Under the pieces are notes generated by a model. It searched no databases. It was not told where the DNA came from and saw nothing but the letters and a program-made list of their open reading frames with translations. A stretch of DNA of 60,023 nucleotides, filler included, from Hausera hauseri (lineage: Eukaryota), in NCBI GenBank assembly GCA_046269625.1. It is 11 parts of 11 records of this genome, joined end to end, with 100 filler letters (N's around TTAATTAATTAA, not from the genome) between each part and the next. Parts side by side here need not be neighbours in the genome. Positions count along the whole stretch, not along the records: positions 12,929 to 18,296 come from JBJURY010269508.1; positions 18,397 to 24,209 come from JBJURY010184861.1; 9 more parts are not named here. The stretch is one strand, 5' to 3'. Position 1 is the stretch's first letter, and the number at the start of each line of letters is the position of its first letter. Shown piece by piece: positions 1-60,023 of the stretch. The translations under genes and the position numbers were made by a program.

Positions 1-3000
1 GTCCAACTGCGATTGGACTCAGCAAGAATTTTGAGAGACGTTTTCATTGTGCGGTGAAAGCGTTCGAGAAGGCCGTTCGATTGGGGATGATATGGTGATG
101 TGTGAATGTGATTAATTCCCAAGCGATTGACAAGAGCTTTAAACAGGTTGGATTCGAACTGTGGACCTTGGTCCAAGATGATGTGTCGAGGTGATCCAAA
201 CCTGCTGATCCAAGTGCGGATAAAAACGTCTGCGATGGTTTTTGTGTTGGTGTTCCGAAACGGGACAGCTTCTGGCCATCGCGAGGAACGATCCATCATT
301 GTAAGGATGAACTGATGACCGTTGTCTAAGGGTAATGGACCTACGAGGTCAATGTGTACAGATTTGAAACGAGACTTGCAGGGAAAATGACATAGTGGTG
401 GCTTTAAGTGCTTAGTAACTTTGTATTTTTGGCATGCCACACACTGCCTAACTCATGCCTGCACGTCAGAGCGCATCGATGGCCATGCTACTTGGCGTTG
501 TAGGAGGCGAAAACTGGCTTTGGCACCAGGGTGATGCAACGAATGTACGCTGTGGAACGCTTCCTTTTGAAGCGACTCAGAAAGAATTATTTTTGGATTA
601 TTAGGTTTGGAGTTGTCAAAGGCCACGCCGTCGATGGTTTTGCAAGATTTAAAAAATTTCAGGATGACAGGAGGTGGATGGTTTTTGCCGAAGTATGGAT
701 TGAGGAAAAATTGGAGTGAAATCAATTGAGCTGACCGATCGGGACAAAAAGTCGGCTACTAAATTGTCAACTCCGTTTAAATGCTCAACTTGAAAACTAA
801 ATGTTGACAAATATGATATTTGCCTCTCCTGACATGGAGAAGGCGATTTCATGCTGAGAATTTGGCGCAAGAACTTGTGGTCCGTTTGTATTGTGAAAGT
901 TCTTGCAGTTAGCAAATGTTTGAAGTGTTTTACGGCAAGGACCATTACAAGCAATTCTCAGTGAAAGGTGGAATATCTTTGCTCCTGTGCTGTGAATTTT
1001 CGAGAAAAGAATTCCAATGGCTCATGAGATCCATTTTTAACTTGATGGAGGACAGCACCTGCAGCTGTTGTGGATGCATCGGTGGTTAAGAAAAGTTCTG
1101 CATAAGAGTCTGGATAGGCCAGGATTTTCACAGTTTTCAAAATGTCTTTGAGGAGATCGAAGGCACTGACTAGATCGGCGGTCCATTGAATAGGCTGTTT
1201 CTTCTTGCCAGAGCTTAGTGATGCAACTGGAGCGGTTAGAGTGGAGCAATGTGGAACGTATTTATGAATAAAGTGCAAGGTTCCAAGGAAAGAACGCATT
1301 TCTGTTGATGTACGTGGTAGTTGTATATTTTTGAGCTGTGTGATGTGGTCTGGCTGAGGTGAGTGTCCGGAGGAGCTAATAACATGTCCTAGGAAATTCA
1401 CCTTATGGTGAAAGAAAGAGCACTTGAAGAAATTGATTTGCAGGTTGTCTTGGTGCAGGCGTTGAAAGATGAAACGTAGGTGTTCAGAGTGTTGATTCGC
1501 GGAAGATAATACAATTAAGATGTCATTAATATAGGGGTAGGCGAAGTCTAAGCCTGATAGGACTGTATCGATATGCCTTTGGAAGGTCTGGGACGCGCTG
1601 CGGAGTCCAAAAGCATGAAGAGGTATTCGAAAAGGCCGAAAGGTGCAATTACAGCCGTTTTTGGAATGTCTGCTGATGCCACCGGAATTTGGTGGTATGC
1701 TTTGTGTAGATCAATGCAGGCAAAAATGGTCGCACCACGGAGCCTGTGAAGGATATCGTTGATTAATGGTAAAGGGTGGGCATCCATTGTTGTTATAGTG
1801 TTAAGTTGCCGGTAATTACCGCATGGGCGAAAGGTGCCATCTTTTTTGGAACCACATGCAGTGGTGAAGACCAAGGGGATTTGGATCTTCTGATTATTGC
1901 TGATTTTTCCAGTTTGAGAAACTTAGCTTCCACTGCCTGTCTGCGGCGAGGTGATAGCGGATGGACCTTTTGACGTATTGGTCTTTGACGTGCTATTACT
2001 ATGTGATGGAAGGTGGATTGAGGTGGTACGAATAATTTGTCCTTTTGAAACAGACGCGAGCAGCAAGATGAAATGTATTGCTGTAAATCAGATAACAACG
2101 ATGAAAAGTTGTCCGATGGTGTCGATGCCTCGTGACTGGATGCAATTGAGGTATGAGTTGTAGACGAGGTGTTTTGACTGGGTGGTATTTGGTGTAGGAT
2201 GTTCGTGTTGCAGATGGTGTCGGCAGCTGTGCTATCAGTAATAGGTGCCACGCAGTTGGCAATATCGTATTTGTCGCCGTAGTAAAAATTTCTGTATAAT
2301 GAGCGATTATAAAAATAATTCAAATCGGAAGTCGTTTTTTTCATTATTGACTTGCTGGAGGCGATCGCTCGGGCGGTCACCGAAATGCTGCTAATTTGCT
2401 TAATATTATTTCCGCTCTTTAAGAAACATCATTTGCAATCTACAAGTAAATTGTTGTGGGACAGAAAGTCTGAATCCAATATAGGTGTGCGTACATTGGC
2501 TATTGTAAATTTCCATGCGAATGAGTTTGGGAAGTGTGGTAGAGTAAATGTTAATGTGGGAACTCCAAAAATTTGTAAAGGTTCACCGGACGCAGTGAAA
2601 ATTTGCGTTTTTGAAGCAAAATTGTTTTGGGTGTGTTGTGTTAGTGGCAGTAAAGAGATTGCTGCACCAGTGTCTATAAGAAAGTTAATGTTTTGCAATA
2701 TGTTGGTATGACGACTGCTGCTTCCAACGTGAATGCAGAAAAGGAAATGTGTCGGCTATTTTTTTGCAGGTTGTTGCCTTTGCTAGAACTTTCTGTGTGT
2801 CCTAGCGGCGAAATTCGTTTTTTTTTAACTCGTGAGTTTGGCCTACTGTTTTGTGTGAACTAAGTAGTGTTGGTCTTATTGCATGTGTTGTAGGTACATC
2901 CAAGTAGGCATTTTTGTGCTTTTGTGCCAAATTTCGAGTGATAGATGCAAACAGTGTTGCTTGTATTAAAATCGGGGAGTAAAATTTACAACCATGCAGC

Positions 3001-3272
3001 ATTTCTAAGTATTAATACCAAATTTGTTATGGTAGTAGCAAATAGACGACCACGCGGGCGAGGGCGATCGTCTTTGTCGTTAATTAAATACATTAGGGGA
3101 AGCTGCCCTAGAAAAATCGCGTCGAGGCAGCGTTAACTCATTTAATTTCTTATTTATGTTGTTAATTGTCTTTTGTAAGATTTCATTTTCCGTGCGTAAT
3201 TGCGCAATTTGTTGCTGCAGCATTGCATTTTCTTGTTGTTGGTCTTTTGTTAATGATGTAGAGATAGATGGT
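1..3272 (-). mobile_element. Decayed Ty3/Gypsy LTR retrotransposon, CsRn1-like (gag 3' part, protease, RT, RNase H, integrase)
   Basis: Fragmented ORFs in Gypsy order: CHCC knuckles at 2896-3040, protease FLIDTGAAISLLP, RT (SPWSSPLHVVPKK, FACIDLHKAYHQIPV, PFGLFEYL), RNase H (TTDASTTAAGAVL, TDHK) and integrase zinc domain (HSLHHPG...). Many frameshifts. Confidence 0.95.
2429..2698 (-). pseudogene. pol: Retropepsin-like aspartic protease of Gypsy pol
   Basis: FLIDTGA catalytic motif and PILDSDFL (ILG-x-DFL-like) motif. Confidence 0.9.
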
Positions 3273-3820
3273 GCTGTGTGAGTGCAGAGAGCTGGTTGAC
3301 CCCACTAAAGTTCCCACTGAGGTCCAACATGTTTCCACAGGCATCAGTTGGCCTGTTATCATTTCAGCCAGGAGTTCAGATACTGATGGAAAGGCACCCG
3401 AGTCATTAAAAGCCCTGCTCCATACTGCTCCACCATCCAGCTCTGCTGAATCAATCATTCGTGCTATGGGAGATGTGCTGTCAAAGATGGACAAGGGATC
3501 AGGGGAAAACAGTGGTTACCGCCGACTTCGAGTGTTCTCTGGCACCTTACCTACACCGGCAGGGGAAGAAGTGTTGGAGCATTGGCTGGAGCAAGCTCAC
3601 CTGATGGTCGAAGAGAGCGACTGCTCCAACAAAGAAAAACGAAGTTGCATAATGGAATGTCTTAGAGGACCTGCTCTTGCTATCATAAAGGCAATACGAA
3701 CAGCTGACGCAGATGTTTCCCCTTCTAAGTGCCTGGATGCTATTGAGAGTGCTTTTGACACAGCAGAATCAGGTGAAGACCTGTACTTTAAGTTTTGACT
3801 ACTGCAACAGGAGAAAGACG
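3268..3820 (+). pseudogene. gag: PNMA (paraneoplastic Ma)-type Gypsy gag fragment, opposite strand to the surrounding element
   Basis: YRRLRVFSG...GEE-x2-EHWLEQAHLMV...MECLRGPAL...CLDAIESAF...ESGEDLYFKF, then a stop and LLQQEKDE. This is a typical PNMA/Gypsy capsid pattern. Confidence 0.85.
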
Positions 3821-3958
3821 AAATACAGAATGGCGAACTCACAGACTTCGTTTTCTTCTATATCTTTCAAATCGCCTGCATCGCCATCTGTTGTTGACAA
3901 TTGTAACTAATTTCGCAAGTTTGTCTGCCTGCAAATTTACTGTTGTCCCAAGCATATT

Positions 3959-4058
3959 NNNNNNNNNNNNNNNNNNNNNNNNNNNNNNNNNNNNNNNNNN
4001 NNTTAATTAATTAANNNNNNNNNNNNNNNNNNNNNNNNNNNNNNNNNNNNNNNNNNNN
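3959..4058. other. Artificial contig spacer (44N-TTAATTAATTAA-44N)
   Basis: Identical spacers also at 8008-8107, 12829-12928, 18297-18396, 24210-24309, 34155-34254, 38626-38725, 43328-43427, 48900-48999 and 53353-53452. A separate 10-N scaffold gap lies at 41573-41582. Adjacency across spacers has no biological meaning. Confidence 0.99.
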
Positions 4059-5030
4059 TGGTGCCTTTGCTAGGACTTGTCGTGTGTCCTAACGGTGAAG
4101 TCAATTTTTTGTAGTGGGTGAGTTTGGCCCACTGTGTTGTGTGAATTTAGTAGTGTTGGTTTTATTGTGTGTTGCAGTTACAGCCAGGTAGGCATTTGTG
4201 TGCCTTTGTGCCAAATTTTGAGTGATAGATGCAAACGATGTTGCTTGTATTGAAATCAGGGGAGTAAAATTTACAACCGATGCAGCATTTTTGAGCATTG
4301 TTACCAAATTTGCTATGATAATAGCAAATAGATGACCGCGCGAGCGACGGCGACCGTCTTTGACGTTGATTAAATACATTAGGGGACGCAGCCCTGGAAA
4401 ACCCCCGTCGAGGCAGCGTTAATTCATTTAATTTTTCGTTTATGTTGTTAATTATCTTCTGTAACTTTTAATTTTCCGTGCGCAATTGCGCAATTTGTTG
4501 CTGCAGCATTGCATTTTGTTGTTGTTGGTCTGTTGTTAATGCTGTAGAGACAGTTGGTATTGTTTTTGAGTGCAGTACTTCATATGCCTTGTCTGCCAAT
4601 TCGCCTAGCTTGTCCAGAGCCGTGGAGTCTTCGACCACGGTAAGCAAAGCTCTTATTTGAAGGAGCAATGCATTTAAAAAATAGCGACGAATAAGTTTTA
4701 GACTATTCTCAGATGTTACGCAAAGGGTGTTAAGGTGAGACAAGGATATGCGTAAGAGTTCAGAAGGCTTCTGAAAGCCCATGGCGTTATCGTCGAAAAA
4801 CCTTTAAATGATGTAGTCGATGGACGGCTCAGTAAGCTTAAGAACGGCATTATAAAGTTGAGTATATGGATCTGTGTGATGAAGGATATCGATGATATTA
4901 GTAATTTTAGTTTTGATGGAAGCTGGTAAGTGGAAAAAAAAGCTGTTTGCTTTGGAAAAAAAAGTCGACGACGTTTTGTGACTGGAGCCAGAATTGGTGC
5001 AGTTTTAGCCAAGTTTAGTAGAGTTTTGGC
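4059..5030 (-). pseudogene. gag: gag of a second CsRn1-like Gypsy copy
   Basis: QKPSELLR...FLNAL..QIRALL...LDKLGELADK, with tandem CHCC knuckles at 4180-4326. Nucleotide sequence aligns with 2770-3272. Confidence 0.85.
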
Positions 5031-5399
5031 TGTCGAAAAAGTATTTGGTGCAGGGTGAATGAGTGAGGAGAATGTGTTGTGTCTAGGTGCTTGAAGCGCT
5101 TTGTTTGGTTAAGTGAATGACAGGGATCTGTGGTTTGGTGAGTTTGTCTGTGGTATCAATTGTGGGTGATGAATCCATGCCAGCACGGATACGGAAATGA
5201 ATGTGAAGGTAGACAAGTTTTAGCAGGTTGGAGGGCTCCAGCGAAAGGCACTATCGATCCATTGTGTGTTATGTAGAAGTCAGAGGAGTGGAGTAAGGTA
5301 GAGATGAAGTTGTGAATGGCCGCGGCGTGTAGGTGCAATGCTGTGCATGTATGAATATATTTGTTATTTAATTAAAGAAAGATGGAGTAGTGAGAAGTG

Positions 5400-5517
5400 A
5401 TACGTCCGGGGACGTGTTGTGGGGCGGCAGCGAAAGGTGTCGTTCGACCCAATGGTGCAGGTTGGGCGGCCGGGACCTCAGCCTCGCCGCGGCGGGTTTT
5501 AAATTTCAGGGTAAACA
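5400..5517 (-). repeat. Probable short LTR (5418-5517) and degenerate tRNA-Trp-like PBS (5400-5417) upstream of gag
   Basis: The minus strand reads TGT...CCGCCCCACA, resembling the LTR ends at 6368 and 34847. It is followed by ACACGTCCCCGGACGTAT, a weak match to the Trp PBS TGGTGACCCCGACGTGAT. Confidence 0.45.
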
Positions 5518-6367
5518 AACTCCCCCTCCAAGGTCCTTTCCTTCTTCTCCCAGTGGACCCAATGAATTTCTTTTCGGATTTTGATCGATAGTCACAGTAT
5601 TGGAGAAAAATAAGGTCATTGATTATGTCAAAAGGATAAATAGACTCTATGGAACAATAGCTGTTTTCCAAATCTTTATTATTTCTGTAGAGCCAATTGC
5701 TATAAATTTCATTGTTTACCGTAGATTCAATTATTGAAGGTTGCAATACATTATACAACAAACCTTTTTGAGCGGTTTTATCATTTTTACTTGGCACCGA
5801 TTCAATTCATTTCGAGATTTCGGTGGTGTGAACATATTTGCAGTCTGAAAAGCGTCATAGCCATAGAAATTTGAGAGATTGTTGTTTCCCGAACAAAACT
5901 GTGGTGGTTCTTGATGTGGGAATCCAATTTCATGATCTCTGAATTAATTGGCCTCGATTTGTTGTTGACCCATCATAATAATACTATTTGGATGAGGATT
6001 TTCGTCATTTAATACAGATGATGGTGGTGCACCTTGGTGCTGCTGCTGCTGGATTTGCATCTGGGCATTAACATTTGGTGCTGCTAAATGCTGATAGTTT
6101 ATTTGCTGTACATTGAGTTGTGCATCGACGAACGTATTGTGTACCTAAGGAAATGGATATTTTTATGTTATACATTCAAATTTGTCTGACAAATGACAGC
6201 TGGTCCATGAAATTGAACGGTAATATTCTTTACCAACAACGCGGAATTGTTCGGAAATTGCTGGGTTGTCGAACTGCAGAACGAGATATCAAAATAGTAA
6301 ACATTGAGATAATTCAAAAATATGGTCACCAACGTTTGAATAAAAGATATCGGCGGTTTATAGAACC

Positions 6368-8007
6368 TGCGAGGTGGGAGATCGGGACCGACTATGGGCA
6401 CGATGCGTCGGCAACGGAGGCCTGGCCGTGCCCAACCAAATGGGTCAAAGGGCACCGGCGGCCATGGGCACCGCATCATCCCCCTGGCAAAGTAAAAACT
6501 ACAAAGGGTAAAAGAGATAGAAAGAAAAACCACAAAAAGAAAAAGTGTCTGTGTCAGCTGGTCTTAGTGTAAATAAGACGTTGGGTACCTTCTACTGATT
6601 TTTCCTGCTATACTTGCTGAATATGATTGCGTGTTTTGTCTTTTTGCGGTGTGCTTGCTTGCAGAGTTTGAAGTTAGGGAAGAAAATTATCAGGTTTTGT
6701 TGTAAGTGTTGTGTCGTGCAAAGATGAGTCAGAATAAAGAGAAGGAGAAGGTGAACGAAGAAGAGAGTTTGTTAAAGACGAAGGAATGATTAAAGGTGTG
6801 GTGGCAGATAAAGGAAAAGAGAAAGAAGTTGAAGTAGAAGCCGGAATGAAATTGTGTGAAAGAGTGGAAGTGGAAGATTAAGCAGCGGTAGTGGTAGAGA
6901 AAGGAAGAAAGATGGGGATAGAAGTAAATAAAAGAGGAAGTCTCGAAGTGGAAGTAAAAGGGGTAGAAGACGATGTGTGAGGAGAAAGGGAGGAAGAAAG
7001 CGCCGAAGATGAGGAAGGTGTGGAAAGAGAAGGAGAGAGAGAGAGAGAGAAAAACTGCGGAAGTACAAGGCGAAAGAGAGCAAGAAGATGAAGAAGACAA
7101 AGGAAAGTAGTTGGGAGGTGTCATGCAAGAGGTAGGAATGATGAAAGGTGTAAATAGAGAGATTGGTGAAGTCAAAACGGTGTTTGATGGAGGAGGTATT
7201 GCAAGAGGAGAAAGCAGGTTGTTACCAGGGAAAGGAGGAGGTGTTGGAAAGCTTGAAGGTGCAAAATCGGGTGGAGAGAAAGAGGCTAAATTGTGAGAAA
7301 TGGAAGTGGAAGTTTTGGGAGAAAACGTAGGGGAAAATGGATTAAGACATTGAGCAGAAATGGAAGGTGAATTGTTGGATTGCTGCGCGTCGTATAAAGA
7401 TGTAGGTGGAGAAGTGACATCGATGAAAGACGTATCGTCGATGAAGAAAGCCGGCTTAGCGTTGTTGATGTGAACTGTTACTTCTTTGTCGTCTTTGAGA
7501 ATTATGATGTTGTGGGAGTATAAGCGAATTACTTTGTAAGGGCCGAGATACTGAAGTTGAAAACTACACGGCGTTTGATTCTTTAGTCAAACAAACTTGG
7601 CAGTATATAAATCGTCGGGTATGTAAGGTTTATTTCCGTGTAACAATCTGCAAAATGAGTCTTTTCTGTTCTCAACAAAGTGTCTCTGTGCCGCTTGTAT
7701 GGTTTTGTCTGTAGGAGTATTGTCCAGCTCATTCAGCTAGAATATAATATGATGGAAGTGTCAAATAATGCTCCTGCAGGTAAACAGCCTGTAGAAGTAG
7801 ATGGTGTGTTTCGCCAGCCAAGAAGAACGTACGGAAGGAGTGTAGTTCAACTGCCATTGGACTTAGCAAGGATTTTAAGAGACGTTTTTATCGTTCGGTG
7901 AAAGCGTTCAAGAAGACCATTCGATGGGGGTGATATGGTGACATGTGAATGTGGTTAATTCCCAATCGATTGACAAGAGCTTTAAACAGGTTGGATTCGA
8001 ACTGTGG
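6368..8007 (-). mobile_element. 3' part of a CsRn1-like Gypsy copy (integrase C-terminus, low-complexity tail, PPT, 3' LTR)
   Basis: Collinear with 34847-36500. Contains the integrase GPY motif, a purine-rich tail on the plus strand, PPT AGGGGGATGA and LTR TGCGG...TCGCA at 6368-6475. Confidence 0.9.
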
Positions 8008-8107
8008 NNNNNNNNNNNNNNNNNNNNNNNNNNNNNNNNNNNNNNNNNNNNTTAATTAATTAANNNNNNNNNNNNNNNNNNNNNNNNNNNNNNNNNNNNN
8101 NNNNNNN

Positions 8108-8395
8108 TCTGGTCTAAGGAATCGTGGCCGCCTAGTTCACGAGATATTAATGCCACACTAAGAGCAGCAATTACACACCGGTGGAGAGCTATTTCAGATG
8201 ACTACATTCGTACCGTTTGTTCATCTTTTGGACTCCGGATTGAAAATGTAATCAATGCTGAAGTAGGCCATATTGAATAGACTTTTTCAAAAATTATTTT
8301 TTGTAAATATAGCATTTCCCGAATGTTATTTGTCGAGTATCATTAAATCGTTTCTTTCAAATAAGCAAGTCTCATTTTTTTATCCGCATTCGGTA
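8108..8395 (+). mobile_element. Tc1/mariner (maT/DD37D-like) transposase 3' end and right TIR
   Basis: WSKESWPPSSRDIN...LRAAITHRW...IRTVCSSFGLRIENVINAEVGHIE* (stop ends at 8280) matches the WPPSSPDLNP...GGHFE C-terminus with an internal deletion. A TIR-like end ...ATCCGCATTCGG-TA follows. Confidence 0.75.
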
Positions 8396-9119
8396 TTAAG
8401 TGGTTGAAAAATGGCAGAAATGTTGTTAAACCATACAATTTTTCTGGAGATTTGAGGGAAAATTGAAGAAGTGCAAATTATGTAACAATTTTCATAAAAT
8501 TTCGTGTTTGAAGAACCTATCGACTAACTGTACGATTTGTTTTCTTGTAAGTAAATTATTTTTATAAAAATATTTTCAACTAAATATGAATTGATCAATT
8601 GGACAAAAAATGTTAGAGTATTTCTTATGCCAGAAATGTCGATAATACAAAAAAATACAGAAATCTCATCGGTGTACGAATATTCGAAAATCATCACGAT
8701 GTTAATCGAGTCATACAAGGTTCAGTTTGTTTACATGTTATGACACATCCATGACACCGATGAAACTGGAGTCAGTGATAAGTAATTATTCGGCTCACCG
8801 AATTCGTAAAATGAATCAAAAACGGTCGTGAAATGAACTCGATGTAGATACGAAATAGCTGCCTGTCACATAAATCTGGAGTATGTGACTCGCTGAATTG
8901 GATTTCATGACTTATTCCGAATTCAGCGATTATCACCATCCCCGTCCGTCCCCATCGAACTCATTGAGTAATTAAGGCGAATCGATTAATAATTATAGCC
9001 ACTTTTTCTGATGGTAAATTGTCGAATAATCACCGAATTAAAATGTGATTCAATGGAATTTGTCATACGACTTTTTATTCATTTTTAATTTATTTAAACA
9101 CCTGCAGAACATTATTATT

Positions 9120-9476
9120 TCAATCGACAAAATCCCCACCTGCTCTTTCTGATGGTCTCCGACCCGATCCACTTAATTTTGTTTTGTTAATAACGTGTTT
9201 GTGCCGTCCAACCAATCGCACTTCTGCTGGAAACACCAAATCCGATTTTGCAACCGATGCTTTCGACAAATCGAGAATCTCATTCTCACTACCGACGACA
9301 ATGTCCGATTTGTTCGAATCTTTCTTTGACGCAATGACAATCGTATTGTGTACGTCCGGTGATTTTCTGTGCATTGTAATTGGTGCAACAACGAAAATAG
9401 ACGGTGAAATGAATCCGTGATTTGTCACATCAATTGGAGATGTTTTATCCGGTGTTTCATCAACGTCCATTTTACC
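9120..9476 (-). CDS. Possible host exon of unknown function
   Basis: Open frame MDVDETPDKTSP...ILDLSK... preceded by an acceptor-like CACTCAG. No recognisable domain. Confidence 0.3.
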   Translation of the reverse strand, partial: GKMDVDETPDKTSPIDVTNHGFISPSIFVVAPITMHRKSPDVHNTIVIASKKDSNKSDIVVGSENEILDLSKASVAKSDLVFPAEVRLVGRHKHVINKTKLSGSGRRPSERAGGDFVD

Positions 9477-12400
9477 TGAGTGAATGAGTGTGTAACAATG
9501 GACAATTGATATAGTCAAATGAAATGAGATACAGCAGCGATATTGATTTTCTCTAACACTACAACATACAAATTTGATGATTCTCAAAAAAACGTCTCAA
9601 ACTCGACACCAGATCGAATTAACATTTAACGTTTCGCATCTTTGAAGCATAACAGAATGAGAAATACATACATGCGATTCGGCACAAATGGAGAGAAAGT
9701 GTGAGAGACGTTTAAGTATCCAAATCCAACATTCAGTACATGCACACCGTCTCAAAAATACACACACACACCAATCCGAGAATCATTGATGCTACACCAT
9801 GGCAAATTGTCTCACCGTCGAATATCGAGCAGGCACTATTCGATTCGACTGCAGCAGCAACAGCAGCATGGCAGAAAGAAAAAACCATATCTGAAGCTGC
9901 TGTGTTTACTCTACGTTGCTAGCAACAGCAGCAGTATCAACAGAAATCGATTGATACCTGATATTAAATTACCATGGAGATAAAATCATGTTTAAACATC
10001 GAACTGTAGCAATTCTGTAGCAATAACAACAACAACAATAATATTAATATAACGACGAATATTAACGCAATTATGACAGACTACTCGAAAACGAAAGTCA
10101 TAAAACTCACCTAGTTCTATTCAACAACAAAAAAATGGAATGCGAAATGCATAATTCGAATGGCTGGTACCAAACGGTAGCTAAATAACTAGTTCAGTCA
10201 ATTGCTTCTCACTACTACTATTCGAGTGTTACTTGGTTTGTTTACGTACGCTTGACTCGCAGCCGGTGTGTCCTCACATCGAGTACCACTACGAAAACCA
10301 ATATCGGTACATGACTCTCTACACGACTCAGGTGAGTTCGATTCACACCTAAATCACACTCCATTGCCAGCGAATGGTCTCTGCTATCACTGTTTGCTCG
10401 ACACACGCTTTGCTAAATAAACAGCTCGAATTCACCACGCTGCTTATTGATCGTCGAGTTAGAGTTGGTGTGTATGTGTGTTGTCTGCTACGCTACCCCA
10501 TTCGGTTCAGCAGGCCGAACTGAGTCAGTAGTTCCTATTCGATAGACGTTGTGCATCCAGTATGAAGGCCAGACTTGTCGTTTCTATGCGCACTAAATCA
10601 CTGACTGCTCGATTAGTTATGTTTTCGTTGCACTGCAACAACAAATAAATTTGGAACCGATTTTCGATTTACAAATGCTCGTATACAATCGATATTTATT
10701 TGGTAATGAGTTTGTTGAGTGGTGCAACAAATTCTTGATTTTTGACTTTTGTCAGTGCTTCTTTATTCGTTCGTGTCATTCACAGTTTGATTGTGTTGAA
10801 TGTTGTTTGTTGTAAATTTCAATATCACTATCAATGTAGATAATGGAACGTAAACATTAAGATACCATCAGACAAGAAAGGTACGATTAATAATAAATGT
10901 CGTCACATCCACTGTTTATTGAAATTTATTGCTAGACGTCCAGCAAGGTTCATTCAATTGGAAATAGGTTGATACGTCGATTTTAGACCGATGCTTCTCA
11001 TGTAAAATGTCCAACAAATTAATCTTTTTATTAGTGTCCTTAAACATCAATATCCTTCGTTTGGCTTCTTCATTTAACTCATGAAAACTCGATGCCTGTT
11101 GAAACAGAAAATTTAAATTTTGAATTTTCATATTGACCAATAAAACATTTCAAAATTGAAAAACACATTTGAATTTTACAAAACGCCCTCATTTGAATGT
11201 GTATTCAACAGTGGAAATTCAAATTAATAGACAGATTTAAATCAAATAATCTTATCGATTTGTTTGATATACCAAGTGTGTTTCTACGTATATTCAATTA
11301 GTAAAATGTACCTATGGTCATTTGAACTCGTTAATATGCTCAAAGATCTCATCAATGACCTTGATGGTATGACACTGTTTACTTACGTTGGTGTCGATGA
11401 TTGGCTGGTTAATGAAGTTATTCCTGTGGTAATACTATACAGCATGAATGGCAACCAGTTTTTAGTTAAAAGGATTACATAAAACTCTGGAGGTAGACAA
11501 AACACTTTTAGTTAGGTTCAGTCAATTTTCGCGTATTTCTCGTAGTAGTAGAATCATTTCTGCGCGAAGATTCTACGTCTGCACATGTAGTGACTACCAA
11601 TCTTCTTGGTTACCTCATTACAGTCATACATTCAGGTAATTACCAATGCAAAAAATTTTAGTGAGTGGAACAACCACCATTTAGTGCTACCAGCAACCTG
11701 AAGTTACGGTTACTTCACATCAACAAATATTGAAATTAAATCCATGATGATAACAATGTAAGTAGTAAACAAGAAGATCGAGCGAACTATATGATCGATT
11801 TACCCGACCTTTATATTTTTCCTTTTCCTATGCGAACAATTTAAAATTTTCGTTGTTTTAATATCTAAAAAGGCTTTCTTTATTGGCCATAATTCACTTT
11901 CAATCGTTGAACGTTATTATTAAAAATATTTACTCGTTTGTCACTTCAAGCCATTTTTGGGGAAATATAATTGGAAATTTTATCTCATTGCTATTTCAAC
12001 CAGTTCAGAGGGAAGACACTTTAATTATCTCATTTTGTTTTCGATTTGGAACGATTTCCTTTACTATTTCTATTGATGCACTTTCTTTTAGTGCATTGGA
12101 AATTGTAATTGTTAATAAAAGTGTTGCCGCGAAATTTGACATGAAATTTTGTATTTTGAAAATTCAATATCAGACATGCATAATTTTGATGTTTGGAACA
12201 GAATAAAAGAATCGTCATTTGATTATATGAAAATATTGCTGGAAAAGAGAATGATGTGTTGTTTCCCATCCTTAATTCGATTTTTTATCAGAGCAAGCAG
12301 ATAAGTGGAAAGGTCATTTTATTAAAATCAAAACCAATATATGAATATTCTCATTTGAAAATGTCAAATGATGGGTTGTTAACCGTTGGTATGGTTTGAT

Positions 12401-12928
12401 TTCAGATTCTGTAAACACAAAAATAATGATCTGTTTTGTTTTCTAATGGTCAGTCAAAACTATCATATAAAATGTGTAGAAGTTTTGATCAAATTTGTCA
12501 AAGGAAAGATGGTTGATGGTAAACGGTATACCGACATATTCTATTCGATAAAATGGTTGACAATTCAGATAATACCGTTTCAGATAATATTGTCAACAAC
12601 AAGATGGTTTTATCAGTTTAACTGATAAGATTCGATTAGAAAATTGGATCAGATTACTTGGAGATGTTGATTGTGATGTCGGAAAATTGTGTACCCGCTG
12701 TAAATGGTCAACCTTCTAATGATATTAGTAGTGTGAAAATGTGCTTTCTGCCCCACCCCGGGGGGGAGGTCGATAAATCGATATTGCACATGTGCCGATC
12801 GATAGTGCACCCGGAGCACTATCGATCCNNNNNNNNNNNNNNNNNNNNNNNNNNNNNNNNNNNNNNNNNNNNTTAATTAATTAANNNNNNNNNNNNNNNN
12901 NNNNNNNNNNNNNNNNNNNNNNNNNNNN

Positions 12929-13705
12929 TAGTAACTGGACTGATCGTTGCACGTTATATCCGGCGAACATACACCCGTACAAACAATGATCCAACTCTGA
13001 GCGGACTTGTCTACTATCTTTTCCTCTTATGAGCTGTTCTCTTTTTAAGCCGGTTACTTCTTCATATGATTCTTGGAGATGTTTCCGGAGGTTTATGATT
13101 GTAGAGTATATTTCAATCCCATCCCTTTCTTTAATAGATACTTCAATGGGTATTCCATATCCATCATCTCCTCTGCCGCAATTTATCGCGATGATTCTTA
13201 TATTACAACCGTCTTGGATTAGCCTAGATGACTGACGATGTTTATCCTTTTCTACCTCAGTTGGAATTTGTTCAAATTCTATGGCTGGCAAGCGTAGGTT
13301 CCAATCTTCTCTGTAGATTTCTTTCGTTTATTTTAAATGTGCTGAACCGATATTGATGCCCTTCATTGGAGTTCCAGTTTTGGTTTTCCATTCTATAATA
13401 TATTTCTCCGTCAGCTAGGTGGATGTATATATCCTGAATTTTGGCTGGCCGATTTCGGTTTAATTCCTTTAGGGAGTATGCTTTGTCTTGATGATTTTCG
13501 CGCATTGCGTAAAGGTAAATTGTACAATTCTCTGTAATGCCTTTTAGATCATTGGGGATCTCGCTAATTTTTGGGATTTCGATATAGGTTTTTGCTTGTA
13601 AGACTTCGGTTATCCGTCTATACATAGACTTCGATTTCGGAATAAATACTGTGGCTTGTTCCCGCAGATATTCGTAAATGCTAATTCGGCTATCCGTACT
13701 TACTA
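12929..13705 (-). pseudogene. Unknown N-terminal domain plus REX4/ISG20-like DEDDh exonuclease fold (cut by contig end)
   Basis: IIAINCG...EVSI...G.EIYSTII......YEEVTGLKREQL...QVRSEL...L.G.MFAGYNV follows the REX4 pattern VALDCE...RVSIV...G...YD..V.P...YRT.VSGI...L...VQ..V..LL.GRILVGH. The N-terminal domain is homologous to 21917-22350. Confidence 0.7.
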
Positions 13706-13805
13706 TTCTAAAAAATAAAAAATAAGGGTCAATCCTATAACAAAGTATTGTTCTAAATCTGAACCAATTTTTTGTTAGATGGTGGAATAACCCAACCTGT
13801 AATTG

Positions 13806-15215
13806 TCAGGTAATTCCATTATTGATTTCGTTCTGTGGTACCATAATCCTTAATTCCCTCTCGGTGATTTTAATACGCTTATTACAACAGTTTTTGGTAA
13901 TCAATTGACAAAACGCAATAAAAGTTGTGACAGCAAACGTTGACGTTCCAATAATCGATATTGGGTTGTCCATTTAGTTAGGTCTTTCGTTTTAGCGGTA
14001 GTCGTAGTTTCGTCTTCCATTTCATCGTTAGTTAGTGGCTTCGTTAAGACAATTTTGTTTATAGTTCGTACCGTAAACGTTCTACTTTGTTTATTCTCTG
14101 CACCTATTTCTATTACGTAGTCTGTTTTGGGTTTTAAGTAGGTGCAATTAATTCGATGGCTTCCTTTAGCCAGTGTCACTTTTTGATTATTGTGTAACGT
14201 TCGGCAGCTCATTTTTACGCCGCAATTCATTGCTTCCTCCACAACACATTTTATTTCACGTTGTTGTGTCCAATATTTTACAGAAATTATTTCTAGATTC
14301 TTCTGAGGTAATCCACTTGTTTGAAAGACTCTGTTGGAAGTTGAAGTAGTCGTATTCGTTTTTGTAGTCGTAATTCTACTTGTTGCCATTTTGGGCGGAA
14401 TTCCCGAAACTAGATTTTCCAATTGATAACATCCTAGGTAAATGCTCGGCTGGTTTGGTCGAATTTCATATAAATCTAACCGAATTCAATATTTATATCT
14501 CTGGGGTAACTTACAACACCTATTCGGCCTTTCGACGTCAATTTGACAGTATTATTGATTGTGAGCCGCCTTGTTCTCCCTTATGAATTGAACCGTAATT
14601 ACTCGTCCTTTAATTAACCGTCCCTTTGTGTTTATTTGGATGCAGTTGTCCTTTGGGTTTTCCGCTATACTAGCCATATTTTCTTCTAGCATCCGTTTTA
14701 ACGGTTTGACGGACTGGAGCAGGTCTTCTAGCTCTATATTAAGATAGTATCCATAAGTTCGTGGTATAACTATATGTTAATTTAATTTTATTTCTGCGTG
14801 TACATTATTACAGTTCGGCAAATATGAACGATAACTGAGAGCGTAAGAATGTTTGTATTCTACGTTGTAGCAAATTGTATCATCTGACTCGAATTTACAA
14901 TCAAATTCGACTTGGCTAGATAGGTCATAAAATAATATTTGGATTTGCCCCTCATATGGTCCTGGTAACCTAAACCCGGCACATGGGGCCTCTGGTGAAA
15001 AATGATCTAATTTTATTGCTCGTAAAAATTTCTCGTCTTTTTGTTCTGATTTGTGTTCGGGTGCTTCCTCCCTTGGCAGTGAACGATTTAATCCGCTTTT
15101 CATGATCCCATATATATCGCTCATCGAAGTTTCATCGACCCACCATTAGGCGTTAGACTTAGGAGTTAGGACAGCAATCAATGATAAGGCTACTTTTATC
15201 TGCGCGTAAGATACT
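13806..15215 (-). pseudogene. Type I membrane protein: signal peptide, three FN3-like Cys modules, Thr-rich stalks, TM
   Basis: YAQIKVALSLIAVLTPKSNA lies in frame after the integrase GPY. The FN3 signature is LKPKTDYVIEIGAEN...FTVRT. After a frameshift near 13975 the frame reads PISIIGTSTFAVTTFIAFCQLI-TKNCCNKRIK (TM plus basic/Cys tail). Confidence 0.7.
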
Positions 15216-15299
15216 GGTCTAGTGATGACTGACAAAGTCCTTGTTTCTTGCTGTCTTAGACTGTAGTGTTTACCTGGTCTTATATCTGTTTTAACTACT

Positions 15300-17900
15300 C
15301 TTTGAATCGATACTACTTCTTCTTTGCCGTTTTTATTAACATAGACTGTGGTTGGCGTTGTGCGGACGATTTCATATGGCCCTCTTCCAGTACGGGTTAA
15401 TTTCAATGATGTACCTTTCTTCGCGACCGGATAATGTATATAAACCCAGTTCCCTTTTTCCAGATCATGAAGCTTAGCCTTTTTATCATATTGTTTTTTA
15501 AATTGTTCCTGGTATTCAAGTGATAATATTTTTGCAACTTCCTAACACTTTTGCAATCTTGCCTGTAAGACTTCGGCAAGGTTTTGCTCTAGAGCCTCGA
15601 GACTCTTCGTACGGCACTTTACCTAGATCTGTAGGTAAGATTGATTCTCGTCCATACATAAAAAAGAATGGTCTAAATCCTGTTGCTGGATGTGGGGTCG
15701 TATTGATTGCGAACTGTGTCCCTTCTAAGAATTTGTCCCAACCCTTTTGGTCCCTAGTCACTACTGTTGATAGTATACGAATGACTGTTGCGTTCATTCG
15801 TTCGACCATTCCATTACATTGGGGTAGTACGCGGTAGTGGTTAAACGTTTTATTTTGAATATCTTGGTAATCTGTTTGAATAATTCACTTGTGAAGTTCC
15901 TTCCTCTATCCGTTAAAATTTAGTACGGCGGTCCTTATCTTCAGATGATTTTCCTTATCACTGCCTCGGCTAAAGTTTTTGCCTTTTGGTCTAATAGTGC
16001 CACTAGTTCGACAAAGTGCGTTAATCGATCCACGCATGTTAGAATATATCTGTTATTTTTATGAGTTTTAGGTAAGGATCCCACTATATTCATAGACATA
16101 GCTTGCTTCGGCCTGTCTGGTACGCTCATGGGCTTTAATTCGGCTACGTAGACTTTCGTTTTCTTTTGCTTTGTTGCACAAATTTGGCAAGCACTTATTT
16201 AATTTTTCACATCGATATAAATGCTTGGCCAATAGTATTTATTTAGTATCCTTTCGCAGGTCTTTTCCCAAGACATGTGTCCAGCTAAATATGAATCATG
16301 TTCGGCCATAAGTACTTCAATGCGTAATCCTTTTGGAATAACTATTAATCTTCTTCCCTTTCGCTCGTAATATAGGATGTTATCTTGGTTCGATGCGTGA
16401 TATTTATGTCCGTACTTCTGTAGATGCTTTTTCAGTTGTCGTCCTTTGGGCATTTTGCCGTTTTGTGCAAACTCAATAATTTGCTGAATAACCTTATCTT
16501 TAGCTTGCTCTGCAGTGATCCTGATCGTTTTATCCAGGATTAGGGTTCTTTGACGTTCAGTTATTTGTTCGAGTTACGTTTTCTCCGCTGAGTAATCCGA
16601 CTTGTTTTTGTCTTTAACCTTGATAATGCGTTGGCGTCGACGTGCTTATTACCTGGTTTGTATTGGAATTCAATGTTATATCGTCAGATTTCCTCGATCC
16701 AGCGGTTTAATTTACATGTTGGGTTACTAGCTCGTCCTCTCAATGTCGTAGTCGCTTTGTGGTCGGTCACTATTATACTCATTTGTTCATAGACATAGAC
16801 ATTAAAGTGTCATAGTGCTTCCTTTACGGCTAATGTTTATAATCTGGTAACCGAGTAATTCTTTTCTGCTTTCTTTAACGAGCGTCCTCCATAGGATATT
16901 GGGTGTTCTACTTCTTTATCTCCTCGTTTCTGAGCTAATTCATATCCTATACCTTCTTTACTTGCATCTGTTTTATGATGCTATCATTACGTCGTAGGTT
17001 CAAATCAGGGTATCTTAGAACTGGTTCGCCTGTCAAAATTTTCTTCATTTCATCGAATGCTTTTTGCTTCACTTCCGTCCATCTCCACTTAGTCCCTTTT
17101 TTGAGTAGGCGATATCGTGGTGCGTTAATTTTCGAATTGGCCGGTACGTAAGTGGCATAATACCCACATAGGTCTAACCAGTGTCTCAGCTCTTTTTGAT
17201 TCTGCGGTTCCATACAATCGGATATTTTATTTAGCAGGAATTTATCCGGTTTTGATCCTCCATCTCAGACTATGTGTCCGAGGTACAATACTGCGTTCTG
17301 TGCCCATTTACATTTCTTTGGATTTAGTTTCAACCCTGCTTGTTCCAGTCACATGAGTGTATTTTCAATGTCCCTTAAGTGTTCTTCTTCTGTTTTTGAT
17401 GCTATCATTACGTCGTCCAGATACGCGAAAACATGATCAAGTCTCATGAAAATCTTATTCATCATTCTAGTAAAGATAGCTGGTCCTGTGGTGATGCCGA
17501 AAGGCATAACATTAAATTCGTATACGCCATCGTGTGTTTTAAACGCTGTCTGATATCGATCTTCTTCTTCGATTTCCACTTGCCAGTATCCCGACTGTAA
17601 GTCAAGAGTGGTAAACCATTTCGTTCCCGATAGTCTGTCTAAAGTTTTCTTTACCGACGGTGAGGGAAACCCGTCTTTCATCATAAGCGTGTTTAATGCC
17701 CTATAATCTATACAAAATCGATGTTTCGTGGTTCCTTGATAAGTAGCTTGGTACCATGATAAGTAGCTTGGTCGAATTATATCGGCCTTTAACATTCGCT
17801 CTGCCTCTTTAGTTATTTCGGGTCTCAATGAATGGAGAGGTGTGTACCATTTGGGCATTTTCTGCTCTTCTGGATCGATTTCGTCATTAGAGCCGGGTTT
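15300..17900 (-). pseudogene. pol: Gypsy pol (RT-RNase H-integrase), frameshifted
   Basis: YLDD; HDSYLAGH...YYWPSI; VERMNATV...W...FAINTTPHPATGFRPFFFMYGRE; GPYEI. Confidence 0.95.
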
Positions 17901-18411
17901 TTTTCTTATTGGAATTGTTAATCTCAGGGCTTTTGATCTACCTATGTCTTCTTTATTTTGTGCAATTATTGAACAGTATTTACATAGTAATTCGTAGAAC
18001 TTGCAATACGCCTCAGGAGGAAATTTGGTTTAGACGTGAGGTGGAAATTCTGCACATTTGTATGGTTTTTCCTCTGTTGTTACTGCCGATACTCTGCAAG
18101 TGTGACCTAAAGTAGTGTTAGCGTGCAATCTTACGGGGGTTGGTGCATTGTTCACTAATCTGATATGTATGCGTTCCGTCGCTACTCAAGATAAGATATT
18201 GCTAAACATGAGGTTTGGGTCGATATTCTCTTGAGGTTCAAAATATACTGGCAGATCTTCGTCTTGACGAATCTGTGCGAAAATTATCATTTCGGTNNNN
18301 NNNNNNNNNNNNNNNNNNNNNNNNNNNNNNNNNNNNNNNNTTAATTAATTAANNNNNNNNNNNNNNNNNNNNNNNNNNNNNNNNNNNNNNNNNNNNCCAG
18401 TCCCAAAAACA

Positions 18412-20330
18412 GTGAAAGGAGTTCGTAAATTTCTCGGTCTTACAGGATATTATAGAAAATTTGTTAAAAATTATCAACAAATAGCTTCTCCTCTACACTC
18501 ATTACTACAAGAAAACTCCAAACTTGTGTGGACGCAGGAATGTCAAAAAGCATACCAACAACTAAAAGATAGTCTGTTAGCCCCACCAATATTGGCTTAT
18601 CCAAATATGTCTAAACCATATTTTTTAGCCACAGACGCAAGTAAAGTTGGAATAGGAGTTGTTTTATCTCAGAAGGATGATCAAGGACAAGAACATCCTA
18701 TATCATTTGGAGGACGGAAACTGAGAAAACACGAGAAAAATTATTCTACAATTGAGAGAGAATTACTCGCAATCGTATACGCCTTAGAACAGTACGGACA
18801 GTATCTGTCGGAAACTAAACCAATTATCATCTATACTGACCATAAGCCATTACAATGGCTAAAGAACCATAAGAATCCAAATAGTCGTTTGATGAAATGG
18901 GCAATGCTACTCCAACCTTACGATTTAAAGTTCGAATATAAAACTGGTAAGGCCAATGCAAATGCAGACTATATGTCTAGAATACCTGAAGATATTGATC
19001 AAGAGGAAGAAATAACGGATAAACCAAGTGTAATAGCAGCTATTTGGAGTATTACAGAATACGAAAAATCGTTGCAGCAGAAACAACGGAGTGATGAACA
19101 AATAAAACAAATTATGGAATATCTCCAGAAGAAAATTACGCCAAAAGATACTGATCTCCATACTCACTTGATAAAGTTTGCTGAAAATTATCAAATGAAA
19201 GATGGTATACTATATTATAATTACAAAGGAAAACTGGTCGTTGTCGTCCCCCAAGAAGATGTAAAATTATTGTTAACACAATACCATGATGGCATGTTGG
19301 GAGGACATCAGTCGAAGAAGCGAACACTAGGCAGACTGAGGAGAAAATATTACTGGCATAAAATGCCTAAAGATGTAGAAGAATGGTGCAGAAGTTGCCC
19401 CATTTGTGCAACACGGAAGAATACCGGCTCAAAAATTAAGGTCCCTTTGAAACCATTAGAATGTCCACCAGCTCCTATGGAGTTCTCAGCAATGGACATC
19501 TTAGGACCACTGCCAATGACGATAAATGGAAATAAGTATATGTTGGTTTTTGTTGACTTATTTTCCAGATGGCCAGTAGTAGTTCCGATACCAGACCAAA
19601 AAGCACAGACTATTGCACAAGCATTTGTTGAAGAGATTGTATTTAATTATGGAGCACCTACTAAACTATTGACGGACCAAGCTCCAAATTTCACTGGAGA
19701 AGTAATGGCTGAGATATCGAAAATATTTCAAATATTACAATTAAAAACTACCCCATATCATCTACAAACCGATGGAGCGGTCGAGCGATTTAATGAAGTT
19801 CTGATTAACATGTTGGCGACAATAGTTGGGGGACGACAGGATGATTGGGATGAATGTATTGGACCCTGTTTGTTCGCCATTGGGAACGCGATTTATCCTG
19901 CAACCCGGGAAACTCCATTTTATTTAATGTGTCTTGGAGATGCTCACATGCCCGTTGATTTGGATTTCAGGATATCAGCTTCACACTTGGAGGATGTAAA
20001 ATATCAAGAATTACTGGAGGAAAAATTGGGTTATGTATGGAGTTTGGCTTCGCAGAATATGAAAAGATGTCGGAAAGAATGCAAAGATGGATGTGATGAG
20101 GGAGCCAAAAGTCATAGCTTTAAACCTGGGGATAAAATTGTGTTGCATGCACCTTTGTGTAGGAAGGGAAGGACTCCGAAATTGGATAGACCATGTGGGG
20201 GGTCCATATATGATTCAAAAGGTGGATGAAACAAGTGTATATTTAAACAGGAATAAAAGAAACGAGAAGGATCCTATAAAGATTCATGTGAATCGATGTA
20301 GACTAGCACCGTTGGAATCACAAATAAGAA
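18412..20330 (+). CDS. pol: Gypsy Pol: RT connection, RNase H, integrase (HHCC, DDE, GPY)
   Basis: FLGLTGYYRKFV, ATDAS..GIGVVL, YSTIERELLA, YTDHKPL, HDGMLGGH...CRSCPIC, MDILGPLP, TDQAPNF, DGAVERFN. A 1-nt frameshift in the G-run near 20197-20202 precedes GPY. Confidence 0.96.
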
Positions 20331-21637
20331 ATGGAGATCCAGGTTTGTCATTGGTGGTGGCATTTGTGATGTTGAGTCTGATGACTTGTATATCGGCCCG
20401 GGAATTGGAGCCGATATATCGTGGGGTATAGGTCGGAAAATACCCCTGCATACGAGTATTTGGAAGTCGAAATTTGACTATCAACGATTATGTCTATATG
20501 CATATATCGAGGGTATCCACATCACAGAGGGTGATCGCTGGATCTTGTGATTTGTATTCGAAACGTTCTAGTCACATCTGCTGCGGTTTGTCATGTTGGA
20601 TGTCATATGGAGTTCAATATGCTCTTACTGGAATAATAGACGAGAAATGGCGCACATCTTGTTGCTCATTTCCGGGTGTGATATACTGCTTTGGTAAGCC
20701 AGATTTCCTTGTAACATTCTGCACAAAGATTGTGAAAAATGGACCATGTGTAACGTCTGAGCCAGATTCCCCGGTGGCCAGGCATCGAACAATTAAATAT
20801 GCAATGTTTAATAAGACCAATACGATGGAGTGTAGACCTTTTTATCGGGATCCTCATCTATGTTGCCCCATAGCCTTTGATAGGGAGTATATGATATGGT
20901 GTTGGACAAAATTGGGAGCGAATGGTGACTGGAGATAATCGGATGGGTTGATGGCTCCAGAAGTGGTGGTGAAATCACCAAGGGTAATAATAACCTTAAA
21001 AAGGAGAGTGACTACTCCGCTGACACTGCCCACTGTAGCGGCTAGTCCAACTATAGAAGCTGAGAAGAATATCAGGGAATTGGATATAATTGTCCAACCA
21101 ACAACTCACTCACTGGTTATTGCAGTGTCCAATTTAAAAACCACAAACGTGGAATTTGAATGTTGCTTTTACCATGGGAGAATGAGTGAGGGTGTCATAA
21201 CTCCAGAGGAGCCCACATCGGCTTGTGTGTTCCTGGGGAACGATACGAATTATAAGATAGCTGTAGCCGAACTTGATAAAGAAGGACAAATTTTGCAGAC
21301 AGTTTGTCGTATAGGAAAGACGTTAAAGCAAGTGGTTTTAACGACAACAAAAATTATAGAAATAACAAATGTGCAAAATCATGATGACAACGAGAATAAA
21401 TATTTTTGGATACTCGTTGTACTGTGTATCTTCTTGGTGTTATTAGCCATACCTTTACCTTTGATATTTTATTTCTTGAAAATGAGACAACGACGGCGTG
21501 GAATCGGGGAAATATTGAATCAATTAAGGATGTTAAGAGAGGACTCCCAAGAATCGTTAGCGGACATAGGCGCGCCTTGTTCACAAGAACAACGGCGAGT
21601 TGAAAAAAGTGGGCAAGCCGGGGAGCTTGCCGATTAG
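20330..21637 (+). pseudogene. Type I membrane protein: signal peptide, three FN3-like Cys modules, Thr-rich stalks, TM, basic cytoplasmic tail
   Basis: ORFs 20087-20431, 20474-20938 and 20948-21637 share one frame. Signal-like GLSLVVAFVMLSLMTCISA, FN3-like FLGNDTNYKIAVAE, and TM YFWILVVLCIFLVLLAIPLPLIFYFL followed by KMRQRRR. Confidence 0.8.
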
Positions 21638-21916
21638 AAGCAGCTAGTACGGCCGCTAGAATGTGGACTGACTGGGGAATTTGCCAGTCAAGAGTGGCAG
21701 TCCCTACCGCTTGGAGGTATAACTGTGTGTCTATGCACGGGAATTCGGGACCAGGCCGCAAAATTCCTAGCGACCTCTACTTGTGGACAATCAAAATGTA
21801 AAGATATTATTATATGTAGAAAGTTTTGGCCGCTGTTGATATTGATTTTTTTGGTCGGCGAAGGGTCCGAACAGGTCCAGTGACCGAGCATTTTTTGACG
21901 CAGTATTGTTGCCAGT

Positions 21917-23041
21917 TTGTTGGCGTCCAGCAGGAATTGCGTCTGCTATAAAGGGGCCCATATGATGCCAAATCACCTAAAGGGACAAACTGTGGATCGG
22001 AGAGGTGGCCTTATAATTAAGTTACAAGCATGTTCTACTATGTTGTCTGATTTGATCGATCTCACAAGAGGAGTTATAGCCATCTGCGTTTCAGTGTCGA
22101 ATGGAACTATTCAGTTGAGAGGCGGGGTTCTCTCTAATGGAATCACTGATGCAATTGACATTCCGTCCTCAACCACGATTGGATTGGATGAGAGGTTCTT
22201 CGAAAATGTGGAGGTAACTATCAGGATTGTAAATAAAATTCATCCGGTCTTATATATCGAGGTTGTCAGGCAGGAGAATGTTTTCCATAATGAGTCAAGG
22301 CAACTCAATTGCCCAATGTCAATTCCTAGTGATTCTTTACTGGGGAGGGGTGCATCGTTTGTAAGATCGACTCAAATACGGAAGGAGGATATGGTAATTG
22401 TGACTACTGGTTCCGCGTATGTTATGCAGCCAGTTCGCAAAATGGAGGTGACACTGATGGAACTAGCCATTATGAATTTGGATGGTGAAGTTATTTTCGA
22501 TAGAATATTGTGCCCACGTGACAGAATGGATAATTGTAGTAGTCATGTGGCCGGCTTAAGAGAGCCGGACATAATGGGACGGACAGATCTCTTGCAAACT
22601 TGCTCTCTGATTGAAACTCATCTTATCGGAGAAATTATCGTTGGAATGAATGTATTTTGTACTCTTAATTGCATTCTTGGATGCAGTCATCATTTTGTCT
22701 TGGGCATGGGAGATCTACTTTATCATGAGAGGGCCAACCCGAGACAGGAGTTTGATTCCTAATACATTTTGACTGCATTCAATAATGGTGCTTGCCCTCG
22801 GGGAACAAAGGATGGAGCGGGGTCAATGCTGGATATATATAGTTCAATTCCGAAATATAAAGATGAAAACCTAATGGATAATATATCATTGACAGGTACC
22901 CATGTGACTGATTTGGAAGTCAAAGAAAACCCTGGGAGGACAGGGGATTTCGCGAGTGGCAAACGGCTTTTTCAGATGTCTTTGATAGGAAGTGGCGAAA
23001 TGGAATTGTCATTGACGAAAGGACCCAAGAAAATGAAATAA
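21917..23041 (+). pseudogene. Unknown N-terminal domain plus REX4/ISG20-like DEDDh exonuclease fold
   Basis: ELAIMNLDGEVIFDRILCP...DNCSSHVAGLRE.DI...L.GEIIVGMNV...MGDL (IRDT-like)...TKDGAGSMLDIY (SVEDARA.M.LY-like). One in-frame stop at 22760-22762. Confidence 0.78.
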
Positions 23042-23844
23042 GGGAGATCTGACTTGGCAGATTCCTCAACTCAAGTTACAATCGATTTGACAAGGAACAT
23101 AAGAAAGTCAATTTCGTCTAAAGAGACAATTGCACTAAAAAGAGGGATTGAAGTGGGGGATCAGTGGCTGGAAATGGATGCAGTGCGGAGACGGCTTCAT
23201 CTGGGGAGGGAGGTGTCGAACATGTGAGTCGGGTGTCAATTGACTGACTGACCGGATTGATTGATCTTTTATATTGTTTTGACCAAAGTTTAATTTTCAT
23301 CTAATTGTTTTGTTGTTTTGGAAATCGAGTGTGAATTTTTGTGATTTTTGTCATGTGAAAGAGGGGTATACAAACCTCAACATTTTGTCACAATACACAA
23401 TATTCTCTTCATGTCTACTTATGCTCTTCGTGATTGTAAGTGTGTTTTTTTATTCATTTTCATTTTATTTTGGTTATCATTAATTAGATAATATTAAAGG
23501 ATTAGTGATTTTATTCTTTTGTTGTACGTACAAGAAATTAATCTTTGGTAGTAGGTGTAAGTAAATATAAAATCAAGACCCTTTTTCTTTTAGCGTCCAT
23601 AAAGTCGCTGATTTTAAATTCATTGCAAGTAAGGGAGAGACCGCCAGTATTGCCTCCTGGCGTCGTACTCACACATTAAGATTAATTAAGAACTATAAAT
23701 AAGTCATATCAATCCACAGATTGCTACTCCAGAATTTAAGTAAAGATAAGTTTGAGGTGCATTGACCCAGACTTGTATTTGATTGATTTTAGGCTTGGTG
23801 AGTAAAATCTCCAAGCTAACTTATAACAACCTTAAACTTATCAT

Positions 23845-23861
23845 TGGTGCCCCGAGTGAGG
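23845..23861 (+). promoter_or_regulatory. Primer-binding site, elongator tRNA-Met
   Basis: TGGTGCCCCGAGTGAGG lies one nt after the LTR end CA. It matches the complement of the animal elongator tRNA-Met 3' end (TGGTGCCCCGTGTGAGG) with one mismatch. Confidence 0.85.
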
Positions 23862-23964
23862 AGGCACACTGGCGTCGTATTCTTTACGTAAGAGACACGC
23901 TATTAATATAAATTCGTGCACTGATTCGGTACGGAGTAGCCCCGAATTAGACGAAAATCTTTAG

Positions 23965-24209
23965 TTGGAAAATCAGAATCCCGAAATGTCCTCAGAACTT
24001 GGAACCAGTTTAGGTAGTAATCTAAACAGTACGATGGTATTACCCATGGAAAAATACGAGGCGAAGCCGGACCAAGATTACGCAGAGTTCATTATGCAAT
24101 ACGAAATGTATTCCGAAAGTTATGGATGGACGGATGAGCATAGGATCAAACGGCTCCCTTTACATCTTAAAGGCATAGCACTTAGTGCTTATACCCAAAT
24201 AAAAGAAGA
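23965..24209 (+). CDS. gag: Gypsy gag N-terminus (cut by contig end)
   Basis: KYEAKPDQDYAEFIMQYEMYSESYGWTDEHRIKRLPLHLKGIALSAY is a Ty3-type capsid pattern, about 100 nt downstream of the PBS. Confidence 0.88.
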
Positions 24210-24309
24210 NNNNNNNNNNNNNNNNNNNNNNNNNNNNNNNNNNNNNNNNNNNNTTAATTAATTAANNNNNNNNNNNNNNNNNNNNNNNNNNNNNNNNNNN
24301 NNNNNNNNN

Positions 24310-24526
24310 GCGTCTCTCCCTTACATTTCTGTAAGCCGCACCGCTATTAACTTTTGCTCAGCTCATCGAGCTCTATCGATTTGAGTCGTTCCGATGTGCA
24401 AAGCTTTTCCCACGGAGGTGGGGGTCGTGAGAAAATTGTGAAATGTGCGGATTAACCAATCAGATGCGCAAAATTGATCGATTGACCAATCAGAGAAGTG
24501 AGGTGGAGAGGACACTTCTACCTACT
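24310..24526 (-). repeat. Copy of the AGTAGGTAGAAGTG-terminal repeat family
   Basis: Reverse complement aligns with 45068-45298 (two CTGATTGGT boxes, GAGCTGAGCAAAAGTTA, GAAATGTAAGGGAGAG). Confidence 0.85.
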
Positions 24527-26539
24527 AATATGCAGTGGTATAGTGCATGTTTCTTGATTGTACATTTGATGAGAGCGGAATTTTACTCTTAACCATGATT
24601 CTCAATGGACGAACAATGATTGAACTTATCGAAGATCAAATTCGTGTTGAGATAATAAAATAGGCGTAATTGAATTATAGTTTTTGCTAGAAGGTAGAAC
24701 AAGATTACTGATATACTAATATATACGATTACAAGTATGGAGATTAACTAAGCACTTTCATGGGATACTCTCGAGAAAAATGTGTATTTGTTTGATCATG
24801 TTTGACTAAAATCAATAGAAACAAATGCATGATATTACTTTACAGATCTGCCCAATATTATAACGAACATAAATTACGTATAGAGATAAAGTTTGATGAT
24901 AAGAAATGGAGACTTTAACAATATTCAGATGAGGTTTGTTTGAAATACCCGATTCAAAACAATTGTATGTTTAGAAGTCTGTTTATTTGTGCCGGCCTTA
25001 TCGCCGAGTAGGACCAGTACGGGGCTCACCTGTTGGTGTCGCGGCGGCGTCTGCCGCGTGGGACGGTATTCTGCCGGGCTGCGCGTTGCCACTCTTCCGA
25101 TCGGCTTTGTTCCAGTGAGGCGACGCGGCGGTCGGTGATATTGCCTGGTTCGTCGTGTGTTAGTCGAGGTATCTTTGGAATACGATACCCCGGAGTCGGT
25201 GATGTCATCGTTTCGCCAAGGGTGGCGTTTGGCCGAATCGTGGCATTGGCCGGGATGGCCTTTGAATCTTGCCTGGAGATCGGTTCGCCTGGTTTTACTA
25301 ACCTGAATGTCGATATCTGGCCTTTACCGATTTGTTTCATTGATTCTGGCATGTTTTCTGTTTATCTTTGAGTCCATCGTTCTGTGCATATTTCTTGAAA
25401 TAATTCGCCTTTTTCTTTTTTGAATATTTCGCTTTTTTGGAAAACTGTGGATTCAAACAAATGAATTTGAATCCACAGATTTTAATTGTCAATTTTTTAT
25501 TATTACAAGTGCTGATCACTTCTGCACTCGTAGTCCGTTTTTATTATTATATTTTTTGTTTCGTAGGCGGACTCTTATTTGTTTAGGATGAATCCGTGAT
25601 TTATTTTGATTTTATTTTTGACCAGGTCTGTGTTGAATTTAAATTTTGAGAAATTTAAATTATTTGAGATTTTACTGATTAATTTTGGATGTTTTGATGT
25701 TTAAAATTTTACGGGGAATAAATTTTTAAATTCTTGATTTTTGTATTTTAATTTTATTTGATCTACTCCGTGATATTAATTTTTGAGGTTTTAAATTTTG
25801 ATGTTTTCGTAATTTAATATTTTTTTGTAAGTTGGAACCTTACAGTATGAAATGAAGATGTTATGTTAGATTAAGATTAGCGAACTAAGAGAGTTATTAT
25901 CCTTGATAATTTAGATCATTATTCATTGAATTTTGATTATTAAATACTGTCTAAATTATATTAAAAGCTCAGTAGTGATAAAAACATGTATTAAATTGCA
26001 TTTGATCAAGTGATCCTTTTATTACAAAATTGATTGATTATTTTGTTAATAAATGCTAATTTGAATTAAAATTATTCAACTCATACAGGAATGTATCAGA
26101 TAATCTGCAAGTAGGAAGGTATTAGATAATCTGCAAGTAGGTATGTGTTCGACAAAATTGGCAATATAATTTTGACGACATAATGAAAATGTACGATAAC
26201 TAATTTTGTTAAATTGTTAATCCAGTGATAAAAATAATTTTGAATAAATACCATAAAAATTTCAAATTTTAGTAAGACAATTCATTAATATAAAGATGTG
26301 TACGTGTACATATATAAAACGATACGATATATATAAGGAGACATATTCCTCTCTTTAACACTGTTTTATTTATTCCAGTCATATCCGTCCGTTGGGTATT
26401 ACAATGATTATTAGGTACAGACATCTTGCATGTAGGACCACCAGCGGACATCACTCCTTCAGAATATTGTATTTGAAAGATTATAGAAGAAAGCTATCAT
26501 AATATTATATGTTAGGGGATATTTGTTCAGGGAATATAT

Positions 26540-26960
26540 AACCTCCAACATGACGAACAAATCGATTATGTTGTTCATCATTGTTTTCGCACAGTTGGTC
26601 ATTCAGAAAATTGCTCTGAATGATAACCAGTTGCTCTGACATAGGCGATCATTCAGAGAATTGCCTTTGATCTTGTTTACAGCCTGGATCACAGTTTGCA
26701 ATGAAGAGTGCAGATCCTCACTTAACTGCTTAGCTACAAGGTATTGTCTGTGTGAAACACAATGAATGGTGAATATTCCAGAAACAGTGGTTTTCAAATG
26801 CTTTAGGAATCCCCGATAGCGACCAACCATCGCCGGTTCCCCATCAGTTGCACAGGCAACGATGTTGTCTAAAGGAATATACATCATATCAAGAAAAATT
26901 TTCAAAGTTGCAAAGATTGATTCCTCCTTACAATCAGTGAGTAATTTTTCTGCAAAAAAT
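26540..26960 (-). pseudogene. hAT transposase fragment (Buster/SCAND3/ZBED8-like)
   Basis: IPLDNIVACATDGEPAMVGRYRGF...IHCVSHRQYLVAKQLSEDLHSSLQTVIQAVNKIK.NSLNDRL. Confidence 0.9.
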
Positions 26961-29109
26961 TAATTCATACACACTGTATTAAGTTTGACATACTCTTTTA
27001 AGTGCTGATATTCGAATAAAACGCCCCAGCTATGATACCAGTGGCAGAGCATCTATCTATTCTGTTTTCTGATATAATATGGATTATTCCAAAACTACCA
27101 GGGATTTTCACAACACGAAGACACGTGAAGACACAAAGACACAACACAAGGCTGGTGAACAGTTTTAAAGCATTTTATAAATAATTGAAAATAATTATTG
27201 CGTAAGTAATATAAAATTAATGACCAAAACTAGACAAATTTATAAAAACAAAATAAGCATAATTTATCATTCATTCTGTTGTATCCATAAATGAAAACAA
27301 TAACTTTACTACATAAAATTACTTTTAAAATTTTTGTAAAAACGCTCCGCTCTCAATTCAACTACATTTTATAATAACGCGTTAAAAATTCTATAAAAAC
27401 ATCAACCATAAAAATAATACTAATGAAAAATTAATTCAATCCTCAAAGTCGAAACAACTACCGATTCATTGGCATCATGTTTGTCGTTCCAATAAATACT
27501 TTCTGAAGCCGTCGAATAGCAACGTAAAAGTCTGACATGCGTCGGCTGAATTACAATAACTCATGTGAAACAACGAAATTATAAAAATACTGAAATTGCT
27601 TGCCTAATCTGATACATTACACGTACGTGATTGTGAAGTTTGAACTTTTTGAAATTGCTCAATTTTACAAATAATATAAACAAAAACTGCATATTTAACT
27701 TATGCTTTCAAATCCGTTAAATATGTTTTGGATAACTTCGTAGTTACTCCATATTTCCATTCTCTTGTGGTGCTCAACCTCCATTGCACCGGCACGCGCT
27801 CCGTAAGTTTGAGGAGAATTTTTCTATAATTTTTTCCGGACACCGAACCTTATGGTTACTGTTTTTACTGGTTTTCCAACCGAGAGATTTTTAAGGTGCA
27901 CAACAATATACACAGACATCTGAACTCAACAAGGAATTTGGTTTTTTTCACCCGAAGATACAGAAACGCAATCTCCCCCACCACCCCTCGCAAAAAAATT
28001 CCTTACTGTGTCTTACCTCGAGAGCAGTGAGTCTCCCCAATTCTACAGTAATCTAGTTCTATACCAACATATGCAATGCAAAAGTTAAACGCTCCAAAGG
28101 TGGTACATTTTTAATACTCGCGTCTGACCACTTGTATTATTGTATGTGAGCATGAAGAGCCTGTGGCTCGCCATCAGAAGTCGTATGATGGAGATAACCA
28201 GCCATACGTCATCGCTTGGGATTGGACGGGAGTAGTTCCATTCCAGAGCGATTCATCATCATCTTTATCATGTGGCATGACCTTTGGAGAACGTCGCCCT
28301 CATCACAGCTCGTATGAAGGAATCTCTGTCTCTAGACAGTGCACATGCGTCCCACAATTTCATTTCAAAATCTCTTTGATGTCTTCGGTCAAACTTGGTC
28401 ATCCATTGCCTCGTGTATCAGGAACAATACCTCCCATTACTGTTCTCTCCATGCCATGATGGCGGCGGTGGATCCCCTGTAGCTGCGAGCTATGTGCTCT
28501 TAGTAGCTGATGCCACTCCATTGATGTACTTGCATAGCCTACCATTGGCTAACATAGTGGAAGGACTGACTGATATAAATTGAAAAGAACCATTGTATAA
28601 CGGAGACCTGCGTTCATAACTGAGGGACAGGTGTGCCTAAGCGTGAAGCAGTGTTTGTACAAATATTCAGATCAGTACATGAATTGAGCAACTGGAGGGG
28701 TACTCCAGAAAGGCTCAGGCCAGTATATCCAGATTAACAGTAGTTAGAAGTGACAGTGGTATATAACGTGTAGAAGCACGGGTGACAACTATGTAGTGGA
28801 GAGGAAGAGTGTGTTACGGTATGGAGATAACGGGATACGAGTGCAGATGAGTTTGTACTGCTGTTGTAATTGTCACAGTAAAGAGATTTCGAGCTGTGAC
28901 CATTGAAGGGTGTCCAGAGTATTTATTGGGTGCCCCTACCTAACCTATAATTCTCTTTTTACTTTTTTTTTCTTTGAGTGTGAGGGCAGAGCGGAGGGTG
29001 TAATAGAAATAGGAACCTATCTATAGCCACAGGCTGTGGATCCCACATCTCAGTGGAGTGGCTTCGGCACGACATTAAACCATAAATACCCCTTTAGCTT
29101 TGTTTCCCC

Positions 29110-29750
29110 GTCTCACATCAATGAAGCAATGTAAATTTGAAGAAGTTACTATAGTAATGTGGGATTTTAGTGCCAAAGTAGGAAGTGAATCAGATGGAGA
29201 AACAACCGGAAATTTTGGTTTAGGGCAGAGAAATAACAGATGAGATAGATTAATAGAACGGGCAGAGTCACACCGCATGATCATAAGTAACATATGGTTT
29301 AAGCATTATGCAAGAGGTTGATGTACACGAAGAAGCCCGGAGACGAATGTTATAATTGTAAAGACTATATAATAGTTCAAACAAAATTAAAAAATGCGCT
29401 GCTATCAGTTATGAAAATACAAAGTGCAAATGATGAAAGTGATTATGTACCTATTGTAATGTAAATCAGAGTAAAGTTGAAGAAAATTAAGACAGCAGCA
29501 AGAAGAAATATTAAACTGGATACTCAATGTTTGAAAACAGACGAGAAACTGAAAATAAATACTGCGTCATAGCAAATATAGAGAGCATAGAGGACCAATG
29601 GGAAATGATACAGGAATCGATAAATGGAAGTGAATCGTGGACAACGAATAAACAAATACAAATCCAATATAGACGCCGCAAAGATGTGGTTCTTGAGTAG
29701 AATGATGAAAATGTCATTGGAATGTAACAAGTCAAATAAATCAGTTTTGG
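29110..29750 (+). pseudogene. RTE-clade LINE apurinic endonuclease remnant
   Basis: VTIVMWDFSAKVG...TGNFGLGQRN.R.DRLIE...MIISNIWF matches the RTE motif MGDFNAKVG...G.FGLG.RN.RG.RL. Confidence 0.75.
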
Positions 29751-30303
29751 AGGATTAATTTCCGATACAAGAAAACGACAGTCAGAGTGTGTGACAGATA
29801 ATTGAGTTAGTTAGTTAATCGACAGATCATCATCACTGCACACATGACAAGTCCAAAGGTGCTCCGATTTCATCCTCAGTATATCCGTCATCACACAAAG
29901 ACTGACAGTTCCGGTTCTGTGTTGGTTAATAAAGCGTCTCCTATTCTCCCAGTGACCCTAACCTTGTGTTTACAAGCCGGAGCTGCCATACCTAACCAAA
30001 CGACACACAGCACACTACACACTGACGAATACACTCAGGAAGAATTCAGCACAGATGCACGTTCACCGTCGCACCGGCGAAGACTTTCAGTGAGTGAACC
30101 TGCTAGTTTACTTCTGGCACAACTTTCCGCTCAAAAACACTGAAAATATCAGCTCCAATACGAAAACGTTGTAACGTCAAGCAGAATGAGAAAAGATAGA
30201 CTGGAATAACAACAAGCAAAATATAGAAGAAGAAGTCAGAGGACGACGGATATGGTTTGACAACGTGCCACAGAGAAACATCATCAACAGGTTAATATTG
30301 AAC

Positions 30304-30488
30304 GGGGTTCTCTGTGGCTCAGTGGTTAGGGCGGTCGCCTCGGAATTCATTGGTAGGGGGTTCAAAACCACGCAGGATCCCATTCACGATGGACTCACCA
30401 TCTATTATGAGTTTTAGTGGGGCCATTGAAATGTTGAGGGCTGTTGCTGACACCCTTACGCATCACAATAATGCACAATGGTAAAAAA
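30304..30488 (+). mobile_element. tRNA-derived SINE
   Basis: A box TGGCTCAGTGG and B box GGTTCAAAAC in a tRNA-like head, followed by a non-tRNA body and an A-rich end. Confidence 0.65.
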
Positions 30489-30774
30489 TTTTTTATTTGT
30501 TTTGGACATCGAAAACAAGACATAAGGACATATGGAGAGACATAATTGTCAACGCCATAAAGCAGGGCACTTCATGATGATGGACAACAAACATGAAATA
30601 AAGACGAAATACTCCACAATGCACATAGCTCCGAATTTGATGGCCGTTTGTTTTTCTAGGCACCACAACTTTTATCTGAGGAATGCTAAATTGCATCTTT
30701 TCATACAGAGAGTATGTTAGGACGTCAAATATATATATATATATATAAGTGACCATTCCTCTTATTTGTTTCAG

Positions 30775-30899
30775 GTAATCACGTGACCATACAACTGAAA
30801 GAAGGTGACAGAGTTTACGTGAAAACTCGCCGTTCTGTTCATCTCTATGGCCGACCCTATGACGCCCTCAACACCTTTTCTGGACGCCTGATTCAGTGA
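30775..30899 (+). CDS. Terminal exon of a C1q-domain protein
   Basis: After acceptor TTTGTTTCAG the frame reads (G)NHVTIQLKEGDRVYVK...LYG......NTFSGRLIQ*, the C1q C-terminal signature L..GD.V.V...TFSG.L. Confidence 0.85.
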
Positions 30900-31389
30900 A
30901 ATTTTCCTGCCTCAGCAGCTGAGTTTCAATATCCAGGTTCAATACCAGGATTCTTGTTTCTAGCACCATGATTACACAAAGAAATTATAAAACTCTATTA
31001 CACTAAGAAATAATAATGCACACACACGCGCTTACACTCCTGCACGATTTGACACAAAAAGAAAAATTGTAATGAACAATTGTTAGAGAGAATTTTTGTT
31101 TAAAATTGTATCATTAATCGTAAAGTTAAAAAAGTGAATGAATTATCGTTTCTGATTGCTTGCTACAACTATACAGATTAATGCTAATATATCGTAATAA
31201 TATGTTAAACAAAATTAAAAGATATGAAGCAAAAGCACAATTGTTTAGTTTTTGTTTTGTTTCGTTATGTTTCTTGTCTCATCTTATTTACTGTTTATTG
31301 ACTTTAGACCAAAACTTTTATAGAAATGGGTTGACACACAGAGACACGCATGCGTACAGTGCGCGCGCACACACAAACTAACACACACA

Positions 31390-31760
31390 TCTTTCCATCT
31401 GATAATCATTATTCTGCAAAGGCAGCGCAGATGAAAACTGTTGACTCTTTTCACTTGGCCTGCATAGGTTGTCCGAGTTTCAGACCCATGTAAGAGTGTA
31501 CTTGGTACGCAGGCTTGGTAAACGAGCATTTTAGTCTTGAGTGTTAACTTTGTATTATTCCATGCTCTTTTTTGCCAGTTTTCAAAAAGTTGTGGCTGCT
31601 TTTCCAAATTCGTATGTTGTTGATTTCCTCATCTAAAGATAGCGTTGCAGTTATAGTGGACCCTAGATAGTTTACACAATTTCAAGCTTATTTCCATTTA
31701 GAGTGATATTTGGTGGTGTGATGTCACTCTGTCCAAGAATGACAGTTATCTTAATATTAA
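31390..31760 (-). pseudogene. RTE LINE RT C-terminal fragment
   Basis: WNNTKLTLKTKMLVYQACVPSTLLHGSE..TTYA...NSFHLRCL..I..IRWKD. Confidence 0.85.
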
Positions 31761-32199
31761 TGGACAAAGAGAATAATTCGCAAGCCCTGGCCAAGTTGTT
31801 AATACCTGAAGTGTGGTCTTATTATGAGAAACAATGGCTATATATATATTTTACATCTTATTCAAGCCCCTATATCCAAAAATGCAGTATCCAAAGCGAA
31901 ATGTAATTTTCTACGTGTATAATTTTGGCCTCCCAATTTTTCTTTCCGTTATAACAATTAATCAAACAATGTTTGTGTGAGAAGACGGCTGTCATCCATT
32001 CTACTGACATACACTAACCAGCTGTTACTATCAAGAAAGATGGTAGGACAGTTAGTAGAGAGAACCCCATCACTGCCCTCAACACAATTAGACTAACAGT
32101 TCTGGCGATTGCAGCACGTCGGCACCCAAACGCTGAAGCATATAATCTGCTCGGTCCATCTATGTCTATCTCCTTTTCATTCTGCTATCATATACCTGC

Positions 32200-32640
32200 G
32201 GAAAACGGTGGTTATATAATGGCTATACTTCTGTATGCATGTGAAACATGGGCAACAAATTAACAAATGAAAAAGGAGATATATTAGGAGCGTGGTTTTG
32301 GAAAAAAAATGCAACGAATCATCAGGACAGGAAAGAAAACAAATCAAGAAATCATGAGTGAAGTTGAAGAATATCGCAGTCGTTTCAGTAGCCGTGACAT
32401 CAAAGACAATCAAATGTCCTATGACATGTGACAGGAAGACAAGAACTGGATAATCTGGCAATTATTGGAAAGTTTGAAACACAGATAGGAAGGGGTAGAC
32501 CAAGAGAAGAGTTCCTAGATGTGTTGACCAATTGGCATGGGAAAGAGAGTGCAGCAGAACAGATTGGAGATAGCAAAGATCGCATATTTTGCAGAGACAT
32601 GATCGGTCACGCCTACCGGAATGACACCTAAAAAATGAAT
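32200..32640 (+). pseudogene. RTE LINE 3' fragment
   Basis: LLYACETWA...LDNLAIIGKFETQIGRGRPREEFLD. Related 3' ends occur near 28240-28460, 30500-30590, 32740-32870 and 33855-34154. Confidence 0.75.
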
Positions 32641-33329
32641 GAACATCGCCATGTAGCATTCCATTAGCCGAACGTCGCTCTCATCACAGCCCGCCCGAAA
32701 GACTTTCTTTCTTACGCCACCTTACCTGTCTCTTTATTTATGTTCAGAGTCTCCTAGATGTCTTGTGTCTACGTCGTCCTGGTCAACCATTGCCTCGTGT
32801 GCTTTGAGCATACCTTTCATTACTGACCTTTCCTGACCATCATAGTGTTTAACGTGGCCAGTGTATTTCAGCTTTCGAGACATGACACTGATTATAACCC
32901 AGGTATCTATGATGTTAAATTCTCGGAGTATGCCTTATTCCATTATATTGTGAGGACATTTTTGAAGGCATCTATTGTTGTCTTTATTACTTGTGTTAAC
33001 TTCCCAGGATTAACATCCATGGGTTGCCACAGTGAAGATATCCTATCATTTGCCGTTCTGATTTATATAAGACGAAAGGCTCCATTCTTTTCAATTATAA
33101 GTGAAAACTTTAATTTCCCAAAGAAAACTTAAGGATTTATTTCATGAAGAAGAAGTGAAAGTGCAAGAGAAAAACTCATGTATAATTCATATATAATACA
33201 AAATACTGTTTTCTTCTGGACTCGAGTCTGGTACACACCGAATGCATGATACAAGAAGCTGAACTTACATTATCACAGAGGCAGATCAGTTTTCAAATAT
33301 TTGCGACATCAAACTAGTAATGCAGTTAC

Positions 33330-33853
33330 CAGAATATCATTAAAACATACCAGGAAAGGATAGAGCACACACAATAGCAAATAAATAATCCAGACAAGAA
33401 CAGATACATACACCCGTGACTCTGAGTACAGCCACACAAATCATACAAACAAACATCAGGAACGATGGTTAATAGATGGGCCATGGGAAAGACGGGGAGT
33501 TTTTAATTATCTACTAGTTTCCAACCCAAATGACAGCATTAATAAATAAAACGGAACAGAACAAACCATCATTTTCAGAATACGAACTGGACACGCTCAG
33601 CTGAACAATAACATAAACAGAATACAGACTCAATATCCTCAGTGTATCCACATTGCGATTATACATATGAAACCGTAAACTGCCCAGAACTTGAAGACAT
33701 CAGAGTCTTCCTCTGAGACCAGACAGATACAACACATTATACGCCACAACGAGACAGACGGAAAATACCTCCAGATATCATTATTTGGCATTGGGACGAA
33801 AGTTGAAAGATCAGACTAGCTGAATCCACAACAATAGAAACAATAACAACAAT
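33330..33853 (+). pseudogene. 3' end of an I-group-like LINE (post-RNase H/CCHC region) with (AAC/AAT)n tail
   Basis: EQTIIFRIRTGHAQLNNNINRI...PQC.H motif and a simple-repeat tail. Confidence 0.55.
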
Positions 33854-33854
33854 A

Positions 33855-34154
33855 TGTATCATCATCATTATCATGTGCCCTGCCTAATGGCATTGGCGAT
33901 CATGTCTCTCCACATCTCTCTATCACTTGTGCTCGTATCAAACCTTTCGATGTTTGTTTTTACCATGCCATGTTGTGTTGTCAAACCAGTCATAAATGTT
34001 CTGCCCCTTTCTTCCTTTGGCTCTCTTCCCATCTATTTTGCCCGTTGTTATTAAATTATCCAATCCCCCTTTCTCACTACATGTCCGAAAATATTTTATT
34101 GTTGTTTTCTTATATCTGAATTCTTCTTCTGTTTGCATTAGTTTCTTCAATATA
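33855..34154 (-). pseudogene. RTE LINE 3' fragment with (GAT)n tail
   Basis: GGLDNLITTGKIDGKRAKGRK; tail reads ATGATAATGATGATG on the minus strand. Confidence 0.75.
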
Positions 34155-34254
34155 NNNNNNNNNNNNNNNNNNNNNNNNNNNNNNNNNNNNNNNNNNNNTT
34201 AATTAATTAANNNNNNNNNNNNNNNNNNNNNNNNNNNNNNNNNNNNNNNNNNNN

Positions 34255-34456
34255 TTCTTTACAATTACGTTTTTCATGTAACTGGTACCTTTCTTTACAT
34301 TTATGATAATAGGATCCAATGGTATTTGTACAAAAATGCTCGCAGCAACTATTTTGATATGCGTATTCATCTTCGTTTGTAAAATAATATACTTTGAAAC
34401 CTTTTTTCTGTACGGTTCCGTCCGAGAAGAGTGCGATTTTAACTTCATTTGTATTG
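34255..34456 (-). pseudogene. BMP1/tolloid-like CUB-EGF coding fragment
   Basis: NEVKIALFSDGTVQKKGFKVYYFT-NEDEYAYQNSCCEHFCTNTIGSYYHKCKERYQLHEKRNCKE resembles tolloid F.SD.TV.KKGF...D.DEC...NGGC.H.C.NT.GSY.C.C..G..LH....CKE. Some Cys/Gly residues are lost. Not present in the ORF track. Confidence 0.8.
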
Positions 34457-34846
34457 AAATTTCATTTAGTTATTCCAACAATATTAATTGTAAATTCATG
34501 CGTGGAAAATCGATTGTTTGAGCCGTTGTATATGGTGGTTGCGTTCGAATGGAAAAGTTATGAATGGAATACAATTGCAGATGCTGGACGGAGATGGGAG
34601 CTAAAGACTGTTCTGCTGCACAGTAATTTGCGAGTTTTCGTTTGTTATGTGTCGTGGATAATTTTGAACACTGACAAAATATTCCTAACTTTCTCTAAGA
34701 CGATCTAATTGAAATCTACAAAATTCGACATGATTAAAGCGGTTATTTACAGAGGATTCAAAGATATTTTGTAGACGTTGCAATATATGAAACTACAACT
34801 TCATGAACGTTATTTGTCACTAGAATATGAATTGCTGCAATGAAAT

Positions 34847-37800
34847 TTAGAGGCGGAAGATCGGGGCCGACTATGGACCCAACACGGCGGCAATGGACGC
34901 CCGGCCGTGTCCAACCAAATGGGTCAGAGGGCGCTGGCCGCTGTGGATACCACATTACCCCCACCCCCCGCCCGTGGCAAAGTGAAAACTATAAAGGGTA
35001 AAAAAGAAAGAGAAAAAAACGCAAAAGAAAAAAATATCTGTCAGTCGGTGTTAATGTAGACAAGACATTGGGTGCCTTTTAATGATTTTTCCTGCTATAC
35101 TTGCTGAATATGACTGTGTGTTTTGTTTTTATGTTGTGTATTTGTTTGCAGAGGTTGCAGTTGGGGAAAAAATTGTAGGATTTTGTTTTTAGTGTTGCGT
35201 CGTGCAAAGATGAGTCAGAATAAAGAGAAGGAGGATGTGAAGGAGGAAGAGAGATGGTTGAAGATGAAGGAATGATTAAAGGTGTAGTGGCGGATAAAGG
35301 AAAACAGAGAGAAGTTGGGGTAGAAGTGAAAATTGAATTATGTGAGAGAGTTGAAGTGGAAGATGAAACAGAAGTTGTAGTAGAGAGAGGAAATGGATAG
35401 GAAAAGAGATAAAGAGAGGAGAAAGTTGTGAACCGGAAGTGAAAGGAGTAAAAGATGATGTGTGAGAAGAAAGATGGGAAGAAAGAGCCGAAGATGAGGA
35501 ATGTGTGGAAAAAGAGGGACAGAGAGAGAGAGAGAAAACGGCGAAGTGCAAGGCGAAAGAAAGCGAGAAGATGGAGAAGGCAAGGATGAGTAGTTGGAGG
35601 GTGGTGTGCAAGAGTTTGGAATGATGAAAGGTGTAGATAGAGAGATTGGTAAAGTCGAAATGGTGTTTGATGGAGGAAGTGCTGCAAAAGGAGAAAGCAG
35701 GTTGTTGTGAGGAGATGAAGGAGGTGGTGGAAGGCTTGAAGGTGCAAAATCGGATGGGGAAAAAGATGCTGAACGGTCAGAAAAAACTGAAGTAGAAGTC
35801 TTGGGCGAAAACGTATGAGAAAGTGGATTAAGAAATTGAGCAGAGATGGAAGGTAGATTGTTAGATTGCTGCGCGTCGTGTAAGAATGATGGAGGAAAAG
35901 TGGTTTTGATTGGAGACGTGTCGTCAATGAAGAAGGCCGGTTTAGCATTATAGATGTGAACGGTTATTTCTTTGTCGTCTTTGAGAATGATGATGTTGTG
36001 GGAGTGTAAGCGAATAACTTTGTAAGGGCCGAAATACTGAGGTTGAAAACCACACGGCATCTGATTCTTTAGCCAAACAAACTTGGCAGTGTATAAATCG
36101 TCGGGCATGTAGGGTTTGTTTGCGTGTAACAGTCTGCAAAATGAGTAATTTCTGATCTCAACGAAGTGTCTGCGTGCTGCTTGTATGGTTTCGTCTGTGG
36201 AAGTATTGTCCAGCTCAGTCAGCTCGAATAATGATATGATGTAAGTGCCAAATAATGCTTCTGCAGGTGAACAGCCTGTAGAAGTTTATGGTGTGTTCCG
36301 CCAGCCAAGCAGAACGTACGGAAGGAGTTTGGTCCAACTGCAATTGGACTCAGCAAGAATTTTGAGAGACGTTTTCATTGTTCGGTGAAAGCGTTCGAGA
36401 AGGCCGTTCGATTGGGGATGATATGGTGACGTGTGAATGTGGTTAATTCCCAATCGATTGACAGGAGCTTTAAACAGGTTGGATTCGAACTGTAAACCTT
36501 GGTCCGAGATGATGTGGCGAGGTGATCCAAACCTGCTGATCCAACTGCGGTTTCTGTGTTAGTGCTCCGAAGAGGGACGGTTTCTGGCCATCGCGAGGCA
36601 CGGTCCATCATTATGAGGATGAACTGATGGCCGTTGTCTATGGGTAATGGGCCTACAATGTCAATGTGGACAGATTCGATACGAGACGTGCAGGAAAAAT
36701 GAAATAATGGTGGCTTTAGGTGCTTAGTAATTTTGTATTTTTGGCATGCCACACACTGCCTAACCCATGCCTGCACGTCAGAGCGCATCGACAGCCATAC
36801 TACTTGGTGTTGTAAGAGGCGAAAAGTGGCCTTGGCACCAGTATGATGCAACGAATGTACGCTGTGGAACGCTTATTTTTGAAGCCACTCAGAAAGAATG
36901 ATTTTGGAATTATTAGGTTTGGAGGTGTCAAAGGCCACACCGTCAATGGTATTGCAAGATTTAAAAAATTTAAGGATGTCAAGAAATGGCTGGTTTTGTT
37001 GAAGCTTGGTTTGATGAAAAATTGTTATAAAATCAATCGAGCTGACCGCTCGGGACAAAAAGTCAGCTACTAAATTGTCCACTCAGTTTAAATATTTAAA
37101 GTGAAAATTAAATGTTGACAAATACGATATTCGCCTCTCCTGACGTGGCGAAGGTGATTTCGTGGTGAGAATTTGAAGCAAGGGCTTGTGGTCCGTTTGT
37201 ATGGTAAAAGTTCGTGCAGTTAGGATATGTTTGAAGTGTTTTTCGGCAAGGACCATTGCAAGCAATTCTCGTTCAAAGGTGGAATATCTTTGCTCTTGTT
37301 CCGTGAATTTTCGAGAGAAGAACTCTGGTGACTCATGAAATCCATTTTAACTTGATGGAGGATTGCACCCGCAGCTGTTGTGGATGCGTCGGTGGTTAAG
37401 AAAAGTTCTGCATATAAGTCTGGATAAGCCAGAATTTCCACAGTTTTCAAATTGTCTTTGAGACGATCGAAAGCATTGACTAAATTGGCGGTCCACTGAA
37501 TAGGCTGTTTCTTCTTGCCAGAGCTTAGTGCTGTAAATGGAGCGGTTAAAGTGAAACAGTGCGGAACGTACTTATGAATAAAGTGCAAGGTTCCGAGGAA
37601 AAAACGCATCTCTGTTGATGTACGTGGCAGTTGTATGGTTTTGAGCTGAGTGATGCGGTTCGGCTGAGGTGAATGTCCTAAGGAGCTAATAACATGACCT
37701 AGGAAATTGACCTTTTGTTGAAAAAAAAAAGCATTTAGAGAAATTGATTTGCAAGTTGTTTTGGTGTAAGCGCTGGAAGATTAGACGTAAGTGTTTGGAG

Positions 37801-38625
37801 TGCTGCTTCGAGGAAGAGGATGCAATTAAGATGTCATCAATATAGGGATAGGCGAAGTCTAATCCTGAAAGAACTGTATCGACATGCCTTTGGAAGGTCT
37901 GGGAAGCGCTACGGAGTCCAAAAGGCATAAAGAGGTATTCGAAAAGGCCGAAATGTGTAATGACAGCCGTTTTCGGAATGTCTGCGGTGGTATGCTTTAT
38001 ACAGATCAATGCAGGAAAAGACGCTTTCACCATGGAGCCTGTGAAGGATATCGTTGACTAATAGTAGAGGGTAGGCATCCATTGTTGTTATGGTGTTGAG
38101 TTGGCGGTAATCACCGCATGGGCGAAAGGTGCTATATTTTTTGGAACCACATGCAGTGGTGAAGACCAGAGGGATTTGGATCTTCTGATTATGCCTGATT
38201 TTTCAAGGTCGAGAAACTCAGCCTTCACTGCCTGTCTGCGTCGAGGTGATAGCGGGCGGACCTTTTGCCGGATTGGTCGTTGATGTGCAATTACGATGTG
38301 ATGAAAGGTGGATTGAGGTGGTACGAATGATTTGTCCTTTTGCAACAGACGCGTGAAGGAGGACAAAATGTATTGCTGTAAATCAGAAGGCAACGATGAC
38401 AAATTATCCGATGGTGTCGATGCATCGTGACTGGATGAAGTTGGGGTATGAGTTGTAGACAAGGTGTTGCGACTAGGTGGTATTTGGTGCAGGATGTTTG
38501 TGTTGAAATTGGTGTTGGCAGCTGTGCTATTAGTAATTGGTGCCACGCAGTTGGCAATATCGCATTTGTCACAGTAATAAAAATTTCTATATAATAAATA
38601 ATTATGAAAATAATTCAAATCAGTA
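34847..38625 (-). mobile_element. Decayed CsRn1-like Gypsy copy (RT, RNase H, integrase, low-complexity tail, PPT, 3' LTR)
   Basis: YIDD, TTDAS, VHIDIVGPLP and FGPYKV motifs. Collinear with 1-2330 and 6368-8007. PPT GGGGGGTGGGGG precedes the LTR at 34847-34954. Confidence 0.95.
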
Positions 38626-38725
38626 NNNNNNNNNNNNNNNNNNNNNNNNNNNNNNNNNNNNNNNNNNNNTTAATTAATTAANNNNNNNNNNNNNNNNNNN
38701 NNNNNNNNNNNNNNNNNNNNNNNNN

Positions 38726-39620
38726 ATAGGTTTTGAATGGTCTCATCGATTTTGCTTTCTAGATTCACTGGTTGTCTATGCGGTTTGATGTTAATTGGTG
38801 CGACTTTTGTGTCTATTCTATGCTTGATCAATGTTGTACATCCGATATCCCACTTGTCGGCCATGAAGACTTCTTGGTTCTTCCGCACTATGTCCAATAC
38901 CACCGAGTTTTCGTTTATCCTCAAAATCTCTTTCGCTCTTTTGAATCGTTTGCAACGAATGCGTATCTGCTGTTCACCCTTTCTCCATATCTTTTCTGAC
39001 TATACTCCTGTGTATTGTGTGCTTTGAAAACCCTTCTTTCGTGTCTTGGTTTGTCAAATTGTGCACCACCATCTCCCGATAACTCCGTCGACCATCTTTA
39101 GTGTTTTCACTGACTGTATTTATTTCTTTCGCCTTTGTTGCCACTTGGTGAAATTTCTGTATTTTCGCTTTGATTTGTTCTACACTTTTTTGTCACTGCG
39201 GTAGATTTCTTTTCTCATCTCCGGATCGTCTCAGCAGTGGATCATCAATTCCTCTGTTAGCGCTTCCAGTGTTATTTTGTGGCTAAGTATGCTCTTCGCC
39301 AGCTGTTCGATTTTGTTGAAATATGCGGCCAGTTTTGCTCCCTCATTCTGTAGTCCAAGGCCTCCCTTAGATCTTTGCACAGCGTTGTGGGTTTTGCAAA
39401 GACTTTTTTCAACCGGTTTTTGTACCCTTTAAGCTTGTGGCTTACCAGATGGCATTTTTCTGCGCCTCTTCCGCCAACAGACACAGGACCGCTGTTTCTC
39501 GGTCCGTCTCCGACTTCTTTATGAAGTCGAAGTATATTCTTTGGGAATCGTAATTCTTTGAGCATCAATTTCTTCTCGAAGAAGTCTCTTGAAGCGTTGG
39601 TCGCCATGTTAGTAGATCAC
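38726..39620 (-). pseudogene. Gypsy gag and RT N-terminal remnant (another family)
   Basis: VFMADKWDIGCTTLIKHRIDTKVAPINIKPHRQP..LESKIDETIQNL is the Gypsy pre-RT pattern; the upstream frames are gag-like. Confidence 0.7.
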
Positions 39621-39839
39621 GTCTGTACCATACGGACCTCAACATCACTCGATGACTGTAAGATAGAATTATCCATAAAAGATTTCTTATAACGGTTTAT
39701 ATAACATTTATCTCCTTCATTCGGGAAATTAGGCTTATTTTCCTTCTTTTCTGAATTTCCTGACTTTCTGTTAGCCGTTTACTCAATTATCTTTGAATTA
39801 AATTTAAACGTTAATATCCGTTTAAATTTCTCCTCACAG

Positions 39840-41056
39840 AGTAGACAGGTGCCATTAAGCGAACTAATCCTCAAATCAAAAGCTGAACAGATTGCGAAGG
39901 AGCATGTATTCAATGCATTCACAACATCAACAGGGTAGCTAGAACGATAGAAACAACGCAATAACATTAATTTTAGGAAAAAGCATGGTGAAAAACAGGA
40001 TGCAGATGACTTTGGTGCTGAGCGATGGATCGCCGATGTGCTTCCAGATCTGCTGAGAGACGTTAATCCATCCAACGTGTTCAATGCTGATGAGACAGGT
40101 CTGTACTGGAAAGCACTTCCAGACAGAACATTAGCGTTCAAGAACTCAACCGTGTCTGGTGCCAAGAAAAGATTAAATATTCTTCTTGCTGCGAACATGG
40201 ATGGATAGAAAAAGTTAGAGCCGTTAGTAATCGGAAAGAGTCAGAATCCACGATGTTTCAAAAACGTTAAGAACTTTCCAGTTATGTATGGCGACAACCG
40301 CAATGCTTGGATGGTGTCTGACCTATGGAATAAGTGGTTACTGAAGGTTGATCGTTCGATAAAACTCCTAAATAGAAACAATCTGTTATTCTGTGACAAC
40401 TGCGCATCTCATAAAACCGACGTTAAGCTGACGAACATTAAAATAATCTTCCTGCCACCAAACACGACGTCGTTGATATGGGAATCATTGGGAATTTCAA
40501 AAAGCACTACAAGTCTCTCATGCTACGTCACCTCATTTCAGTCATCGATACCACCACTATAGGTACTGCAGTTCAGATAGCACGAAAGCTGTCTCTTCTT
40601 GATGCACTATACATTGTCAAACAAGGATTGAACACGATTGCAACAACAACAATTGCGAACTGTTTTCGACGCACAAGCTTTGTGAAAGAGAGGCCTACAG
40701 ATGCAAACTCAGACATAACACTCGATGAGACTATCATTTACAAACCGGATGATATAAACATGGATGAGTTCGTTATTTATGTTTCTATAGATGATGATGC
40801 ACGTGATTCGATCGGTCTAACAGATACCACGGATGTTGCCCAGTCTGAAGATGTCAACGACTCTGAACCAGCAATCGTTTGCCTACCCTCAACCATAACA
40901 ATGACCTTGCAGGCCACTGATGTCGTTCGCAAATTCCTGGAAGCGAATGGCTGCAACAACTATGATGATGGTGTATCAGATGCAGAATAAACTTATCGAG
41001 CTCGGACAAAAAATGCAAAGCAAAGTTCTATTCTGGATTATTTCAAGAAACTTTAA
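39840..41056 (+). pseudogene. Tigger/pogo transposase (CENP-B HTH plus DDE_1)
   Basis: HGEKQDAD...VFNADETGLYWKALPDRTL...LVIGKSQNPRCFKNVK...NAWM...DNCASH...FLPPNTTSLI. Confidence 0.92.
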
Positions 41057-41473
41057 CAAACTTGTTCCTGCATATCACTGTGGACTACAACAGTTTTATT
41101 AAAATTTAATTTCATGAATGTGCGTTTGTGTTCGAAAAATAAAGCAAAAAATTACATACAGTGTGTTTCAGTCTCATTATTTCATTTATGAGTCTTCTTA
41201 TAATTTTATTTTTTTACGTAAATTAAATGATCAAATGTTAGAATTACTTCATTACTTCATTTTACAATTTTTGAAGTCGGTTTAGGGGGCGCAACTTTCT
41301 GTCGAAGTTTAATGATGAATTACTTTTATATACAATTGATTTTATATTATTGATTTATAATATTGAATTGCATGCATGCTTTTCAATACATGCTACACTG
41401 AATTGCTATAGTTATGGTTTTGTAGATTCACATTATTCGATTTGTGATACAAACCCTTATTTCTCTTGTCATT

Positions 41474-43327
41474 ATGGCTGCATTAACTACCAGAAGTTCA
41501 AGTAGGCATTCTGTCTTCGGTGATGCTAAAGAACTTTGCAGAGATATTATTCTTTTTTGTTCAGATGTTTTCNNNNNNNNNNGGTCACTGTGAAAAAGAC
41601 ATCAAAACGCGTGGCATGTGATGTTAAGGACATTTATGTTAAAGGCAGCATATCAACGATTGATTTGAATAGTATTGAGAGAAAAGTACAGCGTTTAATT
41701 GACAGAGGTAGCAAACTCAGAAAATATTCGAAGACTAGCGTAACTCTACATCTTACAAAGAATCTGTATCAAGTTTCTCTGATGTATTTGATGTGTGCAG
41801 TTGTAAATGCTATGACCTTGGAATCCATGACAGGAGAAGTTGTAGGTGTAAGATGAAATGCAAGATACCAGAGCTAGAGTGGCCATTCTGGATAGATCAG
41901 AAAAGCAGCAGAAAAATGATGATCGGGAAAATAGACAAGACTAAAAGTCTGAAACTGGAAAAACGTGAGGAAGGGAAGCGAAAGTTCACATCATTATGCT
42001 AAGAAGTGTCAACAAGTGATATAAAAAGCAACACAGTACAAGAAGATGATGATGCTGCTGGGGTTGAAGAAGGAGAAGACAGTGATAAAACTTCTACTGA
42101 AGGTACGACTGCGGTTGGTCATTCTCAAAATCGTACACAGTATCTGGAACTTTGCAAAGTTCTGGATAGGATACATACTAGCAATAGAAATGATTGTGAA
42201 TGCAGTACTAAAGGATCTTGGAATTTCACTATCTGCCAACATTCTAGATCCAAGTAAAGTGAAATGACAGAGAAAGCACTGGAGAATAAAGTTAAGCAAG
42301 GAACACAAGGCAAGCCATGATGGCATAGTGTGTTTGGAATTTGATGCAAAAATAGATGAGACAGCTTGTAGTACCGCAGTCGCGGACACAACTCGTGCCT
42401 TCACAAAATGGCGATGACTGGGATGCAGTCGAGTCTTTTCCAGCTGTGGGTTTTGTTGGTGTTCTCCTACTCGCGCTCGTTGGCGTTCAGATCACAGATA
42501 GCTGTTCAACTACAATGAAAGGCTATTGAACAACTTCACCATACTATTGTCAGAAAATCAGTGAATAACATTATTTATTTTTTATCAAATCGAGATGTTT
42601 CCTATTTGTATCTTATACAGAGCAGCTTTTGTATACAATAAATTTGTGATGCGGTTGTCTCTGTAACGCCACTATACACTTAAAATGTATATAGTTACAT
42701 ATCTGTATATTGTAATTATAACTGTTAAACCATGTATAATTTTACTTATCAATAAAATCGATTTTCTGTTTATAACTTTTTCCTATGGAAATGACTAAAT
42801 TATCACTGGAATTAAACAGCTGTTACCATTGGAAATGTTCGACGAAAATTTAAGGAGGCGCATTATGTGTTGGTGTCATTTCCAGATGGCCACTATATAG
42901 ATCACATTGTGCCCTAGTCAGCAAAGCCTCAAGATGTTTCCAGTGAAATTTTGTCGACTATAACAGAATATAACTCTGAGTCTACTATTAGAGCAGTGGT
43001 TTGTGATAGGACTGCAGTTAATACTGGTAAACACAACAAAGTCATAAGAAAGTTAGAGCTTAGTCTTCAACGCCCTCTTCAGTGGTTAATTTGTATGCTA
43101 CATTGCAACGAATTACCATTCAGAAAACTGATTGAATCTGTTTGCGGTAGGACTACTGGACCAAGGTCATCTGAAAGTAATGTGCTGGGTTATTTAGATT
43201 TTGATCCATAGCAGAAAGAAATTGTCAAATTTCAACCATTACAGGGACAAGTGGTTCCTATTGAAGAGTGCTGTTTGTGATTTGAGTGCTGATCAGCTGT
43301 ATTTGTATAGAATTTGCCATCTTGTTC
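41474..43327 (+). pseudogene. hAT-superfamily (hATm-like) transposase, interrupted at about 42372-42848
   Basis: WPFWIDQKSSRKMMIG, LEFDAKIDET, and CDRTAVNTGKHNKVIRKLELSLQRPLQWLICMLHCNELPFR...GRTTGP (CxxH motif). Confidence 0.75.
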
Positions 43328-44441
43328 NNNNNNNNNNNNNNNNNNNNNNNNNNNNNNNNNNNNNNNNNNNNTTAATTAATTAANNNNNNNNNNNNNNNNN
43401 NNNNNNNNNNNNNNNNNNNNNNNNNNNGAAATGTTGTTTCAAAACAGACCAAACAACATCAACCAAATACAACATAACGTCGAGAACATCTCCGCCAACT
43501 TCATACACGGTGTCGAATCCAACTCCACGTACACACGACGTCGATATCACTCCGTCAACCTATGTTTATTAAAATAAACCTTCTAATCTGAAGTTGTTGT
43601 TTCCCCACGTTTTCACCAGTAGTTTTATCTACTGCATTTTAGTACTTGTATTGTGCGACCTATACAAGGCTTTTGCCCAATACAAAACAACTAAATGTGT
43701 AAAACAAACTACTTGACAGAATGACGTGAAATTTTACATGTGCTCTTATGAAAGATGACATGTCAAAATACACTAGTAGGCTTGATTCTAAAGCTTCCTA
43801 ATAGATGACGTTTACCAAACTTTTCATCCCGCCCTCGTATGTCTGTCAAAATTACTTTACGAAAACTTCAGTTCGAATTTGTTTAACACTGTTTTAATGA
43901 TATTCATACATTCGGCATTCATTTCACATTTGAAGAATAAATTTGTCAATGTCGCTTAACGCAATTACTTATTCAGTCTCAAATTAATGCATATGTTAAA
44001 CTTTATGAGAAAGCCTAATGAAACAAAATAGTGAATTTTAATGTCTTTTAAAATTTCGACATCGACAAAAATTCCGGAGTGTAATACTTGATTTCTGACA
44101 CAGAATCCATGGAGTTTTCAGTGTCTCTCCATTCTTCAAATTTTTATCCTAAATACTTTCTTATTGTAGATGACCTTATCTACGTACATGAATAGCGACA
44201 ACAATGATAGTTCCATTGTTAATAACGGACAACATTTCCAGTATACGATTTTCCATTGTCTAATGTTTCATGTATGAGACCATACTGACATTTTTATTGA
44301 ATCACCCATTATTAAACCAGGTCAAATTTCAGGTTCACATATATTATAAAATAGTTGTAAAGGGTTGTTTGAATTTTTGTCGACTTTGTTGCGTTTTCCT
44401 GAATAAATAGGAACAAATTCTGAATCTATTCTTTAATCCAG

Positions 44442-44857
44442 GATATAACACTTATGCTGATTGGTGGTCTTATCGTGGCTAAAACAATCGAAAAACAAAA
44501 TCTTCACAAACGGCTGGCACTAAATGTTTTGAGATTAATGGGGGTTAATCCAATGATGTAAATATTTGCTAAATTCTCTTTCATTACACTTTCATAGGCA
44601 GTATCTCGGCTTTATGATTTCCAGTTGGTTTCTATCGATGTGGATCAGTAATACAGCAACGGCCGCTATGATGCTTACACTTGCATACGCTGTGATAGAG
44701 CAATGGAACAAAGTACTCGGGATTAATCAACTTGAGGAACATACGGAAAATAATGGAGTAAAGAACAATGGTTTGGGGCTTCGAAATGTTATTAACGTAA
44801 TGTTCGGAATTTAGCAATCGAACCATACAGTATGGAAATGAACGAGTTGGATAAAAG
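44442..44857 (+). CDS. Three exons of a host SLC13 (Na+/dicarboxylate or sulfate symporter, INDY-like) gene
   Basis: Exons 44442-44557, 44598-44770 and 44815-44857 with GT-AG introns give DITLMLIGGLIVAKTIEKQNLHKRLALNVL...LGFMISSWFLSMWISNTATAAMM (SNT motif). The third exon is less certain. Confidence 0.88.
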
Positions 44858-45067
44858 GTAATTCAGTATTTCCCTATCAGCTTTTTAAATATTACTCGAC
44901 TTTAAAGATTATTAGAATATTTTGAGTGTCTTTGTGTGTAAGAACCATGAATTACTCTCAATAAATTTTCTTATCCACGAAATCTTGAATAAAATCTTTA
45001 GTTATCACATGATTGGCCGGATTCATGAGATGTATTTTCACTTGTACAGTATCACCCACAAACCTAT

Positions 45068-46245
45068 GGTAGGTAGAAGTGATCTCTCCACCGCACTTCT
45101 CTGATTGGTCAGTCGACTAGTTTTCCCAACCTGATTGGTTATTCTGAACATTTCACTAAAAATTTCGGATGACCCCCCTCCTGGTCGAAAAGAAGGTCGA
45201 GCAATGGACTTTCAACCGAGTGATATGGATAGCACGTGACGAGCTGAGCAAAAGTTAGTAGCGGTGCGGCTTTGAGAAATGTAAGGGAGAGGCGCCAGAA
45301 GAGGAAGAAGCTAAATAGGAAATGCGTCACGCGTAACGAGAAACGTGTTGCTAGCACTGACAAAATGTGTACAAAGGATAAATCGATGTTGGAGAATCAA
45401 ATAGATACGGTTGCAACTCAATCAGATTATGGAAACATGGGGAAAAATCGATGGAAAAATTTCAAAGGGGGGAAATTTTCCATTACACAAGTCAAATGGC
45501 GATGGAAATGGGTTAAGCTCATAGCCCATCAGTAGTTGAGCATTTCATATTATAGCCGCCTCACGATCGGACCAAAGGATCCAGGTGAAAATGGCAACCG
45601 AACGAACAAATAAACCGAAAAACGCATTGTTATAAGTCTAAGTCAAAATCAGTGTAGTAGGTAGAAGTGCCATTTCGTCCTTACTTCCTCAAAAGTGTTC
45701 AGATGGACCTCGGGCCTAGTTTTCCCCACCTATCTCACAATTCTGAGCATTTCATGTTTTGTGGTCGGAGACCTCCCCAGCCGGAAGCACATGTCACATA
45801 TCGCACATGTTACCGATGGAAATCGGTAGAACTCGATGAGTGGAGAAATATTTTCTAGTGCGGCGCGAGTCGAAAATTTTACTGGGCGGCGCTGGAAGCA
45901 AAAGAAGCAAAACAGGAAATGTTTTATGAGAAACGAGACACGAGTTACAAATTGCGCAATGTTCGGTGCAAATGTCAAATCAATGTCGGGGAATCGAATG
46001 CACACAATTTCAACTCGTTCTGACCATGGAAATATTGGGAAAAATTGATAGGAAAATTTCAAACTGTAAAAATTTCCCATTGTTCAAGTCTGCTGGTTGT
46101 GGAAATGGGTTGAGCACGCAGCCCATCAATAGTTGAGCATTTAATATTATAGCCGTCTCACGATCAGACGAATGGATCGGGGTGAAAAATGCAACGAAAA
46201 CGAACGAACGAACGAAAAACGCATTGTTAAAAAGTCGAAATCTCG
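45068..46245 (+). repeat. Two tandem ~590-nt repeat units starting (A/G)GTAGGTAGAAGTG; candidate Polinton terminal repeats
   Basis: Units begin at 45068 and 45656. Their 3' halves (about 45290-45650 and 45886-46245) align, and they abut Polinton genes. Confidence 0.6.
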
Positions 46246-46384
46246 TTTTGTTTTGTAAAAAGTCGTGTACGACGACGACGACGACGAGCTCATGATTGAC
46301 TACTACTACAACTACTCACAACTCACAAGGAGAACGATTGTGATGAAAAGTCACACGTATCGTATTGTTTCTCATGATTTGATC

Positions 46385-46775
46385 AAAAAGACAGCAATAA
46401 AATAATACACATATATTTCACAAAAGTGATTGTAATGTACGCCACAATAAGCAGTAATGTCCTCACAGTATAGTCATTGGATGGTGATAATGAACTCTAT
46501 TATATTCAACACGGTATGATGATTGCCGTTCAATTTGAGAAACTAACCATGACGGATAGTAAAATCCGAGCGGATCGAATACTCTGACGACGTTGGTCGG
46601 ATGGTGGACGTACACAACAATCCAAGGTTCACCCGGCAACAATAAAGTGTATGTTGACAATAAAGTCGCCTGTTTGTCATAAATCACGCGGCACACGGTC
46701 CATTGGAAACACTCCACGAAATTTCACGCCCAAGAGCAGTTTTCCGTAGTGACTGAGCTCGCTAGAGCTAAATGT
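46385..46775 (-). pseudogene. Polinton/Maverick adenain-like cysteine protease
   Basis: FRGVFPMD..P, PGEPWIVVY (PGEHW-like), FDPLG and GHYCLLW motifs. Confidence 0.8.
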
Positions 46776-46851
46776 GAATTAAGTATAATAGTAATAGTAG
46801 TAATAAATTACTTCATAGTACTACGAAGAAGTGAGACACAGCAGATTTTAT

Positions 46852-48085
46852 TTATACAATGACGGTTCCGTTTTTCGTTATTTCAACCTCGGCATCAAAT
46901 ACACCGTAAATGTAAATCACGGTAGATTGCTCCAACGCTTTAGCAAAGTGAACCTCCGGTCGTTGGTTTCCTTACTGAGGTAGTTGAGTCTGTTTAACGT
47001 CATAATCTGGAGCCAGGACAAAGTTGAAGAATGGATAGGTGGACTTGAAGAAATCCATCGATATGCCATTGTTGACATTTTTGTTTAGCAAACCCATGTT
47101 GAGCACAATAAATCGCATATATGTGCAAACAATCATAAGACTCAAAGTCTTTTTTGTACGTCGCAAAGAAATCCGCATTCAGACCCAAACTGATGTAATT
47201 CACATTTCTATGGGTAAACGTTTCCGAATGGGTGGTATAACTGCCCGTTTGTTGAACAGTCGTTTGAAATTTAACGAGCACAAATTTCGGCAATCGCATG
47301 CCGCCAAACAGTGCATCTTTGTACAGCATAGTTGAACCTTTGGGTACGGTGTAAAAGACAAGTTCTGTGCATTGTATTGGGTAACAGGCATTTTGTGTTT
47401 CCAAGCACAATCGATGCCCCATGGGCCCAGATGGTTCTACCTTTACTCGACGTACTTATAATTGTGCCTGGGTAATTTTCAGTATGGGTTTGAAATTTGC
47501 AACTGCAGTTTTCAAACAAAAGACACTGCCGCAGCGTTTGAGCCAAATCATGGCTTTAACACCGAGCAGTATTTATTTCGACTGATCGAAAAAGGTCAAA
47601 GTACAGCGGTCCACACATTGTAAATGCTTTTGATTCTGCCACCCATGCCTGACAATTTGCTGCAGTGGCTTCATATCCGATGGCTTTCGTCAAGTTAGTC
47701 GTTTTCGTGTCAGTACTGTAATTCAGAGCCGTTTCAATGAGTGCTTTTATACTGTATAGACCGGTGTTGCCTTCGATTTTGACGCTGTTTAGAGTCAGTG
47801 AAGCCTCCTTGAACAGTGTGAGAAAAGGTAATTGGCCGGTGTGACAGTGTCTGTTGCAGCGAGAACTTCTGATGCATCCTTTTTGACAATGACTTTTACA
47901 TAGACTAGCGTATCGTTCAAATCCAGGTATTCATTGTCCGATGCCATAATGTTGAATTGAATTTCAATGTTATCGTCCGTTGAAACCGAATCAACGGGGT
48001 AGATTTCTTTAAATTCCACATTGTCAATAACAACGTGTGGTGCGCCTTTGTCAAATATACACAATTCAGATTTTGCAGATGCCAT
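46852..48085 (-). pseudogene. Polinton/Maverick major capsid protein (double jelly-roll)
   Basis: KSELCIF...EIYPV...IQFNI...EYLDLNDTLVYVK...PANYLFSH; LFGGMRLPKFVLV; FFNFVLAPD. Frameshifted. Confidence 0.88.
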
Positions 48086-48201
48086 TTGTTTGTCTGTCAA
48101 TCGACAATCGTACGACGACGATGTTTGTTTATAGTTGATGAGCTCGATGATGCTTTACGGCGTTTTCTCAACTATTACCAGCGAATTGTTTTTTGACTGA
48201 T

Positions 48202-48899
48202 TCAACGACTCCCGGTGCAGCTCTTTTTATTTCTGAAAAGGCGCGTTCCTTCATATGGTTCGTCCTGTGCTGTTTTTGCTGCCACGGCTCCAATACGCTT
48301 CAACACCGAAAATGATAAACGTGCCAATGTGCGCAACCATCCAGAGTCATACTGTTTACCAACGGAATACGGCAGTTTTCCGCTTTGCTGAGGTTTACTG
48401 TAAATGAAAACGATTTCAGAATCAATCGTGTTGCGGATTCGACGGAAATAAAGAGTTAGACTGGTTGTGCCACCGTAGGGAAATTCAATAAAGTAGCCAG
48501 TGTCACATCTGATATTGACTTCAACATTGTTTATAGATGTACGTGCCACAGGTACGTACATTGTATTATCGAGCTTGACAGTGACATTGTCGCCAGCAGT
48601 ATACTTCCTGCTTTCCGGATAAATTGCATAGAGTAGAGGTACACGTACTCTACTCACCAAAATCGGTTCCGTGACGTTCATGCAAATGTACATTTGACTT
48701 AGTCCAGTTTTTAATTTGGGTTTAAGTGTCGCAACATGAGCCTTCTTTGTATTCCATGCCTCAAACCGCTGTTTTTCAAAACCCATTACCATGGCCAAAG
48801 CTTTGCCCAATGAAATGTCGACAATATTCTTAGCCTGTTCAAATTTAATGTACCCATTGGCATCTGACTCGAAAACTTTAAATATCTCCTTATACTTTT
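48202..48899 (-). pseudogene. Polinton minor capsid (penton) C-terminus followed by a small basic/amphipathic virion protein
   Basis: MYICMNVTEPILV...VPLL...YVPV...INNVEVNIRCDTG..IEF.....LTLYFRR, then QQSG.LP...GKQYDSGWLRTLARLSFSVLK. Confidence 0.8.
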
Positions 48900-48999
48900 N
48901 NNNNNNNNNNNNNNNNNNNNNNNNNNNNNNNNNNNNNNNNNNNTTAATTAATTAANNNNNNNNNNNNNNNNNNNNNNNNNNNNNNNNNNNNNNNNNNNN

Positions 49000-51620
49000 T
49001 ATTACCCAAATGACAGAGCAATTTTCGCTGCTTTTTGTGGGGCGGTGGCCTGATTTCAAGGAGGATAGGCAGCTGCTGATGCCTTGTGTGGATGGAAGTC
49101 GGATATTCCATATCCACCTCCAGTATGTAGCCCCTATCTCCAGTGGGATCCAGGTCCATGATAGGGATGTCTTCAAGATGCTCAACCCACTTAAAATTAT
49201 CATATGGCAATGGGGCGCTCATTGCCCATCCACACAAGTTGTTGGCATCCAGGTAGGATATATATGATGACTCCTTTTTTGAGTCGTATTCAGCCATATA
49301 CTTGTTGTTGGCCTCACTATACCCATGAATGGCTTGGCATATTCCCCTCTAATGCTTCTTTCGATCATAAGAATCATGGAGTTGTCCTTAATGATTTGCA
49401 GACTAATACCGGTATAGCGCAGCATTGATGCCCAGCTTATTCATGGAGCCATGAAGAAATGAGCCGCATCCAAAGTATGGCTCTTCATTGTTACATCCTT
49501 GAAACTTTCAAAGACATCTGCCAGCAGCAGCACATCGGTTTGGAGATATATAACACTATATTCCCCTAATGTTCTGCATTGGAATGCCTGCCAAACGTTT
49601 TCAGCATGCTGGTAGTCCTTATCATTGATATTGCAGTCCGACAACTGGCTGAAAAACCATCCTTGGGCGGTAATGAGGACTCATCCATTGTTTCCCATAA
49701 TGTTATGTAGTCATAGGGAAACACTCTTTTCCTTTTAACCAGGTCAAAGGTATCTGGGAAGAATCGCTTCGTTTCATTGAGTTCTTCGGCAGGCAGGTTC
49801 TTCACTAAACTGTCCAGTGAAGATTACATGAATCGGAAACTATCGATGAAGTAAAGTCGAATTTTACCGACATGCTTGGTGAGAGTGATATATTTTTCCT
49901 CACTGTTGTGGATCATTTCAATGTTTCCTTTAATGATGCCTAATTCTCCGACTATGAAGTGTCTGCCATAGTCGCTGAGATTATGGAATACTACTGGCAC
50001 ATATTTGCATGTTTTGCAGAGAAGATTGCAGTTGTTACATGCTTCTGGCAGTGATCTTTAACTTTCCAATTTTCTTTGGTGAAGAACGTGTCGCAAAAGT
50101 AGCATGATATTGCCTTGCGCCATTCTTCTTCTTGCATCCAGGACATGCTCATGTCGTCGTCCTTATGTTATTGCAGCATGTTTTCAAGCTTATGATCCAC
50201 GTCTTCAAGTCTCTTCATGAAATGTGCTGCTGCACCTAGACCTCTGAATAGATATGGTTCATTGTCCAATCCTTTGGTATACATACAATACGATGATAAT
50301 TTATAATAATGGTATGCCGTTGTACTGCTATGTTTAGGACTGGGATGAATGTATGAACTGGCCTGAGAGTGGTCTCAAAGTCGCAAAAGATGACAATTGG
50401 GACCTTGATCTTCTTCTCGAATTCTTTAAATTCGATATAGCCCTCTTCGGGAATTTCTGACCTTACAAAATAATTATTCTTGCAATACATCTTGTGCTCC
50501 GTCAGCTTCTCTACAGCTAACTTACCGCTCTAATGGGATAAGCATCTTTTAAATATTTCGATTCCGTGTTCATGATTTGTTATTTGCGATCTGACTAGAC
50601 GCGCACAATTCTGTATCCAAACATAATGTTTCTTATCGCCATCGTTTAGTAGGAGCAGATCTCTATAATCTTCCAATTCAGCATCAAATATTTGCAAAGG
50701 GTAGAATTTGTCCGCCTCATCCAATCCAAAGATATTGATGGACATGCTGTTGATGCAGCTGAACTTCTTGATTTCATCTATGGATGGAGGGAATGTGAAA
50801 CACTGAAAGTCATAGTTGTGCTGCACATCTTTTTGTAGTGAAACACGGTAAGCATGGTTTAGATCCGTTACGAGTTTTGATAAAATGGCATACATGAAGC
50901 ACATGTTGTAATTATTAAGGACATTGACACATGCCTTTTTATTAGCGATCCATTCCGGAAGCTGTAAATATGAACTGCCTCGCATGGGGGAGTATCTGTG
51001 TACATATATAAGCAGTCTCTTGATGGTTGCTAGAGCCCATCCACTCTTCTTATCCTGGCTCTCATCGGCTTCGCGGATGAGCTTCGTATGTTCTTCATGC
51101 AGCCAATCAGCTATATTTATATTTTCCAATATTGGTTTATTTTTGGTCTTGAAGACCCTATTTGATTCTTCAGCATCGACATTTACGTATGTGGCCTCAA
51201 GTTTCATATTAACCTTAAGGGCCTTGAGATCAGTCATATTGTCCTGGAGGATCCCCTTTGTTTCTTCTTTGCATATTCCAGGAACTCCTTGATGTCTGTT
51301 TGCCCAGCTGCATCAAAGACATATTTGCAAAATTTTTTCTTTAATGCAGCAGCATCAACTGGCCGCTGTCTTTGTTTTTTTGTCGGAGCCGCTACGTCTG
51401 TTGAGCCTGAGGCATCTGATGGGCCTGATGGGCGTTTTAATCCTGATTCTCGATGTACTGCTGCAGGCTGTGCTGCTACAGGCTGTACTGCTGCAGGCTG
51501 TACTGCTGCATCTGGCTGTACTGCGTACTGTGCAACTGGTTTATGATCATTAAATATAATCTTCTTAAACTTTGATGCGAAGTCAGTCAAATGATGCTTG
51601 TGATCTTCATAGAACATTAT
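49000..51620 (-). pseudogene. Polinton protein-primed family B DNA polymerase with N-terminal region
   Basis: PMRGSSYLQLPEWIANKKACVNV.N....CF.YAILS; IFCDFET; VVFHNLSDY; KRVFPYDY; YLQTDVLLLADVFE.F; YLDANNL.GWAMS.PLP; GYILEVDMEYP. Confidence 0.93.
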
Positions 51621-51639
51621 GTATTCTTCATCACATAGA

Positions 51640-53352
51640 AGTAGTGTAAAAATGCCGGTTTTGGAACACCCCCACCCTTACCCCAGCAAATTGCGCAACT
51701 TCCGGTGTGAAATTGCACAACTTCCGGTGTAAATTGCGTCACTTCTGGTGAAAATTATGCAATTTTGACCGGAAGTCGTGCAATTTCAGGGCAGGAAATG
51801 ACGCAAAAATGTGCAGCAGCGGTGTCCTCATGTGTTCTGAATTGAAAACTGCGAAAATGCAGTAAGGACACCGACAAATTGACCTGAAAGAAAAAGTGGT
51901 TTTGGGGGATTGCGTGGGATTGAAGAAAAATATTGCAATTTTCTCTCCACGGCTGACATAGGCACATTACGGCGATTCGAATTGTATAATGATTGTAGGG
52001 ATAACTCTTCTGGATGGTCCGTAAAAGGGTACGCCAATTCTGGAACAGTTCCGGTTTTTCCGTGAAAATGACCGGAAAGTCAATAGCTCAGCCCGTAGGA
52101 GTCGTACGGAGTTCGTTTTGGTGTCATTCGATTCATTTCAATGAGCGGAGGCGGAGGAAGTACAAAGGGACGTAATGGGTTTGTACGGGCCGGAGTTATG
52201 AGCAGAAAACTGAGCAAAAAAATAAGTTTGAAATGAGCACTGCTCAAAATCCTCACATTACACAGGATTTTCATTGATTCCATCGTGTAGTATTCGGTTA
52301 CATCTATTGACTGGTATGCAAATGGATTTAGTCCAATGAGTAGTTTGAGCACAAATCAATTGTGCGCTAGAGCAATTTAAAGGGGGAAAAAACTGGAAAA
52401 ATGACCATAACTCCGGAACGGTAATGGACAGAGAAATGACCTATATATCGCTGGAACGACGATTGGGACATAAATCGAACGGTGCAGTGATCTCGGTCGT
52501 CCGACGCATTTCGAATGAGCAGTGAGCACTTGAGCATTTTTGAACTTTTCGGCGAATAGAGTCTGAACGAGAACCCATATTGTCGGCTTCTCTACACAAT
52601 TGGTCTTGATATGGCAGCGCGATTTGAATGATATATAAAATGTTCAGACAGCTCTTCTGGCTGCCCGACAAAGGGTATGCCGGTTTTGGAACAGTTGAGA
52701 TTTTTCCGGCAAATTTCCAACAAAGTACTGTAGCTCAGCCGACAACAGACCGATTGAGTCCATTCGGGTATTGTTTGACACGTCACATTGTGCGGCGTCG
52801 AATGTGATGCTGGTGGACTGTATCGGGTCGGGTCGGAGTTATGAGCGGAAAACAAAGCAACAACAACGGTTTTAGGGGGTCGGGAAATGACCTATAGCTC
52901 AGTAACTGTAGTCGATATGAATATCGTTCGATTCGTCTCACTGAAACGAATCGAACAACATCAATATTAGCGTGATTGGACAGTAACGGACAGAGATATA
53001 AGCGGAGAACCACATATGCAAGAATGTTGAAATGCTAAGCCTGGCACATGATGTGTCGTGCTCAGCATGTGTGTATGTATATAAAGAAATTCATCATATG
53101 AATGTAGCATAATTTACATAGGGAAAATCAATTAAATAGTATCACACACACACATGTAAACTACTGGTTATAACTATGCAGAAGTTAAGTCCAACAGAAT
53201 CCCAGACTACAATAGCTCGATTGATTCGGTTGATATAACTTTCGATTTGACTCAATGCAATGCGTTGAATACGTCCAACAACAACAACACCAACAACGGG
53301 AGTTATGAGTAGAACAGTGAGCAAAAAATTTGAGAACCCCGCTAAAATCAAA
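51640..53352 (+). repeat. Non-coding repeat starting AGTAGTGTAAAAATGCC with recurrent internal motifs
   Basis: ACTTCCGGTG-like triplet at 51698-51750; GGAGTTATGAG at about 52192, 52835 and 53299; inverted CATAACTCCG at 52406; TAGCTCAG recurs. Confidence 0.5.
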
Positions 53353-54559
53353 NNNNNNNNNNNNNNNNNNNNNNNNNNNNNNNNNNNNNNNNNNNNTTAA
53401 TTAATTAANNNNNNNNNNNNNNNNNNNNNNNNNNNNNNNNNNNNNNNNNNNNAAGTGTTCGCTTACGGCATGAGCGTTGACGATGTCTCTCCTAATTTTG
53501 GCCTCATGGACTTGAGCAACCTGACCCTTGTTTTCCTAAAATGCAAAATAAGATGTCCAATAAAATGTCAGGAAGACAAACTTTTGAGAACGAAAAATGT
53601 TATCGTCCAATTTTCATCATTGTGACCTCCATAAATGAGCTCCAAGAAGAACTCCTGTATGTTTTGTTTTTCCAAATCCTGAATACTTTTTTCATCCTCG
53701 CAGGTATTGTACACCTCGTTATCTGAATTATGAGGATCTGGAGAGGAAATACTGGAAGAATCTGACTTTTGTCTCACCCATTTACGGTGCAGATGTCAGT
53801 GGCAGCCTGTATGATGAGGTAAATTTTTGTTGTTATAATGTTTTGAGTAGTTGTAAAGAGAAAAAAAATGTCTGAGGGTTGAAAGATTCTGTTCCCCTTT
53901 GCTGCGCTCAAAAGACCCAATTCTCACAAACTTTCTGAAAGACTCAATTCTCAGGAGACCCCTCAAAGAAAGACACTGTTTCTTGACAGAATGTGGCAAT
54001 TAAGATTCAATTTCAACAAAACCCAGAAAAGACAGATTTCAATCAAAGCAAGATAATGGACACTAATATCAGTCTTTCAACCCCGTCATTATCTACTTTA
54101 AGTCAGTCAGTCAGTGGTGCTAAAATGTGAGAGAAAGTTATGTTTTTCTTGTGGGAGTTTGTTATGTAAGCTTGAATATGCATAGTTTTTTTTTAAAGGT
54201 GGTGTTGGGATGGCAGGATAATTTACATGAGTGTTTGCTTTGCCAACAGTGGCATACAGGAGGCTCTCAATGTCATAACCATGGCTTTATAACCCTTTAG
54301 AGAGCAGCGTCTAACAAACTTAAAACAAGCAAGAGGCACAAATACTGAGTTGAAACATGGTGCAAATATGGCTGAGATAAAGATACGCTAGTCTATTTCA
54401 TTGTGGACATACAGATCGCTGTGTAAAGAGCTCAGGTCAGTCTGCAGCAGTGGTTTAAAGCCACTGAGGGTCAGTCTTTAAAAACAACCACGAGTATGAA
54501 GGAGGAAGCAGCCAGGCGGTCTCTGAGGCACAATACGAGCCATACATTCATCCACCCAC

Positions 54560-54715
54560 ACACACTGGTGTCCCCAGCTCTCTTATACACCTCCTTCTAG
54601 GGAACTCTATTGTATGTCTTCTTGAGGTCAATGAAGGCCATGTGTATTTTGACCTGCATCTCTCCATCAGCTGCCTCAGTGTAAATATTGCATCCATTGT
54701 TCCTCTACCTTGTAT
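54560..54715 (-). pseudogene. RTE LINE RT fragment
   Basis: GRGTMDAIFTLRQLMER, then after a frameshift MAFIDLKKTYNRVP.EEV. Confidence 0.8.
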
Positions 54716-55473
54716 TAGGGGAGAGGAAGGGGCATTTGATTCTTTTATTAAACCAACTTGATCAAATGCTTTTTTTTTCTTGTTAAACCCTGGCGACTCA
54801 CATGGAGTATGGGGCGTGTCAAAGGACCATGTCCTTGAAAACATCACAAACATGAATACAACTACTGTGCCTCATGAATACAATGATGCCAAGTAAACAA
54901 TTTGTCTACTCACAGTCAAACTAGAATGTGAAACAATGAAATTCAATTCATTGCTATATACCCAATGCAGGGCGAACTGCCCACTGTAATACATACTTAC
55001 TTAAATACTTTTCTTAATTTTATGACAGCATGCAATTTGTCCATATTATTACTCAAATACTAATTTAAATAATATATAGTAAAAAATTATGCAAGGCGAA
55101 CTTGTAATGTATCATGTTAATGTACACACACCAGTTTATATAATAAAGAAAATTCATGCTGTCTACATATATTATTACAGGTATGCAGAGTTATTGGAGA
55201 ACTCAGCACTACTATAAAAAGCATTGTCAATCGGATATCTCTTTAGTGTGCGTTTAAAGTTTTTCTCAACAATCATGGGTTTTTATATTTGAGGGCAATT
55301 TTTCGATAAATTTCCATCCCATTTATGTGGGTTTCTTTTCAAAAAGTTTAGTACTGTGATCACTTATGTGGGAACCTAGATGATTTCTTGTGTTATAAGA
55401 ATAAAACTCTGCATTTGTTTTTTGATTATTTGCTCTGGCATACGAGCAATTATGCTCTCATATATTATGCATT

Positions 55474-56030
55474 ACGTGGAATTGCTATCCTCATACTTAA
55501 CAAATAGAATGTTCAGAGTTAAACATGAAGATGCATACACACAGCTGAAAGAAATCAGAGCAGGCGTGCCTCAAGGTAGTGTCCTGGGTCCCATCTTATA
55601 TCTGCTGTACACACGTGACCTCCCTCAAGTAGACGGGGTTACAGTTGCTACATTCGCAGATGATACAGCCCTTTTGGCAGTGGGTGCAAACATCGTTGAT
55701 TCGACCTGTAGACTGCAGCGAGCATGCGATGAAATATCTCACTGGACTAAAAAATGGAGGATGAAACTGAATGAGCTAAAATCTGTTCACATTAACTTCA
55801 CATACAGGAGGATTGTAGATTATACGCCAATCGCCATAAATGGAAACTCCGTACCTTATGCAAACACAGCCAAATACCTAGGGATGACACTGGATGCAAA
55901 ATTGAAGTGGAAGGAACATATAAAGGTTAAAAGAACTGAGCTGAACCTTAAATTTAAAAAAATGTATTGGTTGTTGGGACGTCAGTCTAGGCTACCTCTT
56001 CACTACAAAGTGGTGATTTATAATATAATA
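55474..56030 (+). pseudogene. Jockey-clade LINE RT fragment
   Basis: AGVPQGSVLGPILYLLYT.DLP...ATFADDTA...KSVHINFT...TAKYLGMTLDAKLKWKEHI...KMYWLLGR.S.L. It ends where the CR1-like tail begins. Confidence 0.9.
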
Positions 56031-56453
56031 AAATAAAAAAATAATTTATTTGACTATAAAAATAAAATACATTATGTTAGTCACGTCAAAGACTCTACCA
56101 CTGGGAAAACAAAAATAAATATGGCTGTTTCGGCATTTGCCCGAGAGACAGAGGGAAACCCAGCAAAAACCCCTGCTGAAACAGCCTACAAATTACAAAG
56201 TTATAACATTATTATAATTCAACAAAGACATACAATTTTTAAAACAGAATAATATGTATTGTGCACAATGTTTATAAGCTTTATAAAAATAAATTATCAC
56301 TAAATCAAAATAACATTTTATTCAATATGTATAGTTCACATAGTGCATCATAATCACAAAAATTATAATTAATAAATAATGTATATAAGAATATATATAT
56401 AAATAATGGAAAGTCGCTGGGTTGGGAGTTACACAAGGCACCAGAGCTCCATA

Positions 56454-59400
56454 TTAACACCAATTGCAATTATAAAATTCGTTTATAGAATAGAATTGTT
56501 TTTCTAGAAAAAATAATTTTAGATTACGTTTAAAAGAATTTATTTCTAGGTTTTTTATTCTAACTGGTAGCTTATTAAAGACTTGAACAGAGGCATGGTA
56601 AGGACTTTTCTCGTATTTTGTGGTAATGTGCTGTTCAATACGAAGTAAGTTGTTATGCCTTGTGGGATAAGAATGATAGTCACTGCTTTTTTTGAACAAT
56701 TTTGAATTTTTTTTGACAAATAATGCACTTTCATATAAGTAAATACAAGGAAATGTTAGTATGTTAAATTCTTGAAAAATAGGTTTACAACTATCACGCT
56801 TTCTAGCTCCAACTATAGATCGTACTGCCCATTTTTGCATTCGGAATATCCTCTCTGCCTTTTTTTGTGATCCCCATGATATAACATTGTATTTTAATCT
56901 TGAATTTACATACGCGTAGTAAATAGTTAATAAAACATGTGTACTTAATGATTTGTTCAATCTCTTAAGGGCGAAACAGTACGGCTTTATCTTTTGGGCC
57001 ACAAATTCAATTTGTTCATCCCATGAAAATCTGTCATCTAAGTATATACCTAGGAATTTGACATTTTTTACTATTTCAATAGAGTTAATTTCATTCAGGG
57101 GTATGTAATCAGCACGGTTATTTATGTTCTGTCGATTCGAAAAGCAGACAGCTTTTGTCTTTTCATTGTTTAATATTAGATAGTTATTTTCCATCCATCT
57201 AGATAATTTTCCTAACGCTAAGGATGAATTGTTAATTGCAGTGTTGTAATTATCTTCAGCTATAGTAATAGTTGTATCATCTGCGAATAGTGTCACATTA
57301 TAAGGGTTCAGATTCTCCGGTAGATCATTTATAAATAGCAAGAAAAGAAGGGGGCCTAGAACACTTCCTTGGGGAACTCCTCTGTCTACTTCTGAAAATT
57401 CAGATCTACATGATGTTAAAATATTATTGTTAATATAAGAGATTTCAACAGCTTGTTTTCTGTTTGATAGAAATGATTTTAACCATTCGTTTGCGGGTCC
57501 TCTTATACCGCAATAGTTTAGTTTTTGTATTAATAATGAGTGCGGCACTAAATCAAAAGCCTTAGACAGATCGCAGAATATTGAAAACGGTACTTTTTTA
57601 CTGTCAAGATTTTTAAGTAAATTTTCTAGATATTGGGAAATGGCTGTTTCGGTTGACATACTTTTTCGAAAACCATGTTGAAATTCTGTGAGTATCTTGA
57701 ACTTATCCAGAAAGCTTATTAATTTCTTTTGCATTATTTTTTCAAATATTTTTGAAAATACGGACAAAAGAGATATAGGCCTGTAATTATTTAAGTCACT
57801 AACGGAATTTTTCTTGTGAATAGGAGTAACAATAGATGATTTTAGGCAGTTGGGGAAGATACCTGATTGAAAAGATTCATTAATTAAAGATGTTAAAGGC
57901 AGAGAAATAATGTCCATTGTTTCTTTTAGAATGTTTGCCGGTATTTCATCGTAACCTACTGAATATTGACTTTTTATATTGAGTATAGCACTTTTTACAT
58001 CTTTTATTGTAACTGGATCTAAGTAAATAGTTTGGGAAATATATTTGCTAACAGTATTCACCCTTTGAATGTGACCTTGGGAGGAAGAGTCTTTTTGACA
58101 GATACCTGCAAAGTATTTGTTAAATTCAGTGACTACCTGTCGGGGCGAGGTCAAAACTTGTCCTGAGTCTAGCTTTAAAGAATAGGGTTGATGACCTGTA
58201 TTTTTGGATTTTCCCATTTCTTGATTTATGAGTTGCCAAACGACCCTACCCTTATTGTTTGATTTTTGTACTAAGTTATCATTGTACATTCTTTTAGCCT
58301 CTCTGACAACCTTGGAATAAATTCTTTTATAGTTTTTGAAGTGTAGATTTAACTGTACGGAATTGCTATATTTGGATAAATTATACAGATCTCGTAATGT
58401 CATACTAGATTTTATTATCCCCTTAGTTATCCAGGCAGATTTTGCCTTGTATTTAAATTGTTTCTTTTTAATTAGTGGGCAAGCTGAAAAATAATAGAAT
58501 TGAAATAAATTTAGAAATTTTGAGAATTTTTCATTTATATTGTTTACTTCTATTAGAGAATCCCATGTTTCATTGATTAGAGTTTCCTTTAATCTTTTTA
58601 TGGTGTCCTTATTAATCAGTCTTCTGTACTTATAAAAATAATCATTTTGCTCACACTTTACTTCGAGAAAATTAACATTTATAACTTGGGCATTGTGATC
58701 TGAGAGCCCATTTTCCGAACAGGCGGTTTTATAATTTTGACTGTGTATATTGGTACAGATATTGTCTAGGCATGTACTAGATGTGTGTGTTATCCTAGTG
58801 GGTTCATTAATTGTAATGTTTAATCCTGCTATTTCAAATTGTGTTAGTATCTCAGCTGTCATAGGATGAGATCTGTCTAGAAAGTTTACATTAAAATCAC
58901 CGGTTACAATTATGTTGAATTTAGATGGAATTTTTATTAGGACATTTGATAAATTGTCTATGAACGTTTGAAAGCAACCTGAAGGAGACCTATAAACCGT
59001 TAATAGAATTAGATTTAATTTACTATATTTAATCCCACAGCATTCAAAGTTTAATTCATCACTGTATACAGTGTAATTGCATATGTCATTACTGAGGATT
59101 CTTTTTACATAAATTTTACATAAAAACGCCACCGTTTTTTAAAATAGAACGATTGTAAATTGCAGCAAGTTTATAATTACCTATTTCATTACAATTTTCC
59201 TCTGACGTTAGCCAGTGTTCAGTTAGGCACAAAAAGTCTGGTTTTTCAGAGTTCAGATATACTTCCATTTCTTCAATTTTATTTCTAACGCATTGTATAT
59301 TTTGGTGAATAATTTTAATGCCTTTCTTACTATCTACCCGATGCCTCTCTGTTGCTTTATTTGCAGGTAGGCCTACAGTATTTTTGTTAATGGGACTGGC

Positions 59401-59481
59401 TTTAACTACTTTCTGATTTTTTATCCCTCTACAATCTTTTTCCCCTGCAATAAGTTTAGTAAAAAAGGTGCCTCGTTTCAC
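56454..59481 (-). CDS. LINE ORF2 (AP endonuclease plus RT), one frameshift near 59120
   Basis: HQNIQC, LTEHWL, VYRSP, GDFN, CLDNI and SDH (APE); NYRPISLL, QHGFR, DLSKAFD, GVPQGSVLGP, FADD and FLG (RT). Confidence 0.95.
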
Positions 59482-59489
59482 TCCACGAC

Positions 59490-60017
59490 TTACAAAAAAT
59501 CCTTTCTTAGGATTTCCAGCGACAGAGCTTCACTCAGCACTTCTTTACCTAGTGAATTTAGATGGAGCCCGTGTCTAGTGTAACTATTGCGCGTCAGAGC
59601 CACATTTGGGTCAATGATCGAACAATTTGGAATTGATCTCACACCGGCCTTCATGCGGCGACTGAGATCCTTCCGCATTCCCTCGTAGGCCAAGGTGTCG
59701 TGCCGAGCCAGGAAATTGGTAAACAACAACCTGGTGTGACCTAACCCCTTTAGCCCGGAGACAACGCTTGGGAGTTGCGCCCGCAGCTTCTCCATCGCGT
59801 TCGTTCCACCTAAGATGACCACATGGTCAGACGTTGTGTAGTCCTTCGAGAGTTCCTTCGCCCCTTGTAGAACAAAGGGCAGAGGACCTCCCGGCTTAAC
59901 CATTGCGGTCACCCGGTAGCCCGGACCCAACCGAGCCTGCATGCGTTCTCCCAGGCCCCTCGCATGACTGTCACCAAGCAACAGAACATTGCAAGTCCTT
60001 GGAGCCCTACACTTCAC
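59490..60017 (-). CDS. LINE ORF1 SGNH/GDSL esterase domain (5' part outside the window)
   Basis: LLLGDSH (block I), KPGG (II), ILGGTN (III), RHGLHLN..GK (V). Confidence 0.9.
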   Translation of the reverse strand: MKCRAPRTCNVLLLGDSHARGLGERMQARLGPGYRVTAMVKPGGPLPFVLQGAKELSKDYTTSDHVVILGGTNAMEKLRAQLPSVVSGLKGLGHTRLLFTNFLARHDTLAYEGMRKDLSRRMKAGVRSIPNCSIIDPNVALTRNSYTRHGLHLNSLGKEVLSEALSLEILRKDFL

Positions 60018-60023
60018 CTTCTG

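Follow-up and report, generated by a model that had tools for sequence, protein, structure and literature searches.

A putative fibronectin type III membrane protein behind the integrase of a decayed Ty3/gypsy element and its relatives

In a lineage of Ty3/gypsy elements, the single polyprotein does not stop after integrase but continues as a putative type I membrane protein carrying fibronectin type III (FN3) modules. We propose that this protein is the likely attachment partner of the gB-type fusogen that intact relatives have between gag and pol, and give this reading an even chance of being right. Element B, a decayed copy from that lineage, lies in the 60,023-nucleotide stretch of Hausera hauseri DNA analysed here (the window).

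The element B contig and its membrane protein

Positions 12929-18296 are exactly one contig, flanked by two N44-TTAATTAATTAA-N44 spacers, and because contigs are concatenated in the window, element B comes to lie near a second element, A (18397-24209). The 5.4-kb contig is a fossil copy of a decayed, multi-copy Ty3/gypsy element (Metaviridae). It opens inside pol, so that gag, env and the 5' LTR fall outside its span, and its LTR and PPT would fall beyond the contig end; no env-like sequence was found in the window. All peptides quoted in the first-pass annotation were recovered, on the minus strand, at the positions it gave. Reverse transcriptase (RT), then RNase H, then integrase follow one another in the order and with the domains of gypsy-type pol (Pfam, tblastn). 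The protease-RT linker, RT and connection occupy 16998..18296 (-) with four stops (RVT_1, E 9e-28) and are 33-38% identical to relatives along the whole stretch by tblastn. RNase H lies in a different frame with three stops (16612..16971 (-); tblastn 33-41% to relatives), and the zinc finger, core and C-terminal part of integrase span two frame changes at 15323..16537 (-) (Integrase_H2C2, E 1.5e-17; rve, E 2e-7).

A single stop-free frame leads from the C-terminal end of integrase (15541) to a signal-peptide-like segment at about 15208-15152 (15152..15208 (-)), which aligns to the N-terminal hydrophobic segment of the intact protein P0126 and whose hydropathy is under the 1.5 cut-off in this copy. 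The same frame continues past this segment through an ectodomain, in which it has four stops. Its modules 1 (14800..14989 (-)) and 2 (14440..14647 (-)) are beta-rich, contain a Cys pair each and are conserved in P0126; they are followed by a Thr/Ser-rich stalk, evident from the sequence (14345..14385 (-)) and likewise Thr-rich in P0126 and P0127, and by module 3 with its conserved Cys pair (14030..14311 (-)). A membrane anchor and a short cytoplasmic tail without a signalling domain complete the protein in a shifted frame (13806..13970 (-)). The anchor, PISIIGTSTFAVTTFIAFC, sits in another frame (13964) with a hydropathy of 1.59, and 13970-13809 matches the anchor and tail of P0127 (residues 136-189; E 0.004). 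By this match to an intact homolog, the transmembrane segment that had been noted as frameshifted is a real anchor. The reading frame closes at a natural stop near 13806, where P0126 and P0127 end too.

P0126 is an intact natural homolog, found by HMMER among 1.84 billion proteins and aligned over 407 of the 413 query residues (35% identity, E 9e-56), with all three modules of element B kept at 35% identity. The third HMMER match to the element B cargo, P0128, was dropped as repetitive sequence. No matches were returned by word-index protein searches with the cargo of element B (longer proteins) or of element A, by scans of viral contigs, or by a metagenome scan with the cargo alignment.

The FN3 identity first proposed for module 3 is upheld by profile, model and structural matches, which agree. 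A profile from a 10-row alignment of the module matches fibronectin (E 0.002). The homologous P0126 module, 33% identical to that of element B, was modelled at a pLDDT of 88 with seven strands; FN3 domains are its top PDB matches in Foldseek (probability 1.00, TM about 0.55-0.68), and VIA-align also placed FN3 on top (Z 9.3, rmsd 2.5, 76 aligned). Taken together, these results assign module 3 of element B a predicted fibronectin type III fold. Pfam by itself detected fn3 only at E 0.14, below the cut-off, and detected no exonuclease. For modules 1 and 2 the single-sequence model of the ectodomain is unreliable (pLDDT 37). Module 1 was not found by the module profile and is FN3-like by pattern only; module 2 was hit without significance (E 4.7-6) and is probably FN3-like, its low-confidence model resembling beta-sandwiches including FN3 at Z 4-5. 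Across very distant members, the FN3 modules keep a Cys pair, a Leu-x5-Tyr motif and a final Thr.

Pfam found no fusion families in the post-integrase cargo of A, B or P0126. With the fusogen of relatives placed elsewhere (see below) and module 3 assigned to FN3, the post-integrase cargo is not the fusogen.

Relatives, element A and the downstream ORF

A hydrophobic segment after integrase was present in 12 of 128 pol relatives examined; ten of these are the closest relatives (three near-duplicates) and two are marginal. With duplicates merged, a membrane anchor ends the polyprotein in 11 of 11 lineage members, and 9 of the 11 have FN3 modules, in varying number. Three of the nine (L001, L002 and L004) had been left out of the profile that detected them (E 7e-14 to 1e-7). 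The FN3 profile did not find the ectodomains of L005/P0008 and L006, in which the anchor is present, so that not all members depend on FN3.

The Monjiviricetes_fusion family lies between gag and protease in all six members with this interval present (E 1e-83 to 1e-97), and the gB-type fusogen forms part of a single ORF that reaches 3735 aa. The gag-pol interval is absent from the A and B contigs, and the fusogen counts therefore refer to relatives only; judging from these, element B itself probably once had a fusogen. Neither paired LTRs nor a clear PPT were found in L001-L006, and five of the six relative loci come from one metagenome assembly.

Behind the membrane protein of element B lies a separate ORF with an N-terminal beta-rich domain (13308..13565 (-)) and a DEDDh exonuclease-fold domain of the ISG20/ISG20L2/REXO4 type (12929..13200 (-)), the latter truncated where the contig stops. 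When the whole window was searched in six frames, profiles built solely from eight metagenome ORFs recovered both, at 13174-12929 (E 1.2e-6) and 13565-13308 (E 3e-4). The N-terminal domain, also visible by alignment, had no PDB or Pfam match; reading of the alignment suggests that it may be a cupin-like barrel. A profile of the exonuclease domains of A and B matches only ISG20L2 (E 0.0026), ISG20 and SDN1, a 10-row profile matches ISG20L2 at E 4e-23, and RNase_T scores above the cut-off in 3/8 relative ORFs. The exonuclease fold that the first-pass annotation had assigned to this ORF thus stands, and its catalytic acids do not, being replaced in both window elements. In element B, motifs I and II no longer carry their acidic residues (motif III would lie beyond the contig end), and element A lacks all five catalytic residues. 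Among the relatives, the ORF follows the polyprotein in all six loci with downstream DNA, and the catalytic D-E-D/E-H-D set is kept in five of eight ORFs and lost in three. Judged by these residues, the ORF occurs in active-looking and inactive forms, which stand in tandem in L003 and L004.

The same layout recurs in element A on its separate contig. Connection, RNase H and integrase (18397..20226 (+); Pfam), 35-45% identical to element B, are followed by a signal segment, three modules, anchor and tail (20342..21637 (+); hydropathy 2.2 and 3.2). Its module 3 is a further member of the FN3 family seen in B, with a profile E of 8e-4 before its inclusion (iteration 1). The downstream ORF (21941..23224 (+)) has the same N-terminal domain and an altered exonuclease fold (metagenome-ORF profiles, E 1.5e-4 and 9e-11). 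Behind this cargo, the same as in B, are a PPT (23203-23213 (+)), an LTR-like TG...CA segment present as a single copy on the contig (23214-23843 (+)) and a PBS (23845-23856 (+)), then the start of gag, with matches at 24025-24201. The PBS differs by a single mismatch from tRNA-Met(CAU) 3' ends given in supplement 1 of PMC13524379.

A proposed attachment role and its alternatives

If the membrane protein is an attachment factor, its internal signal would send the ectodomain into the ER, where signal peptidase, perhaps together with the element's protease, would free it from integrase. The protein would arrive at the surface of the cell and in the membrane surrounding budding particles, at a fixed ratio to Gag, Env and Pol. 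By binding a surface protein of the host, its ectodomain would then draw the particle to target cells, for example stem or germ cells, with the fusogen acting after attachment. The product encoded downstream would bind or act on the element's RNA or DNA ends; that of element B probably binds without cutting.

Alternatively, the FN3 membrane protein could be a host-modulating decoy, a role we think rather unlikely: on element-expressing cells it would imitate a cytokine or adhesion receptor and weaken defence or the elimination of cells. IL-22R1, IFNAR2 and IL-2R beta domains are among the top structural matches, the short tail without a signalling domain would suit a decoy, and ankyrin and ubiquitin-like domains were detected in relatives. 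A decoy would also agree with the apoptosis- and ubiquitin-related cargo known from the planarian element Burro. However, fibronectin, Dscam, Tie2 and monobodies score level with the cytokine receptors (Z 8-9.3), and so the receptor matches indicate the generic fold only.

We also consider it unlikely that the cassette is mainly structural, with signal and anchor tying the polyprotein end to the membrane for processing, assembly or budding and the ectodomain a weakly constrained passenger. In its favour, every lineage member has the anchor, whereas the number of ectodomain modules differs and two members have an unrelated ectodomain; L001 also carries an extra cassette in the interval between env and protease. 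The ectodomain is also the most divergent region measured: FN3 ectodomains are 24-37% identical (five pairs), as against 86-92% for RT (four pairs), 74-92% for integrase (four pairs) and 51-57% for env (two pairs). By these identities the FN3 ectodomain diverges much faster than RT or env, and such low values would fit relaxed constraint as well as an arms race. Against a passenger, which would more likely be lost, stand the retained Cys pair, Leu-x5-Tyr motif and final Thr, and the presence of all three element B modules in P0126.

The first-pass annotation had taken the cargo of A and B as the same layout occurring independently. The layout is indeed shared, in gene order, in-frame fusion, module family and two-domain downstream ORF, and its recurrence in relatives argues for common ancestry of A and B in place of independent captures. 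We therefore think it very unlikely that B acquired its FN3 membrane gene and its exonuclease gene apart from the lineage of A, alone or by recombination. Element B is the longest branch in the trees, and a tree on RT-RNase H only, with other rows, leaves it outside the lineage (0/200 bootstrap trees with one change); BLASTP of its ectodomain gave no significant match with A or the polyprotein tails. A direct alignment of the kind that had been proposed was not significant for the two ectodomains, with a global z of 3.2 after hand-chosen bounds. However, a tree of RT, RNase H and integrase (703 columns) places B within the env-bearing lineage (96/96), as does another tree (100/99), and the shared layout points the same way. 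We conclude that element B adds a deep branch to this lineage.

Copies of element B are many: 13,477 contigs align to the element and 2128 to its cargo part, most of them 80-95% alike, and the 2128 contigs of run X1 (possibly the source sample) cover 30 of 30 bins across 12929-15400, although summed contig depth is not copy number. While the window is made of short contigs and no long record spans the element, the in-frame integrase fusion, the many divergent cargo copies, the intact homologs and six like-ordered loci leave next to no chance that the cargo arose as an artefact of assembly or that it is single-copy host DNA beside a pol fragment, and agree with the earlier view that it is no one-off chimera.

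Known systems and the meaning of a second membrane protein

For the attachment role that we favour, the Drosophila surface protein Sas, which carries FN3 repeats, offers an analogy only. Sas targets vesicles with Arc capsids, which are Gag-derived, to cells expressing Ptp10D (10.1101/2022.09.06.506798). Both would thus be single-pass surface proteins that steer Gag-derived capsids to chosen cells; unlike the element protein, Sas is encoded by a host gene (10.1101/2022.09.06.506798).

The gag-env-pol backbone is already known, from planarian Burro and from Chary and Hayashi 2026. Burro/GYPSM1, a giant Ty3/gypsy element, has a single very large polyprotein in which env lies in frame between gag and pol; this env is akin to mononegaviral-type fusion glycoproteins, and the element also has ankyrin repeats, ubiquitin-like domains and accessory ORFs (PMC6431247). 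Compared by description, in-frame env, ankyrin and ubiquitin-like domains are shared with our relatives, whereas Burro is larger (>30 kb, with a 4,873-aa ORF against ORFs of up to 3,735 aa) and has BCL2, BIR and MATH. A search for BCL2 between gag and env in L001, L002 and L006 gave no detection, nor were BIR and MATH detected in the relatives; the passage on Burro compared here names neither a post-integrase FN3 membrane protein nor an exonuclease ORF (PMC6431247). GAG-ENV-POL errantiviruses with HSV/gB-type env occur in Nematoda, Bryozoa and Platyhelminthes, and share gag-env-pol order and gB-type env with the 6/6 relatives with the interval (PMC13524379). The words 'fibronectin', 'exonuclease' and 'ankyrin' are absent from the main text of that study, whose supplement gives coordinates only, so that these elements, too, are compared by description (PMC13524379). 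As it also notes, entry of gB-type errantiviruses is unexplained, since herpes gB needs partner glycoproteins (PMC13524379).

The downstream ORF has a counterpart in the rotifer LTR elements Juno and Vesta, in which ORF3 is a DEDDy exonuclease; the likeness is a separate 3'-5' exonuclease ORF behind pol (PMC5408684). Unlike theirs, the ORF described here is of the DEDDh ISG20/REXO4 type, has an extra N-terminal domain, sits behind a membrane protein and comes in active-looking and inactive forms (PMC5408684). In the literature searched, no description of an FN3 membrane protein or a DEDDh enzyme/pseudo-enzyme ORF in such elements was found, although Sacco 2022 and Repbase entries may describe them.

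A bolder form of the attachment reading, which we hold only tentatively and think is probably too strong, is a two-part entry machine resembling the one in complex enveloped viruses. It would consist of a gB-type fusogen and a separate FN3 attachment protein that evolves fast and is released from the same polyprotein, and an ISG20-like nuclease/pseudo-nuclease pair beside it would counter host RNA defence. If true, this would explain how errantiviruses of the gB type locate the cells they target. Gypsy elements that carry an envelope are commonly credited with a single envelope protein; here, a lineage whose fusogen is of the gB type retains a second membrane protein as the last part of its polyprotein, one that diverges far more quickly than the fusogen. 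The intact relatives L001, L002, L006, P0129 and P0126 open the idea to testing without a dead copy. Should the protein be an attachment factor, it would give a handle on the entry of such elements and a natural vesicle-targeting module.

Element B and its membrane protein

Element B, a decayed Ty3/gypsy copy on the minus strand, corresponds to exactly one contig (12929-18296), and element A, a plus-strand Ty3/gypsy element, lies on the contig that comes after it in the window (18397-24209). Because the window concatenates 11 short contigs with an artificial spacer at each join, the adjoining positions of A and B show only that both belong to one assembly. Across eight homologous segments, element B contains 16 stops in a total of 1630 codons, together with six frame changes; a 29-nt direct repeat in its pol (16967-16995 and 17389-17416) has one copy at the connection/RNase H frame change. 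The integrase C-terminus continues without an intervening stop into a signal-like segment, followed by three beta-rich modules with Cys pairs, a Thr stalk, and a membrane anchor in a shifted frame relative to the ectodomain (modules 1-3). All peptides quoted in the first-pass annotation were found in element B, and its claim of a frameshifted transmembrane segment holds, with the intact homolog P0127 matching anchor and tail (E 0.004).

Pfam detected fn3 weakly in the element B cargo (E 0.14) and gave no exonuclease match there, and BLASTP produced no alignment between the ectodomains of A and B; therefore, relatives were needed to judge the cargo. Searching 1.84 billion proteins with HMMER gave three matches, one of which was rejected as a repeat artefact. 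P0126, an intact protein of 479 aa, covers the whole B ectodomain at 35% identity (E 9e-56), and P0127 spans the stretch from module 3 through the anchor to the tail (E 3e-22). Both homologs end at the same point as a stop near 13806 in element B, indicating that the membrane protein terminates there and that a separate ORF lies downstream. The membrane protein is real, as is the feature on 12929-18296.

In run X1 (possibly the source sample), 13,477 contigs lie on element B with 30 of 30 bins covered, and 2128 lie on its cargo part (74 at no less than 99% identity, 262 at 95-99%, 698 at 90-95% and 1094 below 90%). Since many different contigs occur at each site, single-copy host DNA, the explanation that the first-pass annotation had set against its reading, is ruled out; element B is multi-copy. 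Summed contig depth, which gives no copy number, was 10,000-19,000 at window positions 13676-13924, similar to pol, with most flanking bins at 170-1100. At an identity of at least 80%, this segment, which takes in the anchor, the tail and the beginning of the following ORF, is common to many more copies than the ectodomain, and it may contain a conserved cis-signal, e.g. for stop-restart coupling or a promoter.

FN3 modules and the layout across relatives

Two Cys, one Leu and the final Thr are conserved in a 10-row alignment of modules, and a Tyr is near-invariant. The resulting profile matches fibronectin (E 0.002), Dscam, PTPRF, contactin, PTP-mu and NCAM, with FN3 proteins in nine of ten rows. 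Seven strands make up the structure predicted for the P0126 module (pLDDT 88), and FN3 domains ranked top in both Foldseek (probability 1.00) and VIA-align (Z 9.3, rmsd 2.5, 76 aligned). For module 3, profile, model and both structural searches all point to the fold named at first pass. Its donor cannot be named, as cytokine receptors, adhesion proteins and monobodies tied as matches. Modules 1 and 2 of element B, beta-rich with Cys pairs, are conserved in P0126.

Searching long proteins with A pol gave 120 rows (128 including cluster members), and a hydrophobic segment follows integrase in 12 of the 128: the ten closest (43-47% identity, three near-duplicates included) and two marginal cases. 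A metagenome scan with the alignment of these relatives yielded 80 loci, of which the best six (L001-L006, five from one assembly) have long intact ORFs of 1591-3703 codons. Once duplicates were merged, 11 distinct relatives with pol remained, and every one has an anchor at the polyprotein end. When a profile was seeded with B-type module 3 only, the relatives' tails and A module 3 took the top ten ranks among 127 proteins; the grown profile found FN3 modules in 9/11 relatives, including three kept out of profile building. The ectodomains of L005/P0008 and L006 are of another kind. A Monjiviricetes_fusion domain occupies the gag-to-protease interval, within the same ORF, in all six members with that interval available, and P0129 (3735 aa) has the full order: gag, fusogen, protease, RT, RNase H, integrase, signal, two FN3 modules and anchor. 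The cargo layout is a trait of the lineage.

Several relatives carry further insertions. The L001 polyprotein has a second signal-FN3-anchor cassette between fusogen and protease (residues 1585-1775) besides the post-integrase one. L003, L004, P0007 and P0012 have extra protease-like domains in frame between integrase and signal segment, and three of these four also have ankyrin repeats inserted there. Further accessory ORFs occur at L003 10906-11517 and L002 11375-12040; a ubiquitin-like match, weak at E 0.04, came from one, and the other, 222 codons long, matched nothing in Pfam.

The first-pass annotation had taken A and B as independent occurrences of the cargo. In a tree of 703 columns (RT, RNase H and integrase; 23 rows), A, B and seven relatives fall on one side of a branch (96/96), with B the deepest of the nine. 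A 26-row tree mostly on RT-RNase H joins B to the lineage with 100/99 support, and a 32-row RT-RNase H tree with other rows places B outside the group. Because B is a long branch and rows were picked by likeness to A, its placement in A's lineage is probable and short of certain. Common descent accounts for the shared layout, which recurs in relatives, better than two captures do.

The downstream exonuclease ORF and other elements

The exonuclease-fold ORF proposed after the transmembrane segment proved to be a separate ORF of ISG20/REXO4 type by profile. A profile from the A and B segments matched only ISG20L2, ISG20 and SDN1 in the PDB, and a 10-row profile matched ISG20L2 at E 4e-23. Such an ORF lies behind the polyprotein in all of the best loci (L001-L006), twice in two. 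Five of eight ORFs of relatives keep the DEDDh residues, which are absent from three intact ORFs, and L003 and L004 each pair an inactive with an active-looking copy in tandem. Between these tandem ORFs (L003 7268-10371, L004 6861-9920) lie short tandem repeats whose GC-rich core is similar in the two loci (L003 8767-8944, L004 8368-8488). Element A lacks all five catalytic residues and element B those that its sequence covers; since intact relatives also have the inactive form, the altered catalytic state of B, a single dead copy, need not be decay. An N-terminal domain of ~110 residues, with no match in PDB or Pfam, is common to all exonuclease ORFs, including A (E 1.5e-4) and B (E 3e-4).

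In element A the exonuclease ORF leads into a polypurine tract, which is followed by a 630-nt TG...CA segment, a primer site of tRNA-Met type and a new gag; the cargo therefore lies inside the element. The primer site and gag that directly follow this LTR-like segment (all within 23203-24209) reflect either a tandem pair with one shared LTR or many copies collapsed by the assembly.

Three window pieces (1-3958, 4059-8007 and 34255-38625; 83-90% mutual identity) belong to another gypsy family with a Ser/Pro/Phe-rich region after integrase. Also present are a non-LTR element (56454-60023, minus strand), whose endonuclease-RT ORF stays open for ~900 codons and whose upstream ORF matches SGNH (E 6e-4), a DDE_1 transposase fragment (40442-40990, plus strand; E 8e-5) and a PNMA-type gag fragment (3268-3798, plus strand; E 6e-26). 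Broken ORFs at 47000-51312 (minus strand), two of them with no Pfam match, are by resemblance candidate Polinton/Maverick capsid and polymerase pieces.

Precedents and proposed function

Published descriptions of planarian Burro elements include a gag-env-pol polyprotein that carries ankyrin and ubiquitin-like cargo (PMC6431247), and the gag-env-pol order is described in nematodes, bryozoans and flatworms (PMC13524379). Rotifer elements have exonuclease ORFs of the DEDDy type (PMC5408684), whereas those of the A/B lineage are DEDDh. In these papers and in the literature searched, we found no description of a post-integrase FN3 membrane protein, nor of a DEDDh enzyme or pseudo-enzyme ORF in such elements.

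Across five pairs of relatives, in which not all regions are available for every pair, the FN3 ectodomain shows 24-37% identity; RT reaches 86-92% and integrase 74-92%, with the fusogen (51-57%) and the exonuclease ORF (39-52%) in between. Such fast ectodomain divergence would fit a receptor-binding or immune-exposed protein, and would equally fit relaxed constraint. Order, folds, recurrence and rates are observations; the mechanism is inferred. Herpes-type class III fusogens require partner glycoproteins, and entry of gB-type errantiviruses is called unknown in PMC13524379; the host surface protein Sas is described as steering vesicles carrying Gag-derived capsids to chosen cells (10.1101/2022.09.06.506798). 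On these grounds we rank attachment first, giving roughly even chances that the membrane protein is the fusogen's attachment partner. A host-modulating decoy ranks second and seems unlikely; a cassette acting as a structural anchor, in third place, seems about as unlikely. By standard membrane-protein biogenesis, the internal signal and anchor would place the membrane protein in type I topology and free it from integrase, so that its production would keep pace with that of capsid, fusogen and enzymes.

Follow-up and report, generated by a model that had tools for sequence, protein, structure and literature searches.

A predicted FN3-fold membrane protein follows the integrase in frame in Gag-Env-Pol relatives of decayed Ty3/gypsy elements from Hausera hauseri

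In the usual picture of a retrotransposon that carries an Env, a single surface protein does both the binding and the fusing. Two elements of Hausera hauseri, in which a membrane protein continues the reading frame of the integrase, raise the question of what such a protein is and how it would be produced. Both lie, on separate contigs, in the window, that is, the whole stretch of DNA analysed (60,023 nucleotides, composed of 11 contigs joined by N-linkers), and both are decayed, dead members of one Ty3/gypsy lineage. The Metaviridae are recognized by the Pol order PR-RT-RH-IN and by LTRs with a polypurine tract and a primer-binding site. The features of the two elements that concern Pol and the membrane protein are as follows.

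18397-24209, + strand: element 1 contig, Ty3/gypsy lineage
18400..20229, + strand: element 1 Pol with RNase H and integrase core, its 5' half lost at the contig end
20204..20212, + strand: element 1 integrase C-terminal GPY motif (translation), in the membrane protein frame
20342..20398, + strand: element 1 internal signal-peptide-like segment, hydropathy up to 2.47
20399..21403, + strand: element 1 ectodomain, three Cys-containing repeats and a Thr-rich linker (motif scan; motifs at 20579, 20861 and 21224)
21059..21331, + strand: element 1 third repeat, predicted FN3 domain (relatives-only profile, E 3e-5; AlphaFold2; Foldseek)
21404..21637, + strand: element 1 transmembrane (TM) segment, at about 21404-21478, and cytoplasmic tail of ~50 aa, hydropathy up to 3.4, terminal stop 21635-21637
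12929-18296, - strand: element 2 contig, Ty3/gypsy lineage
15300..18296, - strand: element 2 Pol, RT, RNase H and integrase to GPY, with many stops and frameshifts
15382-15374, - strand: element 2 GPY motif (translation)
15149..15208, - strand: element 2 signal-like segment, moderate hydropathy (1.6)
13900..15145, - strand: element 2 ectodomain, three repeats and a Thr-rich linker (motifs at 14872, 14518 and 14146), with a frameshifted TM-like segment near 13961-13900

Pfam matches were obtained in the Pol of element 1 for RT_RNaseH (E 2e-39), Integrase_H2C2 (E 4e-20) and rve (E 6e-13), and in that of element 2 for RVT_1 (E 9e-28). RNase H precedes integrase in element 1, RT lies upstream of integrase in element 2, and the full Ty3/gypsy (Metaviridae) order is present in relatives. 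These relatives comprised 12 proteins (the top 13 of 120 listed matches minus P0010) and 7 close loci, amounting to 17 distinct relatives since two pairs were identical in the core. A quick tree of 40 rows united the 17 relatives and element 1 in one clade (SH-aLRT 100). For element 2, the best 8 of 125 RT matches all belonged to this tail-bearing clade, which its summed RH-IN scores did not single out.

The first-pass annotation had placed a hydrophobic signal-like segment 40-60 aa after GPY, in frame and with no stop between, and this was borne out in both elements, the distance being 44 aa in element 1, in one frame with zero stops, and 56 aa in element 2. The GPY-to-signal frame of element 1 differs from the integrase-core frame, which ends at the stop 20227-20229, through a one-base frameshift near 20197 that is absent from one other contig (run X1). 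Hydropathy peaks and reading by eye are the basis of the signal and TM assignments in the window and in the relatives; in element 1, the 15-residue windows with hydropathy above 1.8 were confined to the signal segment and the TM. The in-frame fusion of integrase and membrane protein extends to the intact relatives, in which an open frame runs from integrase through signal-like segment and ectodomain to the transmembrane segment in 12/12 proteins and 7/7 close loci, thus in 17/17 distinct relatives. The spacer between integrase and signal, stop-free throughout, measures about 70 to about 700 aa and holds extra aspartic protease domains in five of them (P0001, P0002, P0003, P0011 and P0012).

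The FN3 domain superfamily is defined by a seven-strand beta-sandwich with an L-x5-Y corner motif, and class I cytokine receptors carry WSXWS in their membrane-proximal FN3 domain. It had been noticed previously that the ectodomain repeats a Cys/L-x5-Y pattern, and in the profile, AlphaFold2 and Foldseek comparisons this pattern is FN3-like. Each window element holds three occurrences of a C-xx-L/I/V-x5-Y-type motif. In 14 ectodomains there are 21, whereas 1000 shuffles gave 1.1 on average and never more than 5, the exact motif definition having been chosen after the sequences had been seen. The ectodomains of elements 1 and 2 share 19% over 133 aa, with no direct alignment, and are connected only through the profile built from relatives, which detected the third repeat alone in each window element (in element 2 at 14302-14078, E 2e-7, where Pfam fn3 reached E 0.025, under its cut-off). 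Likewise, no single member reached the cut-off of Pfam fn3, the best E being 0.01, and P0009, P0011 and P0013 present the motif with no match of the unit profile at E 0.05. The repeat profile matched fibronectin (E 1.6e-6). AlphaFold2, run on 17 sequences of one repeat (91 aa), modelled the third repeat as a seven-strand beta-sandwich with the L-x5-Y corner motif (pLDDT 82.6); the whole ectodomain as a single sequence gave no fold (pLDDT 34). The top Foldseek matches of this model were FN3 domains in PDB and BFVD (TM-score about 0.6-0.7, at an identity of only 10-18%). Of the Atlas searches, the first gave 0.92 with low recognition and the second at most 0.82, a lead only. On this modelling, the repeat of the post-integrase protein is predicted to adopt an FN3 fold.

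Animal single-pass FN3 proteins, such as Dscam, LAR, sevenless, IL-2 receptor beta and FNDC5/9, are arranged as signal, FN3 domains, stalk, TM and short tail. The window protein has this receptor or adhesion layout, but is set apart from the animal receptors by a Cys that hardly varies and another that precedes the L-x5-Y motif. The receptor likeness proposed earlier stood as far as the FN3 fold is concerned, whereas the specific tie to cytokine receptors did not, because fibronectin, Dscam, IL-2 receptor beta, sevenless, LAR and FNDC proteins all appear among the matches and WSXWS was not seen by eye in the window translations or the unit alignment.

In the intact relatives, a single ORF of up to 3,703 aa encodes Gag, a gB-like Env, protease(s), RT, RNase H and integrase, followed by a tail in the order signal-like segment, FN3 repeats, stalk, TM and cytoplasmic tail. 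The gB-like domain PF24664 was found in frame, 5' of the Pol protease, in P0002, P0007, P0011, P0013, L006 and L009 (E 1e-83 to 1e-97), which are all six relatives whose ORF reaches the 5' half, the other 11 ORFs beginning downstream. Gag features, PF24664 and Pol lie within a single ORF in L009, P0002 and P0007, and the ORF of L006 is cut at the contig start. No gB match was obtained in the window, where both element contigs end before the gB region; from clade membership, the gene was probably once present in these two elements as well.

The tail varies among relatives. An additional FN3-TM unit lies 5' of the Pol protease in L006 and P0006, and the order of hydrophobic segments in L006, judged by eye, would leave Pol cytosolic. 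In the subclade of P0002/L005, P0007 and P0008, an unrelated short Cys-rich ectodomain occupies the same slot, indicating that FN3 is not required there. Between L003 and L004, amino-acid identity is 0.36 in the tail and 0.87 in RH-IN, and the tail shows zero stops, with an identity of 0.66 at codon position 2 versus 0.45 at position 3, a pattern by which the tail appears conserved as coding sequence yet evolving fast. Judged from these sequences, the FN3 protein is a second, fast-evolving and swappable membrane protein of a Gag-Env-Pol element. Separately, an ADAR neighbour test took in 22 G-for-A sites.

The first-pass annotation overlooked the true fusogen upstream in the relatives, and also an exonuclease-family ORF found 3' of the polyprotein in both window elements and in 7/7 loci.

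21926..23228, + strand: element 1 DEDDh exonuclease-family ORF, broken (relatives' profile 21926-22666, E 3e-18)
12929..13661, - strand: element 2 exonuclease-family ORF, broken and cut by the contig end (profile E 1e-7 to 2e-6)

In the relatives this ORF is separate from the polyprotein and sometimes duplicated. Pfam RNase_T passed its cut-off in the ORFs of L003, L004 and L006, the L004 ORF matched SDN1 (E 8e-14), and the only PDB match of the element 1 ORF was ISG20 (E 1.2). The first D-x-E acidic motif is present in 5/9 of the relatives' ORFs, altered in element 2 and absent in element 1. By these profile matches, the downstream ORF is assigned to the DEDDh (RNase_T/ISG20/SDN1) family.

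The reading that we moderately favour is that of a type I membrane protein of predicted FN3 fold, likely an accessory surface glycoprotein, which would probably be freed by host signal peptidase and probably serve attachment beside a separate gB-like fusogen. In this model, signal and stop-transfer segments would alternate along the polyprotein and direct its threading across the ER membrane by the ribosome, so that Gag and PR-RT-RH-IN stay cytosolic and the Env and FN3 domains come to lie in the lumen. We infer that signal peptidase would free the FN3 protein, and Pol would remain membrane-tethered until trimmed by an element protease; despite the Env that lies between Gag and Pol, this tether could carry Pol into particles as they bud. 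Together with Env, the FN3 protein would then reach the surface of the particle or of the cell and bind a host surface molecule, attachment being our guess among host-facing roles. A more elaborate version, which we regard as tentative and rather doubtful, would make the lineage a complex metavirus with an envelope and two entry proteins, a class III fusogen and a separate glycoprotein for receptor binding, assembled from FN3 domains captured from a host. Both would be cut from the one ER-threaded polyprotein, Pol would enter the particle as the part of it that is tethered to the membrane, and the DEDDh exonuclease would counter host defence by small RNAs or by the sensing of double-stranded RNA.

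Other explanations concern how the protein is made. Each window copy has a stop no more than 11 codons past the signal segment, TAG 20429-20431 in element 1 and TAA 15148-15146 directly after the segment in element 2, and it had been suggested that this could be a conserved read-through point, programmed to limit the amount of membrane protein. Such a role is scarcely credible: at position 20429, other copies (10 contigs, run X1) differ in 2441.7 out of a depth of 2451.1, and at position 15148 (30 contigs) in 1102.5 out of 1168.8, hence in over 90% of the depth in both runs, so the stops are copy-specific. In addition, the two stops sit at unequal offsets, both copies have further stops and frameshifts (the element 1 ectodomain has a second stop at 20936-20938), and no relative examined has a stop at this site. 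A less remote, though improbable, proposal is that most of the FN3-TM protein is translated from a spliced or subgenomic RNA; the reading frame shared with Pol, though truly open, would then not be its chief source. Some separate way of expressing the downstream exonuclease ORFs is required in any case, a Met precedes the signal segment closely in some relatives (by eye), and in Cer1/CERV there is a precedent, since a Cer1 ORF numbered inside one polyprotein can come from a spliced mRNA (PMC10309623). Against this proposal, none of the 17 distinct relatives has a stop between integrase and signal, even across the longest spacers, and element 2 lacks a Met just before its signal segment.

Further explanations concern what the protein does. 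Class I fusion proteins present a furin site, followed by a fusion peptide and heptad repeats. It is highly improbable that these elements use the FN3-TM protein as their fusogen (Env), although it occupies the usual env position, the window contigs are without gB, and Atlas virus has its fusogen in the same post-Pol position of one polyprotein (PMC9094657). In the element 1 ectodomain there is no internal hydrophobic window above 1.8, no R-x-K/R-R site was seen by eye in either window ectodomain, no Pfam fusion family and no fold of class I, II or III was matched, and the model, which covers one repeat, matched FN3 domains, in agreement with the earlier view that this is not a fusogen. The gB-like class III fusogen upstream in 6/6 relatives reaching the 5' half likewise indicates that the FN3 protein is not Env, the window contigs stopping short of that region. 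More plausible, but still unlikely, is that the same polyprotein and processing yield, in place of a protein for particle attachment, a captured receptor mimic that acts on the producer cell, either as a decoy of a host ligand or to block superinfection or immune recognition. The receptor-like layout and matches described above, the rapid divergence and swappable ectodomain, the PPxY-like motifs in the tails of P0002, P0007 and P0008 (by eye) and the exonuclease, ankyrin and RING cargo of counter-defence type in the relatives' elements would all suit such a role. However, no one receptor family matches closer than the others, a single ORF would yield amounts equal to Env, and no standalone or cellular homologue was found in searches limited in length range or sensitivity.

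In direct searches, the window ectodomain returned 0/3,999 candidates in a word-indexed search and 103 pattern matches with 0 confirmed in a metagenome scan, and ectodomain alignment A2, poorly in register, returned 0/7,997. A phmmer search of 1.84 billion representatives returned one LRR protein, judged spurious on its Pfam content. The viral contigs searched yielded no close match, and no donor family for the module was identified among the FN3 structural and profile matches.

Gag-Env-Pol order and exonuclease cargo are already published, each separately. Errantiviruses with a GAG-ENV-POL order and an HSV/gB-type ENV occur in Nematoda, Bryozoa and Platyhelminthes (PMC13524379), and share with the relatives described here the Ty3/gypsy Pol and a class III fusogen between Gag and Pol; in the main text of that article, the words "fibronectin", "exonuclease" and "ankyrin" have 0 occurrences, and the text consulted names no second post-integrase membrane protein. 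The planarian Burro/GYPSM1 elements resemble these relatives in having a huge polyprotein that includes env in frame, flanked by gag and pol, together with cargo of host type (ankyrin, ubiquitin-like, RING), but differ in size (ORF1 of about 4,900-5,100 aa in elements >30 kb, versus ORFs of 3,426-3,703 aa here) and in carrying BIR, BCL2 and MATH domains, none of which was found in the relatives by Pfam at E 0.05; the available text does not mention a post-integrase membrane protein (PMC6431247). Atlas virus, of the Belpaoviridae, encodes a single 2,828-aa Gag-Pol-Env polyprotein in which, as here, glycoproteins follow Pol in frame, a GN-like partner adjoining the GC fusogen (PMC9094657). It is, however, a BEL/Pao and not a gypsy element, and what follows Pol in it is a captured class II system of phlebovirus-like type, whereas here that position is held by an FN3 protein and a class III fusogen lies upstream. 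The bdelloid LTR elements Juno and Vesta carry a DEDDy exonuclease of RNase D type as ORF3, in place of env, in contrast to the DEDDh type here, in elements also with env (PMC5408684). In the openly accessible literature searched, no report was found of an FN3 module after integrase.

This lineage retains a second, host-like surface protein under selection, swapped and duplicated, which together with the exonuclease makes it resemble a complex virus. It allows one to ask directly how invertebrate metaviruses pick the cells they target and how packaging of Pol works in elements with Env between Gag and Pol, and it cautions against calling a signal-ectodomain-TM ORF after integrase env from position alone.

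The 3' part of the element 1 contig carries the following additional features.

23203..23213, + strand: polypurine tract, read off the sequence
23214..23843, + strand: likely LTR, TG...CA, ~630 bp, between the purine tract and the primer-binding-like site
23845..24209, + strand: primer-binding-like site starting with TGG, then Gag start, same lineage as element 1

The stretch formed by purine tract, likely LTR and TGG-starting site spans 23203-23862. A second LTR copy was not found on this contig, nor was an LTR pair there or in the loci searched (n=5; results for 4). The Gag start (24037-24201) has 44% identity to the L009 Gag (E 5e-10), and its best matches, L009, P0007 and P0002, are all gB-bearing; its location after the LTR reflects either a tandem copy or assembly through the LTR. 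Pfam, run on 15 other ORFs of the window, yielded no hint of the host. On another contig of the window, a CUB-EGF-like fragment, suggestive of an animal, was observed.

The window, 11 contigs concatenated with N-linkers between them, contained LINE, DDE and gypsy fragments in a Pfam domain search. Together with a CUB-EGF-like fragment, this content points to a probable animal source, and more than one organism may be represented among the contigs. On two separate contigs, the gypsy fragments element 1 (18397-24209, + strand) and element 2 (12929-18296, - strand) carry a tail after the integrase, and the coordinates given for both in the first-pass annotation were confirmed.

20204-20212, + strand: GPY motif of element 1, by translation
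44 aa past GPY, + strand: hydrophobic segment of element 1, in the GPY frame
20429 and 20936, + strand: in-frame stops of element 1
about 21404-21478, + strand: transmembrane (TM) segment of element 1
element 2, - strand: GPY, followed 56 aa on by a hydrophobic segment and, immediately behind that, a TAA

Element 1 also showed a one-base frameshift near 20197, between the integrase core and the GPY frame.

Intact relatives were sought with element 1 Pol as query, which gave 271 matches (proteins of 1,046-2,985 aa), 120 of them listed. Twenty-two of the listed proteins extended >250 aa beyond the matched region, and in 12 of the 22 both a signal-like and a TM-like segment could be recognized, by threshold in 11 and by eye in P0008; these 12 were the top 13 matches minus P0010, and the other ten long-tailed proteins had at most one hydrophobic peak each. 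A metagenome scan provided 51 loci, seven of which (44-48% identity over the integrase) were taken further, all with an open tail of the same kind. After removal of two identical pairs, the tail was open in all 17 distinct relatives, which bears out the proposal that integrase and membrane protein share one frame. The 17 relatives and element 1 formed one clade (SH-aLRT 100; quick tree of 40 rows with 20 chosen outgroups, without element 2). The eight best RT matches of element 2 all came from this tail-bearing clade; its summed RH-IN scores did not single the clade out. Two gypsy polyproteins, P0013 and P0052, were labelled bacterial MAG proteins by a source, probably through animal contamination of bins.

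Contigs of two public sequencing runs, X1 and X2, were aligned to both elements at 80% likeness. In X1, the depth contributed by copies unlike the window came to 2441.7 out of 2451.1 at site 20429 (10 contigs) and 1102.5 out of 1168.8 at site 15148 (30 contigs); in X2 it came to 71.5 out of 71.5 (4 contigs) and 14.1 out of 14.1 (5 contigs), respectively. The frameshift near 20197 was absent from one X1 contig, and X1, from which the window itself may derive, included contigs identical to the window copy over 19940-23243. The post-signal stop had been considered a possible conserved read-through point, a reading that is hardly credible since other copies differ at both sites in nearly all depth of both runs; the stops at 20429 and 15148 are decay of the window copies. 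Over window 19750-23200, element 1 had G against A in other copies at 231 places and the reverse at 98 (X1), the G-for-A sites being often clustered, and its branch in the quick tree was long (1.04). This excess could reflect A-to-I editing before reverse transcription, or family drift.

The Cys/Leu/Tyr motif of the ectodomain occurred three times per window element; across 14 ectodomains it was counted 21 times, versus 1.1 in shuffles, by a definition chosen post hoc on sequences already inspected. Direct alignment of the element 1 and element 2 ectodomains gave no match. A repeat profile trained on the relatives alone matched the third repeat of element 1 (E 3e-5) and of element 2 (E 2e-7), with no other match in the window at E 0.5. 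The 17-member unit alignment matched fibronectin (E 1.6e-6), and its 38 PDB matches were mostly fibronectin type III (FN3) proteins. AlphaFold2 modelled the third repeat of element 1 with seven strands (pLDDT 82.6), and the Foldseek PDB matches listed were monobodies and FN3 domains, with 10-19% identity and a TM-score of about 0.6-0.7; in a viral structure library, the model matched mainly phage FN3 domains. Run on 127 proteins, the unit profile matched 12, all within the clade and five of them not in the training set; P0009, P0011 and P0013 were unmatched and showed only the motif. The repeat is thus, by profile and predicted structure, FN3, and a disulfide may join its two conserved Cys. 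The receptor-like reading stands as regards the FN3 fold; a specific tie to cytokine receptors is not supported, as these proved no closer than other FN3 proteins.

In six relatives (P0002, P0007, P0011, P0013, L006 and L009), PF24664, the gB-like Monjiviricetes fusion glycoprotein, was matched with E values from 1e-83 to 1e-97; it lies in frame and upstream of the Pol protease. The remaining 11 ORFs start downstream of this position. L009 holds a single 3,703-aa ORF running from Gag through the post-integrase TM. No gB match was found in the window, where both contigs end short of the env position. Since a gB-like fusogen sits elsewhere in the polyprotein of these six relatives, it is very improbable that the FN3 protein is itself the fusogen, in agreement with the original view and with the predicted fold.

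All seven loci carried, after the polyprotein, one or two ORFs (443-707 aa) of a single exonuclease family; three exceeded the Pfam RNase_T cut-off, and one matched SDN1, ISG20L2 and ISG20. The family profile matched an ORF in element 1 (E 3e-18) and in element 2 (about 1e-7). The first acidic motif was kept in 5/9 of the relatives' ORFs and in neither of the window copies. Tandem pairs, one ORF with this motif and one without, were seen at L003:6861-9920 and L004:7268-10371.

Between L003 and L004, the one pair compared, identity was 36% in the tail, 52% in the exonuclease and 87% in RH-IN; tail identity was 0.66 at codon position 2 versus 0.45 at position 3, and stops were absent. The relatives had one to three FN3 repeats, L006 and P0006 had an additional FN3-TM unit upstream of the Pol protease, and in P0002/L005, P0007 and P0008 the same slot was filled by an unrelated short Cys-rich ectodomain with paired Cys. 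The latter tails also contained a PPxY-like motif. Several relatives had extra aspartic proteases and ankyrin repeats between integrase and signal, the frame unbroken. Two to four retropepsin-like domains per polyprotein were observed in P0001, P0002, P0003, P0009, P0011, P0012 and L006 (1200-1500 aa), some downstream of integrase or of Env.

Beyond the observed gene order, open frame, fold prediction and decay of the window copies, a scheme may be proposed in which the polyprotein would be threaded co-translationally at alternating signal and stop-transfer segments, signal peptidase would free the FN3 protein, and Pol would be held at the membrane and then trimmed by element proteases; the FN3 protein, displayed together with Env, might bind a host surface molecule. 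This chain as a whole is slightly favoured, and it is quite probable that the FN3 protein is an accessory glycoprotein, not a fusogen, and is produced at least in part as polyprotein. A decoy or interference role for it is unlikely, and its expression mainly via splicing is less likely still. We regard the feature as real: a gypsy lineage in Gag-Env-Pol order that encodes an exonuclease and, besides Env, another surface protein of host-like type. That the two surface proteins form a two-part entry system is conjectural.

Earlier reports describe GAG-ENV-POL elements with gB-type Env from nematodes, bryozoans and flatworms (PMC13524379), an env that sits in frame between gag and pol, along with host-like cargo, in planarian Burro (PMC6431247), a glycoprotein fused downstream of Pol in Atlas virus (PMC9094657) and exonuclease cargo in bdelloid elements (PMC5408684). 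In the openly accessible literature searched, no report was found in which an FN3 membrane protein follows integrase, or in which DEDDh occurs together with gypsy and envelope. A RING-finger ORF, a weak ubiquitin-like match (E 0.018) and ankyrin repeats were noted among the relatives (L007:2684-4135; L009 ORF aa 848-903; P0001 and P0003), cargo that resembles that of Burro.

On its 3′ side the element 1 contig continues with a purine tract, then what is probably an LTR of 630 bp, then a primer-binding-like site and lastly a Gag that matched L009, P0007 and P0002 best. At window 23203-24209, the 3′ end of element 1 is thus joined via one likely LTR to Gag of a same-lineage element, either as a tandem array or by assembly through the LTR. 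Contig-alignment depth there was about 40,000, whereas contigs that matched the window copy exactly reached about 10. The wider family is hence very abundant, even though depth cannot be read as copy number. In a second, unrelated gypsy family on three contigs (window 1-8007 and 34255-38625), integrase is followed by a long low-complexity stretch rich in Ser, Pro and Thr. The window also holds an open LINE ORF of 894 aa with endonuclease and RT domains (56454-59138, - strand) and a CUB-EGF-like fragment (34255-34452, - strand) whose match to C1s/MASP-type proteins contains no stop (E 1.5e-5).

Follow-up and report, generated by a model that had tools for sequence, protein, structure and literature searches.

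A private tract of A-to-G change, about 3.6 kb long, in the DNA of an LTR retrotransposon copy from Hausera hauseri, with the 5' neighbour preference of ADAR

The window analyzed here is a 60,023-nt stretch of Hausera hauseri DNA consisting of 11 contigs joined via N spacers, and the finding is confined to the contig at 18397-24209. Judged from its domains and translations, this contig is a Ty3/gypsy-type LTR element with membrane-protein and exonuclease-like cargo. Its features are as follows.

18400..20311, + strand: 3' part of pol with RNase H, H2C2 zinc finger, and integrase core and tail (Pfam, homologues, frames)
19768..23356, + strand: sense-strand A>G hypermutated tract of ~3.6 kb (change-point, excess estimate, sister-copy spectra)
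20312..21637, + strand: cargo 1, rich in Cys, predicted to be a type I membrane protein, and continuing the frame in which pol ends (translation)
21899..23041, + strand: cargo 2, an ORF whose second half may resemble an ISG20/REX4-type DEDDh exonuclease (a lead only, from weak structure-database and Atlas matches)
23357..23366, + strand: polypurine-tract-like run at which the hypermutated tract stops (motif position)
23367..23843, + strand: probable LTR, single and not G-enriched (extent inferred from PPT-like and PBS-like motifs on either side)
23845..23862, + strand: PBS-like sequence beginning with TGG (motif)
23986..24209, + strand: opening portion of a gag-like ORF that follows the LTR (translation; resembles the P0004 N-terminus by eye)

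The pol part matches RT_RNaseH (2e-39), Integrase_H2C2 (4e-20), and rve (6e-13) in Pfam, and pol closes with RNase H and then H2C2-integrase, which is the order of Ty3/gypsy elements (Metaviridae). Homologues P0002-P0004 match pol at 46-48%, and 25 pol homologues carry RT, RNase H, and integrase families. Three distant related loci lie in metagenome contigs (25-39%) and were left out of the comparisons; none were found in viral contigs. The initial 1.37 kb of pol is outside the tract, and the reading frame is disrupted by a frameshift near 20194-20197. Of the hallmarks of an LTR element (two LTRs, PBS, PPT, and target-site duplication), the contig, which is permuted and cut, holds one probable LTR between the PPT-like and PBS-like motifs. 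Because the start of the gag-like ORF stands after the LTR, the contig is either permuted or derived from a tandem element. The gag-like start has very deep sister cover and no Pfam match. The PBS-like sequence may match the end of a methionine tRNA; a search for tRNA genes found none. Pairs of internal repeats in other parts of the window, which are 83-87% alike, have two-way spectra of 42:66 and 72:55 and contain no such tract.

Cargo 1 has a hydrophobic start, a Thr/Pro-rich stalk, and a near-terminal hydrophobic segment in translation, and is interrupted by in-frame stops at 20429 and 20936. No Pfam family scores above the cut-off for it, and a protein search returned no homologue. Cargo 2 has an in-frame stop at 22760 and likewise gave no Pfam match and no homologue in the protein search. 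Its sole two PDB matches, ISG20 (E=0.14) and ISG20L2 (E=0.55), are both weak, and it matches Atlas RNase_T clusters at 0.81-0.80, so that the putative exonuclease fold is only a lead. A related element at 12929-18296 carries similar cargo. The membrane-cargo pieces of the two elements match at E=0.028 only and the exonuclease-like pieces at E=0.001.

Composition delimits the tract sharply. The change-point analysis places it at ~19768-23366, with the 3' end at 23355-23366, at the polypurine tract, and the log-likelihood gain is 26 compared with a maximum of 10.8 over 200 permutations. An earlier sequence-only reading had placed a hypermutated tract at 19800..23200, and its 3' limit was right to within ~150 bases. 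The G share of purines is 0.47 within 19768-23366 and 0.34 outside, and is 0.36 in the LTR region (23250-23850). The excess G in the tract is estimated at 256-282, or ~20% of former A, and in two well-listed intervals 11 of 46 and 11 of 57 A are changed, which is a dense and bounded cluster. The same test on the related element at 12929-18296 gives a gain of 2.4, and its G share stays at 0.30-0.38 throughout pol and cargo, indicating that the cargo is not G-rich by nature. An element with similar cargo that is not G-enriched also lends no support to a link between the editing and the exonuclease-like cargo.

We compared the contig with sister copies, taken as contigs of a public run (X1) that is possibly the window's source sample and whose library is not on record. 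There are 202 differing places in 20780-23250, of which 113 have G in the window and A in the sisters. The strand mirror of this class (window C/sister T) holds 25 places, the reverse class (window A/sister G) 16, window T/sister C 24, and transversions 24. The dominant class exceeds its mirror at p=1e-14 (1e-7 once G and C content is corrected) and its reverse at p=4e-19. A>G thus outweighs every other class, on one strand only, the RNA sense, and it is 4.5 to 7 times as frequent as its mirror and its reverse, so the lack of A>G excess that would have refuted the sequence-only reading did not occur. In the rest of the contig, which includes the first kb of the tract, the 677 places compared with X1 give 135 : 106 : 112 : 150 for the same four classes, with little excess, and 113 : 25 : 16 : 24 differs from this at Fisher p=2e-7 and 3e-11. 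The dominant class occupies 22 of the 32 listed rows in 19763-21113, and none of the best-supported 40 rows of 951 fall in 18397-19762, the part with the deepest cover. In run X2, which has another organism code, the dominant class makes up 8 of 16 places in 20780-23250. In the sisters, A makes up nearly all of the depth (as much as 6945 of 6951), occurs in as many as 46 contigs, and is present under two organism codes. The Gs are therefore private to this copy rather than shared by all copies, and a private, one-strand A-to-G tract of ~3.6 kb in the DNA of an LTR retrotransposon copy is confirmed.

Three known sources of clustered change do not fit this spectrum. APOBEC DNA editing would appear as sense G>A in the edited copy, a class that holds 16 of the 202 places. 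Mutagenesis by diversity-generating retroelements changes A to all three other bases, and at sister A the window has C at 4 places and T at 3, neither of which is raised, against G at 113. Repeat-induced point mutation changes CpA/TpG on both strands, and had it acted in the sisters it would not account for 25 mirror places against 113, or for the 29 of 54 best-supported sites that have no 5' T.

Across 19940-23243, five X1 contigs of 292-1209 bases are identical to the element, at a depth of 3.5-11.4, so one fixed pattern is present in many molecules, unlike heterogeneous edited RNA. A sequencing or assembly artefact, or contigs assembled from edited RNA, would be hard to reconcile with these ~3.3 kb of zero differences, with X1 contigs that total 1212 million letters and are genome-sized, or with a frameshift and stops in the tract that resemble an aged DNA copy. 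The uncertain provenance of X1 lends such an origin some room, and a contig permuted around one LTR may contain chimeric joins. Such an origin could account for where the tract starts and stops but not for the tract itself, and we regard it as extremely improbable.

The neighbours of the changed bases were counted at the 54 best-supported listed sites; two G/A rows that lie beyond the tract limits were excluded. On the 5' side stands T at 25 sites, A at 19, C at 9, and G at 1. The single G results from scoring as A five neighbours that belong to the listed sites, and the depletion of 5' G depends in part on this scoring: without it, G precedes 6 of 54 sites (p=0.012 relative to kept A and 0.13 relative to the flank). 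The share of A changed is 0.22 after T, 0.12 after A, 0.10 after C, and 0.009 after G (chi-square p=1e-5), and 5' T and 5' G also differ from the unedited flank (p=9e-5 and 1e-4, respectively). This is the ADAR pattern, in which the edited site is seldom preceded by G and preferentially by U, and the preference for 5' T or A named in the sequence-only reading holds at 44 of 54 sites. G depletion upstream is the pan-metazoan ADAR motif and 3' A is preferred in invertebrate hyper-editing (PMC5625713), and T precedes the edited A at planarian ADAR2 sites (PMC8797187). At our sites the 3' neighbour is G at 18, A at 14, T at 12, and C at 10 (raw 3' G 23), and A and G jointly are not enriched; the lean toward 3' G departs from the invertebrate preference, and could be explained by unlisted edited neighbours. 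The 3' base expected of ADAR is A in invertebrates and G in mammals.

At coding sites, 36 of 50 changes are non-synonymous, compared with 266 of 384 expected from kept A (p=0.75). This share is as expected without selection, indicating a single burst rather than slow drift under selection. In the two cargo frames, 29 of 43 listed sites alter the residue, and 11 of these yield Cys (4) or Gly (7) in the window, which justifies the earlier caution that some cargo Cys and Gly may be editing products. Residues read from the cargo genes of this contig, such as Cys counts and catalytic sites, are accordingly unreliable. Protein-level tests are less uniform. The shift against the three closest homologues gives p=0.007, 0.20, and 0.45 and is significant for one of three, and in conserved columns, a weak test, A>G alone explains 5 of 19 differences in the tract and 6 of 41 in the flank. 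Of the pol and exonuclease motifs singled out from the sequence, FAIGN, LMCLGD, and MGD contain listed rows that belong to the dominant class. WDECIG and KRCRKECKDGCDEG have no row among the 80 shown, but at both of them the distant homologues show the difference that A>G change predicts. At seven listed pol sites, the distant homologues match the sister state at 3, the window state at 2, and neither at 2, indicating that some G/A differences are no edit of this copy.

The two pol sites at which the homologues match the window, together with the raw 3' G count of 23 of 54 and a polarity derived from short sister contigs rather than a tree, are what speaks for the opposite polarity, in which the window keeps an old G that the sisters lost by APOBEC-like or RIP-like G>A change or by A-biased drift of an active subfamily. 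This reading conflicts with the sister A found in nearly all depth and under two organism codes, with Tyr and Arg that are lost in the window and kept by three distant homologues, and with a flank and a relative (S3) that share the sisters' composition. Symmetric decay should also raise the mirror class equally (25 against 113), and drift in an active family should be mostly synonymous, whereas only 14 of 50 changes are. It is already largely refuted, and we consider it highly improbable.

A burst by the reverse transcriptase in one replication round, through nucleotide-pool imbalance or a mutator enzyme and without RNA editing, would produce one class on one strand free of selection equally well, and it would suit a tract with no visible duplex partner. 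The neighbour ranking of T > A > C >> G, however, matches ADAR, the tract ends sharply, sparing the LTR and 1.37 kb of pol, and nucleotide-pool imbalance mostly yields G>A. We therefore judge such a burst unlikely.

The interpretation of the sequence-only reading, ADAR hyper-editing, is supported: very probably, ADAR hyper-edited RNA of the element, and reverse transcription and integration of this RNA then left a dead copy. In this account, antisense RNA or an inverted copy beyond the contig would have paired with the 3' part of the element RNA, forming a duplex in which ADAR converted roughly one A in five to inosine. Unedited RNAs would have supplied the reverse transcriptase and integrase that copied the edited RNA after packaging, with inosine templating C, and the resulting copy, integrated into the germ line, would have been inactive from birth and would not have multiplied. 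Inverted repeats in the 5.8-kb contig do not exceed 27 bases at 74%, and a search found no fold-back, which would place the partner in antisense RNA or outside the contig. The abrupt limits of the tract, one within integrase and the other at the polypurine tract, would be duplex ends, switches between edited and unedited templates, or an assembly join.

If ADAR or another deaminase acted on A in DNA or in an RNA:DNA hybrid while reverse transcription was under way, no antisense partner would be required. The polypurine tract, where the edited stretch stops, is a reverse-transcription landmark and would fit this route. RNase H, however, removes the RNA strand of the hybrid after copying, and editing of minus-strand DNA should read as sense T>C, which shows no excess (24 places). 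According to a review, ADARs can act on DNA:RNA hybrids in model substrates, but such action is not documented for any retroelement (PMC12925331). We hold this route to be very doubtful.

RNA editing is regarded as transient, and the ADAR reading would turn a normally temporary RNA change into a heritable one. The 3.6-kb scar indicates that heavily inosine-bearing RNA can likely survive packaging, reverse transcription, and germ-line integration. We tentatively propose, as a possibility that we rate below even, that germ-line ADAR is a heritable mutator of invertebrate LTR retrotransposons and the counterpart of vertebrate APOBEC DNA editing, acting on kilobase-long duplexes of packaged genomic RNA that integrate as sterile copies. 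If so, such copies would form a fossil record of ADAR sequence preference and of the limits of antisense RNA or template switches. The evidence is one copy. A literature search that covered few subscription papers returned no report of germ-line-fixed, ADAR-edited invertebrate LTR copies.

Among known systems, the bdelloid elements Juno and Vesta resemble this one in carrying nuclease and membrane-protein cargo after pol, as a DEDDy exonuclease or a transmembrane ORF3 (PMC5408684). Cargo 2 here leans, as a lead only, to the ISG20/REX4 DEDDh type instead, and the word "editing" is absent from that paper. In C. elegans, as may be the case here, ADARs affect the regulation of invertebrate LTR elements (Fischer and Ruvkun, PMC7084138); that control acts at the level of RNA and silencing, and the text available reports no DNA-fixed edited copy. 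The LTR retrotransposons "DNA-edited" by APOBEC are like the present case in that a single, strand-biased hypermutated copy is fixed beside unedited sisters, and that study uses the same mirror-class and reverse-class tests (Knisbacher and Levanon, PMC4866542). Those copies carry sense G>A through DNA deamination and occur in vertebrates only, whereas the present copy shows A>G in the neighbour context of ADAR. In the same study, a screen of 19 invertebrate genomes, mainly for G>A, found no DNA-edited LTR elements, and other mismatch clusters were very rare (PMC4866542).

The type of scar itself is already known from avian retroviruses; what is unexpected here is the class of element, the length of the tract, and its sharp stop at the polypurine tract. 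As in these exogenous vertebrate retroviruses, sense-strand A-to-G bursts in an LTR-bearing retroelement are recorded in DNA after reverse transcription. The retroviral bursts lie in U3 or an inverted repeat and reach nearly 50% of A, whereas here ~20% is changed over 3.6 kb of integrase and cargo, with no cis inverted repeat and the LTR spared, in an endogenous Ty3/gypsy-type element whose host is apparently an invertebrate.

The stretch at about 19770-23360 is a private, unselected burst of A-to-G changes confined to the sense strand, with ADAR-like neighbours and one fixed pattern. The tract is real, and ADAR is its likely cause. It lies in one of 11 contigs (4-10 kb each) that are joined in the window by runs of N around a 12-base stop-codon spacer; segments side by side are not adjacent in the genome. 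The features of this contig are as follows.

18397-24209, + strand: tract-bearing contig
within 18397-24209, + strand: pol, 3' portion only (Pfam: RNase H, H2C2 finger, integrase)
near 20194-20197, + strand: frameshift that breaks the pol reading frame
3' of the frameshift, + strand: cargo 1, Cys-rich and membrane-protein-like, in frame with the end of pol, with two stops
3' of cargo 1, + strand: cargo 2, ORF with one stop and some resemblance to ISG20/REX4 exonucleases
23357, + strand: polypurine-tract-like run
between the polypurine-tract-like run and the primer-binding-site-like motif, + strand: probable LTR
23845, + strand: primer-binding-site-like motif
3' of the primer-binding-site-like motif, + strand: gag-like ORF, start only

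The pol has 25 gypsy-type homologues, the best of which reach 49-53% over the integrase part. Cargo 2 has no match in Pfam and only two in PDB, ISG20 (E=0.14) and ISG20L2 (E=0.55), while its Atlas features point to RNase_T clusters at 0.81; its putative exonuclease-like nature is a lead only. At 23357-24209 the LTR, the primer-binding-site-like motif and the gag start all lie downstream of pol and cargo, a layout of either a permuted element, tandem copies with one common LTR, or a collapsed assembly.

A decayed gypsy element at 12929-18296 (- strand), about 38% identical in pol amino acids, has a cargo layout that is alike by eye (pol, membrane-protein-like cargo, exonuclease-like ORF), and its exonuclease-like ORF matches cargo 2 at E=0.001. 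In the nearest relatives (the distant homologues P0002-P0004) the cargo in frame with pol is of other kinds: P0002 has PF12796/PF13857/PF13606 repeats, presumably ankyrin, and P0004 has PF24664, presumably a viral fusion protein, between gag and protease. Cargo swapping seems frequent in the clade. Elsewhere in the window, 1-3958, 4059-8007 and 34255-38625 are pieces of a single LTR family with G skew; they are 83-87% alike, have a long tail rich in Pro and Ser 3' of integrase, and show two-way substitution spectra. A fragment at 3268-3798 (+ strand), presumably a PNMA-like gag of a kind known from vertebrate gypsy elements, adjoins invertebrate-type repeats. ORF pieces at 47000-48951 and 50530-51312 (- strand) are presumably Polinton/Maverick-like capsid and polymerase-associated genes, and 56454-59529 (- strand) holds an 894-codon ORF of LINE-like endonuclease/reverse-transcriptase type, which is frameshifted once close to its start.

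A two-point fit to the G share among purines places the tract at 19768-23366 (0.47 inside versus 0.34 outside), with a gain of 26 against a maximum of 10.8 in 200 permutations. The related element at 12929-18296, used as a control, stays at 0.30-0.38 throughout (gain 2.4). The excess of G amounts to 256-282 bases, about 20% of the former A, consistent with 11/46 and 11/57 A changed in two well-listed intervals. The 3' end of the tract coincides with the polypurine tract; because that run is rich in G as well, the end can be placed only to within some tens of bases. The LTR shows no G enrichment.

We compared the whole contig with two public runs, X1 (6610 contigs; perhaps the source sample) and X2 (815 contigs; another organism code). 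Five X1 contigs (292-1209 bases, depth 3.5-11.4) are identical to 19940-23243 without a gap, and all others are sister copies. Among the best-supported 40 of 951 rows, 32 fall in 19763-21113, 22 of them window G/sister A; none falls in 18397-19762, the region of deepest cover, and 8 of mixed classes lie beyond 23500. Across 20780-23250, X1 shows 202 differences: window G/sister A at 113 places, 25 C/T, 16 A/G, 24 T/C and 24 transversions; X2 differs at 16, 8 of them G/A. The G/A class exceeds its mirror, C/T (p=1e-14; 1e-7 with base-content correction), and its reverse, A/G (p=4e-19). By subtraction, the other 677 places, which still contain the tract's first kilobase, give G/A 135, C/T 106, T/C 150 and A/G 112, and the 20780-23250 spectrum differs from this remainder (p=2e-7, mirror; 3e-11, reverse). 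Ordinary divergence between copies is expected to account for about 16-25 of the 113 G/A places.

As to polarity, A stands at these sites in nearly all sister depth (up to 6945/6951, across as many as 46 contigs) and under either organism code, and the Tyr and Arg residues lost in the window are retained by three distant homologues. The protein-level test is weaker: for P0002, the ratio of mismatches explained by A>G to those explained by G>A is 26:32 in the flank and 18:5 within the tract (p=0.007), versus p=0.20 for P0003 and 0.45 for P0004. Of 7 listed pol sites, the distant homologues share the sister state at 3 and that of the window at 2, and have neither at the other 2.

Neighbours were counted at 54 listed sites in the tract (22 from the whole-contig comparison, 32 from 20780-23250; the count omits two G/A rows that lie outside it). 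The 5' base is T at 25, A at 19, C at 9 and G at 1 when five neighbours, each a listed site in its own right, are counted as A (raw 5' G, 6). The sequence-only reading had proposed a 5' T or A preference, which holds at 44/54. Relative to nearby kept A, the share changed is 0.22 after T, 0.12 after A, 0.10 after C and 0.009 after G (p=1e-5). The T enrichment holds either way of counting (p=9e-5), and raw G depletion gives p=0.012 against kept A and 0.13 against the flank. Metazoan hyper-editing as described in PMC5625713 is depleted of upstream G throughout and, in invertebrates, favours downstream A; planarians have ADAR1 and ADAR2, and T precedes the edited A (PMC8797187). Here the 3' base leans to G (18/54), a lean that unlisted edited neighbours could produce, and A and G together are not enriched. 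At coding sites, 36/50 change the residue versus 266/384 expected (p=0.75), which argues for no selection and hence one burst. In line with the suspicion that some cargo Cys and Gly may be editing products, the residue changes at 29/43 cargo sites, and at 11 of these the window has Cys or Gly.

For ADAR, the substrate would be a double-stranded 3' part of a genomic RNA in which about 1/5 of the A were deaminated, the edited RNA then being packaged, reverse-transcribed and integrated by proteins of unedited RNAs. No inverted repeat was found across 18397-24209, so an antisense RNA, or else an inverted copy lying outside the contig, would have to serve as the other strand of the duplex. The tract may end where the duplex ended, where synthesis switched template from one packaged RNA to another, or at assembly joins; the contig has a permuted order about its single LTR, and no piece among those listed spans either end. 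The copy's contigs are long, unbranched and at the lowest depths, which suggests that it did not multiply, a hint because depth is not a copy number. Host defence, as first proposed, is an interpretation: the edited RNA did integrate, albeit as a mutated copy, and planarian ADARs are described as damping the antiviral response (PMC8797187). Nothing connects the exonuclease-like cargo with editing.

Within incomplete literature coverage, we found no ADAR-edited LTR copies fixed in an invertebrate germ line. The hypermutated LTR copies fixed in genomes that PMC4866542 describes are APOBEC G>A cases in vertebrates, with invertebrates as the negative control. ADAR-type A-to-G changes are on record for Rous-associated virus, avian leukosis virus, HTLV-2 and STLV-3 (PMC12925331), and C. 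elegans LTR elements are reported to be regulated by ADARs (PMC7084138).

Follow-up and report, generated by a model that had tools for sequence, protein, structure and literature searches.

Exonuclease genes carried by LTR retrotransposons are known from bdelloid rotifers, where Juno and Vesta elements, as well as Terminons, have an ORF3 encoding a DEDDy exonuclease (Rodriguez et al. 2017, PMC5408684); such cargo in bdelloid rotifer LTR retrotransposons is also treated in parts of PMC6338049. According to the ORF3 sections of PMC5408684, the Juno/Vesta protein is RNase D-like and of the DEDDy type with its residues intact (DEED), and what it has in common with the locus described here is a gene for a DnaQ-like 3'-5' exonuclease as separate 3' cargo of a Ty3/gypsy element. 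Unlike rotifer ORF3, the present family encodes a DEDDh domain of the ISG20/REXO4 type, fused to a barrel domain, and comes as intact-looking and as dead paralogues, the latter missing the catalytic residues. A second close system is that of the planarian Burro/GYPSM1 giant gypsy-like elements, whose layout features a fusion domain placed after Gag and before the protease, or else ankyrin repeats (PMC6431247, element descriptions). Judged by that published layout, relatives of our element resemble them in carrying either a fusion protein (L005, L009, L010, P0004 and P0009) or ankyrin repeats (L001, L002, P0002 and P0003), but the element descriptions of PMC6431247 list no exonuclease or barrel ORF and both are present in the family studied here.

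Among host proteins, ISG20, ISG20L2 and REXO4 (RNase T / DEDDh family, PF00929) are the best profile and structure matches to the domain under study; unlike the accessory gene of the window they keep D-E-D-H-D and are without the barrel domain. A DEDD fold that binds RNA without catalysis, or without need of it, has been described for Exuperantia, the Exo domain of Egalitarian, EXD1 and Maelstrom (relevant passages of PMC5785220, PMC7968707 and PMC5408684), but these are host genes on other DEDD branches, and our domain has neither a SAM-like domain nor the ECHC zinc tetrad, which in Maelstrom replaces DEDD (PMC7968707, same passages). Exonuclease cargo in LTR retrotransposons is nothing new; new with respect to the literature searched (main texts; Repbase-type entries and subscription papers may describe the ORF) is the fusion of a DEDDh domain of ISG20 type with a barrel, in a family that has both dead and intact-looking paralogues, and the sections of PMC3985635 and PMC13269885 that were covered hold nothing further on this architecture.

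The window, by which we mean the whole stretch of 60,023 nucleotides that was analysed, is made of unlinked contigs with N spacers between them. The two element copies compared here are separate contigs, copy 1 occupying 12929-18296 (minus strand) and copy 2 occupying 18397-24209 (plus strand). Their pol regions and flanks contain the following features.

18397 to 20229, plus strand: copy 2 pol remnant with RNase H and integrase (Pfam: RT_RNaseH 2e-39, Integrase_H2C2 4e-20, rve 6e-13)
20063 to 21637, plus strand: copy 2 post-integrase extension, an ectodomain with a transmembrane segment at about 21395-21485 (translation, hydropathy)
23845 to 23861, plus strand: primer-binding-site-like motif, about 800 bases 3' of the accessory ORF (1 match, 0.01 expected)
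13700 to 18296, minus strand: copy 1 decayed pol (RT, RNase H, integrase) and post-integrase extension (RVT_1 9e-28; tblastx to copy 2)

Both copies have a Ty3/gypsy pol with the order RT-RNase H-integrase, followed by a post-integrase extension and then by a nuclease-like region (Pfam, tblastx), and both contigs are without the Gag-Env part. The 5' part of the copy 2 pol is cut off by the contig start, its frame changes near the integrase end, and the extension is interrupted by stops at 20429 and 20936; polyproteins P0002-P0009 end in the same layout as this extension. The post-integrase ectodomain of copy 1 (13901-14485, minus strand) gave weak fibronectin-III-type matches in Pfam (fn3, E=0.037; Pur_ac_phosph_N, E=0.003). 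Identity between the copies is 26% across the nuclease stretch and 22-44% across the longer pol matches, and on this sequence comparison they are to be regarded as distant families, not copies of one element. The primer-binding-site-like motif, which we take to resemble the 3' end of tRNA-Met, is found again after the dead ORF of a related locus (L006), and at 23845-23861 it likely marks an LTR end and the start of a further unit. Paired LTRs could not be found within the window contig or five related loci.

The 3' part of copy 2 and its counterpart in copy 1 were read as follows.

21899 to 23041, plus strand: copy 2 accessory ORF, with a predicted double-stranded beta-helix domain, a predicted DEDDh-fold domain and a short tail (first ATG 21962)
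21929 to 22279, plus strand: predicted N-terminal cupin/AlkB-type barrel without canonical metal site (profile of 12 relatives, E=1.2e-7)
22391 to 22850, plus strand: predicted ISG20/REXO4-fold pseudo-exonuclease, second domain of the accessory ORF (profile, structure match)
22403 to 22411, plus strand: ExoI D-x-E position, T-T-G in copy 2 (codon reading)
22661 to 22663, plus strand: ExoII Asp position, Thr in copy 2 (codon reading, alignment)
22799 to 22816, plus strand: ExoIII His and Asp positions, Arg (22799) and Gly (22814) in copy 2, 3' of the stop
13308 to 13637, minus strand: copy 1 N-terminal barrel domain (profile, E=7.7e-7)
12929 to 13198, minus strand: copy 1 DEDDh-fold domain from ExoI to ExoII, cut by the contig end (profile, E=3.7e-8)

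The accessory ORF is a separate 3'-end gene of a Burro-like Ty3/gypsy element. It contains a single in-frame stop at 22760-22762, between ExoII and ExoIII, and is open from 21899 to 22762. The catalytic set D-E-D-H-D is missing, copy 2 having T-G-T-R-G (with ExoI reading V-T-T-G-S at 22400-22414) and copy 1 having N, G and S, from I-N-C-G at 13186-13175 (minus strand; ExoI) and a Ser at ExoII, before its contig ends at 12929 ahead of ExoIII. This codon reading confirms the ExoI and ExoII residues that an initial annotation of the window had reported for both copies, and the absence of the ExoIII His from copy 2. Most catalytic codons of both copies are two or three changes away from Asp, Glu or His. 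The ExoI Asn of copy 1 is one transition from Asp and this copy is heavily decayed; being old and broken, it makes a weaker case for selected catalytic loss than copy 2 does.

Searched alone, the window protein matched no Pfam family and no homologue among 822 candidates, its only phmmer match in the PDB was to ISG20 (E=0.68), and an Atlas match of 0.88 is a lead only; hypermutation, described below, likely blunts word-based searches with the copy 2 protein. A profile of 12 relatives from which the window rows were left out found the nuclease domain of copy 2 with E=3e-21 and that of copy 1 with E=4e-8, and the same profile with the window row added matched ISG20L2 (5e-25) and also SDN1 and ISG20. 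An AlphaFold model of the copy 2 ORF, built with X at the stop (mean pLDDT 67), had ISG20 as its best structural match (Z 16.5, rmsd 3.0, 156 aligned) and matched ISG20L2 in Foldseek with E=7e-8, compared with Z 9.7 for Exuperantia and 9.0 for nsp14. From this model, region 22391-22850 is predicted to have a DnaQ-like fold with the ExoI-III layout, on the ISG20/REXO4 branch, which agrees with the earlier proposal that the REX4/ISG20 scaffold is kept. The analogies drawn at that time fit less well. No replacement tetrad like that of Maelstrom was found; apart from the ExoIII His of intact-looking members, and from two columns that vary, no column has a conserved Cys or His. The 50 matches listed for the copy 2 model do not include Maelstrom. 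Arenavirus NP and coronavirus nsp14, offered as parallels too, are enzymatically active and belong to a different structural branch (PMC7968707, passages on these families).

The N-terminal barrel domain, which the initial annotation did not mention, had no sequence match in Pfam or the PDB. Its structural matches in copy 2 are to cupins, Ofd2 and ALKBH6, and a model of the L005 barrel (pLDDT 84) matched cupins with Z up to 12.1, ALKBH6 with Z 10.8 (122 residues) and Ofd2 with Z 10.7, the matches spanning almost all of the domain. These models predict a double-stranded beta-helix fold, and the cupin matches form a broad plateau (Z 9-12) that points to no function. Canonical cupin/AlkB metal ligands are His/His/Asp-Glu. 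Only one His is conserved in the barrel, being present in 13 of 14 relatives and missing from copy 2, and therefore no canonical metal site is left. The barrel and exonuclease parts of copy 1 sit in different frames.

When the pol remnant was used as query, seven long polyproteins stood out at 43-47% identity, the rest having 38% or less over the full query, and an alignment of these seven was used to fetch 80 metagenome loci. Twelve open ORFs of 443-717 codons homologous to the window region were found in 10 of the 80 loci, all of them in the closest pol relatives and all directly downstream of the polyprotein on the same strand. An eleventh locus (L003) has the cut-off start of an accessory ORF, and the remaining loci gave no accessory-ORF match at E 0.01. 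Because no exonuclease was found inside 120 long polyproteins, the nuclease is a separate ORF. A further protein search yielded five proteins, namely two duplicates of the loci, two new members known without genomic context, and one host REXO4-like protein; scans of viral contigs gave no match. These relatives, 13-19% identical to the window protein, are a narrow sample that comes from three metagenome data sets only, going by record prefixes.

Several of the polyproteins carry extra domains. Those of L005, L009, L010, P0004 and P0009 (2600-3700 aa) have a mononegaviral-type fusion protein that sits in frame between Gag and protease; L005:97-11205, L009:2-10279 and L010:403-9954 are single polyproteins of 3200-3700 aa, with the PF24664 fusion protein and a second membrane-anchored ectodomain 3' of the integrase. 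Ankyrin repeats and extra aspartic-protease-like domains are inserted past the integrase in L001:3-7106, L002:1-6660, P0002 and P0003. A RING-finger ORF (Pfam 4e-7) lies between the polyprotein and the dead nuclease gene at L004:2684-6445 and L014:2055-5873. The polyproteins of these two loci are 92% identical, with a fourfold-site difference of 0.17 versus 0.56 for the RING ORF and 0.70 for the nuclease ORF, and this contrast suggests, as far as sequence can tell, that a 3' module was exchanged. Among the minor features of these loci, L001 has short tandem repeats between or after its tandem accessory genes and a further downstream ORF with a weak ubiquitin-like match (L001:10906-11517, E=0.04), and in L006 the stretch that separates the dead gene from the primer-binding-site-like motif contains an array of tandem repeats with a 64-base unit (L006:5849-6680).

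The catalytic state varies across the family. Five of the 12 ORFs look intact, with D-E-D-H-D in L005, L008, L001:9043 and L002:8592 and D-E-E-H-D in L009, and both new member proteins have D-E-D-H-D. The set is missing from the other seven (L004, L014, L006, L010, L007, L001:7268 and L002:6861), in which ExoI reads S-x-R (four ORFs), G-x-V, A-x-T or D-x-L. Intact-looking members have the ExoIII His (DEDDh) and match PF00929 at or near the Pfam cut-off; the dead members and the window protein are below Pfam detection, with the exception of L007 (E=0.003). In two loci the accessory genes are in tandem, dead first and then intact-looking (L001:7268-10371 and L002:6861-9920). Four loci whose last gene is dead end within 600 bases of it, and perhaps an active partner lies downstream in those. 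No second nuclease gene was found before the primer-binding-site-like motif in copy 2 or L006.

The dead genes nevertheless remain open, across 462-717 codons in all seven, and conserved. Over the nuclease domain, sister pairs of dead ORFs (support 99-100) had pN values of 0.28, 0.30 and 0.45 versus pS values of 0.88, 0.70 and 0.85. A codon model gave omega 0.049 for the seven dead domains, with a log-likelihood 154 better than that for omega=1, and gave 0.049 also for the five intact-looking domains, a value of about 0.05 being a rough figure with synonymous sites saturated. Scaffold residues, among them the P-R pair and, on either side of ExoII, a preceding Gly and a following Asp, are kept in dead members, whose domains are not more basic than the intact-looking ones (net charge -1 to +11 versus -3 to +14). 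Within the copy 2 family, 9 of 12 listed differences other than G/A are synonymous (0.33 expected, p=0.004). These comparisons indicate purifying selection on the dead domains, and a selected pseudo-nuclease is what we have here in all likelihood. The dead form is thus a real, selected trait of a lineage, but the clade as a whole is not ancestrally inactive, contrary to what had been put forward: an active-type set is kept by the five intact-looking ORFs and the two further proteins, and the host outgroup is of the active type too. Relatives with D-E-D-H-D, which had been expected to speak against a pseudo-nuclease, do exist in the clade, yet beside them stand dead genes that are open and conserved.

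How the dead form arose is less clear. In the domain tree the dead genes lie on one side with weak support, at 79/91, which becomes 50/83 without the catalytic columns, and long branches meet there; the integrase tree needs three state changes, at least two of them forced by starred branches. One loss after duplication, several losses, or module swaps may each account for these trees.

Copy 2 also carries a mutational scar, which must be taken into account when reading its catalytic residues.

19400 to 23400 (approximate), plus strand: sense-strand A-to-G hypermutation tract (dinucleotide ratios; site by site for 22401-22780 only)

Copy 2 was compared with sister contigs, which are short pieces of sister copies from one DNA run, possibly the window's own source; the run also contains the window contig. 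No RNA run was among those listed, which has no bearing on expression. Between 22370 and 22860 the window has G where a sister has A at 42 places and the reverse at 3, whereas C/T differences are balanced (10 versus 13). All 28 listed A-to-G sites follow T (17) or A (11), versus 52 of 101 unchanged A, and none follows G or C; a 3' G is enriched at these sites (8 of 28, versus 11 of 101 unchanged A). The sister letter is nearer to the relatives at 15 of 18 informative sites, and the window copy is therefore the derived state. Pol and ectodomain of copy 2 added 22 G/A rows with weaker context (16 after A or T), and neither copy 1 nor the 5' pol part of copy 2 showed hypermutation. Decay of CpG sites in the sisters was considered as a source of the G/A excess and rejected, given that none of the 28 sites follows C and that C/T differences are balanced. 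ADAR is very probably the cause of the tract. ADAR-type hypermutation of viral genomes consists of A-to-G changes with a 5' neighbour preference avoiding G (PMC8586724, sections on this signature); the one-strand A-to-G excess avoiding 5' G is common to both cases, but the changes described in those sections hit viral genomes and the scar of copy 2 is fixed in a genomic retrotransposon copy.

At the ExoI Glu site two sister contigs have an Asn codon versus the Gly of the window, and the Gly of V-T-T-G-S is thus due to the A-to-G hypermutation of copy 2. There is no listed difference at either of the ExoI Thr codons, nor among the listed rows at the ExoII Thr; this comparison rests on 40 of 72 difference rows, which cover ExoI and ExoII, and for the main sister contig 26 of 35 differences are accounted for, the rest fitting its unlisted ends. 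The Thr codons of ExoI and ExoII contain no G, therefore editing cannot be their origin, and the ExoIII codons cannot be derived from His or Asp codons by A-to-G change alone. Taken together, the sequences indicate that the copy 2 family was non-catalytic at ExoI and ExoII before editing, and under selection, and that editing altered the spelling and not the verdict. The earlier description of a parallel loss with different residues holds in that the residues do differ, but the difference is partly a product of this hypermutation and the copies are of different families. More generally, a catalytic 'loss' read off single copies may be distorted by RNA-editing scars.

What the dead protein does can be approached from its relatives. 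Our preferred reading, which we hold with a little more confidence than doubt, is that the nuclease-fold part of this accessory gene with its two domains, at 22391-22850, is non-catalytic and conserved and binds RNA of its own element. RNA binding as the job of the dead domain is, by analogy, somewhat better than an even guess, although its net charge lends no support; Exo domains without catalysis can bind RNA, as described for Exuperantia and Egalitarian in passages of PMC5785220. An ancestor of the element would have taken up a host nuclease of the REXO4/ISG20 type, which would have been fused to the barrel domain and then duplicated, and one or more descendants would have given up catalysis and retained a binding role. 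That role could be to shield, package or move element RNA, much as mRNAs are handled by Exuperantia and Egalitarian, and ADAR would have edited the RNA of copy 2 ahead of its reverse transcription.

Perhaps the dead protein instead counters an RNA defence of the host, be it siRNA, piRNA or the sensing of double-stranded RNA by ADAR, as a suppressor or decoy that masks element RNA or titrates partners of host DEDDh nucleases. The A-to-G scar is in keeping with this, in that element RNA likely met a double-stranded-RNA enzyme, as is the presence of SDN1, a small-RNA nuclease, among near relatives of the fold; the accessory region has evolved faster than pol or else been exchanged, as in the fourfold-site differences of L004 and L014 (polyprotein versus nuclease ORF), and a silencing role was raised for the rotifer ORF3 nucleases in the sections of Rodriguez et al. 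(PMC5408684) on that gene. Nonetheless the viral models cited, arenavirus NP and nsp14, work by catalysis and belong to other structural branches, and an arms race along the domain has left no trace in the omega value, which is low, so that we consider this role unlikely. The fullest version of it is that Burro-like elements took a host REXO4/ISG20 nuclease, duplicated it and made of one paralogue a catalysis-free anti-defence protein that hides RNA from ADAR and from Dicer/Argonaute, the ADAR-type scar in copy 2 being a record of the pressure that was answered; this we regard as doubtful. If true, an animal retrotransposon would have made a silencing suppressor of its own out of a pseudo-enzyme.

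The dead protein could also be a protein-binding scaffold or adaptor, for example in pathways of ubiquitin or cell death, or could pair with the active paralogue in a dimer and so regulate it. RING-finger ORFs adjoin the dead gene upstream in L004 and L014, dead and intact-looking genes are in tandem in L001 and L002, the barrel matches the dimerisation cupins of CENP-C/Mif2 (Z about 10), and ubiquitin- and apoptosis-related domains are carried by Burro elements (element descriptions of PMC6431247). The matches to those cupins, however, belong to the plateau that names no function, and copy 2 and L006, having no second nuclease gene before the motif, show that an active partner of its own is not required; such a role is improbable.

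It is more improbable still that the domain remains a nuclease with a rewired active site, comparable to the ECHC tetrad of Maelstrom. An Asp before the central helix is found in all seven dead ORFs and both window copies, an Asp after ExoII in all seven and copy 2, and a Glu at the ExoIII Asp column in five of the seven, but both conserved Asp are largely common to intact-looking members too and likely structural, the domain has no conserved Cys/His set, and ExoI, reading S-x-R, G-x-V, A-x-T, D-x-L or T-x-N/G, has no common substitute.

That the missing residues come only from decay and editing that followed insertion, or from a useless gene drifting under relaxed constraint, has very little probability: both window copies are broken, copy 2 by its stop and by the editing-type Gly of ExoI among its hypermutated sites, as the suggestion of some losses after insertion had it, and 5 of 12 relatives keep the catalytic set, but as a sole cause for the clade this is largely refuted by the seven open dead ORFs with saturated synonymous and low non-synonymous divergence, by sister contigs of copy 2 that are non-catalytic as well, and by catalytic codons most of which need two or three changes.

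A job is known for few of the accessory proteins that animal LTR retrotransposons encode, and whether such elements bring their own counter-defence is an open question. The present family is a natural experiment, in that a single captured nuclease has given rise to intact-looking and to dead paralogues, which sometimes adjoin in one element. Its proteins are small enough to be expressed alone, so that direct tests can be made both of how an enzyme becomes a pseudo-enzyme and of the idea that retrotransposons act against silencing.

The window holds other elements besides. At 1-8007 and 34255-38625 (minus strand) there is another gypsy family, with copies 83-90% alike, a GC skew of 0.18-0.40 and a long low-complexity 3' region. 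ORFs at 47000-51700 (minus strand) are presumably pieces of Polinton/adintovirus capsid and DNA polymerase B, which they resemble, and at 55380-60023 we assume a Jockey-like reverse-transcriptase fragment (plus strand) and a CR1/L2-like LINE that is almost fully open and has an ORF1 of the SGNH type (minus strand).
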